Positions 1-64,000 of a DNA stretch of 64,000 bases are shown here, in pieces (position 1 is the stretch's first letter; every line of letters starts with the position of its first letter). The DNA is from Cenococcum geophilum (Eukaryota). A program made the position numbers and the translations under genes. The notes under the pieces were generated by a model. The model was given only the letters and a program-made list of their open reading frames with translations. It was not told the origin of the DNA and made no database searches. The stretch is taken from NCBI GenBank assembly GCA_050273025.1, contig CP158635.1:6820001-6884000 (forward strand), given 5' to 3'.

Positions 1-3000
1 CACTTAATAATAAATTCTAATAATTTAGATTTAGACTTTTATATATACTTTATAGCTTCTATTAAAGTTCTATAGTAAATAGTTAAGTAGTTTTTAAGAT
101 ATATTGATTTGGCCTTAATTTAGCCCCTAAATTAGGCCAAATTAATATATCTTAAAAATTACCTAACTATCTACTATAGAACTTTAACAGAAGCTATAAA
201 GTATATATAAAAGTCTAAATCTAAATTATTAGAATTTATTATTAAGTGGTTGTTAAGATATTAAGGTGTGGATTTGTGGGTTTTTAGTGGGGTTTTAAGG
301 GTAGCGGCTTGCTTAGGGTGGTAGCTCGCTTATTGTTGGGAATACAGGTAAGTTGCTATTACGTAAGGCAAGTTGCCGTCACGTATCGCCGCGGCACTAG
401 CGTAGCGAGGAGCCTTAAGCTCCTCGCCCTTCCTTAAGTAGAAGGGATATAGAATAATAATTATTATACTACCTACAACTTATAGATACGTAATATTACC
501 TTATATTACTAATACTAATTAGTAGTTAACTTTACTATTATACTATAGAATAGCTAGGTATTCTACTAAGAAGAAATAAGCTACTATACCAGTGCTACTT
601 ATACTAGAGGAAGCTGTCTTTTAAGGTTAGAACTGGTCCTAAACCTTAAATAGAACTCTTTTACAAATTTAAGGATCTAAAAGGCCAGAACTGGTCCTAA
701 GCCTTTCCCAGATTATAGATTCTTGTGTTTATTACGCAGAATAATATACCTTATAAGTCTTCGCGATTTAAGGCTAGAACTAGTCCTAAGCCCTATAATT
801 ATAGATTTTTATTACAAACGCGTACTAAACAAGAATCCCTATACTAATAATACTTCCCTTTCTTTGAAAATATGGCTACTCTAAACAACTAGAAAGACTT
901 TTTACTACTAGGGGTAGCTATATACGCGAAACTTATTAATAAAGATTAGGACGAATTTGCCTTTAATATAATAACTTATACCGCAAAACAAGTTAATAGT
1001 TTTCTCCTGCACTATATTCTATTTTACTAAGATAAATACTACGCCGATTTATAACTGTGGGAATATTTTAGGGAGGATTTTATAGGATAGACCGCCGATA
1101 CCTAGGCACTTGGAAATATTAATATTATTTAAGATTTCTAAGACTTCCTTTATAGGAATGGGGTATACGTTACTAAGAACGGTAACCCAGTTACTAGTAA
1201 TATTTAGGCCGTTATTATTAGCATAGAAGAACCGGTATAGATAAAAGCTAAGATTATATATTAACTACAGAAACCTAAAACTAACCCATATTCTTTAAAA
1301 GGTAACTTTAATTTGTATTAAAACCCCTAAAACGCTAATCTTCTACCTAGAGGTACTCTCTTACCTAGAGGTGCTCTCCTACCTAGAGGTACTCTTCCCC
1401 TACCTCCGCCGCCTCTAACTTCTCTACTTTAGCTAACCGGTAAGCCTTTACTATAAGAAGTCACGAATCTAATAAAGGTATATTTGGACGAAGAGAAGGA
1501 GTTTAGAGAAGAACTATATAACATACTCGGAATAAAACTATAGGTCTTTTATAACTATTGCAGTAAGGTTAAAATCTAATGCTACTAGTTTTATTATGCT
1601 TTCTTAGTTATATTAAAGGGACGGGCAGCGATATTTTATTACGACTATATTACGGGTAGAAACTATAGCTTTAACGTAATGCTTTAGCTTATTAGAGCCT
1701 ACTTTAAGACTAATAAAAACTGTTAACTTTATATATCTAAATAGCGGGAGACTATATTCTAAAGAGTTATCGCTTTTAACTTAATAAAGACTTATTTAGA
1801 GTGCCTTTAACTACTTTTTAATAAACTTTAGAAAATCCAATGTGGCCTTACTAAAACTTACTAAAATAAGAACAGTCTAAGGGACTAGGTTATTTTAGCC
1901 TGCCGTGGCGTTCCTAAGTGTAATTTAGCGCTATATAAACCTATAGATATATTTAAAGGAGTATATACCAAGCTACGCTCCGCTGTAGGTACTGCGATAT
2001 AAATATAAGAATTTTAATAGTTTTATACTAAAAACCCTACCTAACTAAGTATTCCTAACTAATACGATTATAACTAGACTAACTAAATATATAGTAGCCG
2101 TAGTAGGGAATATAGTAAAGGGTACGATTAATATTAACTATAAGGCAATTATAGAGGTCCTTATAGAGGTTTATTTTAAAGTAATTACTAAAAGAAGTGC
2201 TATGTTTATAAGAAGCTAAATTGCTAGTTAACTAGGCATTCTCTTAATAAGTAAAAGGAGGTATATAATAATTTTCGCTAAAGTATAAGAAACGTTGGAA
2301 ATTATAAGGTTACTACAGCCTACTTTTAAAGCTTTCTAGTTTAATATAAAGGCGTAGAAGATCTTAAGGGTAAGGTTAATAAGGTTAAATAGCTCCTTAT
2401 GGATATAGAAATTGAGGACTACTCTCCTAACTAATACTTTACTAAGTATAGCAAGGTAGATGGTATATAAACCGTTGCTGTTCTTAATAATTAATCTACG
2501 CTCTATTCTATTATAAAGTTAGATATCTTTACTAAGCTAAAAGAAAGTTCCGCGTTTTCCTTTAATAATAGATACTTAGCAAACGTCTTTTACGGTATTA
2601 TACTGGATATAAGAGCCGCAGGAGTATCTATAGTAGGAGAACCCTAAGTTTAAGCTCTCTAGTAGCTTAATAGCTTTATTTAGATTAACTAATTAACGGC
2701 AGGCTAACATATAATTCGTTTTAGTAAAGGTACTATAATCTCTCTCGGCATAATTAGGGTCTAAACCCCCTTAGGATATATTACTTTCTATATTATTCCC
2801 ACGAATATTCTGTTCCTATTCTGTATTAGGGATATAAATAAATTAGGCGTTAAGCTTAATAACCTTAAGAATATGCTCGTGTAGGGAGATAATTAGGTGC
2901 CTATTATACGTAAGTGGGGTTACCCTTAGCTGCTCCTTTAATAACTAGAAAAGAGTGTTACTTAAAGCCATTTAACTAAGTTAGAGTTACGCCAACTATA

Positions 3001-6000
3001 CCGTTGTTTTGGTTATCTATTAGTTTACTAATTACTTAGGGTTCTTTAGCGAGTAGGTTATAAAGTTAAGGTTAAGGCGATTAAGTATTTTATAAAGTAT
3101 TACTATTACTGCTAAATAAACTAAAAGTCCCCTAGCCGATTTAAGTTTACTCTTAAAGATAACTATAACTTTAACTTCTGTATTATTGTTAATATTATAT
3201 ATTTTAGCAGTAAGCTAGTACTTTAAGTTATTAGCTTTTTAACCTCCTTCTAAGCCGTATGTTTTTTTAAAGGATATACTAGCTAGGAACGTATAGGATA
3301 CCCTTTAATTATACTAGATTAATGTCTACCTAGGACCTCTTAATTAAATCGTTTATAATATAGGAAAGAACTTCTTATTTATAGAGTTTTAATAATAGAT
3401 AAAGGCAATAGCAATTAAGGTTAAGGAAGTCCCTATTAAGGCATATAATAGTATTAGAAAAGTAGAGCGATATTACGCGCCATTACGCCGCGTATATAAG
3501 ATTATTTCTTTAGAACTAGAGGACGCTAGTAAAGAACTTACCTTATAAATGGCTGTTAAAGCTATTAATAATTCCGCTAGCCTAGATAGACTTATACCTA
3601 CGTTACTAGTCTTTAGCGCCTACCCTTAAATAACTAATAATTTTCTACTATTTCCTTCCGTTATATAATAGGCTAAGGCTATTTATAAGGTAATGAAGGA
3701 GGTATAATATCTCTACGCTATACGCTAGGTTAGTAATATACTAGGGATAAGAAATAGCCTAAATACCTTAACTACGCTTAATTTGCTACTCTAGTCTAAG
3801 GTACGCATATGGCGTAAAAAGGGAGGGTAGTTAGGCCTATATTAACTTATTATAATTAATAGTTAAACTTATATTATTTAGATGCCTTATAGACCCACTT
3901 AATTCCATTTAACTATTATTAAGCCTTACTATAAAGATAATAGTTCTAAGCCTTTATAGGATGTCCTAAAGGAAAACTATAATTAATATGCTCTAGAAGG
4001 CGACTATAATTCTAATATAATTATAGTAGAGGTTCCGCAATTATAACGCGGTAGAGGTTACCTAAAGGGATTATAAAATTGCTAATATCTTATTAATTTT
4101 AAAGAGTAATTTATTGCCGCTATTAAGAATAGAATTAAGTTATTAATGGCCTTTATAATAGCTAAGGAGAAGGCTAACTTTAAGCTCGCAAAATAGCTCT
4201 AAAAGGAAGGTTATATTATAACCCCTAAAGCTCCTTTCTAAGTATCTAATAAGTGGGAGATTGATAGTCTTATTATAAGAGGAGTCTTTGAATTTAAAAA
4301 GTATAACCCTACTAAGTTTAATAAAGTTTGCATCTTTAAGTTAAGAATGGTTAACGAGATTAAAGGTAAAGCTACTAACGCCCTATTTAAGAAATTAAGG
4401 CTTATTATTTAAGGTTATAATAATAACGGTAAGGAGGTAATTCTTACGCAATCCCCTATAATTTAATAAGCTAGTTAACGAGTTATTATTATATTAGCTC
4501 CCTCCTTAATAAAGAATAGAATGGCGGTCTATTTATAAGATATTACTTAGGCCTATACCTAATTAGAGACGCACCTTTAGCGCTTAATATTGGTATACCT
4601 TTTAGAGTAAATTCACCACTAATATCCCAAAGATATAATTATGGTTATGCTTAAGCTGTTATATGGAATTATAGAGGCAGGAACTTATTAGTAGGCTACC
4701 TATAGCAAGCACTATAAAGAGAAACTTTTAATAACTACTTCTATATTTAATTTATGCTTCCTTATTATAACTATAGGAACCCTATTTAGAATTGTCGGCA
4801 TATAAACTAATAATATAATTATCTTAGGAGACGACTAATTCTTAGCTCTTAAAGAAGATAAGCTAGTAAAGGTAAATCTTATAGCAAAGCTAAGGGAAAT
4901 ACTTAATCTAATAATACTATTACTTTTTAATAGATGCACCCTCTCCCTAAATAAAGATTATATTGCTTTACGCCAGAAGGGTTAAGGTAAGAAGATTAAC
5001 GTTATTAACGTTAATTCTTTAAAGTAAAGATATATAGAGTAACGCGCTTGCGGAGCTTATGTTGCTTCTATCTATTAACCTAAGGCTTTATTTAATCTTT
5101 TTATTACCGCCTAATACTAGGAACTAACTAAGGATAATATTCTTACCCTAAATAAACGTCTTTCCTAGTAAATAAACCATTTTAATTAGGGACTACTCTA
5201 CGTGCCTATTAATCTTCCTACTATTAAGCTCTTTATATTTATTAATAGATTATTTATAAATAATAAAGATTTTAGCTCCTAGTTAGGATATAAGATTATT
5301 ATCGCAAATAAATCTACTAAAGAGAATAACTTTATAATCTACGATAATTTTATCTATTAGAGCTTAACTAAGAGTAAATGCGTTACCTAAAGTGTTTTAG
5401 CGTTAGAGATATATAGAATAGTTAGCGGAGTTAATATAGTAATTGTAATTGGAACTACCCTAAAGATAATTATAGATTAACTTAAACTTTCCGTTATCCC
5501 TATAATTATATACACTAACTTATATTCCCTCTACAAGTGTTTAGTTAAACTCGGTACTATAAAGAAGAAGCGCCTTATAATTAATATTATAGCACTTTAG
5601 CAATCCTATAAGCGTTAAGAACTCTTTAAGATTTAATAGATTAATGGCTAAAATAACCTAGTAGATATAATAATAAAGGCGAACCTAAATAAGGCACTAG
5701 AGACGTTTATTAATACAAATACTCTATATATATAAGTTAAAGGTTAGGTTAAAAGGGAATAGAAGTATAATATTTTATAAACCCTAACTTAACTTAGCTA
5801 ATTAGGATTTTTTATCCCCGGGATAGAAAATTACTATTAGCTTGCTTACTACTAGCGCCTTAGCGGCCCTCTAAACAAGATATCTACCTATAACTCCTAA
5901 GTAAGAAAGCACTACGTGCTAAGAGGCAAACTTTAGAATAGCGAGACTTATATTATAATGGTAATAGTAAGTAAGGAGGATTAATATTTATTACGCTAGT

Positions 6001-6223
6001 CGAGCGGTATATATATGTAGATGGTAACTGTAAAAGAAGAGTTGCTAGTGTTGGGAATATAGGCAAGTTGCCGTCACGTGTCGCCGCGGCACTAGCGTGG
6101 CGAGGAGCCTTAAGCTCCTTGCCCTTTCTTAAGCAGGAGGGATATAGAACAATAATTATTATACTACCTATAACTTGTAGATATATAATATTACCTTGTA
6201 TTACTAACACTTATAAAACACGT
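1..6223. mobile_element. pogo/Fot1-like foldback MITE (left end outside window), interrupted near the tip of its right TIR by a Copia insertion
   Basis: 1-248 is a near-perfect palindrome centred at ~124 (cacttaataataaattct...agaatttattattaagtg). 236-300 resembles the arm of the MITE at 19547-19970. After the Copia TSD the terminus continues as cttat-aaaacacgt|TA (6210-6225); its reverse complement ACGTGTTTTATAAGCGAG resembles pogo/Fot1-type ends with a TA target. Confidence 0.7.
334..6209 (+). mobile_element. Full-length Ty1/Copia LTR retrotransposon, GalEa-type, RIP-inactivated (Copia-1)
   Basis: LTRs 334-514 and 6049-6209 (TGTTGG...AACA) with perfect 5-bp TSD CTTAT. CTAATTAGT follows the 5' LTR in place of a tRNA PBS. 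De-RIPed gag-pol (~872-5762) shows a C-x2-C-x4-C-x4-H knuckle (~2198), protease DTGAA-like motif, integrase, RT QTDD (~4805) and RNase H KRLMID (~5570). Confidence 0.93.
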
Positions 6224-6949
6224 TATAGGTTAAATTATGCCTAAATAATACTATAGTATTAAAGAATAATATTATAAACGTTCTTAATAATTATATAATA
6301 GCTATAGGTGCTATTATAAAGTGTCCCTCCTATTTACTAGGTAGTAAAACTACGCTAAATATATAGCACAGAACTACGAGATTTAAAAGTATATATACTA
6401 AATCTTAGGAGATAAGTCTCCTTAATTAACTAATTAATACCTTAACTGTATTTAATAGCCTAAGGGTAAATACGAGAATAATTTGTTAGTAACGTAGAGA
6501 ATTATAAAATATAATTATAGATTATAGATTATATTTTAATAGTTAAAGAAAACGGTAAGCTAAGGCCCTATATATTAAGCTATATACTAAATAGTTTTAC
6601 GGAACTATATTAGGAACACTAAATTGTCTATAATACTTATAATTAATTACAAGCTAGTATAAAGGCTTAGATATAAAGTTGCATAAAATTCTATAGGTTA
6701 GGTTAGCTTAGGTAGTTACTAATAGGCTTTTAGTAGGCTTCTAATAGGTTTCCTAGTAATCCTTACATCTTTTCTCTAGTTACGTTTTTTCCTTACTAAG
6801 GTTTTTTAGGAGTTTAAAGTAGGGGTTAAATTGATAGATAATATATAATGGCATGCTAATATCTCTCCAAACCTCTTCTAGAACGAGCCCTTATAATCTC
6901 CCTCTACTGTAAAATAATAGCGATTAGGGGCTAACTATAAGAAGGGAGG

Positions 6950-7175
6950 GGGTAATATAAGGGATATTATTGCAGTTACCTTAGGTTGCCCTTAGGATAA
7001 CCCCCGGATACCCCTTAGATATCTATTAGTTATATACTAAAGGCATATGCCTATAGTATATAATCTCCACAATTCTAGAGGCCTTACCTCCTTAAGGATT
7101 TGTCTCTCTTACTAATCCATTTTATTCTATAATTTTGTCCTTATAGCCCCCTGTCTATAAAGTTCCCTTATACTA
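6950..7175. repeat. Unclassified dispersed repeat; inverted copy at ~50620-51200
   Basis: ctagaggccttacctccttaaggatttgtct... and ttatagccccctgtctataaagt match the reverse complement of the 50630-50693 and 51047-51200 segments. Confidence 0.7.
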
Positions 7176-7419
7176 GGAGCCACTAAGAAAAGGTAAGCCT
7201 AGCTATACTAGATTATAGCTATATTATAGGGAAATGTATATAAGGAGAAGGAGATAAGTAAGGTAAATAATAATAGGTAGATAGTTGTTAGGTAACGATA
7301 GGGACGAATGTATATATATTAGTTACCGAGCTCGTTAAACCATTCGGTTCGACACTGTACCTTTTTAGCCAGTTGCGTTCGTTTGGCTCGGTGGGCGATT
7401 ATTACAATAGTTGTATAAT

Positions 7420-8870
7420 GGAAAAGAGCTAAGGTACCTACCCTAGTAGAAGTAGTATCTACCTAACTAGTAGCAAAATAGGGCGTAAAACGTCTATAAG
7501 GTAGTCTTAGTATAGCTAGAGACCTATTTTAGTAGAGAATTCTAATTGTAGTAACTCTAGATAAAACGCCTTAAATATAAATAAAAGACGTTTATAAGTT
7601 ACTAGATAAGTTATAAAAGGGTTAATAATAGTATAATATAACTGCGGATACTTAAACTATAGAATAACACGCCCTTTATTTAATAGCCTAGACCTAAAAA
7701 ATATTAAATAATAGCATATAGGAACTAGTATAAATAATAAACTCGTAAAATATACTAATTAAAAAGATATTACCTTCTATATAAACTAGACCTAGCTACC
7801 CGCGTATATTTCTTAATTAGCTAATATATTAATATATAAGCGTAGAGCTACTATACTATTAGCCCTAATATAGCTAAATTATAAATAGCTACAGATAGTG
7901 GCTAAATTAGTATAATTAATATCTATAATATAAGAGATAATAGACCCTAGAGAACTATATAGGGATTACTATAATATACTATTAATATAGTAGAAGGCGA
8001 GTTAATAGTCCTAAGGGACTTTAATGCATACTATATAGCATAGGGAGGATAGTAGGCTATAGTAGAAGTATATGTAATATATTTACTTAACAAACTAAAA
8101 ATATAAGGCCTTACCCTAATTACTTTAATTAGCAAACCTACCTAAAAAAGGGATATTTAAGAGAGTATAATTAACCTAATATTTATATAGGAGGTATTTA
8201 TAAACTAGCTAGCATTCTACGGGCTAGAAAATATATAGGCAATAACTATAGATTATATACCTATACGGATAACCCTTAATATTAACGCCTTAGTGTAATA
8301 AACTTACTAAAGATACGCTGTATAAAAACTTAATTAGGAAAAATACTTTTAGGAAATTATTTATAAACTAGTAATAATACTAGATGTAACGCTAGAGGAT
8401 ATCTAAAGGACTATAAGTAACCGTTTAAAAGAATACTACCTAAAAGCCTAGCCTAGCAAACACGCCTAGCACAAATTGTTGCTAAAAGTAGTATAGCTAC
8501 TTATAGGTATAAGGAGGGTAAGGTAATAGCATAGCGTAATAGGTAGGGCCTACTACTATTAGAGCTATAAGGCCTTAAAGAATAGACTTAAAAAGATAAT
8601 ATAAAAGGAAAATAAAAATAGCTAGCGCCAATTCCTAAAGGAAATTACCTTAAGCCCTACTAAACTATATAACTAGGGCCTTTAGCGTATATTAAAGTGG
8701 AGTAGAAAAGCCGTAGGGGAAACGCTAGGAAACCCCTACCTATCTATACTCTACTAGATAGAATAAAACTATTAGTAGAGAGATTCTTTTTTAATATATA
8801 CTAAGCTAACCTATAGAATACTAGCTGCTAAGACTATCCCTAGGTTAGGGTTCTAAAATAAAATACTTAG
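7420..8870 (+). mobile_element. LINE (Tad1-like) fragment: end of ORF1 and AP-endonuclease part of ORF2, RIP-degraded, truncated before RT
   Basis: De-RIPed motifs RVCFLI (~7800), VLGDFNAHH..WGG (~8008-8048), S.IDL.F (~8165) and DH.PI (~8250), typical of APE domains. Boundaries approximate. Confidence 0.7.
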
Positions 8871-10640
8871 CTTTTAAAGAGGTAATTAAAATAGGGCTAG
8901 GTTAAGTTATTAAGCAAAAGGACTATAAGTAGGCGTATATATATATAGGGTAGTAAGGAGTTAGGGGTAGGGAAAATATAATACCTAATAGAAGTCTATA
9001 ATAATATAGAAGTATAGTATAAAGGGTAGATAGGGCAAGATAGATATTTAGGACACTCCCTTATAGGAGCCTTAGAGTAGCGGCCTAATAGTATTTTTCT
9101 TCCTATTAATATAGTGTGGGTATACTACCTAGAGGGATATATACTATATTACCGCTTACGTCTCCCTTAGAGGTTTTTTATACCTAACTTAACGGTATTT
9201 ATCTATATAGACCTAGATAGGGACTATATTAGGGTTTATTTAATTACAAATTGCCTCCGTTACAGAATCTGTTCGATCTGTACATATTTTAGCGCCGCCC
9301 ATTTTATAATTAGTGGCTGCTACTACCGTAGTTCAGTTGAATCTGTAATTAAGTCAATCATTCAGTAAGCCTCCAGATTTGGCTCCAGATTTAGCTTCGC
9401 ATAATGCGTGATTGATTTTAGTAAGCGATTCGAGTGACCCCCTCTACCACTAGACTTCTATCGCGACTCTTTACCTTAGTGTAGTAATAAAGCCTCCTCC
9501 TTATCAACCAACGCCCTCTCGTCCGTCAACGTTCTCTACACCTTCGTCAACCTCCCGTACAAGTCGCAGCAGAGTTACCGCGACGCCCGCGGGGCACAGG
9601 AGGGCGCGTCTAAGATAATAACATCATATAAGGCTTGCAAATGCGACAGCAGTATTGCGGTTAGGGTATATAGGGTTTCTATATTATAAGAAGCATTATA
9701 TCTAACAGCCAGCGTCGCTAGTAGCGACGCTGCCAAGAAGCTGATAATAACATACGGAACGTTAATCCCCCAACGTAAAATTTAACCCAAGTTTATAAGT
9801 AATAAGCCAATCAATTTTAGAGCTTTATTATATAGACTTTAATTAATATATATAGAGATAAGGTTTTCCAGGGGGAGACCCCCTGGGACCCCCCTATATA
9901 GAGCTTTTACTTAATTTAGAAGTAGTAATAAGATTAAGGCGCCTTAGTTACTGCTAGGTAAAAATCTACTATAATAACCAAGGCGCCCTACTTAAGCTAG
10001 GCTTAAGGATTATATTAGTCACGAATTTAGTATATATTTAGACTATAGAGCTTTAATATAAAGCCCTCTATATAGGATCTAATATAGTAGATTATAATTC
10101 CAATTTAAAGCTTTATATACTAAATATTTTTAATACCTAATAACTAAATCGCCGCATAGCTGGAATTAAAGTAAGTCTACTACCCTAACTTAATTAAATA
10201 CGTATATAGGAAGAGATATAACTATATACAGAGACGTTTAATATAATTAAGTAACCATATTATTACCTACCTAGTTCGGATGTATAACGACGCGATAGCT
10301 TAGCAATAATGTAATAGCTCGGCGCCAAGTAATAGGAGGGGGGAGAAGGGGGAGGAGATTAGGGGTGGCTTAGCCACTATAAGAAGGTCGTAATATTGGT
10401 ATAGTGTTAAACTTTAAAAATTATATCCAGGGAGCTTAATTGATAACCCCTATATAAAATATTAACAACGTTTAATTATAGAGCTTTAAACCGGCAGATC
10501 TTTTAGGAATACCTATTATAAGCAGCTCCAAGTATAAAATCTAGAATATTTAGTAGTAGTATAAGTATAGGACGGGGGTATATATTTGCGTTCCTAAATA
10601 TTATTATATAACGTAACTTTTAGGTAATAAAAACCGCCAT

Positions 10641-11400
10641 TAACGTTACTCGACTAACACCTACCAGAGGTTCCTCCGTCCTTCCTATCTCCTTTCTTAC
10701 CCGTCTCCTTATTTAATACTATCTATATTACCATATTAACCAATAGATCCCTTAGTGGAGACTAAAGAGGGGTATTAGAGCGCCTCTAGCTCTTATAAGG
10801 AAGAAGAAAGAAAAAGAGAGAAAGGTATAAAGGAGGGAGTATTTATAGATAGGAGGTGGCCTACAAACGGGAGATTAGGCAGCTATAATATAAATATTAA
10901 TATTACTCGACTAACACCTACTAGACGCCCCTCCGTCCTTCCTATTTCCTCTCTTACCCATTTCCTCTTTAGATGCTGTCTATATCGCTATATTAACTAA
11001 TAAATCCCTTAATAGAGACTAGGGAGGAGTATTAAAGCACCTCTAGCTCTTATAAGGAAGAAGAAAAGAAGAGAAAAAGGTATAAAAGAGGGAGTATTTA
11101 TAGATAGAAGGAGGCCTGTGAGTATAGGAGATTAGGCAGCTATAATATAGCTAGTAACGTTACTCGACTAACATATACTAGAGGCTCCTCCGTCCTTCCT
11201 ATCCTCTCTCGCCCGTCTTGTCGTCTAATACTATCTATATTGCTATATTAACTAATAAATCCCTTAATAGGGACTAGGAAGGGGTATTAGAGCACCTCTA
11301 GCTCTTATAAGGAAGAAGAAAGAAAAAAAAGGTATAAAAGAGGGAGTATTTATAAACAGGAGAAGGCCCTATAAGCACGTAATTTAGGAAGTACTAATAG
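10641..11400. repeat. Three tandem ~257-bp repeats inside the Helitron 3' arm
   Basis: ttactcgactaaca recurs at ~10646, ~10902 and ~11160, each followed by ctccgtccttcctat... and cctctagctcttataaggaagaaga. Confidence 0.9.
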
Positions 11401-12504
11401 CACGAGATTCTTATATAAGATGGGCTTAATTACTTACTAAAATATAGGGTGTCTCTGTCACTATAGTAGCTACTACAGTAGTAGAGACGCCTTAAATATT
11501 TAATATAACCAACTACTAAGGCTGTTAATAAGTAAAAGGTAGGCTACTAATATAGTGTAAACGATATAGTTATTAATATCGTTTATAGCCTATTTTTGCC
11601 TCTAGTATACGCGTAAATTATCCTTATATTTAGCGTAGAGCTAGTTATAAATAGTAAGGTAGTTTAGGTCTAGCTTTACTATTAATATAGCTATAGGTAG
11701 TATATCCCTTAGTATAGGCCAACTTAGTAGTTCTAGCTTTAGAAGATCGTCTTTCTTCTTAAATAGGTCGATATACTACTATACCTCATTAGTTTTAGCT
11801 ATATCTTAGATAATAAAGAACCATTAAATCCAATTAAATAGCTTATTAAGGATAAGGTTGATTTTTAATTTAGTAAAGGTTATTATTTTTAGAATTTAAT
11901 AGGTTAGAAAGGGTCCAGGTTAAAGTCTAGCTAGCGTCTTAGTAAAACCTTATTTAGACGTTCCGAACTTTTGATTTAATTCATTAGTTTAGATTACCAA
12001 AATCTAAAATTTTGTCACGGGGAGCGCGATTAATAACCCCTACTAACAGCTCTAACTACGTCTAATTTTTAATTTATAAATTAGCAGATCTATAGGTAAT
12101 AGTTATTATAAGTAACTCCAGGTGCAGTATATATAAAATCTTAACTATAGTATAGAGAAGTCGTGGCTGCTAATATACGGTCCCAAGTATTCTTAGAGGT
12201 CACGTGACTTCTTATATAAGCGACATTTCCGCCCTTTAAAAAAATTCTAAAATTCTAAAAATTAATTAACGCTATAAATAGCAGTAATATTAATCCGGTA
12301 GTACTGTCAATTCTTTTTATATACTATTATATATATATCTAACAGCTCTAAAAGCAGTAAGAAGGTAGAATAAATAGGGGGGTTAAAATTTAGAAAATTG
12401 GATTTCGTAGTTAAGCTATTTAAAAGTTAAAAACTAAAACATATACTATATTCTCCGCTTACCTCTAAGCTAGTATATAATTTCCTAATTAGGAAAAGTT
12501 GTTT

Positions 12505-15500
12505 ACGAGTAGTTACTGCTGCCTCTATATAAAATCTTCTTATTATACCTCTTTAGTCTTACTTGTAGATAACTAAAATCGTTTTATATTAAACCTACAT
12601 TTAAATATAAGCCCTAAAAGCTTCTTAACTCGTAAGATTGCTATATAGGTTAGCCTAGCTATTTTATCCTTTTTCTTAACATCTAGAACCACCTAGTTAA
12701 GTATTAGGCCCTAGCTTTTATATATAGTAAGAGCAAAAGCTAAAGTAATTAGAAATTGACGCCGTAAGTAAGAGCCTTTTATACCCTCCTATTTACAAAG
12801 CACGGAAAATATAGGGATGACTTACTATCCTACCAAGTAAATAGGGTAGGTCCATTATACCCATCTACCGTAATTAGTAGTAACTAAGGCTAATCCTTTT
12901 TAATATCCGCGTGTCCCTTCTATACAATATCTTTAACTATACTAGTAGTACTATTTACTAAGCCTAGTTTAATCTAGATATTCTATATTAGTATTACTTT
13001 TACGCTAATATATAGGGCTAGATTCTCTATAGTATCGCACTAATTAGGAGTGACTTTCCGTACACCTATACTAGTATTAACTAACTTAATAGCTACTACT
13101 GGCTGTAAAAGGTCGCGAAGCCAAGTAGTGTTATACTTACCTATAGCAGCGCGTGTACTATATAGCCAAATTACATTATTAAAGCCCGCAACCTTACTAG
13201 TGGATAGGCCCTACTTACACCTAATTAAAAAAAGCTTCTAGGTCGATTTACTTACAGAATCACTACATAGCTCCGTAAGGGCAGTCCTAAAAGCAGAGCT
13301 CTTAGCGTTATTACTGCCCTACCGCATAACTTGATCTAGAATAGTAGTTTAGTTAATTGCCTTATAGGCTTCTTTTCTATAGCTAGCGAGCTCTAACGGC
13401 CTAGCGGGTAGATTGCTATATAAGGCCGCCTAATTTACAGGGGGAAGCTAATGGAAATCACCTACTAGCAAGATGTTTAAGCCTTTAAAGTAGTCGTTAT
13501 TACGCGTAGGGTAGATCTAATGGAGGTGGTAATCGATCTAGGCTAGATATACTTACCCGATTATAGATTTCTCGTTAAGGATAAGATAGTAAATATCCTT
13601 AAAAGCCTGTTATAGAGGCGTAAGACTAGTAGTAGGTAAGTCCTTAAATGGGCGATTTACTAGCAACCTTAATAGATTGTATATAGTTCTGCCGTTAATA
13701 TTAAAGGCAGCTACCCTAGTAGGGGCCGCTTAAGCCAATGGTATTGGCTTACTATTAGCCCTTACCATATCATAGAGCGTAGTAGAGAGGACAGTAATAA
13801 GATATAATTTGCCAGTTCCTGCCTCTCCATTAACATTAATCCGCAGTAGGGAGGGGCTAACGCCCACTTAGATCTACCTGTAGTAATTAACTATAATATT
13901 ATAGACATAACGCTAACCTAGTTGTAAGGAGAACGGAGTTACTATTTAGGATAGGCGGCTCTACGGTAAAGGCTATAGCCGTACTTCCTGCTAATAAGTC
14001 CTCTTATTAAGCTGCGGGTACGTACCCTAATACGTACTCTAGTTATAGTTATAATTAAGCTCCCTATTACCAAGCCTATTAGGATCCTTAATTTTAACTC
14101 TATTAGTATTTTAAACGTGGGTATATAGGGCCTTAAAGGACTAGTATAGCTCTAAGTCGTCTGCGAAATCGCCCTTAAACTTATTAATATTATTAGTAGT
14201 TTTACAACCTTTTTCTAGTTTCTAATTATAGAAGTAGTTAGGTAGGTGCTAATAAGAGTCAATATAAGCCTAATAGGAAGCTATATAATTAGGGGCCCCG
14301 AATTTATTAGTATAAGTAGCCACTTCCTTATACTCCCATTATAGATAATAAAGAATAAGCTTTATATAGCAGAACTTAGAATACTGCGGATAGGAAGGAT
14401 CGCCTTTATATTACTGAAAGTATAATATAACTCAAGGCCTTGCTCTTAGTTAACGCTTATAAGTAGAGTAATTAAAATAGAGTAGAAAATTAAGGAAAGT
14501 AACGTCCTCTACCCCATCTAGGCGGCGCTTATATTTCTTATAGTTTGACAGTCTATACCCTCTTAGTTGCCTATCCTTAAGCTTATATATAGCGCTTCAA
14601 TCGTCCTTCTAGCGGCAGTCTAAAGTTACTATATTCTTTAAGCCTTTAAAAAGGGGGATATTAAGAAGTAGATAGTATACCTTCTACGCTAACTAATCGC
14701 GTTTAGTAATAAGCTTATTTATAAACTTAGTTACTATTAAACTAAAGGTATAAAGACTGTTAGCGTGTGCCTGTACTAATTAGAGTAACTCCGAATAGGA
14801 AGTTAACTTCTTCTCTTCCCTACTGTAATATTTGCCATCCACGCCAGTATTATAGCTGAATTATAGCTATTAAGAAGCTTATTATTACGCTATAGACAGA
14901 ACGTCTAGTAATATGGATTTTAATCCTTTAATACAGCGGCCTTATTGCGGAGAAAGCGTAGAAAGTAAAAGCGGCACTCCTTCACTCTAGCGGAGCCTTT
15001 CTTTAATCTTAAGCAGTAAGATTTAGTATAATTACAGTACCGTTGAAATCAATTAAAGCAGGCAGTAAGAAGCTTACTAGTATTAAGCTGTTCTTTAAAG
15101 CTAAGAGTAGAAGAATATTAAAGATCGGGAGGCCTAGATTAATTAGGATTTATTATAGATATAAAAGCAGCCTAGTGCTTAGCAAAAGCCGCCCTTAATT
15201 CACTAGTTAACGGATCTAGCCTTAAGGCTATTAAACTCCATAAAAAGCTATATATATAGCCGCTACCTCGCGCCTACTACTTATATCAGGACTAAAAGTT
15301 AGTGCTATTAAATAGACCTATAAGTATGTGCTTCCTAAATAGATCGAAGCGGCGATGTAGCCAGTAAGCAGTAATATATAGGTTATCGTTAAGATTCTAA
15401 AAAGCAATCCGGTAGCGCTAAGCCTTATTAGCAGCCTTATATTTATTAAATTAAGGTATATAAGAGTGTATATTATACTAATATAGATTAGTAGCGCTAA

Positions 15501-17350
15501 GTATAAAGAATAGAGACCCGCTTTTAATATTTTTAGTATAAGCCGTAAGCTTATTTCTCTTCTGCTTCTAGTAAGGCCTAGTGCCCTTAAGCTTCCATAT
15601 ATACTATACACTCTTATTTAGAACCTAGTTACCCCTAGTACTATTTATAAGATTATTAAGCTTATCTAAAGATAGACTATTTTTATTTAATTAGCCGTAA
15701 AGGAAGCGGGTGGCATTAAGGGCTTACTCTCTTATAATCTGATTAAACACGTAGTAGCGAAATAAAGGGTAGCGGCCAAACCAACTGTCCTAATACTTAA
15801 GTATATGCTTGGCATACGCAGCTAGGGTAACTATACGGCTTTGTGGCATATTAAAGTCGGCTTTACTATAGGGAAACAGAGTAGGAAAGGCGCCACGCAT
15901 AATAAAACTAGCTAATTGCTTAGAGAGAGGTGTCTGTCGCACAATAGGAACCTCTAGGCCTGTTTATAAGTCTTATTAGTATTAAACCTCGCGACCTAAA
16001 AGTTCTAATTTATTAAGGTTAGGTACTAGATTAGGAACCAAAGTATCTAGTATATTGTCATTAAATTCGCCATCTAGTACATTACTGCCAAGCTTAGTAG
16101 GTAGAGGATTAATAGCAAGAGGACGTTATATAGGAGCAGAATTATTAGACTTTAACTTATCAATATAAGGTAGCTAATTTAATATAAAGCTATTTTCGGG
16201 TAAGCTAGTAAGCCAGGTGCTATATATTTTAACATTACAATAATTAAAATAATTGACCTTTAGAAAGTAAAGCCATAGTAATATAGCAAAGCGCCTTATA
16301 GTATACCGCTTAGTAAACCGCCGACTTAGGTATTCGCCACCCTCTACTGCCGTAGGCCTTACGACTAGTATATCGAGTTTAGTAGGTAGCCATAGTAGCT
16401 AACTCTAAGTCTTTAGTATATTCTGGCCAAAGTAGTAAACATAGCCAGTATAGCGATGTTGCTGGCTATATACACGCACGACTTACAAATAAACGTATAC
16501 GCGCGCAATTAGAAGCTCCTCCACTGCGGTAAGTATAGGTAGGAAGCTAGAAATAGGCCCTAGATCAAGCCCATTGCTTTTACTAAATAAAGGAGAAAGG
16601 GTTAGATTCTTAAGGCTATTGGCATCCTTAATACAGGCTTTATATACACCTATATTATTACCCTCTATAACTAGGCCTATTTAGAACCACCGCTCCTTAC
16701 AATAACTGCATGTCTTTATACATTTAGCCTATAGTATACTCCTAAACTTCTTAATTCGCTCCCAATAGACAGCCGAAACAGGTAGTAGTATAGCCGTAGT
16801 TAAAGCTTACGGAGAGGAAGCTTGTGGAAAGGGAGCCTACTAAGAGGGAGCTTATAGAGAGGGAGCCTGCCAAGAGGGAGCTTATAGAGAGGAAGCCTAC
16901 CAAGAGGGAGCTTGCGAAAAGGGAGCCTGCTAAGAGGGAGCCTGCTAAGAGGGAGCCTGCTAAGAGGGAGCTTACCGTAAGGAAGGTAGTATTAGCAGCA
17001 GAGTAGGTATTAGCGGTAAAGCAGGCATAGAAGCTAGTTTCGGTAAGGACGCATTTAGGTTATTTAGAGTGCCTCTTCTACTATATAGAGCTTTATGTAT
17101 GGTATATAGCGGAGGAGTAGGCGAGTAAGCTTCACCCCGCCAATTAAGAATACGGTGCTCCCGTTATATTGCCCTAATTATCTTCCGCCGTTAAGCTATT
17201 TTAGGGATATCTTACTATTCTAGCCGCGGGGTAAAAAAACATCTTTAGTATCGGTTTTAGGTAAAGTATTTCGCTAGCGCTTTATAGGACGAATTTTAGT
17301 AGAACTAAGCTCTGCTTTCCGCCTATTTAAATTATATTTAGAGCCCTAGG
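12505..17350 (-). pseudogene. Helitron Rep/PIF1-helicase (RepHel) pseudogene
   Basis: De-RIPed minus-strand motifs: HUH motif EWQARGSGH.HGF (~15245-15285), Walker A GEAGTGK (~13808-13828), AAPTGVAAF, LILDEKSM, GDFHQLPPV, FPITLAFALTIHKSQGLT (~12700-12758) and YVAISRVK. No endonuclease domain seen after the helicase. Ends approximate. Confidence 0.88.
16825..16975. repeat. 15-bp minisatellite (~10 units of AAGAGGGAGCCTGCT) in the RepHel N-terminal region
   Basis: Visible 15-nt periodicity. It produces the spurious + strand ORF 16824-17006 and probably encoded QAPSQ-like repeats on the minus strand. Confidence 0.85.
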
Positions 17351-17999
17351 AAATTAAGTAAGAGTAGAAGCAATATATAGGGAAAACGTGCCTTTAACCA
17401 ACACGATTGACATTACTTTAAAAGCTTAGTAGATAGGCCGTTTTTAATTAAATTAATACGGGGTTATATTAAATAATACTTCCTACACTTAATTAAAGCA
17501 GGTTCTACTATAATTAAGACGCGTATAGTAGTATTAATAAAGACGCCAATAAAAAGGTTAGTTTATTAATAGTGGAATCTTAAATATTTTAATATTCGTC
17601 ACGTGTATTCTGCAGGTAGATACTACCTACGGTTTTTATTTAGACCAATTAAAAGCAGGCTTGGCAAGAGTTTGAAAATTCAAATACCCAACTACCTAAA
17701 AGTAATAGACCACTCGTACCTCGGGTCAATAAGCAACCAGCGAGCGGTCTCTATTTAGAGTTAGCAAGCGATAAAGTCGACAGCGCGCTGACAGCTCGAT
17801 ACCGTAGCGGTAAGGTAAGGAAGAATTTTAGTGTCTTAAAGCTTTTTGTAGATTATAAGGATATTTGGTTAATATTTGGAGGATTAGCTAGTAAGAAACT
17901 CCTAAGAAACTCTCGCTTATCTAACTTTCTCCGCGTACGCGTTAGGGTACCTACATAATATCTTACTAAAAGTTAACTACCACTATGTAAAGAACCTTT

Positions 18000-20880
18000 C
18001 TTTTTATGCGCTAACTAGGTAGCAGAGCTTCTTCTTCTACTTCTTCTTTATTATCTCTATAATCTATACGTTAATTAAGCTCTTTAATATTAAGGCTTTA
18101 TTAATTAACTACTTCCTCCCCCCTTCTAATTGATAATAATATTAAATCGGGCGATTAAAACAATCCTTTCTCCGCTAGTATATTACCAAAGCCTCCTCTA
18201 ACTAATTAGAACTATAGATATATCTTTCCTATTAACTAGGATAATCTCTACCTATAAAAGTACGGTAAGCTTACTAGTAAATATAGATACTAGGTTCTTT
18301 ATAAGCGATTAATATCTAGTAAAGCTTTAATATTAGCTATTTAGCAGTATAGAGCAGACCTTTTTTAAAACGGTCCTATAGGCATAAAGAGACTCTAGCT
18401 GTATAAAATTTTCTACTTAGCTTAAAAACTAAGTGCTCTACTTATAATTAATGGCAACGATTATATTACTAGCCATTTAAGATTAAAGTATAATATTAAT
18501 ATAGGCCCTAGAAGCTATAAGAGTAATATATAATTACTAATTATATTAAGCCCATTTAAAGCAGCTGCTTAAGCTTTATCTACTTTAAGAGGTGGCTATA
18601 AACGCTAGCTGTTTTAAGTAGCTGGCTATATTTAAGTATATATTAATTGGACAATCCTATAGGATATTACCTTCTATTAAGCCACTAGTGCTTAGACACA
18701 TGCTTTTCTTATATTTAATTATTTTTAAATATAGGAGTGTCTTATAAAGGCACCTATATTATTAAGCGATTAGATTAAGACCTTATTTAAATAGTAACAT
18801 ATTAATATTAAAGACCTCCTTCCTACCACGCTTAGTAAAATCCACCTTAGCTATAACATTTGGACGTCTATAAATGGAATATTACTACTTAGTATAGTGG
18901 CTTATTTTATTAATAAAGACAGCAAACTTTAATTAGTACTTTTAGGGCTTTTATAACTATAAGGATTATATACTGCTAAAAATATCGCAATGGCTTTAGT
19001 AGAGGTAATTAGAAAGTATTAATTTAATTTTAAGTTTAGTTACTTAATAACTAATAATGCCTATAATAACAACGACCTCTATAATTACCTTTTATAAAGC
19101 CTCTTAGTGCCTAAAAAGGAACGGCTTTAGTGTGTTGGTTATATTATTAACCATATTATTAAGGCTCTGATATATAGTAAAGGCATAAATAAGCTTAAAT
19201 ACCTTTTAATTAGTATAAGCGACTAAGCTAAATTCGACCTTATATGGTAGAAAGGCTTCGCTAGCAAAATATATAATATCGTTAAATACATTATATAATT
19301 ACTAGGACGTCGTAAAGACTTTACTAAGAATTAGCTTAAGGCCTATATAGAGGACAAGCTATTTAATTACGCAGAGCTTCCGCTTATTAAGGATAGAGGC
19401 GTTCGGTGGAATTCTACCTACTTTATACTCCGCCGCGCATTACTTCTTCAAAAGGCAATTAATAAATATTTACTTACTTAGAGGAAGCCTACTAATAATA
19501 GTTACAATCTAAATCAGGACTCGTTTACTAATAATAATTAGAAGTAACGTAATTTATTACTTATCCAGTAATATTAGTTATCTAATAGCCTTAAAAACCA
19601 CTAAAAAGTAGAAAAACTGCACCTTAATATCTTGATAACGGCTTAATAATAAATTCCAAAAATTTATAATTGGCCTTTTATACCTATATTAAGACTTTTA
19701 ATAAAGTTTTAGTGTAATAAGCCCGGCCATTATTAAAATATTAGGGTTTAGCCCCCAATTTTAAGCTAAATTGTGATATTTTTAGAGCTACTTAATAGAT
19801 TATTTTTTAAATCTAATAAGAGGTCTAAAATAGGTATAAAAGGCTAATTATAAAATTTCAGAATTTATTATTAAGCCGTTATCAAGATATTAAGGTGCAG
19901 TTTTTCCACTTTTTAATAGTTTTTAGGGCTATTAGATGACTAATATTACCAGATAAGTAATAAAACACATTAGGTAGAGCAGCTTATTAAGATCCTAAAG
20001 CCTTTTATATTAGCTACTAAGCGTATAAAAGGCAACGCTAATAGCCTTAGTATTAAAGGCTTATATAGCGCTCTATAGGAATTAATTACTAATATAGAGC
20101 TCCTTTATTAAATCCTCTAGCGAACTTAGTAAAGCCTTAAGAATAAAAGCAACTCCTTTCTTAAATTAGGCGTTAATATAGCTATCTAAAAGATTAATAA
20201 ATATTTTAATAAAATAAAGGACAAGAGCCCTTACTACTTTACTATAGTAATCCTTTATCCGTCTCTTAAACGCGCCTACTTTCGCAATGAGTAGAAACGG
20301 TAGCCTTAATAGTAAAAGCACGCTAAGCGGTGTATAGAAACTATATTTACTAACTATATTAATAATTAAGACGATAAGGAAGATAAGGAATTAGTTAAGC
20401 TATAATATAGAAAGGTTCCTTATATATCCAATAACGATTCAGCTAATACATATGCGCAGTTATTAGTTATAGACGAGAGCCTTACTTCCTCTAGGCGTAG
20501 TTAAAAGCGTATTAAGCTTGCTAGCAAGCTTAATCGCTACTATAACGCAGGCCTTAAGTTTATTAAAATCCGTACCAATAATAGTAATAAGGTAAATAAT
20601 GTTGTTCCTAACCCTCTTACCTAGTAGCTTAAAGTCGGTTAAATTCTCTATCTAACGCTTACCAAAATTGCTCTTAATATGTTTTTTAATACTAACTATA
20701 AGCTCTATATATAAATAAGTCTTTAGTTAAGCCAAAAAGATTGTTACTAATAAGCGTAATAGATTGTTGGCCAATACAATTAAAGCAGATTAATATTAGA
20801 AATAGTGGCTGCTTAAAGGCCTTTTATTAAGTAGTTTAATTAACTGCATTAATACCAACGGAGCCTTAACTACGCCCTAG
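18000..20880 (+). pseudogene. hAT transposase pseudogene
   Basis: De-RIPed motifs D.WTS (~18855), DNA.NN (~19053), RLRCVGHIIN (~19122), VRWNSTYFML (~19401) and C-terminal dimerisation domain WW...YPTL.KIAL...MSS.CERVFS (~20620-20730). Interrupted by the MITE at 19547-19970. Ends approximate. Confidence 0.85.
19547..19970. mobile_element. pogo/Fot1-like (Tc1/mariner superfamily) MITE, 424 bp, long TIRs
   Basis: TA|acgtaatttattacttatcc... and ...gataagtaataaaacacat|TA, with arms complementary over ~150 bp. Removing it restores a plausible hAT reading (DWKQVEQLI after de-RIP). Confidence 0.88.
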
Positions 20881-20884
20881 TTAA

Positions 20885-21068
20885 TGTTACGGCTCCGTAA
20901 CGGATCTAGTCAGGGGGCTCGCTTGAGCCTTGGTATATGTATATAGACGTGTCCTTTTCCACCTTCTGCTCCTCATCTTGATATCCTCGTCGATAGACAA
21001 TCCAATTGTACAGGCTTGCATACGTTCTTTACGGCGCTCGTGTCTCGATTGACTGAGTCGCTGTGACA
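20885..21068. mobile_element. Solo LTR, 184 bp
   Basis: TGTTAC...GTGACA termini with perfect 5-bp TSD GTTAA. Retains CpA/TpG dinucleotides. Confidence 0.85.
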
Positions 21069-21949
21069 GTTAATAGGCTTTAATATTAATCTTACTGGCT
21101 ATAAGTTAAATACGGAGGCAGAAACACTAGCTTAGTAAGCTTCTTTAACTAAAGCTTTGTATTAAATTAAAATCTAATACTAAAATAGAGCCTCCAGAGC
21201 CCTTACTACCTTCTTTACTACCTACCTTATTTAAGCCTTCGTGTACGTGCCGAGCGCTTTCTACTGTATTTAAATACTATACTAGATAAGTTAAGGCTAG
21301 TTTTTAATTAGGCAATGTCAATATTGTATATACAGAGGTGCTGCTAAAAATCTAGTATAAAACACTATTAAATCTCTACAATTTGCCTAATTAGGAAATT
21401 AGGCTAACAGCGAACAGCGAGCGATTTGATTGGTGGCAGCGAGCGAGAGGTAAGGCCTCAAAGCTCGCTGGACGCTGGCTGTTGGACACTGACAAGAAGT
21501 CGTCACTTGGGCGCAAATGCGAGAGCTCCAGATTGAAACGGAATATGTAACGGGAGCTCGAAGCTACATATTAAAACGGAGCCAAGAACCTCATTTCAAC
21601 TACTGTATACGGTATAGCTTGCAAATTTGACGCGCTTACCGATATGGAGGAGCTCCATATTTAAACGGCGTTAGATCTACCGAACGACGCCCTTATATTC
21701 AGATTTGAGCTCCGGTTCCGTTACAATATGGAGCCTCCATATTTGTAACGGAGGTGTAACCGAAGGACCCTTAGACGTTAATCAAGAATAAATAATAATA
21801 ATAAATCTTTTTCCGGAATAAAGCCGCTTAAAGCGATATATAGTTTGCTCCTCTTTAAGGATAATCTATTCCGGAATAGGGCAGAAATAATCCCGATATT
21901 GGACAGAATAGTACTCTTCTCTGTTAAAGGTCGTAGAGATTGTTTCCTT

Positions 21950-23905
21950 TCACTTGTGGCTTAGCAGTGTTATAACAGGTTCGTGTCCGTGGCTGACAGC
22001 CTCTTCCAGCGCAGTTTCTCCATAAACTTGTCGTGCCTCGGTACTGGCCCCATGTTGTACTAGGAGCTTCACAGTCTCAAGATGTCCATTCCTAGCTGCG
22101 CAGTGAAGTGCTGTACGCCCACGCTGATCTGTTGCCTGGAGGTCAGCTCCATTCTTCAGAAGCACCTCGACAATTGCTCTTTGCCCGGCCCAAGCCGCTT
22201 CGTGTAGCGGTGTCCGATGTTCCGCTATCCTTTCGTATGATTCGTTGTCTCCATCCCAAATATATTTCCTCAACACCGATTTTAAATTGACATCAGCGCC
22301 TCTAGATAGTAACATCAGCACAATGTCAATATAACCCCGGTAGGATACAAATTGCAGCACCGAGCCTCCATAAGCATCTTGCGTGTCAACGTTGACCCCA
22401 TTGTCCAGTAACAACGAGATTATCGCTTTGTGTCCTTCCCATGCTGCATCATGTACTGCTAGCCACCCCTCACAGTTTTCCTCTTTGGTGCTTGCCCCAT
22501 TTTGCAGAAGTAGAAGAGCTAACTCTTTGTGCCCCTCTCTGGCCACCAGATGTAGTGCAGTATCCTCGCCATTACCCTTTGCATCAATGTCGGCTCTATT
22601 TTGAAGTAACAGTAATACTGTTGAGTTGTGCGCCTGGAATACTGCCTCATGCAGTGCCGTATACCCAGCAGTATTACTAGCATTAATGTGAGCTCCCTTC
22701 TCAAGTAGCAATTGCACTGCCTCATTATGTGCATTGGAAGATGCTAGGTGCAGCGCTGTATCACCAGAGAGATCTTTCGCATTAACATCAGCTCCCTGCT
22801 CAAGAAGCAGTTGCAGGCTTTCAAATCGCCCATTCATAGCTGCCTCATGCAGCGCTGTGGTTCTGCTCTCGGGATCATGAGAATTTACGTTGACACCGGA
22901 ACTAAGTAGTTCCTTGACCTGGAGCAGATCCCCGGTCCTTGCTGCATTAAGCAACTTATCGTTCAATAGATTATTCCACCTAAGCTTGTTCAATAGGCGA
23001 TTTGCCGCTAATGCAGGAACTTGTGGGATCCGAGGACTCCCGATAGACGATTTTTGGAATAGAGCAATTGATAGTTTGGGTCTTTTAACTTTCGTGTGTG
23101 GTGGCATATGGCTTGCACTTGGAGACTTAGTCACTAGAAAACCGGGTGATTCCTCAGCAAAGGGCAGTTCAAATGGTACCGTGGCTGAAGCACTGTTGAA
23201 CGTTTGCCATCCGAAGGCTCCTGTTGCTATTGCTTCCCTCAGCCAACTAAGGATGAAGTCTTTGTTGGTCTCAAAAGCAGCCACAGTTATGCCAGCCCCT
23301 TCGAGTTCTTTCCGAATATTTCGCCAGACTTCCCTTTCATCAGGAGAGAGGGAGTCTACCGTCTGCGTTGAGATGACTGAGCCCTCACGCTTCCCTTCGT
23401 TTGACTCTCGTATAAAGGCATGTAGTTGCTTCTCGACAGTAAATTGACACGTACTAAAACATAGAGAACCACATTAGAACCAGGCTCTATAATGTATCAA
23501 TGTTGTACAGCGTGGCGGATGTACTCACCTTATCAATGCCGTAAGCAATGTAGCATTTGCTATCAGTCGAAATCTCAGCTCGGCAATGTCCTCAGAATAC
23601 CATTTCAACCGATCCCAAGTTCGCCTGCACTGTGTGTCGAGGCCCTGATACCTCTGCACGAGGTTCTGCAGATCTGTCACCACACAGTGACACCCGTCTG
23701 TCACTGCCTCGATCCTAGCTCGTCTTTCCGATGTTACAGGCGCCGCAAATACTACTTCCTCAGCCTCTTTGAGCACAACATGCAGAGATAAGATCTCTGC
23801 AGAGATATTCCCGAAGCTTTCTGGAGCCTCCTTGCAGGACTTATAGACGTTCCAAGCGAGTGTTCCAAGGGTAATGAAATCGTTAACACTAAAGCCGAAA
23901 CTCAT
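21950..23905 (-). CDS. HeLo-like (fungal STAND N-terminal) domain plus ankyrin-repeat protein, 626 aa, 2 exons
   Basis: Exon 1 23905-23529 (MSFGFSVNDFITLGTLAWNVYKSC...). Intron 23528-23454 (GTGAGT...CTAAT...TTTTAG). Exon 2 23453-21950 is in frame with the 444-aa ORF carrying ~10 G.TALH.A ankyrin repeats. Total 1881 nt, no RIP damage. Confidence 0.9.
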
Positions 23906-24087
23906 GTTCACTGCGACTAGGGAGTACGGTGGCCGTAATAAAGCCTTCTTGACCAGTGGTCCCAGCGCGACACTGCCGACAAAGCGTCAAGGTAGGTGAA
24001 TCACGATGGTAAAAGAAGTGGGGCTGAGTACGCCTTAGGCCTTGTAAAGAATAGTCAGCAAGCTCAGACCAGACGATTAACTTACCT

Positions 24088-24329
24088 CAGAAGCTTAGAC
24101 TAAGAAATCGATTGCGGATATAGGAATATCCGCACTGTCCGCTAAGCTGATTTAGGACGGTAATCGTTTTCTTAGTCTGAGGCACCTAAACACGGTTTAT
24201 ATAAGAAGACCTTATTAACTTTAACGAAATTTATCTACCCTCCTATAATACCTATTAACATAAAAATTATACTAAATTATAGAGAAAAGCCTACTCTATA
24301 AAGCTATAAGATCTTTAGCTCCTTATATA
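24088..24329. repeat. Left long terminal inverted repeat (CAGAAGCT...) of a putative DNA transposon
   Basis: Reverse complement of 51196-51456 apart from RIP changes and a ~21-bp indel. Contains the hairpin TGCGGATATAGGAATATCCGCA. Confidence 0.88.
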
Positions 24330-24509
24330 CGCGCGACGTTAAAAGGAATTCGTCGCCGTAGAGGCCCTAATTCTACCTCTGCACTGCCGAGCCGCGCAGT
24401 AAATACTAACGTTAAACGCTTACGCCTACGGCGCTAGCCCTCTCTATGGCCAGCGGATTTTCTGGCGGATTTTCTAGCGGATATTTTAGCGAATATTCTA
24501 GTAGATATT

Positions 24510-25285
24510 CTATCTGCTAGTTGGATAAAGATATTAAAGAAAGAGAAGGTTAATATTATTAAGGACCTTCTACGTTAATAGGGCTGGTTTTTTTTTTTAA
24601 AAATATACTAGTCTCTAAGTACTTAGAAAGCGAGAACGGGTATAGAGGTAATAGAAAGAAAAAGAAAATAGGGGACCTATTTATTTCTTTACTAGAGGAT
24701 AAGGAAATATAAGAACTTATTAATAGGGATAATATTTATATAACGCTAATAATCTATACTATCCACTATATCTAAAAAGAGCTCTACTAACTATAATTAT
24801 AACACGGCCCCTTTAATATATAAACTTTAGATATAGAGTTTTAGGATATTAACTTTAAGAATATGGCTAAGTTTATTTAGTAGTATGGCCCGCTATTATT
24901 CTAGCTTATTAAGGGGATATTTATACTAAATAGAGAGGAATATAGTTAAGATCCATACGGCGGATATATAGTTATAGTTGCCTCTATATTTCTCTTAGGG
25001 TTTGCCTAAAACTCTATAAATAGTTTTACTTGTTTACTTAGTCTATATCTTTAAGCGCTTAGTATAAAGCGCTATATACTATCTTTCTTATATAGCCTTA
25101 GTCTAATTAATAGTTATAAAACTCTTAACGCTAAAAAGCTTAGGCTAGCTAAACATTTTAAGGGAGGTTTTATTAATTCTACTAGCCCTTCTAGCGCTAA
25201 TAACCTTTAAGAAACCAATTAAGTCTTTATCTATTTATAATAATATTTATATTATCTATAATAACTTTAACTATTACTAAAAGAC
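24510..25285 (+). pseudogene. RIPed fragment of a DUF6589-like (possibly Academ-type transposase) gene
   Basis: De-RIPed translation ...LLGLYLQASGVKRRVLSFLHGLGLIDSYKTL... (~25035-25130), then after a probable intron YDNFNY (~25255). I recall this pattern from fungal DUF6589-containing proteins. Truncated; family call not verified by search. Confidence 0.5.
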
Positions 25286-25664
25286 TTAATATTAAGTTAT
25301 TAGTAAGTTTACTTTATATACTTAAAGGGAGCCTTAAGCAGTTAATATTAAATAATACCTATAAAGTTAAGCTAGATAAGGTAATTAATATAGCTAGGAA
25401 TAGTTTTAATAACCTATAGAAGTAGATATCTATAAGTTTTATTACGGATATTATAATAAAGCCTAGTAGGAAATACTATGGTAGACTTATTAATAGGCTA
25501 GGTATATAGGTAAATAAGAAGTTAATAGCGTAAATATAACTAGTAAAGTAGGTTACCTAATAAATTAACTCTAATTATATTCCAAGATTTACTATAAAAA
25601 AGAGAACTACCTAGGTAGGGACTGTAGTCCTTTAAATACATAATACTACGTCTAAGAAATGTAC

Positions 25665-28600
25665 TATATAATTACAGCACCTGTTATACCAAACGCGTGC
25701 TTACGCGTTCGGTACACCAGGTACGCGTTTACGCGTTCAGTGCACTAACCACTCGCTTACGCGTCTAGTGCACTTATAAAGCACTAACTAATTAGGGGGG
25801 AGGTGCATTAGTATATAGACCACGTAGTCTACTTCATACAATTAACAGTCACCATCCAAATAAGCATATAATACTATATATATTTCGTGCCCGTGGATAC
25901 AACTCACTTATACTATTAAGTTAGTACAAACACTAATTAGTAAGCGCGCACAGATCAGCAATTACTTAACACCTCCCCCCGAGCGATACACACGACAGTA
26001 ACCACCTGTTTAGACTCCTAGTACGACCTACTAGAAGGTTAAAAGTTGGGGATTACGGACTTATCTCTAACTCTATATACTTATTTAAGTCTTAGTATAG
26101 TTTACTAAAAGTTATAGATGCGAATACAGACCTATATGGAACCCCTATCCTTAACCCCCTTAAACCTTAAACCTCTTCGGACCTTTTATAGAAACCCCCT
26201 ACCCTCCTATAAACCATTACGGACCCATTAATCGATTTTACGGACCGTTATAAGACCTCCCCCACCCGTTATAAACTGCTACCACCCACTATACACTATA
26301 CTACACTATAGTATAGCAGACATTAGCAAGCAAGTCAGCGAAGGTCAAAAGAAGTAGAAATAAGGCGTTAACGTTACGTCTACAAACAACGTTAACAACT
26401 ACATCAGCTTTAAAATCCTTAAATATAGACACTTTAAGCTTATAAATAACGACCTATGGGAGCAATATAAGGAAGACTTTGCGGACTTTACAGAAGCTAT
26501 TTTTAAGGCTTACAACCCTACTGCTATCCGTAACCTACGAACCCTTTTACGTCACTAAGGTATATGGGTTAAAAGGGACAAACGAGTTACTGTTATACGG
26601 TCTCTATATAATATACTACATAAAAAGGACTAAACGGAATAGACTAAAGAGTAGATTTTAGATCACATTAAAACCAGCGACCTCTTTACCTCCTTTAAAC
26701 TTAATAGAATCTCTAGCCTTATAGCTAACCTATTTAACCAAATTCGTTCTATAAACCTAAGTAGCATTAAAATTAATCTTACTAGCCAAAGTATACCTAA
26801 TACTCAAGTTACGGACCATAATACCCCCGTAACCTAAATTATGGATTATAATACCCCTATAAACCAAAATACGGACTAAATTACCCCTGTTATTTAAGTT
26901 ACAAATCTACAAGCCATATATCCGCAAGCCATAGATCCGCAAGTTATAGATCCGTAAGTTATAGATCTATAACCTACCTAAGTAAAGACCTATAGTAAGG
27001 AGCTAGCTAACCTAGCCAAGCTCTATACCAACAAATCCAAGTACAGCGGTAAAAACAATAACTTTAACTTTAAACTTACTATCTTTATAGACCTCTATTG
27101 GAAGGCTAATATTCCTAAACAGGAATTTAGCTAAGCCTACTCCACTATACTGCGCGGCCTAGCACTTAACCACTACTACACTAACCTTAAAAGTAACCCC
27201 CTTAGTGTTCCCTTTAATAAGCTATATAAAGCTATATATAACTACTTTAAAGGACCGGAATATAAGCGTAATATTCTTACCTAATAGAATGCGACTAAGC
27301 TACGGACCGTAATTAACAAGAACACTAAAAAATCGACTATAAAGTGCCTGCAAATTCTTATTAAAGACCTTTAGTACCTATAGCACGGCCTTAACACCAA
27401 GCTTTAAATAGATGACTTTCTATATAATAAACTTATTACAGCCTACTAGGAAGTAGAGCCCTACAAGTACGCCTACTATAAGCCTATAAATACCTTAACT
27501 GGCCTTATTAATGACCTACGCTCCTCTATTATAACGTATAAAGTCTTAAACCCACTAGGCAGCACTTAAGCCTTTATTGCGGATATTTAATATCCGCAAA
27601 TAGACTTAGACGTCTACTTTACAGACCACCGCTACCGCTAGCAGCACCTGTACCGACTAAGTCCCACCCGTAACCCCTATAGCAACCCCCGTATAAAAAC
27701 ATACCCCCACAAACAAACCAGCTAGAAGTGCTTCGTGTGCGGTAAGGAAGGATATTAGTCTATAAGGCATACCCAGGAAGAACGTAATAAGTCTAGGAAG
27801 AGACTTAATAGCCGTATTAACTAGTTTATTTTAGAATACAAAGGAAAGGAAGTAGAAGAGCCCCCTAATAAGTTAATAAAAGCCCTTATAATTAACTTTA
27901 ACTTAAACACTTAGGAATAAGAGACCTTAGAGACATTTTTAACCACTTTTAGACCTTTTACGGATAGCTAAGCCTTTAATATTACAACTATATTAGCCGA
28001 CCGTTCCTTTATACACTTAGTTGCGCCTAAAAACCATTCCGTAAGTACCTCTATTACAAATGTTATAAATCATAAGCAGGACCTATTTGCATATATTACT
28101 ATAGAACGCTATACCCCTAAGGAATTCTATAGTATTATAATTAATATAGGTACCTCTAAGAAGTCTACCGCAGGCTATAGATAATACCTTATATATAGGA
28201 CCACTACAAATAACAATACGGACATTAATATTACGCAAACTAGGGCCGTAAATGTCTAATTCGGCATCGGCTTAACCGCATTAATTAGATTAGTTAAAGT
28301 TAAGACTCTAATTAGCCTAGTTAACTTCTATATAGTAAAAGCGGACACCCCCTTCCTACTCTATCTTGTAGACATAGACAGGTTATAGGTATACTACAAT
28401 AATATTACGGACACCCTAATTGGCCCCGCAACTACCCTAAAAAGTAAGCATATTACCCTACTAATTATACAACAATTTAAACACCCGTTCCTTATATGGG
28501 GAGAGACTTTACGAACCTATATTTAGGAATCTTTCGACTATAACCCATACTACCTTACTAGTACGGAAATCCACCGCCTACACCGCCGTTTCGGCTACTT

Positions 28601-31600
28601 GTTAGCCGAAAAGCTATATAGAGTCCTTAAACGCTCTAAACATAACGACGTTAATAGGAAGGCAATTAACCACCTAACTAAATACTACTCCTTCTGCCAG
28701 AAATACGGACGTTCCCTAGGCTAATTTAAGTTCACCCTTTATAAGGACCTTAACTTTAACCACTTAGTATACGTGGACATTATATACATTAACGGTAGTC
28801 CAGTATTACATATAATTAACAAGGCAACCCGCTATTAAGCCGCCTATTAGTTGCAAAATATATCCGCAAAACATACTTGGGATATTTTACGGACCTACTA
28901 AATCAATATATACGTCGGACCTCCGTAGTATATTACCTACGACACCAGTAGGAACTTTATTAGTAAGGAATTCTAGCAGTATACTATGGCTATAGCTATA
29001 TTAACAAAAGCTGTTCTAGTTAAGGTGCACTAGTCTATTAGGCTTATTAAGCGAGCTTACCTAACCTTATAGAGAGCTTACTAGATTATTATAAACAAGT
29101 ATAAGGACATTTAAAAGGAACTGGCTTTATAGATGGCTATAAAAGCTATTAATGACACCGCTAGCCCCGACGAACTAGTACCCACCCTCTTGGTTTATAG
29201 AGCCTACCTAAGGATAAGTAACCTAGGCCCTTTTGCCCTATCTATTACGGAATAAGCAGCTATAATACGGAAGGCAATAACTAAAATAGTCAAGCTATAG
29301 GCCAAGTAAGCTATTAATAACGCCTTATACTACCGCAACGGACCTAACACAACCCCAGTATATGACCTCCCGCTTAACTCTAAAGTCCTTATATAGCGTG
29401 AAAGCGGTAGTTAGAATGGACCTTATTGTTTACTAGCCGTAGAAAACAAGACGTGCTGCGTATAGCTTCCTAGTAGGCCAACCAGCTTCAGAAGCACGTC
29501 CGTAAAACCCTACTTTCGGCCTAAAAACACCCATAACGTCAAACCAGACGAACTGGAAGCACCCATTAAACTAGACAAACCGGAAGCACCCGCCGAATTA
29601 GATAAACTAAAAGTACCCTTGCCTACCCTAGAAGTCCCCCAGAAACCCACTAAACCTACTAAACCTACTATAAAGCGTGGTTAAGGACGCCCCCAAAAGC
29701 ACCCCATAACTAAGAATACTATAATAGAAAATTACCTAACCTCCGTAGGAATATCCGCAAGGCAATCTCCGCCTATAGATATATTAGTTCTAGTACAGGA
29801 AACCCCATTTACGGACTTATAACGTAAAGAGATTAATAGACTACTTAAAAAGGGTGTCTTTGCGGTTATAATAGAGAAAGACGTCCCACAAGGCGTCCGT
29901 ATATTTAACTCACGCTTTATTAATAAGATTAAGCACCCTAGTACTAATAAAGCCTTTAAAAAATTAAGGCTTATTATATAAGCTTATAACAATAAGGGAA
30001 AGAACTTAGTCCTTATGTAATTACCTATAATTTAACAAGTTAGCTAACGAATTATACTTATACTTGCGCTGGGACTATAGCAAACTAAACCCGTAGCCCT
30101 ATACTTATAGAATATCTTATAAGCCTACGTGCAGTCTAATACCTACCTAAGTAGGGACATCTTTATACGACCACCCTATAAGCTTAACCTATAACTAAGA
30201 ACAATTTTATAGGTTATAAAACCTCTTTACGGAGTACCAGAAGCTAGGAACTACTGGTTTAAAACATACCACTAGTATTATATTAGTAAGCTTAAAATGG
30301 AACAGTCGACCTACAACCCCTACCTCCTATACAGCCCATTAAACGGCCTTAGTATTATTAGACTTTAAACAAATAATACCCTATTCCTAGCAGACTAGAC
30401 CTTTACAGACGCTAAAAAAACTAAACTATAAAAGACCAAGTTCTTAGCAAAGCTATAAGAGTAGTTAACTAAGTAAAATCTAATTAAGTTTAATGGAGGC
30501 CTAATTACACAAAAGGGCAACCTAATTAAGCTAACTTAGAAACGCCAAGCTTAAAACCTAAAGCTCATTACAGTAAAGCCTATAGACCTCACTAGTTCCC
30601 GCGAAGAGACCCGTAAGACCGTAAATATAAAGGACTAATACGCTGCACAGCGTGCAAAAGGCGCCTACATTGCCACAGTCTGCTAACCCGAATCTGCCTA
30701 CGACTTATCCTTTACGGCCCAAGCAGTAGATCCGTAAGAAGAAAATATTAAGCAGCTTAATAAGCGTATTTAGTAGCAAATTAATAATGCAGCAAGGGGA
30801 CTTACTTTTATACCACTAGACCTAAATTCCCTTAGCCTACTAGCATTTACAGACGCCTCCTTTACCAATAACAAAGACCTATTATCACAAATTAGCTTTA
30901 TAATTGTACTTATAGACTATAATTAGGACGTAAATATACTGCACTAGTCTTTAATTAAGTGCAAATAAGTAACCCATAGTGTACTAGCTTCTAAACTATA
31001 TATACTAGCTTATAGATTTAATATAGCAGCTACAATTAAATCAACGGTCTAGAAGATTCTATAACTGGAGCAGTTACCCCTAGTTTTATACACCAATTTA
31101 AAGTCCCTTTACGACTGCCTAGTTAAACTAGGTACGACATAAAAGAAGAGGCTTATGGTTGACCTAATATGCTTATATTAGGCCTATGAACGACGTAAGA
31201 TTACGGAGGTTAAATGGATCAGCAGCGGAGACAACCTAGCGGACGCTATAACTAAGGCAAAGCCGTATTAAGCCCTTAAAACCCTAATTAACATAAATAA
31301 GCTTAACCTAAAAGTTATAAAATGGGTAGAATGGGACTAACGGAGCACCTATGGTATATCTACGGCCCGTTAGAAGGCCGTACGGCTCGTTATACAGTAT
31401 AGGTGGAAAACGGTAGAAAGCTACAGTGGAACTTAGTAGACTTACGTAACCTGCCGAATTTTATAGGGTAGTTAAATTAACTAATTACGATTTTCCATCC
31501 CCGGGATAGAAAATCGCCATTGGTTCACTTAGCACTAGCGCCTTAGCGGCCCTTAAAATCTAACTTATAGCTCGTCTACTGCCCGTCAAAAGGCCGTACG

Positions 31601-32042
31601 GTTCATTTTACGGACCGTAAGCAGAACTTACGGCTAGCTTGGGGCACCGTTTGGAAGGCAGCCTAAACAGCACCTTAGGGAGATTTCCTATGTATTTTCC
31701 TTTATATTCTATGGTTTTATTAAAGCAATTACGGAGGCTGTATACAGGTGGTTTTATTTTTCAAATACTACCAGTATATAATTACAGCACCTGTTGTACT
31801 AAACGCGTGCTTACGCATTCGGTACACCAGGTACGCGTTTACGCGTTCAGTGCACCAACCACTCGCTTACGCGTCTGGTGCACTTATGAAGCACTAACTA
31901 ATTAGGGGGGAGGTGCATCAGTATATAAACCACGTAGTCTACTTTATACAATCGACAGTCACCATCCAAACAAGCATACGATACTACATGTATTTCGTGC
32001 CCGTAGATACGACTCACTCATGCTATTAAGTTAGTACGAACA
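25665..32042 (+). mobile_element. Full-length GalEa-type Copia element of a second family (Copia-3)
   Basis: 268-bp LTRs 25665-25932 and 31775-32042. TSD TGTAC/TATAC differs by one RIP change. CTAATTAGT follows the 5' LTR. Motifs CFVCGKEGCWS.RH (~27728), LHRRFGH (~28578), QTDD (~30365) and KRLMVD (~31145). Confidence 0.93.
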
Positions 32043-32264
32043 TATACTAAGTACGTTAGTACGCTAGTATATTAGTACGTCCTATATTCCTACGTTTCTA
32101 TATTTCTATATAACTTAGCTACCCCCTATCCTATAGCTTAATTGGTTTTAGTACCTCCTATACTATCTTAACTAAACTATTTATATCTCTTTTTAATAGT
32201 TATACTACTGTTAATATAAGGTCCGTAATACTATCCCCCTTCTCTTTATCTTCGCCTTTAAGGA

Positions 32265-32790
32265 TATCCTATTCTTATTATACGGGGAAGAAGTTAGTAT
32301 ATATTATAATTGTGGCTCTATTTAGTTACTAACCTTTCTTCTATACTAAGCGTACGTAAGTAAATATATAATTATTCTATAATATTTAATCGGTTTTTAA
32401 CGCTAAGTTTATATATCTTATTATTCTATATAAGCGTTTAGTACTTTATTTAATCTATTATAGGGTCTTATATTTAATCTAAGGCCTCCTACCTTAAGGG
32501 TAAACTAGCCTTAGCCCTTACTAAGGTATAAAAGCTTTAAGATAATAAAGAGCGTATTTAAATTAAAAAGTGGCAAGTATTTAACGCTTAACTAGCTACT
32601 TACGCTTAGTTACTTCGTCTTAAGAAGGGTTATAAAAAGGTTCGTTTAAAGGAGTAGAAACTTACTAAATAAGGTCTTCTTAAGCTTAAGTAGAAGGAGG
32701 CTAAAAAGGGTTCTAGTCTAATAAAGAGGGAAATAACTCTAAGTAGATTAGCAGCTGCTCCTCTTAGGTCCCCCTTAAGTAACTTATTTT
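32265..32790 (+). pseudogene. Antisense Cys6 ORF relic in the 3' region of Gypsy-B (N-terminus deleted)
   Basis: De-RIPed SCS.C.GKKLVC.....P...QPSSC.E......C...SVSDAE aligns with the 46800-47408 ORF of Gypsy-A. Confidence 0.55.
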
Positions 32791-35700
32791 TTATAGTAAT
32801 TTTTCCTTATTAATGCTCCCTAACCTATTCCCCTCTAATACTTCTATACCTTTTTTAGAGCGTTTTTTAAGCTTTATAGTAGTTTCTAGGTAGTCTTATT
32901 ATAGCCTATCCACTTTACTTCATACTATATTTTATTATTAATATTCTTATAACTAATAAATTTTAAAAACTTCTTATTTATCTTTTTCTTATCCTCTATA
33001 TATATCTACTTTATAGGCTAATAGCTTAATAGTCCTATATATAAGCTCTAGTATCGCGATATGCTATATAGGGTAGATCTTAATTTTCTCTAGCAAGTCT
33101 AACTTATATATAACTTTTAAGATCTTAGCTATAATCTTAAATAGTCCTAGTTTAATATAGTCTAATTTCTTACTTAGTCGTTAACTCTTAAATTTTTATA
33201 TATAGTAGCTATACTTTATCTCCCTCCTTAAGATCTGGTCTCTTAAATCTCTTAATATTATAGTACTTTTTATTTTATTTTATACTATCTTTACTAATTC
33301 CGTAAGGTCTATATAAAGATTTATTAGTGTCTTTATTCTCTATTTTACTATACTACTTATCTTCTTTACTTATTATAGCGATAATAATATTTTTGGTTTA
33401 TATTCGTAATTCGCCTTAAATAGTAATATCTCTATTCCTTCTTGTAGTGTTATATTATATATAAACTATATAATTAGTAACAGTAATACCTAATTATTCT
33501 ATATATAATTTATATAATACCTTAGATACTGTTCTAGTATCTAGTTTAATCTTTCTATTTAGCCGTCTGTCTATACATAATATACTATTAATATTACTAT
33601 ACAAACCCCTTATTCTGCTAAGAATACCTCCTAAAATACTGCTATAAATCTTATATCTCTATTTAATATAATTTTACTTAATACTCCGTGCCTTATAAAT
33701 ACTTCTTTAATATAGATTCTAGCTATATCTTCTACTAAGATTTCTTTTATATATACTATAAAGTAGCCCTATTTAGTTAACTTATTTACTATTATAAGGA
33801 TTACGTTATAATCCTATCTGGTAATAGGGTCTCTTAACTTTAATAACTTTATAATAAAGTCCTATAATATTATCTTCTATAGGCGTTTTAGCATTTTAAT
33901 AGGTTATAGCCCTCTATATAGCTTATACCTTATTAGTTTATTTCTTTAGTAATTTAGATACTTCTTTATAACTTATCTTACTAAGCCCTAAATTCCTTAA
34001 ATAATATACTCCTTCTAGGGTCTTAATACTAAGCCTATAGCTCTATTATATCCTTATATTATTCCTCTATAGAAATCTTTAACAAATTTCTCTATAATGC
34101 TTCTTTGTTACGGACGCTTTAAGTACAATATTACGACTACTTAGAGAGGAGTCGGAAGAAGCTAGTTAGTTAATATAGGCACAGTCTAAAATAGAGCCAG
34201 TAGAACCATGTAACAAAAAGTGGTAAGCGAGTTATATAATGTTATACGCGATGTACGCAGTGTATATAGTATACGTTTACGTATAACACGTATAACACAT
34301 ACCTTATATATAAGAAGGATTTTATAGGAGTACAGTTGTATATTTAAGGACCCTTAGTTCCTACCTAGATAGTTCCTTTCTTATAGTAATTCTTAGAATA
34401 CAATTAGAGTTAATCTGTTAGGCAACCACTCCACCAGTTATTATTACGTTATTGACTTTCTATATTACCTATATACCTAGCCTATTAACAAGTCCACCGT
34501 AGTTCTTACTATAAGGCTCCGTTATATAATCACTACCTAGTTATAGTCTTAGAAGTCAAATAATATACCACTAAAAGCAGCTATAACGACGCTATTAACG
34601 GCAGCAACGACCTTAGGGTTAGGTAACAATACTAGTATAACAGATATTAACTTATAACTAGTTACAGTTGGACAGTTATAGGCAATAGTTAATTAGTTAA
34701 TAGATAATAATACGGCACTTAAAAATAGGGTTAATAGAATAGGAGTAGCTAAGGTTAAGTTACCTTTAATTAAATAATTCTTAGAAGAGAGATCAAAGCT
34801 TAAAGGATTCCTTATATAAATGCACTTTAAAGTTATATAGGAAGGAGCAAAGTTGGCGACACTTATAGATTAAATAGTGTACACAGGATTATTTCTAACG
34901 GGAAGGGCGCTTAAATGGTTTAAACCCTACCTTACGGAAATATAGGACAATAGTATAATAACTACTAATTAGAAAGTACGATATATATTTATAAGCTAGA
35001 CTAGATTTATAGAATAATTAATATAAATATTCGGGGACCCAGAAGCAATAACTATAGTAAAAAGAAAGTTTTAGAACCTAATATAGCAAACCTTAGCAAT
35101 TAAGTATATAACGTAGTTTTAGACATTAGCTATATAAGTTAAATAAAATAATAAGGCGCTTATAGCACAGTACAAACAGGGACTTAAGGCTAAAGTTTAG
35201 GATGTAATTATTCTAATAGAAGATACGGATACCCTTAGGGAATTAATAGATTAAGTAATTAAAATTAATAATAGGATCTTCTAAAGGGAACAGGCTAAGA
35301 GAAGCTAAGATAGAGTTCTGTAGTTATATAAGGTATAGAGCACGTAATAACTAAAGCTAAATTAGAAATTATAGTATGGCGCAGAGCTAATGGACCTAAG
35401 CGGTATTAAAGAAAACTATAAGAAATAGAGAAAACAACTATAGAAACCTAGAAGTTAAGGATTAAGTAATTATAGGACTAAGGAGTATAGGCTAAACTAA
35501 GGATCTTAATAGCAGAAGACGTTTAAGCGGACTCTATAGTAAAAGTAATGGTTTAAAGATAGAGCTTATATAAATTATAGAAAATAGGGTTATTTTGCTA
35601 GAGACTATAGAAGTGGTTAAAGTTACTATATAGTAAAGGGAACTAGACTAATAGTATATAATATATATATATAGAGGGATAATAGTATACTATAAGGAAC

Positions 35701-38700
35701 AAAAGAATATTTAATTAAAAGTTATACGTTTTGTTATAATAACGTATACCAAAATTATAAAGATGCTAAGTATAGCGTAAGCTATTAGCTATAAGAGCTA
35801 AAGTTAAAAGAACTTAAAGAAATTAGAGAGTTAGATAAAGAATAAAATTAACTCTATAAGCTAGATTAAGATATTATAGCAATATATAGATAAAGATTAG
35901 TAATAATAATAATAGAGTTAGAGTACTTATTAATTAATAGCGATAAGGTAGAAAAAGGAACTAACTAGGGGTATTTAAACCTTAATAACGTAATAGAAGT
36001 AGAGACTAAAACCGCTATAGAGTAAGGTTTAGTAACGGGTATTATAACACTATTAGATACGATATCTATTACTTTATAAGATAGAAGGAGTAATATTTAA
36101 AGGCGATTAAGTAAGTAGATGACTGCTAGTACTAGCTTACTACTTAATAAAGGTAAAAGGCTAAAGGCTTAAGATTCTTAAGATAAGATAAGAGATAACT
36201 AAGATTCTTAGGATGAGATAAGGTATACTTAGGGACCTATAACGTATAATAACCGATGGAATAGAGCAACGGCTTAGTTTAGTAATATATAAATAAGCTT
36301 AGGACGAAGTTTCCTAAAGGTATAAGATTCTTAAGATAAAATAAGTAAGATTTAAGACTCTTAAGATAAAATAAGAACAATAGTAAAGCCTAGTTAAACT
36401 AAGGCTAGAGTATAGCTTAAGAAAGAAGCGAGCTTAGGATTAAAGAATCTAAGGGATTAAGAATTTGGAGTATAAATAAGGACACCTATAAGCAAGAGGT
36501 AAGAAGCTTTACTATAAATTAGGGAATCTATAGTATAAATAGTAGTTAAATTAGGAGACAGATATATAGACCTAGAAGACTTACTAGGGGAATATAGTGT
36601 TTAGCCTAAAGATTAAAAAGTTAATACTACGATTAAGAAGTAAAAAAACTTTAAGAATCTAATTATAAAACGTAAATAATAAGAAACTATAGATAAGTTT
36701 AGAGTAAGAATTCTTATATAGTAAGAACAGAAACTAGATATAAGGTCTAGCATACTAAGTTATATATAAGATAAAGTACTAGTATAAAGAATTACTAATA
36801 GGCCGAAAGTAGGTACGCTAAGAGCTAAGTAACTTACTAAATTAGAAAATAAAGAGGATCTAGGAATTCTAACTAGGTTTAAAAAACGGTATATAAAAGG
36901 CTATTATAACGCAGTAATAAGAAGATACTTTTTTACGGATAAACCGTATATACTTTAATAGCTATACTAAAGGTGGTATAGGCAAAGGTATAATAATAAG
37001 TAGGAAGATTTCTATATGTAGTTAAACGAGAGAGTTATTTAGGACTACTTAATTACGGAAAAAGCAATAAATTATATTAAGGGAGCCTTAATTATAATAT
37101 TAAAGGATCTAGAGGAATCATTAGAGGACTAGAGAAGTAAAAGATATATTTTAGTACCTATAAATAAAGTTATAACGTTTAGATTAATATAATAAAGGTT
37201 TAAACTTAAGGATAAAGATAAGTTAAGAGTTAACTTAAAGCACCTAGCGTATTATATATTAGCATAAATTGCATATATAAAAATCCAAAAAAGAAAAACC
37301 GGAAATGCCCTATAAGGATATATTAGGCGCTAGATAAGTAATAGTATAGAAATACTAAGTATATATATAGCTGGCATCTAGTAGAAGTTTAGGAGTTAAA
37401 AGACTTAATACTTTAACTAAAAAGATTCCTTATAGAAGAATGCTTAGACGGATAATAGTAGTAGGAATATTTAGAGAACATGTGTCTATAGTATATTAAG
37501 GATAAAAAGCGAATAAAGTATTAGCTAAAGAATAAGTTAAGTATATAAGGATCTAGCAGCTAATAGTTAGGAAAAGTAGAGACCTATAGGATTAAAGGGA
37601 GCTAGTAGTAGAGCCTTAGACCCTTAAAGGAATTTAAGGATAATACCTAAATTTATAAGTTAAATGGTAAGATTAATAGTTTAAAGTATTAGTAGATAGT
37701 GGAGTAATAAGGAACTATATCTTACTAATAGTAGTTAAAAGGATAGGGCTACCATATAGGTAAAAGAAGCACCCTTATCTATTAGTTATAATTTTAGGAG
37801 ATTTAATAGCTTACGGAGGAGGTATTATTAATCTTAAAATAGGACCTATTTAGATAACTATTAAAGGGAGATAAATTAAGATATCTTTTAATATATTACT
37901 ATTAGGGAATAATAAGGTAGTACTAGGAATGCCTTAGTTATAGAAATATAATTTAAGGATTAATTAGGTTATTATTAAAGATACTTAATGCTATAAAATG
38001 CAATAATAAGCCAAGATAGTATAGTACTAAGTAGGGGTAACCTATAAAGATACTGTAAGTATAGTAAGAAACTATAGTTACTAAAAAGTAAGAAGCTGTT
38101 AGAGTATATAGTATAGAACTATAAGATAGAATTAGAACTAGGAATAAGTCTAAGGTTCTTTCCAATCTATAAGCTTACTAAGAAAGAAGGGAGAGCACTA
38201 AAAGAGTTTATCTAGGAGAACTTATAAAAGGGATATATTAGACTATTACAGTTATTAGCGGGATATCTAGTACTATTCGTACTAAAGAAAAACGGAAAAC
38301 TTAGGCTATGTATTAATTATAGACAGTTAAACAGCATTACTAGGAAGGATAGGTATCCTTTACCCTTAATTAGCGAGATCTAGGATAGGATTAGTAATGT
38401 GTAAATCTTTATAAAGATAGATCTAAGATAGGCGTACTATTAGATTAGAATTAAAGAAGGTAATAAATAAAAGGCAGCCTTTAGGTTAAAGGAAGGACTA
38501 TATAAACTATTAGTTATATAATTTGGGCTTATAAACGCACTAGTAATGTTTTAGAAGCGTATTAACAATATATTAAGAGAACACTTAGATAAATTTGTTA
38601 TGGTATACCTTAATAATATTACTATCTACTTAATAAGTAAGGAAGAGTACGGAGAATATATTAAATAGGTTTTAAAGAGACTATAGAAGGAACAGATACT

Positions 38701-39729
38701 AGTAATAATTAAGAAATATAAGTTCTTTATTAAGAAGACGGATTTTATTAGATTTATTATTAAACTAGGCTAACTTAGTATAGATTTAAAGAAGATTAAG
38801 GCTATAGTGAATTAGTAAGAACTAGAGAATATTACGTAGTTAAGGTCGTTTTTAGGGGTTTACAATTACTGTAGAAGGTTTATAGCTTAATAGTTAAAAG
38901 ATAATAAGCTATTTATAAGGTTAATAAAGAAAGAAGAACCTTAGGTATAGGGAAAAGAGTAAAGGAAACTATTTAAGGAGGTTAAGGAGTTGTTTACTTA
39001 AAACCTAATCCTTAAAATCTACCAACTAAAATTAGAGATAGTGGTTAAAATAGATATATTAGACTTTGTACTAAGGGTATACTTCCTATAGAAATATAAA
39101 GACGGATAGCACCTAGTGGTATACTATAGTTAAAAAAAAATAATACTACCGAAACTAAACCATAACATCTATAATAAGGAGTTATTAGGTATAGTTACAG
39201 CACTTTAAAAATAAAGAGCGTTCTTATAAGGTATAGAAAAGCTATTTATAGTTAAGATGGATTATAAGAACCTAATAGGGTTCCTAATAATAAAAGAACT
39301 TAATTAGAGATAGGTTAGATAGGTAGAGATACTTATAGAATACTATTTTAAGATTTAGTATACTAAGGGTATAGATAATACACGAGCAGATGCTTTAAGA
39401 AAAAGGCTAAACTATAAAATAATAAAAAGCTATTAGGGGCTTTACTGCGAAAAGATATAGACGGATTAATTAGATATAATTACCTAAAAATTGCAGTAAT
39501 AAGAGAAATTAGTTAGACCTACGAATTACTAGAGAGTAATTAGTTATAAAAGATCTAAGATATATAGGTAAAGGATCTAAACTTAGAGTAGTATAAGAAT
39601 AGAGAAGTAATGTACGTGCTAAGAAATATTATAAAAGAGTTTATTAAGTTATTCTATAGGGGATTAACTTAAGGATATAATAGAGCTATAGGCTTAGTAT
39701 TAAGACTCTAAAAGGAGTATATTATTAAT

Positions 39730-42700
39730 TGTTGGGAATAGGGCAAATTGCCGCCATGTGAGGCAAATTGCCGTCACGTGGGGCAAGTTGCCGTCACGTG
39801 TCGCCGCGGCGCTAGCGTGGCAAGGAGCCTTAAGCTCTTCGCCCTTCCTGATAGAAGAAAAATATATAAAAACAATTATTATACTATCTACGAACCGTAG
39901 CTATATAATATCCCCTTATGAGTCTAATACTAATTAGTGGTTAACTTTATAGTTATACCATAGAACAGCTAGGTATTTACTAAGAAGAGACGAGTTACTA
40001 TACCAGTGCTACTTGTATTAAGGGAAGCTATCTTTTAAGGTCAGAACTGGTCCTAAACCTTAAATAGAACTCTTTTATAAATCTAAGGATTTAAAGGCCA
40101 GAACTAGTCCTAAGCCTTCCCCAGATTATAAATTCTTGCGTCCATTACGCAGAATAACACGCTTTATAAGTCTTCGTGATTTAAGGCTAGAACTAGTCCT
40201 AAGCCCTATAATTATAAATACATATTACAAACGCGTACCAAATAATAATCCCTATACTACTAATATTCCCTTCCTCCGAAGATATAACTATGGCCACTCT
40301 AAACGACTAGAGAGACTCCTTACTACTAAGGGTAGCTATATACGCGAAACTTATTAATAAAGATTAGGATATATTTACCTTTAATATAACAACCTATATT
40401 ATAAAATAAGTTAACAGCTTTCTCCTATACCATATTCTATTCTATAAAGATAGCTACTACGCCGATTTATAGTTATGGGAATACTTTAGGAAGGATTTTG
40501 TAGGATAAACCGCCGACACCTAGGCACTTAGCAATGTTAATATTATTTAGGATTTTTAAGACTCCCTCTAAAGAAATGGGGTGTATGTTGCTAAGGATGG
40601 TAACCCAATTACTAGTAATATTTACGCTGTTCTTACTAGTATAGAAGAACTAGTATAGACGGAAGCTAAGATTATACGTTAACTATAGAAACCTAAAACT
40701 AACCTATATTCTTTAGAAGGCAACTTTAATTTAGAACGAAACCCCTAGAACGCTACTCTTCTACCTAGAGGTACTCTCCTACTTAGAGGTGCTTTTCCTC
40801 TACCTTTACTACCTCTAACTCCTCTATCCCAGCTAACCGATAAGCCTCTATTTTAAGAAGTTATGAATCTAATAAAGGTATATTTAGACGAAGAGAAGAA
40901 GTTTAGAGGAGAATTGTATAATATACTTGGAGTAAAACTATAGGTTTTTTATAACTGCTGCAATAAGGTCGGAATTTAACGCCACTAGTTCTATTATGCT
41001 TTCTCTGTTATATTAAAGGGACGGATGGCAACGTTTTATTACGACTATATTATAGGTAAAAACTATAGCTTTAATATAATGCTTTAGCTTACTAGAGCCT
41101 ACTTTAAAACTAATAAGAACCGCCAACTCTATATATCTAAATGGCGGGAGACTATATTCTAGAGAGTTATCGCTTCTAATCTAATAACGACTTACCTAGA
41201 GTGTCTTTAACTACTCTTTAATAAACTCTAGAAAATTTAATATAGTTTTATTAAAACCTACCAAAACAAGAATAGTTTAAGGGACTAGGTTATCTTAGTA
41301 TGCCGTAGCGTTCCTAAGTATAACTTGGCGCTATATAAACCTATAGATATATTTAAAGGAGTATATACCGAACTACGCTCCGCTATAGGTACTGTAATGC
41401 GAATATAAGAACCCTAATAATTCTATACTAAAAACCCTATTTAAACCGGGATTCTAGACTAATATAATTATAACTAGACTGATTAAATATATAGTGGCCG
41501 GAGTAGGGGATACGGTAAAGGGTATAATTAACGTTAACTATAAAGCAATTATGGAGGTCCTTGTGGAGGTTTATTTTGGAACAACTATTAGAAAAAGTAC
41601 TACGTTTATAAGAAGCCAAATTGCTAGTTAAATAGACACTCTCTTAATAAGCGAAAGGAGGTATATAATAAGTTCCGATAGAATATAAGAAACATTGGAA
41701 ATTGTAAGGTTACTATGGCCTACTTTTAAAGCTTTCTGGTCTAATATAAAGGCATAAAAGACCTTAAGGATAAAGTTAATAAGGCTGAACAGCTCCTTAT
41801 GGATATAGATATTGAGGACTACTCTCCCGACTAATACTTTACTAAGTATAGTAAGGTAAATAGCACATAAACCATCGCTATCCTTAATAACTAATTTACG
41901 TTCCATTCTGTTATAAAGTTAAATATCTTTAATGAGCTAAAGGAAAGTTCCGCGTTCTCCTTTAACGACAGATACTTAGCGAACGTCTTCTATAATATTA
42001 TGCTAGATACTAGAGCCGTAGGAGTATTTATAGTAGGAGAACCTCAAGTTTAAGCTCTTTAGTAGCTTAATAGCTCTGTTTAAATTAACTAATTAACGGC
42101 AGGCTAATATACAATTCGCTTTGGTAAGGGTACTATAATCTCTCTTAGCACAATTAAGGTCTAAACCCCATTAGGATGTATTACCTTCTATATTATTCCC
42201 GTAAATACCCTATTTCTATTCTATATCTAAAATATAGATAAATTAGGCGTTAAGCTTAATAACCTTAAGAATATACTTATTTAGGGAGATAATCGGGTGC
42301 CCGTTATACGTAAGTGGGGTCACCCTTAGTTGCTCCTCTAATAACCAGAAAGGAGCGTTGCTTAAAGTTACTTAACTAAGTCAGAGCTACGTTAACTACA
42401 CTATCATTTTAGCCACCCATCCGTTTACTAACTGCTTAGGGTTCTTTAACAAGCAGGTTATAAAGTTAAGGTTAAGGCAATTAAGCATCTTATAAAGTAC
42501 TGCTATTACTACTAAATAAACTAGAAGTCCCCTAGCTAATTTAAGTTTACCCTTAAAGATAACTACAACTTTAACTTCTATATTATTATTAATGTTATAT
42601 ATCTTAACGGCAAGCCAGTCCTCTAAGCTGTTAACTTATTAACCTCCTTCTAAGCCGCACGTTTCTTAAGGGATATATTAGCTAGAAACGCATAGGATAC

Positions 42701-45611
42701 CCTTTAGTTATGCTGGATTAATGTCTACCTAGGACCCCCTAATTAAATCATTTATAATATAGGAAAGAACTTCTTATCTACGGAGTTTTAATAATAGGTA
42801 AAAGTAATGGCAATTAAGGTTAAGGAAGTCCCTATTAAGGTATATAACAGTATTAAAAAAGTAGAGTAATACTACACGCTATTACGCTAAGTATATAAGA
42901 TTATTTCTTTAAAACTAAAGGATGCTAGCAAAGAAATTATCTTATAGATAGCTGTTAAGGCCGTTAATGATTCCGCTAGCCTAGATAGGCTTATACCCAC
43001 GTTACTAGTCTTTAGCGCCTACCCTTAAATAACTAATAATTCTCCACTATCTCCCTCTATTGTGTAATAAGCTAAGGCTATTTATAAAGTAATAAAGGAG
43101 GTATAACGTCTATACGCTACGCGCTAGGTTAACAATATACTAAGAATAAGAAATAGCCCAAATACCTTGACTACGCTTAATCTGCCACTCTAATCTAAAG
43201 TATAGGTATGGCGTAAAAAGGGAGAATGGTTAGGCCCATATAAACTCATTATAATTAATAGTTAAACTTACACTCTTTAGATGCCCTATAGACCTACTTA
43301 ATTCCGTTTAACCGTTATTAGGCCTTACTATAAAGATAACAGTTCCGAGCCTTTATAGGATACCCTAGAAGATACCCTAGAAGATGCCCTAAAGGAGAAC
43401 CACAATTAACGTGCCCTAGAAGGCGACTATAATCCTAATATAATTGTAGTAGACGTGCCGCAACTATAACGCGGTAGAGGTTGCCTAAAGGGATTACGAA
43501 ATCGCCAACATCTTATTAATTTTAAAAAGTAATTCGTTGCTATTATAGAGAGTAGAGTCGAGTTGTTAATAGCCTTTATAATAGCTAAAGAAAAGGCTAA
43601 CTTTAAGCTTGCAAAATAGCTCCAAAAGGAAGGTTATATTATAACTTTAGGAGCTCCTTTCCAAGCATCTAATAAGCAGAAAATTGACAATCTTATTACA
43701 AGAGGAGTCTTTAAATTTGAGAAGTATAACCCTACTAAATTCGATGGAATTCGCATCTTTAAGTTAAGAATAGTCAACGAGATTAAGGGTAAGGCTACTA
43801 ACGCCCCATTTAAGAAATTAAGGCTTATTATCTAAGGCTATAATAATAACGGTAAGGAGACGATCCTTATATAATCCCTTATAATTTAACGAGCTAGTTA
43901 GCAAGTTATTATTATACTAGCTCCCTCCTTAATAAAGAACGGAATGGCAGTTTATTTACAAAATATTACTTAGGCCTACACCCAATTAAAGACGCGCCTT
44001 TAGCGCTTAATACTAGCATATCTTCCGAAGTAAATTCGCCACTAATATCCCAAAGATACAATTATAGTTGTGCTTAAGCTACTATATAGAATTACAGAGG
44101 TAGGAACTTATTAGTAGACTACCTATAGCAAGCACTATAAAGAGAAGCTTCTAATAACTACTTCTATATTTAATCCCTACTTCCTCATTATAACCATAGG
44201 AACTTCATTTAGAATCGTCGGCATATAAACTAATAATATAATTATCTTAGGAGACAATTAATTCTTAGCTCTTAAGGAAGATAAGCTAGTAAAGGCAAAT
44301 CTTATAGCAAAGCTAAAGGAAAGACTTAATGCAATAATGCTATTACTCTTTAATAGATGTATCCTTTCCCTAAATAAGAACTCCATTGCTTTACGCCAGA
44401 AGGGTTAAGGCAAGAAGATTAACGTTATTAACGTTAATTCCCTAAAGTAAGGATACGTGGAGTAATGCGCTCGCGGAGCTTATGTTGCTTCTATCTATCA
44501 GCCTAAGGCTTCCTTTAATCTCTCTATTACCGCTTAATACCAGGAACTAATTAAGGAGGATATTCTTACCCTAAATAAGCGCCTTTCTTAGCAAATAACC
44601 CATTTTAATTGGGGACTACTCTATATATCTATTAATCTTCCCACCGCTAAGCTCTTTATATTTATTAATAGGTTGTTTATAAATAATAAAGATTTTAGCT
44701 CTTAGCTAAGATATAAGATTATTATTGCGAACAAATCTACCGGAGAGAATAACTTTATAATCCACAGTAATCTTATCTATTAAAGCTTAACTAAGAGTAA
44801 GCGCATTACTTAAAGCGTTCTAGCGTTAGAGATATATAGAATGGTTGGCGAAGTTAATATAGTAATTGCAATTAGAACTACCCTTAAGATAATTATAGAT
44901 CGGCTTGAACTTCCCGCTATTCCTATAATTATATGCACTAACTTATATTCCCTCTATAAGTGTTTAGTTAAGCTTAGTACTATAAAGGAGAAGCGTCTTA
45001 TAATTAATATCATAGCCCTTTAGCAATCCTATAAGCGTTAAGAACTCTTTAAGATTTAATAGATTAATAGCTAAGATAACCCAGCAAATATAATAATAAA
45101 GGTAAACCTAAATAAGGCACTAGAGACGTTCGTTAATACGAATACTCTATATATACGAGTTAAAGGTTAGGTTAAAAGGGAGTAGAAGGATTCTGTAGAC
45201 CCTAATTCTAAATAGCTAATTAGGATTTTCCATCCCCGGGATAGAAAATCGCTATTCGCTCGCTTATAACTAGCGCCTTAGCGGCCCATTTATCTTCGCG
45301 TTAACCCCTAACGCCCTTCTTCTTCTTCTTCCTTCCCTTAGCTTTATACCTTTATATAGTAGCAATCTATAAGTGTCTATAGATAGCAACTATAAAAAGA
45401 AGAGTTGCTAGTGTTAGGAATAGGGCAAATTGCCGCCATATAAGGCAAATTGCCGTCACGTAGGGCAAGTTGCCGTCACGTGTCGCCGCGGCGCTAGCGT
45501 GGCAAGGAGCCTTAAGCTCTTCGCCCTTCCTAATAGAAGAAAAATATATAAAAACAATCATTATACTATCTACGAACCGTAGCTACGTGATATCCCCTTG
45601 TGAGTCCAACA
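39730..45611 (+). mobile_element. Full-length GalEa-type Copia element (Copia-2), same family as Copia-1
   Basis: 200-bp LTRs 39730-39929 and 45412-45611 with perfect TSD TTAAT. Colinear with 334-6209 throughout gag-pol. Confidence 0.93.
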
Positions 45612-46799
45612 TTAATAGAATTTAGGAACTAGTAAGATAAGTTATAAAGGAATATTTAGATTACTAAAGAAATAAACTAATAAGGCATAAGCTATATAGA
45701 GGGCTATAACCTATTAAAATACTAGAGAGACTATAGGAGGTTATATTATAGGACTTTATCGTAAAGTTGCTAAAATTAAGAGATCCTATTACTAGGTAAG
45801 ATTATAACGCGATTTTAGTAATAGTAGATAAGCTAATAAAGTAGGGATACTTTATAGTATGTATAGAAGAAATCTTAGCGGAAGATATTACTAAAATCTA
45901 TATTAAAGAAGTATTTATAAGACATAGAGTACTAAATAAGATTATATTAGATAGAGATTTAAGATTTATAGCAGTATTTTAGGAGGTATTTTTAGCGGAA
46001 TAAGGAGTTTAAGCAGTAACTTCTATTATATATTATCCACAAATAGACGGTTAAACGGAAAGATTAAATTAGACATTAGAGTAGTATCTAAAACACTATG
46101 TTAATTATATATAAAATAATTGGGTATTATTGTTACTAATTATATAGTTTATATATAATATAACACCTTAAGAAGGAATAGGAATATTACTATTTAAGGC
46201 GAATTATGGATACGAGCTAAAAATATCGTTATTGCTATAATAAGTAAAGAAAACGAGTAGTATAGCTAAATAAAGAATGGAGATATTAATAAATCTTTAT
46301 ATAAACCTTACGGAAATAGCTAAGGTGGTATAGCAGAGAATAAAAAAGTACTACGATGCTAAGAAATCTAAGGGACTAAATCTTAAGGAGGGGGATAAAG
46401 TATAGCTACTATATAAAAATTTTAAGAGTTAACAACTAAGTAAGAAATTAGACTACGTTAGATTAGAACCTTTTAAAATTATAAAGAGAATTTTACTAGT
46501 TATATTTAAGTTAAACCTACTAGCTAAAATAAAGATTTACCCTATATAGTATATTACGATACTAGAGCTAGTATATAGGAATATTAAGCTACTAGTTTAC
46601 GAAGTAGATACGTATAAAGGATAAAAAGAGGATAAATAGTAAGTTATAAGGACGTTAATAATAAAATATGGTATAAGGTTAAGTGGATAGGCTATAATAA
46701 GACTACCTAAGAGCTACTAGAAAATTTAAAGAACGCTATAGAAAAGGTATAGGAGTATTAGAAGAGAAAAGGTTAGGTAGTATTAATAAAAAAGGATTA

Positions 46800-47408
46800 C
46801 TAAAGAATAAACTACCTAAGGGGGACCTAGGAGGAACGACTGCCGAATTACTTAGAGTTATTTCCTTCTCTGTTAGAAGAGAATTTATTCTTTTATTGCT
46901 AAGTTCCTATAAACCTTATTCTATAAGTTTTTACTTCTTAAAATAGACCTTCTTATAAACTTTCTTAAGACGAGTTAATTGAGTAAATGTAACCTACTAA
47001 GACTTAAAGGAGTAACGTTGAGCCTTAAGGGCCCAAGCGGTCTCCTTGGCGGATTAATAGAGTTTAGCACGTGCTGCGGCCAACTTAGACTTAAGCTTTA
47101 TAGTAGTAGATTAAACATAAGACCCTAAAATAAATTACTTAAAGAACTTAGAGACTACTAAGAGTTATAGGACGCGTATACTTAGCGTTAGAAATAGAGC
47201 AAATATTATAAGATAATTAAATATTCGCTCTAGTGCACTCTAAATAAGAAGAGGGTTGTTGGGATAAGGGACTTATTAACACAATATAAACTAATCCCTC
47301 TTTTACACAATAAGAATATAAAGACGGTATTATCTTACTAAGCGATAATATAGTAGCAATAGTGCGAGCATAACGTTGCGCTTATAAAGAAGGAGATGCT
47401 TTAGGTAT
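46800..47408 (-). pseudogene. Antisense accessory ORF of Gypsy-A with a six-cysteine (Zn-cluster-like) motif, probably spliced
   Basis: De-RIPed minus-strand translation MPKASPS...GEIMPS.CS.CVKEGLVC.V...P.SQQPSSC.ECTRANI..SCD..S.SDAE, followed by a GT donor-like site and a charged, helical-looking second part. 3' end approximate. Confidence 0.6.
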
Positions 47409-47414
47409 AATAAG

Positions 47415-47649
47415 TGTAACCGACTACCGACACTGCGCTGAGACACAAGATCACCGCTTGGAAGGCTCCAAGACGGCGTTAACGCCACCCAATATATTGG
47501 TTGCAGATCAATATTGGTTGCAGATCACCGTTCCCATTTCAGCTATCCATTACCCCATCACTTCTACCTTCTTCGTGTATATATAGAGCCTCTAGAGCTA
47601 CATTCACAATCAAGTCGTTCATTCAATTCTTTACACTGCAAAGCTTATA
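47415..47649. mobile_element. Solo LTR, 235 bp, inserted in the Gypsy-A 3' region
   Basis: TGTAAC...CTTATA termini with perfect TSD ATAAG. Internal duplication of atattggttgcagatca. Largely un-RIPed. Confidence 0.8.
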
Positions 47650-48791
47650 ATAAGTAATAATATTAACTAAATTAACTAGATAGATATTATACCTCTAATA
47701 AACGACTTAGAGATGCTAGGAATCTTTAAGGATAAAGATAAAAAGGAGGGAGATGGTATTATAGACGCTTTAAGTATAATGTTATAACTACTTAAAGAGG
47801 AGTTAGAAGAAGCTAGTTGGTTAATATAGGCACGGTTTAGAATGGAGCCGGTAGAACTATGTAATAAAAAGTAGTAAGCGAGTTATATAATGTTATACGC
47901 GATATACGTAGTGTATATAGTATACGTTTATATATAACACGTATAACATATACCTTATGTATAAGAAGGATTTTATAGGAGTATAGTTGTATATTTAAGG
48001 ACCCTTAGTCCCTACCTAGATAGTTCCTTCCTTATAGTAATTCTTAGAATACAATTAGAGTTAATCTATTGGGCAACTACTCCACTAGTTATTATTACGT
48101 TGTTGACTTCCTGCATTACCTATACACCTAGCCCATTAACGAGTCTACCGTAGTTCTTGCTATAAGGCTCCGTTACATTCTTAGTATATATATTACTTCT
48201 TAATTTTTATACTTCTCTAAGTCTAGATCCTTATCCTATATATTTTAGATCTTTTAAGACTATATACTCTCTAGTATCTTATAATTCCATTTTTCTTATA
48301 TTAATATAATCTTTAGATAATTATACCTAATTAGCCTATCTTTATCTTTCCGTAATATAGTCCCTAATAGCTTTTTATTGTCCTATAATTTAGCCTTTCT
48401 GCTTAGTATATCTGCCCTAGCATTTTTAGTGTCCTTAATATGCTAAATCTTAAAATAGTATTCTTTAAGTATCTCTGCCTATCTAACCTACTTATAATTT
48501 AGTTCTTTTGTTATTAAGAACCCTATTAGGTTCTTATAATCTGTCTTAACTATAAATAGTTTCTCTATACCTTATTAGAATACTCTTTATTCTTTAAGTA
48601 CTACAACTATACCTAATAACTCATTATAATTATTATAGTTTAACTTTAGTAGTGTTGTTTTTTTAAACTATAGTATGCTATTAGGTACTATGCATTCTAA
48701 TGCTTTTATAGTAGGTATACTCCTAGTGCAAAGTCTAATATATATGTCTCTACGACCGTATTTAGCCTCAGTTAGTAGATCTTAAGAATTA

Positions 48792-49155
48792 GGGAATGTT
48801 CGGTTGCAAAACCATCAGATTGAATATGAACCAAAAGTCCGGCAGAAAGAACGCGTTCCTTCCCGATTTGACACGCGTCTGTGGCTCTACGGGTTGCACG
48901 GACGTGTGCAATATGGAGGCTTCAGATTGAAATGGAATCTAAATATGCAGATTTAAGCTCCATATTGAAATGACGCCAAGAGCTCCAATTCAGAAGCTGT
49001 ATACGGTAAAGTTGCCAATATTTTAGCGTACTATTCTGGCGTTTTGCGAGCGGTAAGAGGAACATCAAAAATTTGAGGCTGTGCAGACAAAATCACTCCG
49101 AATCAATAGATTATAAACTGAATCTAAGGCCTCCATATTGCAACCGAACGACCCC
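48792..49155. mobile_element. PIF/Harbinger-like MITE, 364 bp
   Basis: TTA|GGGAATGTTCGGTTGCAA ... TTGCAACCGAACGACCCC|TTA. Removal restores the Gypsy-B pol frame (E.ILKIY). Related to 21500-21770. Confidence 0.88.
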
Positions 49156-50693
49156 TTAGCTCATAGGTAAACAATTCCTTAAGTTCTTAAAATAGCCTTT
49201 TTTACTTATTTCCCTATACCTATAGTTCCTCTTTCTTTATTAATCCTATAAATAGTTTAATATTCTTTAACCATTATATAATAAACCTCCTATAGTAGTT
49301 ATAAAACCCTAGAAATAATTTTAACTATATAACGTCCTCTAGTTTTTACTAACTAACTATAGCTTCTATTTTCTTTAGGTCTATATTAATATAACCTAGC
49401 TTAATAATAAATCCGATAAAATTAGTCTTCTTAGTAAAGAACTTATATTTCTTAATTATTACTAGTATCTATTCTTTCTCTAGTCTTCTTAAAACCTACT
49501 TAATATACTCTCTGTGTTCTTTCTTAGTTATTAAGTAAATAATAATAATAATAAAGTATATTATAATAAACTTATTAAGGTATTGTTCTAATATACTATT
49601 AATCCGCTTTTAGAACGTCACTAGCGTATTTATAAGCCTAAATTATATAACTAATAGTTTATATAGCCCTTCCTTTAACCTAAAGGCTGCCTTTTATTTA
49701 TTACCTTCCTTAATTCTAATCTAATAGTATATCCATCTTAGATTTATCTTTGTAAAGATTTATCCTATCCTAGATTTCGATAATTAAGAGTAAAAGATAC
49801 CTATACTTTCTTATAATACTATTTAACTATTTATAGTTAATATAAATAGTACTAAATATCCCGCTAATAATTATAATAGTCTAAAATATCTCTTTTATAA
49901 AATTTCCTAAATAAACTCTTTAAGTACTCTTAACTCTTCTTCAGTTAGCTTATAGATTAGAAAAAACCTTAAACCTATTCCTAGTTCTAATTCTATCTTA
50001 TAGCCCTATACTATATAACTTAGCCCTTATTTAGTCTCCTTATATATTACTCTAACCTAGTACTATACTAACTTAGTTTGTTATTATATTTTATATTATT
50101 AAGTATCTCTAATATTAAACTAACCTATAACCTAATTAATCTTTAGATTATATTTCTATAACTAAGGTAGATCTAATACTACCTTATCTCATCTTAATAG
50201 CAGGATATTAAAAGATATCTTAATTAGTCTCCCTTTAATAGTTATCTAAATAGGTCCTATTTTAAGATTAATAATGCCTCCTTTATAGGCTATTGGATCT
50301 TCTAAAATTATAATTAATAAATAAGGATGCTGCTTTTATCTATTTATCTACTACTAATAATATATAGTTTCTTATTACTCCGCTATCTATTAATACTTTA
50401 AATTACTAATCTTACTAATTAAATTATAAATTTAGGTATTGTCCTTAAATTTCTTTAAGGGTTTGAGGTTCTACTACTAGCTTACTCTAGTCCTATAGGC
50501 TTTCTATAAGGTATCTATAGAATTTCTATTTAATTATTATAGAATTTTAAAGGAGGAATAGTAGATATAAAGAATCTAGTCCTTAAAGCTGGCTGCCTTT
50601 TTTAATAGAGTATAAAGGATTTAAATATAAGGGGACTTTATAGATAGGGGGCTATAAGGCACGATTATAGGAATAGAATAGATTGTAGAGAAG

Positions 50694-51046
50694 TGTTACA
50701 GAGTAAGTATAAGCGACGATAATATATAGCGAAGTAGATATTATTAAGCTACGTACATAAACTGTGTAATAAAGTCAAGACGTTGCGTAAGGAAAGAAGG
50801 TAAGAAAACGGGAAGAAAGGGTATATATCGTTAGCTTGGTTACTTGGTCAATACGTACTCGAAGCAGAATAGGATTTGGGTAGTAGTCTTGGCAGAGAAT
50901 TTGGTGGAACTTGGTGGAATATGGCAGAATATGGCAGATTGCCGTTAGATTGCCGCAAATTGCCGTCTTCGTGGTCAGTCTCTAGTTGCTGAGTCGGTGG
51001 AAACAGGTGGACGTGTGTAAGGTGTCACGGGGGGTGTCCCGTGACA
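50694..51046. mobile_element. Solo LTR, 353 bp
   Basis: TGTTAC...GTGACA with TSD AGAAG/AGGAG (one G/A difference). It interrupts a repeat whose uninterrupted copy is at 6950-7175. Confidence 0.75.
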
Positions 51047-51195
51047 AGGAGACGAATCCTTAAAGAGGTAAGGCCTCTAGGATCGTAGAGGCTATATACT
51101 ACAGGCAGTACCTCCAGTACGTAACTAGCGACTATCTAAGGGTCGTTTAGGGGTTGTCCTAAGGGTAACCTAAGATAACCGCAATAATATCCCTT

Positions 51196-51456
51196 ATATA
51201 TAAGGGGCTAAAGATCACTTATAGAGTAGGCTTTTCTCTATAATTTAGTGTAGTTTTTATATAAAAAGGTATTATAGAAGGGTAGACCAATTTTGTTAAA
51301 GTTAATAAGATCTTCTTATATAAACCGTGTTTAGGTTTTCTATAAATCTCGCCGAAGTGCCTCAGACCAAGAAAACGATTGCCGTCCTAAATTAGCCTAG
51401 CGGATGGTGCGGATATTCCTATATCCGCACAATCGATTTCTTGGTCCGAGCTTCTG
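51196..51456. repeat. Right long terminal inverted repeat (...AGCTTCTG)
   Basis: Reverse complement of 24088-24329; less RIPed towards its outer end. Confidence 0.88.
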
Positions 51457-51645
51457 ACGGAAAGCCCGGATCACCCTCGCGTTTCGCTGACATCTCATTA
51501 TGACGCAAGCGATTGGGTCTTGACAAATTCCGCCAATTCCGCATGGGACATTCGTGGTGGTGTAGCCCTATGTCCCATCTCAAATCCTCTGATTCCAGAT
51601 CAGCAATTTGTAAATTGCTCCTTTTTTGTATATATTCTACCCTCA

Positions 51646-52297
51646 ATGCGCTTTCCTTCCATCCAAGCCATCATCTACACTCTACACACTTTCTCGAACA
51701 CTACAAGCCGCCGCTTTCCCTATATCCGAGGCAGCACGCTTTACCCCGCACCTCGAATTACAGTCCTCAGGTCTATGCCTACGATCCCATTCATCAGCTC
51801 TCTCTTCAGCAGTTCCTCAGACAAGATGTCAAGCCAGGATTTTCCCGTCCAGAAGACGAAGGGCGAATGGCAAGCAGTTCTCAGCAAAGGCAAGCCCCAA
51901 ACCCTACCTTGAAGCCTATATAAAATCCTGACATTAATACCCAGAGCAATTCCATATTCTCCGCGAGAAGGGTACCGAAATGAAGAGCACAGGGAAATAT
52001 GACAAGCACTATCCATCAAGCGGCGTTTACTCCTGCGTCGGCTGCGACGCGCCCCTCTACCGTGCTTCGCACAAGTTCAACTCTGGTTGCGGTTGGCCTG
52101 CCTTCTTCGACGCTATCCCTGGAGCTATAAAGGAAGGGGAGGACGGGTCACGGACGGAGATAATGTGTGCGAATTGTGGGGGCCACTTGGGACATATTTT
52201 TAAGGGGGAAAAGTTCGATACGCCGACGGACGCGAGACATTGTGTGAATAGCGTGAGCATCAACTTCAGTCCGGATGAGCAGGCAAGTGGGGCGTAA
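51646..52297 (+). CDS. msrB: Peptide methionine-R-sulfoxide reductase MsrB (SelR family), 198 aa, 2 exons
   Basis: Exon 1 51646-51889, GC-AG intron 51890-51944, exon 2 51945-52297. The spliced product reads [20 protein letters not shown], with two CxxC pairs, [15 protein letters not shown] and RHCVNS. Confidence 0.95.
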
Positions 52298-53148
52298 GAA
52301 GTGTATTGTTGGAATTGTAAGATGGTTTGAAGAGGAGCATATTTTTTGGTTGATCGTGGGTTTGCAGAGGAACATTTGTAAATGGCAGGGCATGAGAATG
52401 AGGATATGATGTTGGCACGAATTAGGTCTTTTGACTCGTTTTAGTGTTGCACAATTTATTCTGACATAAAGCGAAGCGGAACGTCAGATGTAAATCGTTG
52501 TCACATCACCGTTCGTTTGCTCGTTCGCGTAGTTGCTTGCTTCTGAAGTCTTTTATTAAGAAATCTATGTCTATGAAGTAGTGAAGACACCCCCATGCCC
52601 ATTGAGTGTAAAGAAATGTGTGCAGTGTCTCATTGAGCATGCTAGGACCAAGATGAGACAATCTATCTCGATACAAAGCTCGAGTCATCGTCCACCGCTG
52701 TGGCGAAGGGCTTGACGCAACCTATACTTCGTACCAATCGTTAATCCATGAAAGCATATCTGTCGTTCGCATAAAAGAAAAACCCATAGTTCGCCGCTTC
52801 AGAAACCAAAAATGTACTCTCTACTTGTTTGTCAAAATGGAAACCCAAAAAAAAAAACCGATTGCGAGCCGAATTGAATACCGTCGCGTATATGGCACCA
52901 TAGCTGACCATGATACTAAGTTGACGGTAGATTCTTAACTTTTTTCTAACGACTCGACTATTTTTCTTGTCTTGCTAATACGTTTTCTATAAGTCTTAAG
53001 TTTTCGAATGTGCCTCGTTCAATCTCCATGGTTCTTCCGTGCGGAATTTTCTTGAACCTTCCGTCCCTAATACCCTCATCTCAAGTCTCTTCCTTCCCTT
53101 AACGGGGATCCTTCGATTTTTCCTTACCATATCTTTAGACTTGAGAAC

Positions 53149-55128
53149 TCAACTCCCCCCTCTCACAGTCTTGTTCACTTGTTCTCTTTCTTCTCCTTCT
53201 AGTAATATTTCATGACCATCTCCCTCTTTAACGAACGTCCCAGCAATCGATCCTATGATTGCAATCCCGGCAATGAACCACCACGCCATCCCCACAACTC
53301 CGATCTTCAAGCCGCGACCAAATATCCACCCGCCAAGAATCGGGCCGACAGTCCTTGTCGCAGACGACACGCTCTGTCCAAGGCCATGAACAGTCCCTAG
53401 CACGCTAGGGTGCGGACAGCAGTTGTTCACGAGAATCGCAGTGGCCGGTAAAGCGAAGGTGCGTGCAAGGACTTGAATGAAGAGGATTCCCGTGATACCT
53501 GCCCACACGAGAATGCCTGCGACCGGGTAGGGCGCCTTGGTGGTTGAGGGGATCAGCGAAAGATAAGGCGCGAGAATGTATGCAAACGGAAAGAGCAAGA
53601 GGGAAAGCCGGTACGACAGAGCAGTTCCTAGTCTATGGCTGAGCTGCGGGTACAGTAGCAATTGCAATGTGATTCCGATAACTCCAAGAATTGCGAGCGC
53701 TAAACCGATGCGTGGTGGTGGGAGAGATAGGCCTCCGGTAAAATGGATAGGGCCGCGCTGGACATAGTTTAGGTGGTCGGGATGTGAAGGGTCGAACCGC
53801 GGCGTGGACAGGTAGATGTACCAGAGGCTGTTGAAGGTGCCGACATGCATGGCTAGGAGACCATGGGCAATGAGAGTGGTGATGACATTGCGAGTCCAGA
53901 TGCGGCGGAGAGGAAGCTTGCGTCTGCGAATAGGTAAGATGGGTTTATCAGAAAGCTGACCTGTCCGTGAAGTAGCGGATGTGGGAGTTGGCTGAAGCTC
54001 TAGGTCTGTAGAGAGACGCTCGGGAGCAAAACTATCGTCTCCAGGGAGAGCATTATAATCGTGTGATCTAGCTCCGCCGCAAAGTTTTCTGCGCAACCAT
54101 TTGCCAAAGCGGAGACCATAGTCGGGCCGTTGCTTCAGGATTTCGTCGGTTTCCTCAAGACCAAGAATAACAGCGCAAGCGGACGCGAAGAGGAAGATGG
54201 CACTCATGAGATTCGGGAGCGCGTATGGCCATTTGGTCATCCAATATACTCCATTTTTGCCGCCGAGTAATGAGTCAGGACCGAAAACGGATGGGTAACT
54301 CCCGACTGGATCAGCCAAAAGTCCACCAAGAACAGGACCAACGATAACTCCGATGTTAAAAGTCATTGGAAGAATAAGGAAAGCCCTAGACTGATATTTC
54401 TTTTCTTTGATAATCTCTGCAACCATTGTTCTCATGACTCCGATGTTTCCGTTTAATGCGCCGCCTAGGCATCGAAAAATGGTGGCGCTTGTGAAGCTTC
54501 TCGAAAAGCCAAAGCCTATCACGGAAAATGTAGTTCCTAACAGGCCAACTAACAAGACTCTTTTTCTCCCTCCCCATTCTGAATCGGAAATTCGGCCCCA
54601 CAACATGGCAGTTAGAAATTGCGAGCCCGGGAATGCTGCCTGCAGGATTCCTGCTTGAGAAGCAATAGTGGAATCCGAAAGGGAAGAATCAAATGATTTA
54701 AGCTGGTAGAAGAGGTACGCGCCGAGAGAAGTTTGAGTCAACGGCTCTGAAAGCCTTGCCAAGGTGAGAATGAGCAGCTGGTCCTTTCGAGGAAGTGAGG
54801 ACCATGTCACCGGTTTTTCTTTTGCAGCAGGCGCCTGCTCGCCTTCATCAATATGGGGTGATGCTGTTCCGGCTTGAATGCTAGTATTAAGGAGAAGGGT
54901 TTGTTCGTTTGGCCACCGCCCACGAGAATTGGCGGCGTCTATCTTCTCATCACTTGAAGATTGACTGCTTGAGTCGGAACTGTGCACCTTGGGGTAAATA
55001 TTTCCACCATCATGCAAGTATTCTTTTGAAGAATTGGTGCTCGTTACTACTGATTCGGGTTTTTGGGAATTCTTTGATGATGTTGAAGAGCTTGCAAGGC
55101 TGTCGCGTGCTTCATTTTCGGAGATCAT
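53149..55128 (-). CDS. Major facilitator superfamily transporter (YCR023C/ZIFL-like), 659 aa, single exon
   Basis: Long ORF with first ATG at 55128. MFS motif A WGRISDSEWGGRKRVLL, GALNGNIGV, G..VGPVLGG, and about 12 hydrophobic segments. Confidence 0.93.
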   Translation of the reverse strand: MISENEARDSLASSSTSSKNSQKPESVVTSTNSSKEYLHDGGNIYPKVHSSDSSSQSSSDEKIDAANSRGRWPNEQTLLLNTSIQAGTASPHIDEGEQAPAAKEKPVTWSSLPRKDQLLILTLARLSEPLTQTSLGAYLFYQLKSFDSSLSDSTIASQAGILQAAFPGSQFLTAMLWGRISDSEWGGRKRVLLVGLLGTTFSVIGFGFSRSFTSATIFRCLGGALNGNIGVMRTMVAEIIKEKKYQSRAFLILPMTFNIGVIVGPVLGGLLADPVGSYPSVFGPDSLLGGKNGVYWMTKWPYALPNLMSAIFLFASACAVILGLEETDEILKQRPDYGLRFGKWLRRKLCGGARSHDYNALPGDDSFAPERLSTDLELQPTPTSATSRTGQLSDKPILPIRRRKLPLRRIWTRNVITTLIAHGLLAMHVGTFNSLWYIYLSTPRFDPSHPDHLNYVQRGPIHFTGGLSLPPPRIGLALAILGVIGITLQLLLYPQLSHRLGTALSYRLSLLLFPFAYILAPYLSLIPSTTKAPYPVAGILVWAGITGILFIQVLARTFALPATAILVNNCCPHPSVLGTVHGLGQSVSSATRTVGPILGGWIFGRGLKIGVVGMAWWFIAGIAIIGSIAGTFVKEGDGHEILLEGEEREQVNKTVRGGS

Positions 55129-55560
55129 CAACGATTAGGGTGGAGGACCGGGGGGGCTGATAAGATTCTGATAAGATAGAAGCAGAGTGTAGGTAAAAGC
55201 TGGGGTTGGGAGGGGCGTCTAGAAGAAGTGAAAGAGATGTGAAAGAGAAATGAAGTGAGAGAAGTGTACAGAATTGAGCTAGAAAGCGGAGAATGTGCCA
55301 TGATTGGACTTGGGAGAAAATCGCCCGTTGCCTTCGAATGGGCCAGTAGGTTTCGCTGGCGGACTGGTGAAAAAGAGATGCAGCGTTGAATGCCGAGAGA
55401 GCCGTGATGCCAACGAGACACTCTTGTCATAATCAAAATCAACCCCAAAATTGACCTAAATCTACCCTATTATATAAATACGCTATAATTTATTAATAAT
55501 TCCTTCTAAACCTCCTTTATAAAGGTAATAACCCATATAATATAGCCTTCCTTTTCTTTA

Positions 55561-55770
55561 CTGTCAGGTGACAGAGTCACCTCACTTTGTTCCGCACAGC
55601 CGTGCCTAGCATCTTGCCAGTTGTTCGCTTACCTTTTGCGATGGCTGGGTGGAGCTTGTTGTGAGGTGACAAGCTCCGCACCACTCAGAGGTAAGCAAGT
55701 GACTGGCAAGACGCCAGGCACGGCTATGCGGAACAATATATATAAGCGAGGTGACTTCGTCACCTAATAC
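55561..55770. mobile_element. Foldback MITE-like element (~210 bp) upstream of the MFS gene
   Basis: Arms ctgtcaggtgac..gtcacctcac..ttgttccgcacagccgtgcctagcatcttgccagt and actggcaagacgccaggcacggctatgcggaacaa..gaggtgac..gtcacctaata are complementary. A similar terminus gtcacctaatag ends at ~56694. Confidence 0.7.
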
Positions 55771-55988
55771 TTGTCACGTCATATTTACCCTAACCTCTTT
55801 CTACCTCTTTTAAAGCTTTTCCTTATTCATCTTTTATATCTCTATTACTAATAGAACTTATACCTTCTTATAGGTAACTTTTATCTTACTATAATACCCC
55901 TTCTTCTATCTTTTAAGAAGCTTTTAATTTATTCGCCTAAGAATTATATTATTAGCTCTTGTATTTAATATAAACTACTAAACATTAC

Positions 55989-56398
55989 TCTTCTGCAATC
56001 ACCGTATGGCAAGAGACCAGCGATTCGCTAGGGCGGGTACAAATAATATTACCCAAATGCTTTCCACAAGTAGGGGCCTACGTGCAGCAGCACAATGGCT
56101 TATAGGTCAAGAAGTCCTCCAGCAGTTCTAGACAGCATATGAGATCCAACAGGAGGACACGCCCCCTTCCAGACCCTCCTACTACCCCCTAGACCTTCTA
56201 AGATACCTTGGAAGCATGGTATGAAGGGCAGACATTTTATAAAGATAAATAGGCTAGGCGAAGGCAGAGCGCGTAAGACTAGCTAAAAGGACATACCTAG
56301 GTTTTTCCCTTGCTAGGGGTTTTTCCTGTAAATAGAAGGTAGAAGCCTAAATGGACCTAGAAAAGGGACCGAATCGGGCAATAAATAGAACTAATAAT
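55989..56398 (+). mobile_element. 5'-truncated LINE (Tad1-like) 3' end
   Basis: Encodes an ORF2 C-terminus-like ...QMLSTSRGLRAAAQWLIGQEVLQQF, followed by AATAAA and a TAA-repeat tail. Flanked by a ~16-bp TSD aactactaaacattac / aactactaaatattac. Confidence 0.75.
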
Positions 56399-57640
56399 AA
56401 CTACTAAATATTACGTATAACTTTAGAACGGAAAGGAAATATACTTTATAAGAGCTACCTAAATATTTTAGTAAGTCTCTCCTCTATAGAAAGAGACACG
56501 GGTATATTGAATTAGTAGCTATTCTTATCTATAAAAGTTATATAGAAAGGCGTCGTGTAAAGTGGCGCTCTAGGCTACTTAGCTAACCGAATAAACTAAA
56601 CGAGTATCTAGCACACTACTAGATACACTACGTAGAGCAATATATAACGCTGGTGCAGGCCGGGAGCTTCGGTTGCGGACTCCGTCACCTAATAGGTCGT
56701 TAGTCGAATCTTTTTTAAAATAACTAAAAGGTTGAACAGTAGAAGGCGAGCTACTTGTTATATTATTTAGTAATATAGCTTTATATTATACAGCTTAGTA
56801 ATACTTAAGGAACTTAGGCTTAGTAATATTAGCAGCTCTATAGAAGGTAAAGTCGTAGAGGCGCTTCTAATAGGCCTTTACTAAGGGCTAAATATACTAA
56901 TATCCAGGGATTAAAAGTAAGTGTGTCGAATAAGGTTGTAGATAGAGAGAGATAATTTTATAAGCCTTATCATACTTAGCGAACTACATTAACACGTGGC
57001 TCTTATATCTATTAAGAAGTAATAAGCGATAGATCCCCTGAAGGCGCCTCCACGTCGCCTGATAGGCTAAAAAGACGGCGGTATTCGCGAATCTATCGCG
57101 ACTGTGGCGGGACCCTATAAATAATCTTACGGGTGCGCACGTGGGCGAGCCGACCGGACGGACTTTTAAAATGCATCAAATATAACGTGACCGTTATCCA
57201 GTGATCTTTTGATATCTGTGTTTATCTTTTAGCGCACCAAGGTAAATAGTTGTATATCTATGGTATTCCAATGTAATGGCTATTTGAACGTCAATCGCAA
57301 GTGTGGCGCTTATCCTGGTCCAAGAAGGCCTGGTTGGATAAGCCCCCGTATCGTTTTCGGCTTGGTGCCCAAAGGCAGCATGTGGCGCATGCCAAGGTGA
57401 GCTGAGTCCCTCGAGTCGCTCGAATCTCTTCTTATTTCTTTAAGTATGCTGCGGGGTAAGATTTATCTGTTACGTTTCTTATGAGCATCAACGACTGATC
57501 TGTGAGTGTTTTGCCAAGTATTGCACGATAGGGCGAAGTGTTGCTTTCACTAGGAACCTTAAATTTTATAGCATCTAACGACTTTTCAAAACCCAATTCA
57601 TTCTAGCGATTCATCATAGTCTCTATTTCTTTCAAACACT

Positions 57641-59982
57641 ATGTCATGGAACGCAGCCGATACGTTCTAGGTGCCGGAGGGGACGACTTTAACTCTGCAT
57701 AATGGATTAAAACTTCCTGACGCTCAAGTTCCTGAAGCAGGTGAGTAACACCGAATGTATGGCTCCGTAGCCTTTAAACTGATTTCATCTTCCTCGTGAA
57801 GGGTCAGTTGCCATTGGATGTGGAATGTCGGGTTGTACCGACTGTCGAATTGTTACCTCCAAAGGGGCCACACTTATGACATTGAGACCGTCTGGCAACG
57901 TCGAATCCTATACTCCAGGGAAGCCTTTGAAAATCAGCCGTCGCAATCTTATTGAGTCTTGTCAGCCAAGCCAGATACTTGAGGGAGAGTTCTGCAGGCG
58001 GCCCGTGTGCGCAGTCTGTGCGAAACTTAACATATCTAGATTGACTGCAGGAAAGACCGACATACCTCATCATGCCACGTTTGATGCTTTACGAGAATCT
58101 GCCGCACACTGCCCGCTCTGCGCGCTGTTCTTGAATTCTCTCCTAGAGCCGGAGTCGTTTCAGCCGGATGATAAGCGGAGCTTGGTAGTACGCGGCAGCG
58201 CAAAGTGCCTCACCATTGCATTTCCATGCATTGAGAAAGAGCGCGAAAACATAACTGCTGAGAGATGTAGTGATTTACAGCTATTTATTGACTATGGTAA
58301 GTACCCCGACGCATGAATGAGCGCATGTGCATGCTTACAACAGCGGAAGCCGACGCCAGTGACCAAGTCCTATCCAAAATAAGTGGAAGAATAATTCGTC
58401 CAGCAGAGGATATTTCAACGGCACAAGCTTGGCTTGATGACTGCATGGCTAATCACAGCGAATGTCGCGTAAAAAGATTGCCGGCTGCAGGCGGCGGCGA
58501 GATAGAGCAGAAGCCGTTTTTTCCAACTAGGTTGATCGACGTAGGCCCCAAAGATGGGTCCCAGGAACCATTTTTGGAAGAGAGCGAGCACCGCAGAGGT
58601 GCCTACTTGACATTGTCCTATCGGTGGGGTGGCCCCGAGTCAGTAACGCAAACTACACAAGCGACAATTACGGATTATAAGAGACGACTCATGTTTAGTT
58701 CTCTGTGTAAGACCTTCCAAGATGCTGTGACAGTAACCCGGAAGCTACGCCAGAGATATCTTTGGATTGACAGTATTTGTATAATCCAGGATTCTCCCGA
58801 AGATAAAGCGCAAGAGTTGGCAAAAATGGCTGATATTTATGAGAACGCTCTACTCACGATATCCGCATCGATCTCAACATCCGGCACCAGCGGCGCGTTC
58901 TATCCAAGAACTACAATCAACATGGTGGCAGTTCCTCTTATAAACAACCCCGGGGGAGGAACTGGATCATTTGTATCTGACCGCATCCTCTCAACATTTG
59001 AAGAAGACGTCCTTACAGGATCCTTAAGCGCACGAGGCTGGTGTCTACAAGAACGGATACTCCCGCGCAGGATCCTACACTTCGGACGAGATCAATCGCA
59101 CTGGGAATGCTCAGCCGGGATCCTCAGCGAGAACTCCTCAGAGCGCCGCACGCGGGCCCAGTTCACCGCTAAGGACGACGCAGGCGACATGCGGCAGCGG
59201 CTAGCATCTGACGGTCCGCTCTGGGAACCTTCCAGCCACGCTGTGACCTCGCGCGAGCCGCACGGGAGCTGGTATCGGATGGTCGAGACGTACACGAAGC
59301 GGCAGCTCACCGAAGGGACGGACAAGCTACCCGCGCTTTCAGGCGTAGCGCGCCGCTTCGCCGCCGCCATCTGCAACGACGCCTACATCAGCGGGCTCTG
59401 GGCGAACGACCTGCCAGCAGGCCTGATGTGGAGCGCGACGGGCTTCCTGACCCCCTACGGCACGCAAGGCCACCTCCTCCCGCGCCCCGCGCAGCCCCGC
59501 GCAGCCCCGCGCAGCCCCGCGCGCCCACCTGGAGCTGGGCCAGCGTCGATGGCGCCGTCCACTACCCCTGCTCGCCTTTCGACCACATCCACCTCGAGGC
59601 GCCTGCCATCTACAACCACCCCGTCGGCCCGGACCCCTTCGGCGCCGTCGACTTCGGCATGTTCGAGATCACGGGCCATGTGCGTGCGCTGGATACCATG
59701 TTTGGTTTCCGCAAGGAGGATGCTGAGCAGATGGAGGAGGCCGCGCGCCGTATCCCACCGATTGACCTCATTCGCGCTGACTATGACGACCCGGAGACAG
59801 CGCCGCTGGTGCCGGTCGTGTGCTTGCTGGTGGCGACGCGTGCGCCGGGCGGGCCCGCGCTCGGGTATGGATTGCTGCTGCATTATATCGAGGCGCAGGG
59901 CGCGTTTAGGAGGGTTGGGCTGGCGCAGGTGTGGCCGGGGGATTTTGTGCGGGTCGAGAAGATTAGGATTAAGATTATTTGA
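57641..59982 (+). pseudogene. Heterokaryon-incompatibility (HET domain) gene with an early nonsense codon and a late frameshift
   Basis: Predicted exons 57641-57740, 57802-58296 and 58344-59982 with GT-AG introns. HET motifs PTRLIDV, YLTLSYRWG, TFQDAV.VTR.L..RYLWIDSICIIQD, MADIYENA.LTISA, LSARGWCLQERIL and DKLPALSGVA. The conserved APTWSWAS is in a different frame after the repeat at 59491-59520. In-frame TAG at 57668-57670. Confidence 0.82.
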
Positions 59983-60678
59983 GGGGAAGGGATGGTTTTG
60001 AGGCCATGTGGGTGGAGAAGTTAATATTCGATTTCTCGTCTCATATATTTGCTGCAAGGATTGGTGAGGCTTTTCTTTTCATATACCCGTGTTGCCATCT
60101 TTCTTATGTACACCTAGTTCTTGGCTTAGTCTGGTTTTCGATCTCCGGGTCGAAAATCTCCGAGTCGAAATACGCTCATTGAAAGCGAATTTCATAAAAT
60201 CCGAAACACATAATAGCAGATATTGGAGAAAGGTGAAAGGAGAGCACGCAGCTCACTGGACAAAGGTGAGTTCTCACATGACGTTAAAGACAGGTTGGAA
60301 GACCTGAGCGCAAGGTGAGTATCTAGAATGTTGAACGAGCTGAGCATGATTGATACCTTGGCAAAGCAACACGACTGACGAAATGAAATGCCAAGACGCC
60401 ACTTTCTCATGCTAGTATGTCGGGCCAGAACCCAAGCTACTCAGGCTACAACCTGCATCCTTAAACGGATATGGAATGACGCAGAAGAGCTTTATGCCGC
60501 TCTGCTCCGCGCCTCCCCTATTGGTAATATAAATTTCCAAAGCACACTCTAGCCACTGTCTATCCTGATGGTTTGTGTCCGGCCTCTCCCGAGAAATCTT
60601 CCCCAACTCCAGTAGTGACCCAACACGAACCCTCCCAGAGCTTGACAAAATAATGTAGCCTCCCAATGCTAGTTCTAA

Positions 60679-61383
60679 TTAGGCACTTTCGCCGTTCCCG
60701 CTCACATGCTCATTCCCGCTCCCATTCCCATTCACTCTAGCATCATTCTTCTCGTACCTAGAAGCTCTCCGCTCCTCGAGCAGTTCCTCAATGTGTGCAT
60801 TCAACCAATAATTGCTCAGATCCTTTTCGCTCATATCCCTCGCCCCCGTAATTTGACCCCTGCACACACTCTCGCCGCACCGGCACTCAAACGGCTGCGC
60901 CATGTGCCACTCGGTGCTCGGGTAAAAGTTCGTGAGCTCCTCGCCAGCACGCAACCCGTCGGCCTTGCCGGCCACGACGCGGATCTCCCAGCGCGCCATG
61001 TCGAACTCGAGCGACGGCCGGCACGAGTGGTTTATGTAGACCAGGTCGGAGTTCAACTCGACGTGCAGGTCGCGTGTCGCTTGTACGCTTGAGTAGGCGC
61101 TGACGGACGGGGTCGGGGCCGTGATGCGCGCGAAGAGGGCGCCGGCGGGGAGGGAGACGAGGGATACGGCCCGCGAGGCGAAGGAGCCGGGGGTGTGCTC
61201 GACGCGGAGGAGGCGCGAGAGGTCGGGTTGGACCCAGGCGGGAATGAGAGGGGATTTGGGAGTGGAGGTAGAGAGGGAGAAGGTTGTAGAGGGTGTGATG
61301 ATTGGTTTCGTGGAGGAGATGGGGTCGGCTTCGGTAGGGAATGATGGCAGAGGAGCTGCAGAAGTGATAGCGGCGGGTGACAT
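60679..61383 (-). CDS. Small SET/post-SET domain protein (putative lysine methyltransferase), 234 aa
   Basis: YINHSCRPS, GEELTNFYPSTEW and post-SET F.CRCG...CRG motifs; intact single-exon ORF. Confidence 0.9.
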   Translation of the reverse strand: MSPAAITSAAPLPSFPTEADPISSTKPIITPSTTFSLSTSTPKSPLIPAWVQPDLSRLLRVEHTPGSFASRAVSLVSLPAGALFARITAPTPSVSAYSSVQATRDLHVELNSDLVYINHSCRPSLEFDMARWEIRVVAGKADGLRAGEELTNFYPSTEWHMAQPFECRCGESVCRGQITGARDMSEKDLSNYWLNAHIEELLEERRASRYEKNDARVNGNGSGNEHVSGNGESA

Positions 61384-62758
61384 GTTAGTTTTGAGTTGGC
61401 TGAGTTGGTTAAATGAGGGCTGACTGGGTGAGTGTATACTGTGGTGCTTTGTGCTGGGGGAGTGCGGAAAGGCCGGAGTAGTAGCGCGGTGCTACACCTT
61501 GTGTTGGAAGGTTTACGAAAATAGGTAAAGCCAGGCTGAGTCTAGGTATGGAAGCGTAGCAGTTTCCTCAGGGTGAACAAGAAAGAGTGGCTGCAAAATG
61601 TGAGGATCTGTAGTATATAAATGCCCTCTCTTGCGCTAGGAATTGTACGGCAACTATTTAAGATCATGTATGTGGTTCCATATTCACACCTAGCTAGATT
61701 CTCAAGCTTGGTGGAGGTTACTGTTTCTTCCATACACCCGGATGACGAGGTAGAACCGTGCCTTCGGGCAGAATCGTTGCCGCTGCACGGCCCGAGGTTG
61801 TACCTAGCCATATTGCAAGCTTACTCTCTTTAGGTTGTCACATTCCCATCTATGCCTTAGTTAGTGTTTTGCTGACAGTCATGGGTGTCCTATCGGCTTG
61901 ACGATCCTGACATCCTGATAAGAGGTGCTGATGGTGAAGATGTGATTGCGATACTGACCCCTCCACACCCCTCGTACCCCACCATTTCTATTGCTGCATA
62001 CCAAGACATCTTTGAGGGGTTTGAAAATTCGGAGAATGCCGTCCGCAAAACACCAAAGGACCTGGCATGTGAAAGTCATGTTACGACAAAGAACTGTAAC
62101 ATTTTAATCTTCAAAGCTAAGCATTAATTATTCAAAGAGAATGCAAAAGCCTCTAATGGCCCAATAAATAATTATGATAGATGGCTAAAGCGATGGCGCA
62201 TATATATCACGTGAAATGAGTGGATTCCAAAAGCAGCAGTCGATAGGTATTAGTGTGCATACCTAAAATGGCTTTCCTCCAACTCAACGTTATACTATTT
62301 TGTCCCGTTTGCCTTAGACGTACGTCCTCTTGCCTCTCCTTGCAAATTGCCCCTGATGACATAAGGCGTTGGGGCCAATAACAGCCACATAAGCTTACTC
62401 TTTAACCATCTCATTGGCTGCGCAGCTGCACACTGATGCTTCATGCCGTCATGAAGTCCTGCACGGCATGCCGAAACCTTTGACGCGTCAACGAAGTTAC
62501 GGACGGTAAGATGGCTTGTTTCCTACGGTGATTCACGCGCATTGTGTAGCCAACAAGTGTGGCGATGCGCCTAAGCCAGCTACTTAAATCATAGGAAGAC
62601 GTCCTGCGGTGTGTTGAGCTGGCAGGCACGTCAACGATACATTATTATTTCCTCCTGGCACATCAATTTCGACATCCAACACCACTGTCGTCTTTAGAAA
62701 CGAGTTCTTGCGTTTTACAATCTACGACTGCTATAAGATAAATAATTTTGGTAGGGCC

Positions 62759-64000
62759 ATGGCGTCTGCAATCTGGGCAGGCCCGGGCAAATCCACATCC
62801 CGCCACAGCTCTCCCGACTCCGCTATCGTAGACCCTAAACAGACGGACAAGTACCTCCTACAAGTCACAGCTGGACCTTCCTACGATCAATCAACGCACA
62901 AGGTGGTCAATGTCAACAGCGATGAGGCAATTTTTGTCGAGAACGATTTGATGGCTTGCTGGATAAAGGTCCGCATACGCGACTACCACGGTAAATACCA
63001 CTCGGCGAGCCAGTGTGCTCAGCCAGATCGAGAAAGGCTTGAGAGTTGCGATAGCTGATTACTCCAGGCCTCCCAAAATCTTCTCCGCCCACAAACGATT
63101 ACTTTTCGCACCCAATGCACCAGTCCGATCGCTACTCCATTGGCTACTCATTCGTGCCGAAGAAGCCTATACCCGGCAAGGACGTGGTCATGGGCTTTGA
63201 CTTTGACCGCCCGATTCGTGATCGCCTCCCGCCAGGTTTCAAAACCGCCATGAAAATCGTCACCACGATTCTGGATCCTGGAATTTACAGTGATCCATAC
63301 TCAGACAAACCATATCTTTACGGCCCCGCGCTCTCAAGTTTCTTTGTTTTCAGGATCGGCGAGCACGTAACTGAGACTCCAGTGGAGAAGCAGCTCGCGG
63401 ATGCTCTGCAAAAAGACAGTGCCGGCGTAATTGTGGAGGGTGCGGATGGGAGTGGGCAGAGGATTCGAGAGGAGCACAACTTACCCATCCGACCGGAAAA
63501 GCGGCGGAAGAATTTCCTGAAGAAGGACAATATAGAAATTTTTGAATTCGAGGAGGGAAGATTGTACCAGGCCGATTTCTTCAACCCGTATTTGGATTTT
63601 GCAAGTAAGTCGCATGGTCTTAGAAATGAACGCCGGGGTTAGCTGATGAATGCTTAGATTTCGCGCTGAGAATTCCAGGCTTCTCGATATCTATTGCAAA
63701 ATACATCGACGACAAAACGCATACGTTGCGCTATGTGCTCAAGAACCGTAACACCGGCGAGGTGTACTTTCTCGTTGTATTCACCCTGCTCTTCGGCGAA
63801 AACTTGGAGGCTACGTTGAAAGATGAGAAGGTCAGGTCAGGTCAGAGTTCCATGAGCGAATCGCCGAGAGAAAGCCAGTCGTCACCTAACAGCATCCGAC
63901 TGCACCCCAATATCAGCGTCGAAAAAGATCAGCCCCAACTTACCAGCACAAATGACGCTAAGGCGGTCGTAGACTCACAGCAAACAAACCAATCAGACAC
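62759..64000 (+). CDS. DUF1769 (UPF0590-like) protein, 3' end beyond the window
   Basis: Exons 62759-62990, 63068-63604 and 63658 onward with GT-AG introns. Motifs YLLQVTAGPSYD, VRIRDYHGLP, FDRPIRDRLPPGF, DFFNPYLDFA.FALRIPGF and LRYVLKN. The frame stays open to 64000. Confidence 0.88.

Follow-up and report, generated by a model that had tools for sequence, protein, structure and literature searches.

The window analysed here is a stretch of 64,000 nt from Cenococcum geophilum (contig CP158635.1, positions 6,820,001 to 6,884,000). Three Copia elements are found in it. E1 (about 300–6215) and E2 (39730–45616) belong to family A and E3 (25665–32042) belongs to family B. All three carry a block on the + strand, consisting of a hairpin, a short linker and a 19-mer. 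The block copies lie at 5787..5892 in E1 (covariance-model match of 110.1 bits), at 31470..31575 in E3 (110.9 bits), which is the site of the earlier note, and at 45205..45310 in E2 (108.1 bits). The computed fold of the E1 copy shows a hairpin at 5796–5842, with outer arms at 5796–5802 and 5836–5842, an inner stem formed by 5806–5817 and 5821–5832, and a loop at 5818–5820; the linker (5843–5850) and the 19-mer (5851–5869) follow. The corresponding hairpin and 19-mer are at 31479–31525 and 31534–31552 in E3, and at 45214–45260 and 45269–45287 in E2.

The pol frame of E1 ends in VKRE at a TAG (5760..5762), 33 nt upstream of the motif, and its RNase H end motif, VDIIIK at 5661, is a RIP-worn ADxxTK. 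The E3 frame displays ADAITK at 31239 and ends in KWVEWD at a TAA (31338..31340), 138 nt upstream of the motif. In E2, a TAG read from frame and sequence (45183..45185) lies 28 nt upstream. On the 3′ side, the E1 polypurine tract (GTAAAAGAAGAG) and 3′ LTR occupy 6028..6211, the LTR starting with TGTTGGG at 6049, 179 nt 3′ of the 19-mer. The E3 3′ LTR (31775..32042; 5′ LTR 25665–25932) begins 222 nt 3′ of the 19-mer, and the un-RIPped LTR start of this family, TGTATAATTACAG, is visible in the related metagenome locus L074. The E2 3′ LTR (45412..45616; 5′ LTR 39730–39934) begins 124 nt 3′ of the 19-mer.

The 19-mer ACTAGCGCCTTAGCGGCCC has exactly three matches in the window (5851, 31534 and 45269, all +), compared with a mean of 0.01 in shuffled controls, and three matches were reached in 0 of 100 shuffles. 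The hairpin core ATCCCCGGGATAGAAAAT likewise has exactly three + strand matches. E1 and E2 are 0.75–0.92 identical in most 100-nt windows and thus form one family. E3 shows an identity to E1/E2 of 0.25–0.68 in coding windows and 0.08–0.49 in LTR windows, whereas the motif window reaches 0.72–0.74, the highest along the whole element. The hairpins in 86-nt pieces fold with −21 to −24 kcal/mol (z = −2.8, −3.2 and −1.5). The earlier note had claimed a foldable hairpin plus an identical 19-mer downstream of pol in all three elements, shared by two different GalEa families, and these matches, folds and LTR differences bear it out.

The un-RIPped form of the block is read from less mutated relatives found in metagenomes; the less-RIPped counterpart of the E3 block is L074:8128–8233. 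The module reads AGCCAAT-CAG-GATTTTCCATCCC-C-GGGATGGAAAATC-GCT-ATTGGCT, followed by a variable linker and ACTAGCGCCTTGGCGGCCC. Its hairpin is 47 nt long and near-perfect, with a 7-bp outer stem (AGCCAAU/AUUGGCU), a 3×3 internal loop, an inner stem of 12–14 bp and a 3-nt loop; the linker is 8 nt and the 19-mer is GC-rich. E3 and L074, members of one family, are 85% identical; 691 of their 933 differences follow the RIP direction, and transversions account for only 58. Compared with such relatives, the three copies in the window have been worn by RIP, and what they preserve is an accessory non-coding module about 100 bp long.

The 19-mer contains one RIP-prone dinucleotide, a TpG, and that base is mutated in 3/3 window copies and in L017u. 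Its apparent invariance within the window is thus due to mutation of the sole RIP-prone base in all three copies. The word 'CTAAGGCGC', taken earlier for a tRNA-Leu D-arm segment, hinges on this same base and falls away, since the ancestral 19-mer is ACTAGCGCCTTGGCGGCCC with the complement CCAAGGCGC. Outer-stem letters previously read as co-varying (AGCTAAT/ATTAGCT and AACTAAT/ATTGGTT) are present as described, but the covariation is not, the difference being made by RIP. In un-RIPped relatives of E3 the outer arms read GACCAAT...ATTGGCT, with one mismatch and an invariant 3′ arm. The block also serves as a warning for motif searches in RIP-mutated genomes.

According to Donnart et al. (2017; PMC5445492), fungal GalEa elements have no tRNA primer-binding site (PBS), and directly 3′ of the 5′ LTR they carry the palindromic CHSeq1 (CTGATCAGT or CTAATTAGT) followed by CHSeq2, the Conserved Hairpin Site (CHS). 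E3 shows a CHS at 25933..25958 (+), adjoining the 5′ LTR, with CHSeq1 CTAATTAGT, an 8-nt interval and CHSeq2 ACAGATCAG. The junction reads CA/CTAATTAGT-8 nt-ACAGATCAG, the slash marking the LTR end; in E1 and E2 it reads ACTAATTAGT. Un-RIPped loci (L017, L047, L033, L035 and L070) display CA/CTGATCAGT...ACAGATCAG, as given in PMC5445492. The protein signatures sought were KSRLV(I/V), QTDD, CQPEA, ADxxTK and the gag finger C2C4C4H. A consensus of 36 homologues shows KSRLVVQAYND, LQTDDTLF, CQPEA and NPADAMTK, and the window retains RIP-worn forms (KLRLII, TNN, CXPES, ADAITK and CFVCGKEGYXSIRH). By CHS and protein signatures, the carriers are members of the fungal GalEa clade of Ty1/Copia. Pfam searches of stop-read-through translations gave a sub-threshold rve match for E3 only and none for E2, because the genes are RIP-worn; their homology was established by another comparison.

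The CHS of E3 is separate from the 3′ block. Both the CHS, including its extended form, and the block are non-coding, hairpin-forming GalEa sequences better conserved than the LTRs, and the extended CHS is also common to different families in one species, as stated in PMC5445492. The same paper places the CHS at the 5′ LTR boundary, in the PBS position, with a palindrome that takes in the last LTR base, and describes it as universal in fungal GalEa. The block, in contrast, is found downstream of pol or within U3 and differs in sequence; most GalEa elements do not have it, and it contains the 19-mer. It is ruled out as a CHS by its position and by its un-RIPped base, which is CCAATCAG and not CTGATCAG. 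A second CHSeq1 palindrome (CTAATTAG) within the block was rejected as well: un-RIPped copies read CCAATCAG, and the resemblance arises because RIP converts both CCAATCAG and CTGATCAG into CTAATTAG. The words 'UTR' and 'untranslated' are both absent from the main text of PMC5445492. No description of the block was found in the literature searched, in agreement with the earlier note, which knew of none.

A covariance model (R1) searched against the window and 77 metagenome loci gave 11 strong matches (105–122 bits), three in the window and eight in seven loci, and in this material no weaker, diverged copies. The block is absent from 29 of the 35 GalEa 3′ regions in loci with at least 100 nt after pol, including close sisters of the carriers, and complete GalEa 3′ UTRs as short as 41–51 nt exist. 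It is not a general GalEa feature. In a pol tree of 50 rows (quick IQ-TREE search), eight block carriers fall into four clades, their sisters without the block being L055, L023/L017, L046/L027 and L012/L013, and well-supported branches require at least five changes of presence or absence. L074 shows an insert of 179–185 nt relative to L023 and L017, and RNA-library contigs of run X15 skip 207–209 nt across the block. Three families have two to three separate copies each (E1/E2/L061a, E3/L007/L074 and L047/L017u); L007 and L074 are 92% identical. The sampled carriers are mostly degenerate, the longest open reading frames in L007, L074 and L047 being 78–195 aa.

This distribution pattern is one of horizontal exchange. 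All carrier loci but one are contigs of two related name series, tied by pol identity to the fungus of the window, and the distribution is therefore read within one fungus. Restriction to the two window families through recent recombination, named earlier as an argument against the motif, is found in part: at least four lineages carry it, yet they show the exchange pattern and their loci, with one exception, are tied to one fungus. The sequence of E2 between block and polypurine tract (45288..45411, +) resembles the L017u/L061b type over its first ~80 nt and family A over its last ~70 nt, with 55/80 and 50/70 columns identical to L017u and L061b, and 52/75 to E1; E1–E2 identity drops to 0.32–0.44 here. 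These identities make the 3′ UTR of E2 a mosaic whose parts meet at the block. Insert borders in the pairs L074/L023, L061/L055 and L047/L046 show neither target-site duplications nor terminal inverted repeats. For the foldback/MITE test, the hairpin is itself an inverted repeat, and besides the carrier pairs there are the contexts L061b, L016 and X21 reads. Viral contigs gave no match to either the RIPped 19-mer or the un-RIPped hairpin. The idea that GalEa 3′ UTRs generally require a hairpin was also rejected, the best stems of block-less elements having 3–8 pairs versus 12–13 in carriers (28 loci).

Among five un-RIPped sense copies, the inner hairpin, the CCAAT pentamers and the 19-mer vary at 3/56 sites and the rest of the block at 15/29 (Fisher p = 2e-6, for partitions picked after the data were seen). 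The three variable core sites are one loop base and one compensatory pair, a C-G to G-C change at columns 37–43 in L016 and L061b, which is the sole such pair outside RIP. The pentamers vary at 0/10 positions and the 19-mer shows no change, whereas next to the 5′ pentamer two bases of the outer stem differ among copies with no compensating change. The linkers and flanks of the block copies differ by roughly 4–11%. In the alignment 96.8% of cells are paired, as against 27–54% in slid controls, and un-RIPped 86-nt pieces fold with −31 to −45 kcal/mol (z = −2.9 to −6.0). This uneven conservation suggests constraint. The Rfam search advised in the earlier note identified no family: there are 0 matches at gathering score in the window and 0 up to an E-value of 1 in five un-RIPped loci.

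Each of the five Copia contexts has the block somewhere between the pol stop and R, although its position varies from 28–138 nt 3′ of the stop to a place in U3. Three of the four lineages carry it in the 3′ UTR, where it precedes only the 3′ LTR, by 124–222 nt. L011 has the entire block in inverted orientation within U3, at LTR positions +22 to +105, with CACGTG at about +180 and TATATATA at about +225. The block there lies about 120–200 nt upstream of a TATA box, and its 19-mer is inverted and partly altered. When the L016 tail is read as its reverse complement, a TATA-like run, TATATATATATAA, follows about 105 nt past the block. One copy, L061b, is found 248 nt downstream of an intact hAT transposase open reading frame. 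A transcribed copy in X21 displays the hairpin unit with different flanks and without the 19-mer, and raw X21 RNA reads with the hairpin unit show a strong strand bias (17.7 vs 1.8). The copies in the hAT and X21 contexts show that the unit also exists outside Copia 3′ UTRs. GGCAAT-type short repeats accompany the block in several contexts. Depth on DNA contigs of run X7 is 38,515–84,625 over the block and 406–1,656 over the E3-specific flank; such peaks are not counted as copy-number evidence, being confounded by the 90% likeness cut-off, sharing among families and few RIP sites.

To our knowledge, fungal GalEa are the one large Copia group in which the start of reverse transcription is unexplained. 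The earlier note suggested that the 19-mer might be the distal half of a bipartite PBS, pairing with tRNA-Leu (D arm) much as the U3 part of the Ty3 PBS pairs with tRNAiMet; the hairpin would then aid priming. A sequence-invariant 19-mer in the 3′ region of elements without a tRNA PBS (PMC5445492) would suit this idea, and PMC5371799 describes a Ty3 segment employed in the 3′ U3. The tRNA-like word, however, requires a RIP mutation, most GalEa with a normal 5′ CHS are without the block, and sister copies within one family differ in its presence. The altered L011 19-mer and the X21 transcript without it also argue against a primer site. Since the block is missing from most GalEa 3′ regions, some of them only 41–51 nt long, it is not a general priming element, and the proposed link between priming and PBS-less GalEa does not hold. 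ARAGORN found no tRNA genes in the window or in 24 loci. The reading is highly improbable, and a false lead is removed in that the 3′ block is not the missing GalEa primer site. Both the block and the 3′ half of the Ty3 bipartite PBS are conserved in the 3′ untranslated part of an LTR-retrotransposon RNA, but the Ty3 segment pairs primer tRNAiMet and is part of every Ty3 (PMC5371799), whereas the block is optional. Nor does the 19-mer stand out in its pairing with the 5′ LTR and leader of the same elements: cyclisation pairing was equalled or bettered by 156/200 shuffled 19-mers in L074 and by 16/200 in L047.

The best reading, at a probability of about 40%, is that the block is an accessory module, an RNA hairpin which co-resident elements have acquired from one another by recombination. 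There are several points that weigh against it. It has just one non-RIP compensatory event, which templated correction within a DNA palindrome could yield without selection on RNA. The invariant pentamers and the uncompensated changes beside them fit recognition of a DNA CCAAT box better than a stem. Both arms read AGCCAATCAG or AGCCAATAGC, which would fit the CCAAT-box consensus. The block might be a DNA regulatory cassette, a portable upstream promoter or enhancer in which a central palindrome is flanked by CCAAT boxes in inverted orientation, with a GC-rich box next to them; the fungal CCAAT-binding complex would presumably bind the two CCAAT boxes. Such a cassette could be native to GalEa U3, as in L011, and have been copied by other families into 3′ UTRs, where its target might be the LTR promoter nearby or circular forms of the DNA, or where it might itself be a promoter in antisense direction. 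Its occurrence in both orientations, the L011 block at a promoter position upstream of CACGTG and TATATATA, and the TATA-like run of the L016 tail favour this explanation and count against an RNA hairpin; an inverted block still forms the hairpin, whereas its RNA then contains the complement of the 19-mer. In addition, 19-mer-like words adjoin CACGTG in the U3 of family A (CTAGCGCCGCGGCG, 12/14) and of L042 (CTAGCGCTTGGCG). These words are not above chance, with 137 fuzzy matches against 63–169 for shuffled motifs, nor is the 8-mer CTAGCGCC, found 20 times against 14.4 expected, 11 of the 20 being the block itself. The genomic RNA is made from the 5′ LTR, which a promoter element could not serve from the 3′ UTR site, upstream of the 3′ LTR only, that three of the four lineages have. 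A C-to-G change matched by G-to-C on the other arm is a prediction of base pairing and not of two half-sites for a dimeric protein. Like the CCAAT-box elements of the fungal Hap complex, the block has two invariant pentamers with consensus-like flanks and, in L011, lies upstream of a TATA box. Protein binding is putative, however, and most carriers have the block in the 3′ UTR; the promoter-like position is limited to the L011 U3 and perhaps the L016 tail, and is not seen in the three window copies. On balance a DNA cassette is unlikely.

The block may alternatively be a neutral passenger that derives from some other repeat, for instance from the U3 of an LTR, a hAT 3′ end or a small foldback element. 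It would have landed in the 3′ UTR or U3, as the only insertion-tolerant parts of a retrotransposon, and then have been amplified with its carriers and shuffled by recombination. Its conservation would then reflect recent spread, few RIP targets or constraints of the source repeat. The accessory distribution, with 29/35 loci lacking the block, is in agreement with this, as are its variable position and orientation, the copy adjoining the intact hAT frame and the hairpin-only X21 transcript; the last two also weigh against a dedicated RNA hairpin of Copia elements, together with the degenerate state of most sampled carriers and the tie of all loci but one to a single fungus. The single TpG explains the 'invariance' of the 19-mer in the window, and the accompanying GGCAAT-type repeats also favour a passenger. 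The X7 depth contrast points the same way but is confounded as stated. Against a passenger, the 19-mer is unchanged and the hairpin shows only a compensatory pair and a loop base while flanks and linkers differ by roughly 4–11%; this constancy is uneven for neutral decay. The three pairs with and without the block lack the border duplications and terminal repeats of an insertion, and three families retain one orientation and identical core borders. A passenger origin is about as unlikely as the DNA cassette.

The exchanged RNA hairpin would work as follows. Four GalEa lineages of one Gloniaceae (Cenococcum-like) fungus appear to have exchanged the module; the four carry it and their nearest relatives do not, hence it was probably passed between co-resident elements. 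The likeliest route would be template switching between co-packaged RNAs, which would preserve position and orientation, and retrotransposition would then spread the module. The module sits downstream of the pol stop and ahead of the polypurine tract or, in one lineage, within U3; the genomic RNA contains this region at its 3′ end only, and there the hairpin may act in cis on the element's transcript. One role could be to bind a protein, either of the host or of Gag type, so that the transcript survives or is exported; another could be to bring two RNAs together for co-packaging. In this reading the 19-mer would act as a sequence-specific site of its own, separable from the hairpin, and not as a primer-binding site. 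If functional, the module would be a tractable example of retrotransposons gaining and trading a host-adapted cis element; if it is a passenger, the 3′ UTR and U3 are an insertion-tolerant cargo bay of GalEa elements. In either case it is a second non-coding module common to different families of one host, besides the published 5′ hairpin, and mosaic 3′ ends and horizontal exchange are the direct signs seen here. GalEa elements make up to about 10% of the C. geophilum genome (PMC5445492). A broader version, which is speculative and less probable than the two alternatives above, is that unrelated families of one fungus (several Copia lineages and perhaps a hAT transposon) trade among themselves a portable RNA hairpin cassette specific to their host. 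Sharing would aid RNA survival or co-packaging, and co-packaging would drive recombination between families and may have helped GalEa to reach about a tenth of a Cenococcum-type genome.

Retroviral RNAs display comparable structured, post-transcriptional elements between the last open reading frame and the 3′ LTR, namely the constitutive transport element in Mason-Pfizer monkey virus and, in Rous sarcoma virus, the RNA stability element. The block shares with these the place in the genome and a long hairpin with a symmetric internal loop; they too are accessory to the replication chemistry, and they depend on host proteins. There is no sequence likeness, however, and the block is also found inverted and possibly beside a DNA transposon gene. 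The retroviral dimer initiation site is a hairpin of the 5′ leader with a palindrome in its loop. The block has a loop of 3 nt, forms its palindrome with the stem and sits at the 3′ end, yet, by analogy, it too is a self-complementary hairpin that could pair two genomic RNAs. Retroviral hairpins of this kind are discussed in the main text of PMC5445492. A shared hairpin of the dimer type would favour co-packaging, as well as the recombination seen around the block.

The GC-rich 19-mer ACTAGCGCCTTAGCGGCCC has exactly three matches in the window, at 5851, 31534 and 45269, all on the plus strand, with 0.01 expected from shuffling. The hairpin core likewise occurs three times, confirming the three motif sites of the earlier note, and in a fold computation the window sequence, including the site at 31479–31552, forms the hairpin as the note described it. 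The carriers are LTR elements delimited by repeats and pairwise alignments: E1 (approximately 300–6215, 3′ LTR from 6049), E2 (39730–45616, LTRs of 205 nt) and E3 (25665–32042, LTRs of 268 nt). RIP mutation is heavy in each of them, with 90–124 stops within the pol frame. By frame reading the pol stops are at 5760–5762 (E1), 45183–45185 (E2) and 31338–31340 (E3); the motif starts 33, 28 and 138 nt beyond them, and 179, 124 and 222 nt separate its end from the 3′ LTR, respectively. In a three-way alignment, E3 shares an identity of 0.72–0.74 with E1 and E2 in the 100-nt window of the motif and at most 0.68 in coding windows, and the sequence on both sides of the motif window is unalignable.

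The translations of E1, E2 and E3 display the GalEa protein signatures in worn form, and the published Conserved Hairpin Site (CHS) stands immediately 3′ of their 5′ LTR, in E3 as CTAATTAGT-8 nt-ACAGATCAG. By these features the three are fungal GalEa Copia elements as defined by Donnart et al. (2017; PMC5445492). In the supplement of that paper C. geophilum has 14 tabulated GalEa families, and two of them account for 4.9% and 3.6% of its genome; CHSeq1, the first CHS segment, takes the form CTAATTAGT or a variant in nearly all 14. In the leaders of less mutated relatives (L017, L047, L033, L035 and L070) CHSeq1 reads CTGATCAGT, and the form CTAATTAGT at window positions 25933–25941 and 39930–39938 is simply its RIP product. 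CTAATTAG at the hairpin base was considered as a second copy of the CHS palindrome and rejected; the resemblance is RIP-made and copies little touched by RIP (un-RIPped) differ. The words "UTR" and "untranslated" are absent from the main text of PMC5445492.

With the stop-read-through pol of E3 as protein query, many intact homologues were found, 36 of which were aligned, and a metagenome scan with this alignment gave 77 loci (L-numbers). Seven of these hold eight more motif copies: L007, L074, L047, L016, L011, L017 (in an upstream neighbour, L017u) and L061 (two copies). A covariance model built from 10 copies of the block, i.e. hairpin, linker and 19-mer, scores the eight metagenome and three window copies at 105–122 bits. 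There are no weaker credible matches among the window and the 77 loci, thus no diverged block versions in the other 70 loci. E3 and L074 are 85% identical; of 933 differences, 691 run C>T or G>A towards the window copy and 58 are transversions. L074 belongs to the same family as E3, and L061 to that of E1 and E2 (family A); these matches indicate that the metagenome contains the fungus of the window or a close relative, with copies less touched by RIP.

The un-RIPped block reads AGCCAAT CAG GATTTTCCATCCC C GGGATGGAAAATC GCT ATTGGCT, then CGCTTAnn, then ACTAGCGCCTTGGCGGCCC, and the window versions depart from it at CpA/TpG sites, the targets of RIP. The 19-mer, previously called invariant, is identical at all three window sites. 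It carries a single RIP target, the TG of TTGG; each window copy, like L017u, has the mutated form TTAG there. That RIP had no other site to hit thus partly explains the uniformity of the 19-mer within the window. The proposed likeness to tRNA-Leu (CTAAGGCGC) is lost, as the un-RIPped reverse complement of the 19-mer reads CCAAGGCGC instead. Nor is the suggested co-variation of the outer stem real: in the original E3 family GACCAAT faced ATTGGCT, a stem containing a wobble and a mismatch, and both arms were later changed by RIP. The 5′ arm of the un-RIPped outer stem varies (AG-, AA- or GA-CCAAT) and the 3′ arm never does.

An alignment of 10 copies shows 96.8% of cells paired, compared with 27–54% when the partners are slid. 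Four pairs differ at both positions. In three of them, RIPped copies have U-A for C-G or A-U for G-C, and RIP yields such changes on both arms of any palindrome. One pair, at columns 37–43, is a transversion pair in which L016 and L061b (the L061 copy near a hAT open reading frame) have G-C in place of C-G. For un-RIPped pieces the folding energy is −31 to −45 kcal/mol (z = −2.9 to −6.0). With site partitions drawn after the alignment was inspected, five un-RIPped sense copies vary at 3 of 56 sites in the inner hairpin, CCAAT pentamers and 19-mer vs 15 of 29 in the rest of the block (Fisher p ~2e-6); adding the inverted L011 copy gives 7 of 56 vs 16 of 29.

The distribution of the block is uneven. 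Thirty-five loci extend 100 nt or more past the end of pol, some of them near-duplicates and a few with only 120–190 nt to inspect; the block lies downstream of the locus's own pol in six (L007, L074, L047, L061, L011 and L016) and is absent from 29. In L016 it is 1.24 kb beyond pol, in an ambiguous context. Several GalEa elements (L029, L033, L015) have complete 3′ UTRs of only 41–51 nt, and no comparable hairpin is found in the block-less GalEa 3′ UTRs. A quick maximum-likelihood tree built from the RT-RNase H region (50 rows, SH-aLRT support) divides the eight carriers among four clades, which lie on either side of the deepest split and each have block-less sisters (L055; L023 and L017; L046 and L027; L012/L013); its well-supported branches require a minimum of five gains or losses. 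L074 carries an insert of 179–185 nt relative to L023/L017, and no target-site duplication flanks it; the other two with/without pairs show the start of the 3′ UTR exchanged entirely. Between block and PPT, E2 is mosaic, one piece resembling L017u/L061b and the other family A. Three families each have 2–3 separate block-bearing copies, thus the block is carried through retrotransposition. As a description it is solid that the block is an accessory module, shared horizontally by co-resident GalEa lineages of one fungus and unevenly conserved.

The 3′ UTRs of the E3 family (window 31361–31390 and 31577–31610; L074, L023, L017) also contain two copies of an approximately 21-nt unit, ACGGCCCGTYRRAAGGCCGTA, a small GGCC...GGCC hairpin in its own right, and the block-bearing insert sits exactly between them.

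Parts of the L074 element are present in 20 sequencing runs from 12 studies, the best being a root metagenome with 0.69 of sampled words. Four runs were mapped onto L074:7300–8800 with a 90% likeness cut. Raw RNA reads of run X21 reach a depth of 11–18 on the block only, first mates on the plus strand at 17.7 vs 1.8, with no depth on pol in L074:7300–8800. All 32 X21 reads covering L074 position 8146 carry G (CCAATCAGG). The reads diverge from the reference just outside 8138–8184; their source is therefore a hairpin unit with different surroundings and no 19-mer. Some forms among the RNA-library contigs of run X15 skip 207–209 nt across the block, which confirms that block-less variants of the E3 family exist. 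Depth peaks over the block in the contig runs are unusable as copy number because of the 90% cut, the few RIP sites and the sharing of the block by several families.

Some copies have other surroundings. The L011 copy is in inverted orientation and occupies +22 to +105 of the 3′ LTR, with CACGTG and a TATA box downstream of it, a place that still belongs to the 3′ part of the RNA but is a promoter position as well. The stop codon of an intact 775-aa reading frame for a hAT transposase precedes L061b by 248 nt, and short GGCAAT-type repeats adjoin this copy; the 60 nt downstream of it resemble Copia 3′ UTRs, and it may belong to hAT or to Copia. The L016 copy is at a contig end, with a TATA-like run approximately 105 nt beyond in the reverse reading.

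The reading we favour, with a probability of roughly 0.4, is an RNA hairpin that would act in cis in the 3′ end of the Copia transcript, the 19-mer being a second, separable site. It is favoured because in every Copia carrier the block falls between the pol stop and R, three families keep its orientation and place, as template switching would, one compensatory pair is found, and the hairpin survives inversion. The main rival, a CCAAT cassette acting at the DNA level, is supported by the invariant pentamers and the U3 and TATA contexts and weakened by the 3′ UTR placement of most copies, and we hold it unlikely. The block may instead be a neutral passenger, which we hold about as unlikely as the cassette. 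The priming site proposed in the earlier note is contradicted and highly improbable; complementarity of the 19-mer to the 5′ end of the elements was tested and not found. A full-text search of a limited collection found no description of a 3′ element, in agreement with the note.

Further features were also observed. The L061 hAT reading frame (L061:1–2328) is open at its 5′ end and has a C-terminal dimerisation-like motif; 3′ of it come a GTGTCACGGG...CCCTGTGACAC hairpin, CGGCAATCTG and CTGCAATATGT repeat arrays and then the block copy. The hAT seems to be inserted in a Copia element of family A, with pol resuming near 2985. A weak relic of another hAT-type transposase is found at window 18642–19517 (28% identity over 312 residues to the L061 protein; tblastn, E-value = 2.5e-17). 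L016:6230–6400 holds a long foldback with arms of approximately 60 nt (TAACGTAAGTCACCGGGTTATAACGGTCCACCTAGTTATGACGGAA and complement). It lies within the long stretch that follows a truncated Copia pol and resembles a small inverted-repeat insertion. Short GGCAAT/TTGCC-type repeats, as GGCAATGTAC (approximately 10 tandem copies), CGGCAATCT and GGCAAATTGCC, recur in GalEa 3′ UTRs and U3, often close to the block (L019/L020 3′ UTR; L011 3′ UTR and U3; L017:590–660; window 39740–39800 in the E2 LTR). Several block-less 3′ UTRs have a CCAAT word soon after the stop, for example CAGCCAATCGAGG in L019/L020 and CCAATGAGAGCATTGG in L064. Words similar to the 19-mer, CTAGCGCCGCGGCG and CTAGCGCTTGGCG, adjoin CACGTG boxes in the U3 of family A (window 39802–39815 and 45484–45497, minus strand) and of L042 (positions 90 and 5371), with no statistical enrichment of such words. 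At window 16773–16997 there is a tandem array of approximately 15 copies of a 15-nt unit (consensus near GAGCCTGCTAAGAGG), which could be a coding repeat if in frame. The host is placed in Gloniaceae, the family that includes Cenococcum, by an intact MFS transporter gene of 660 codons at the GC-rich end of the window (53149–55131, minus strand), with 86% identity to Glonium stellatum, 73% to Lepidopterella palustris and 92–95% to further proteins.
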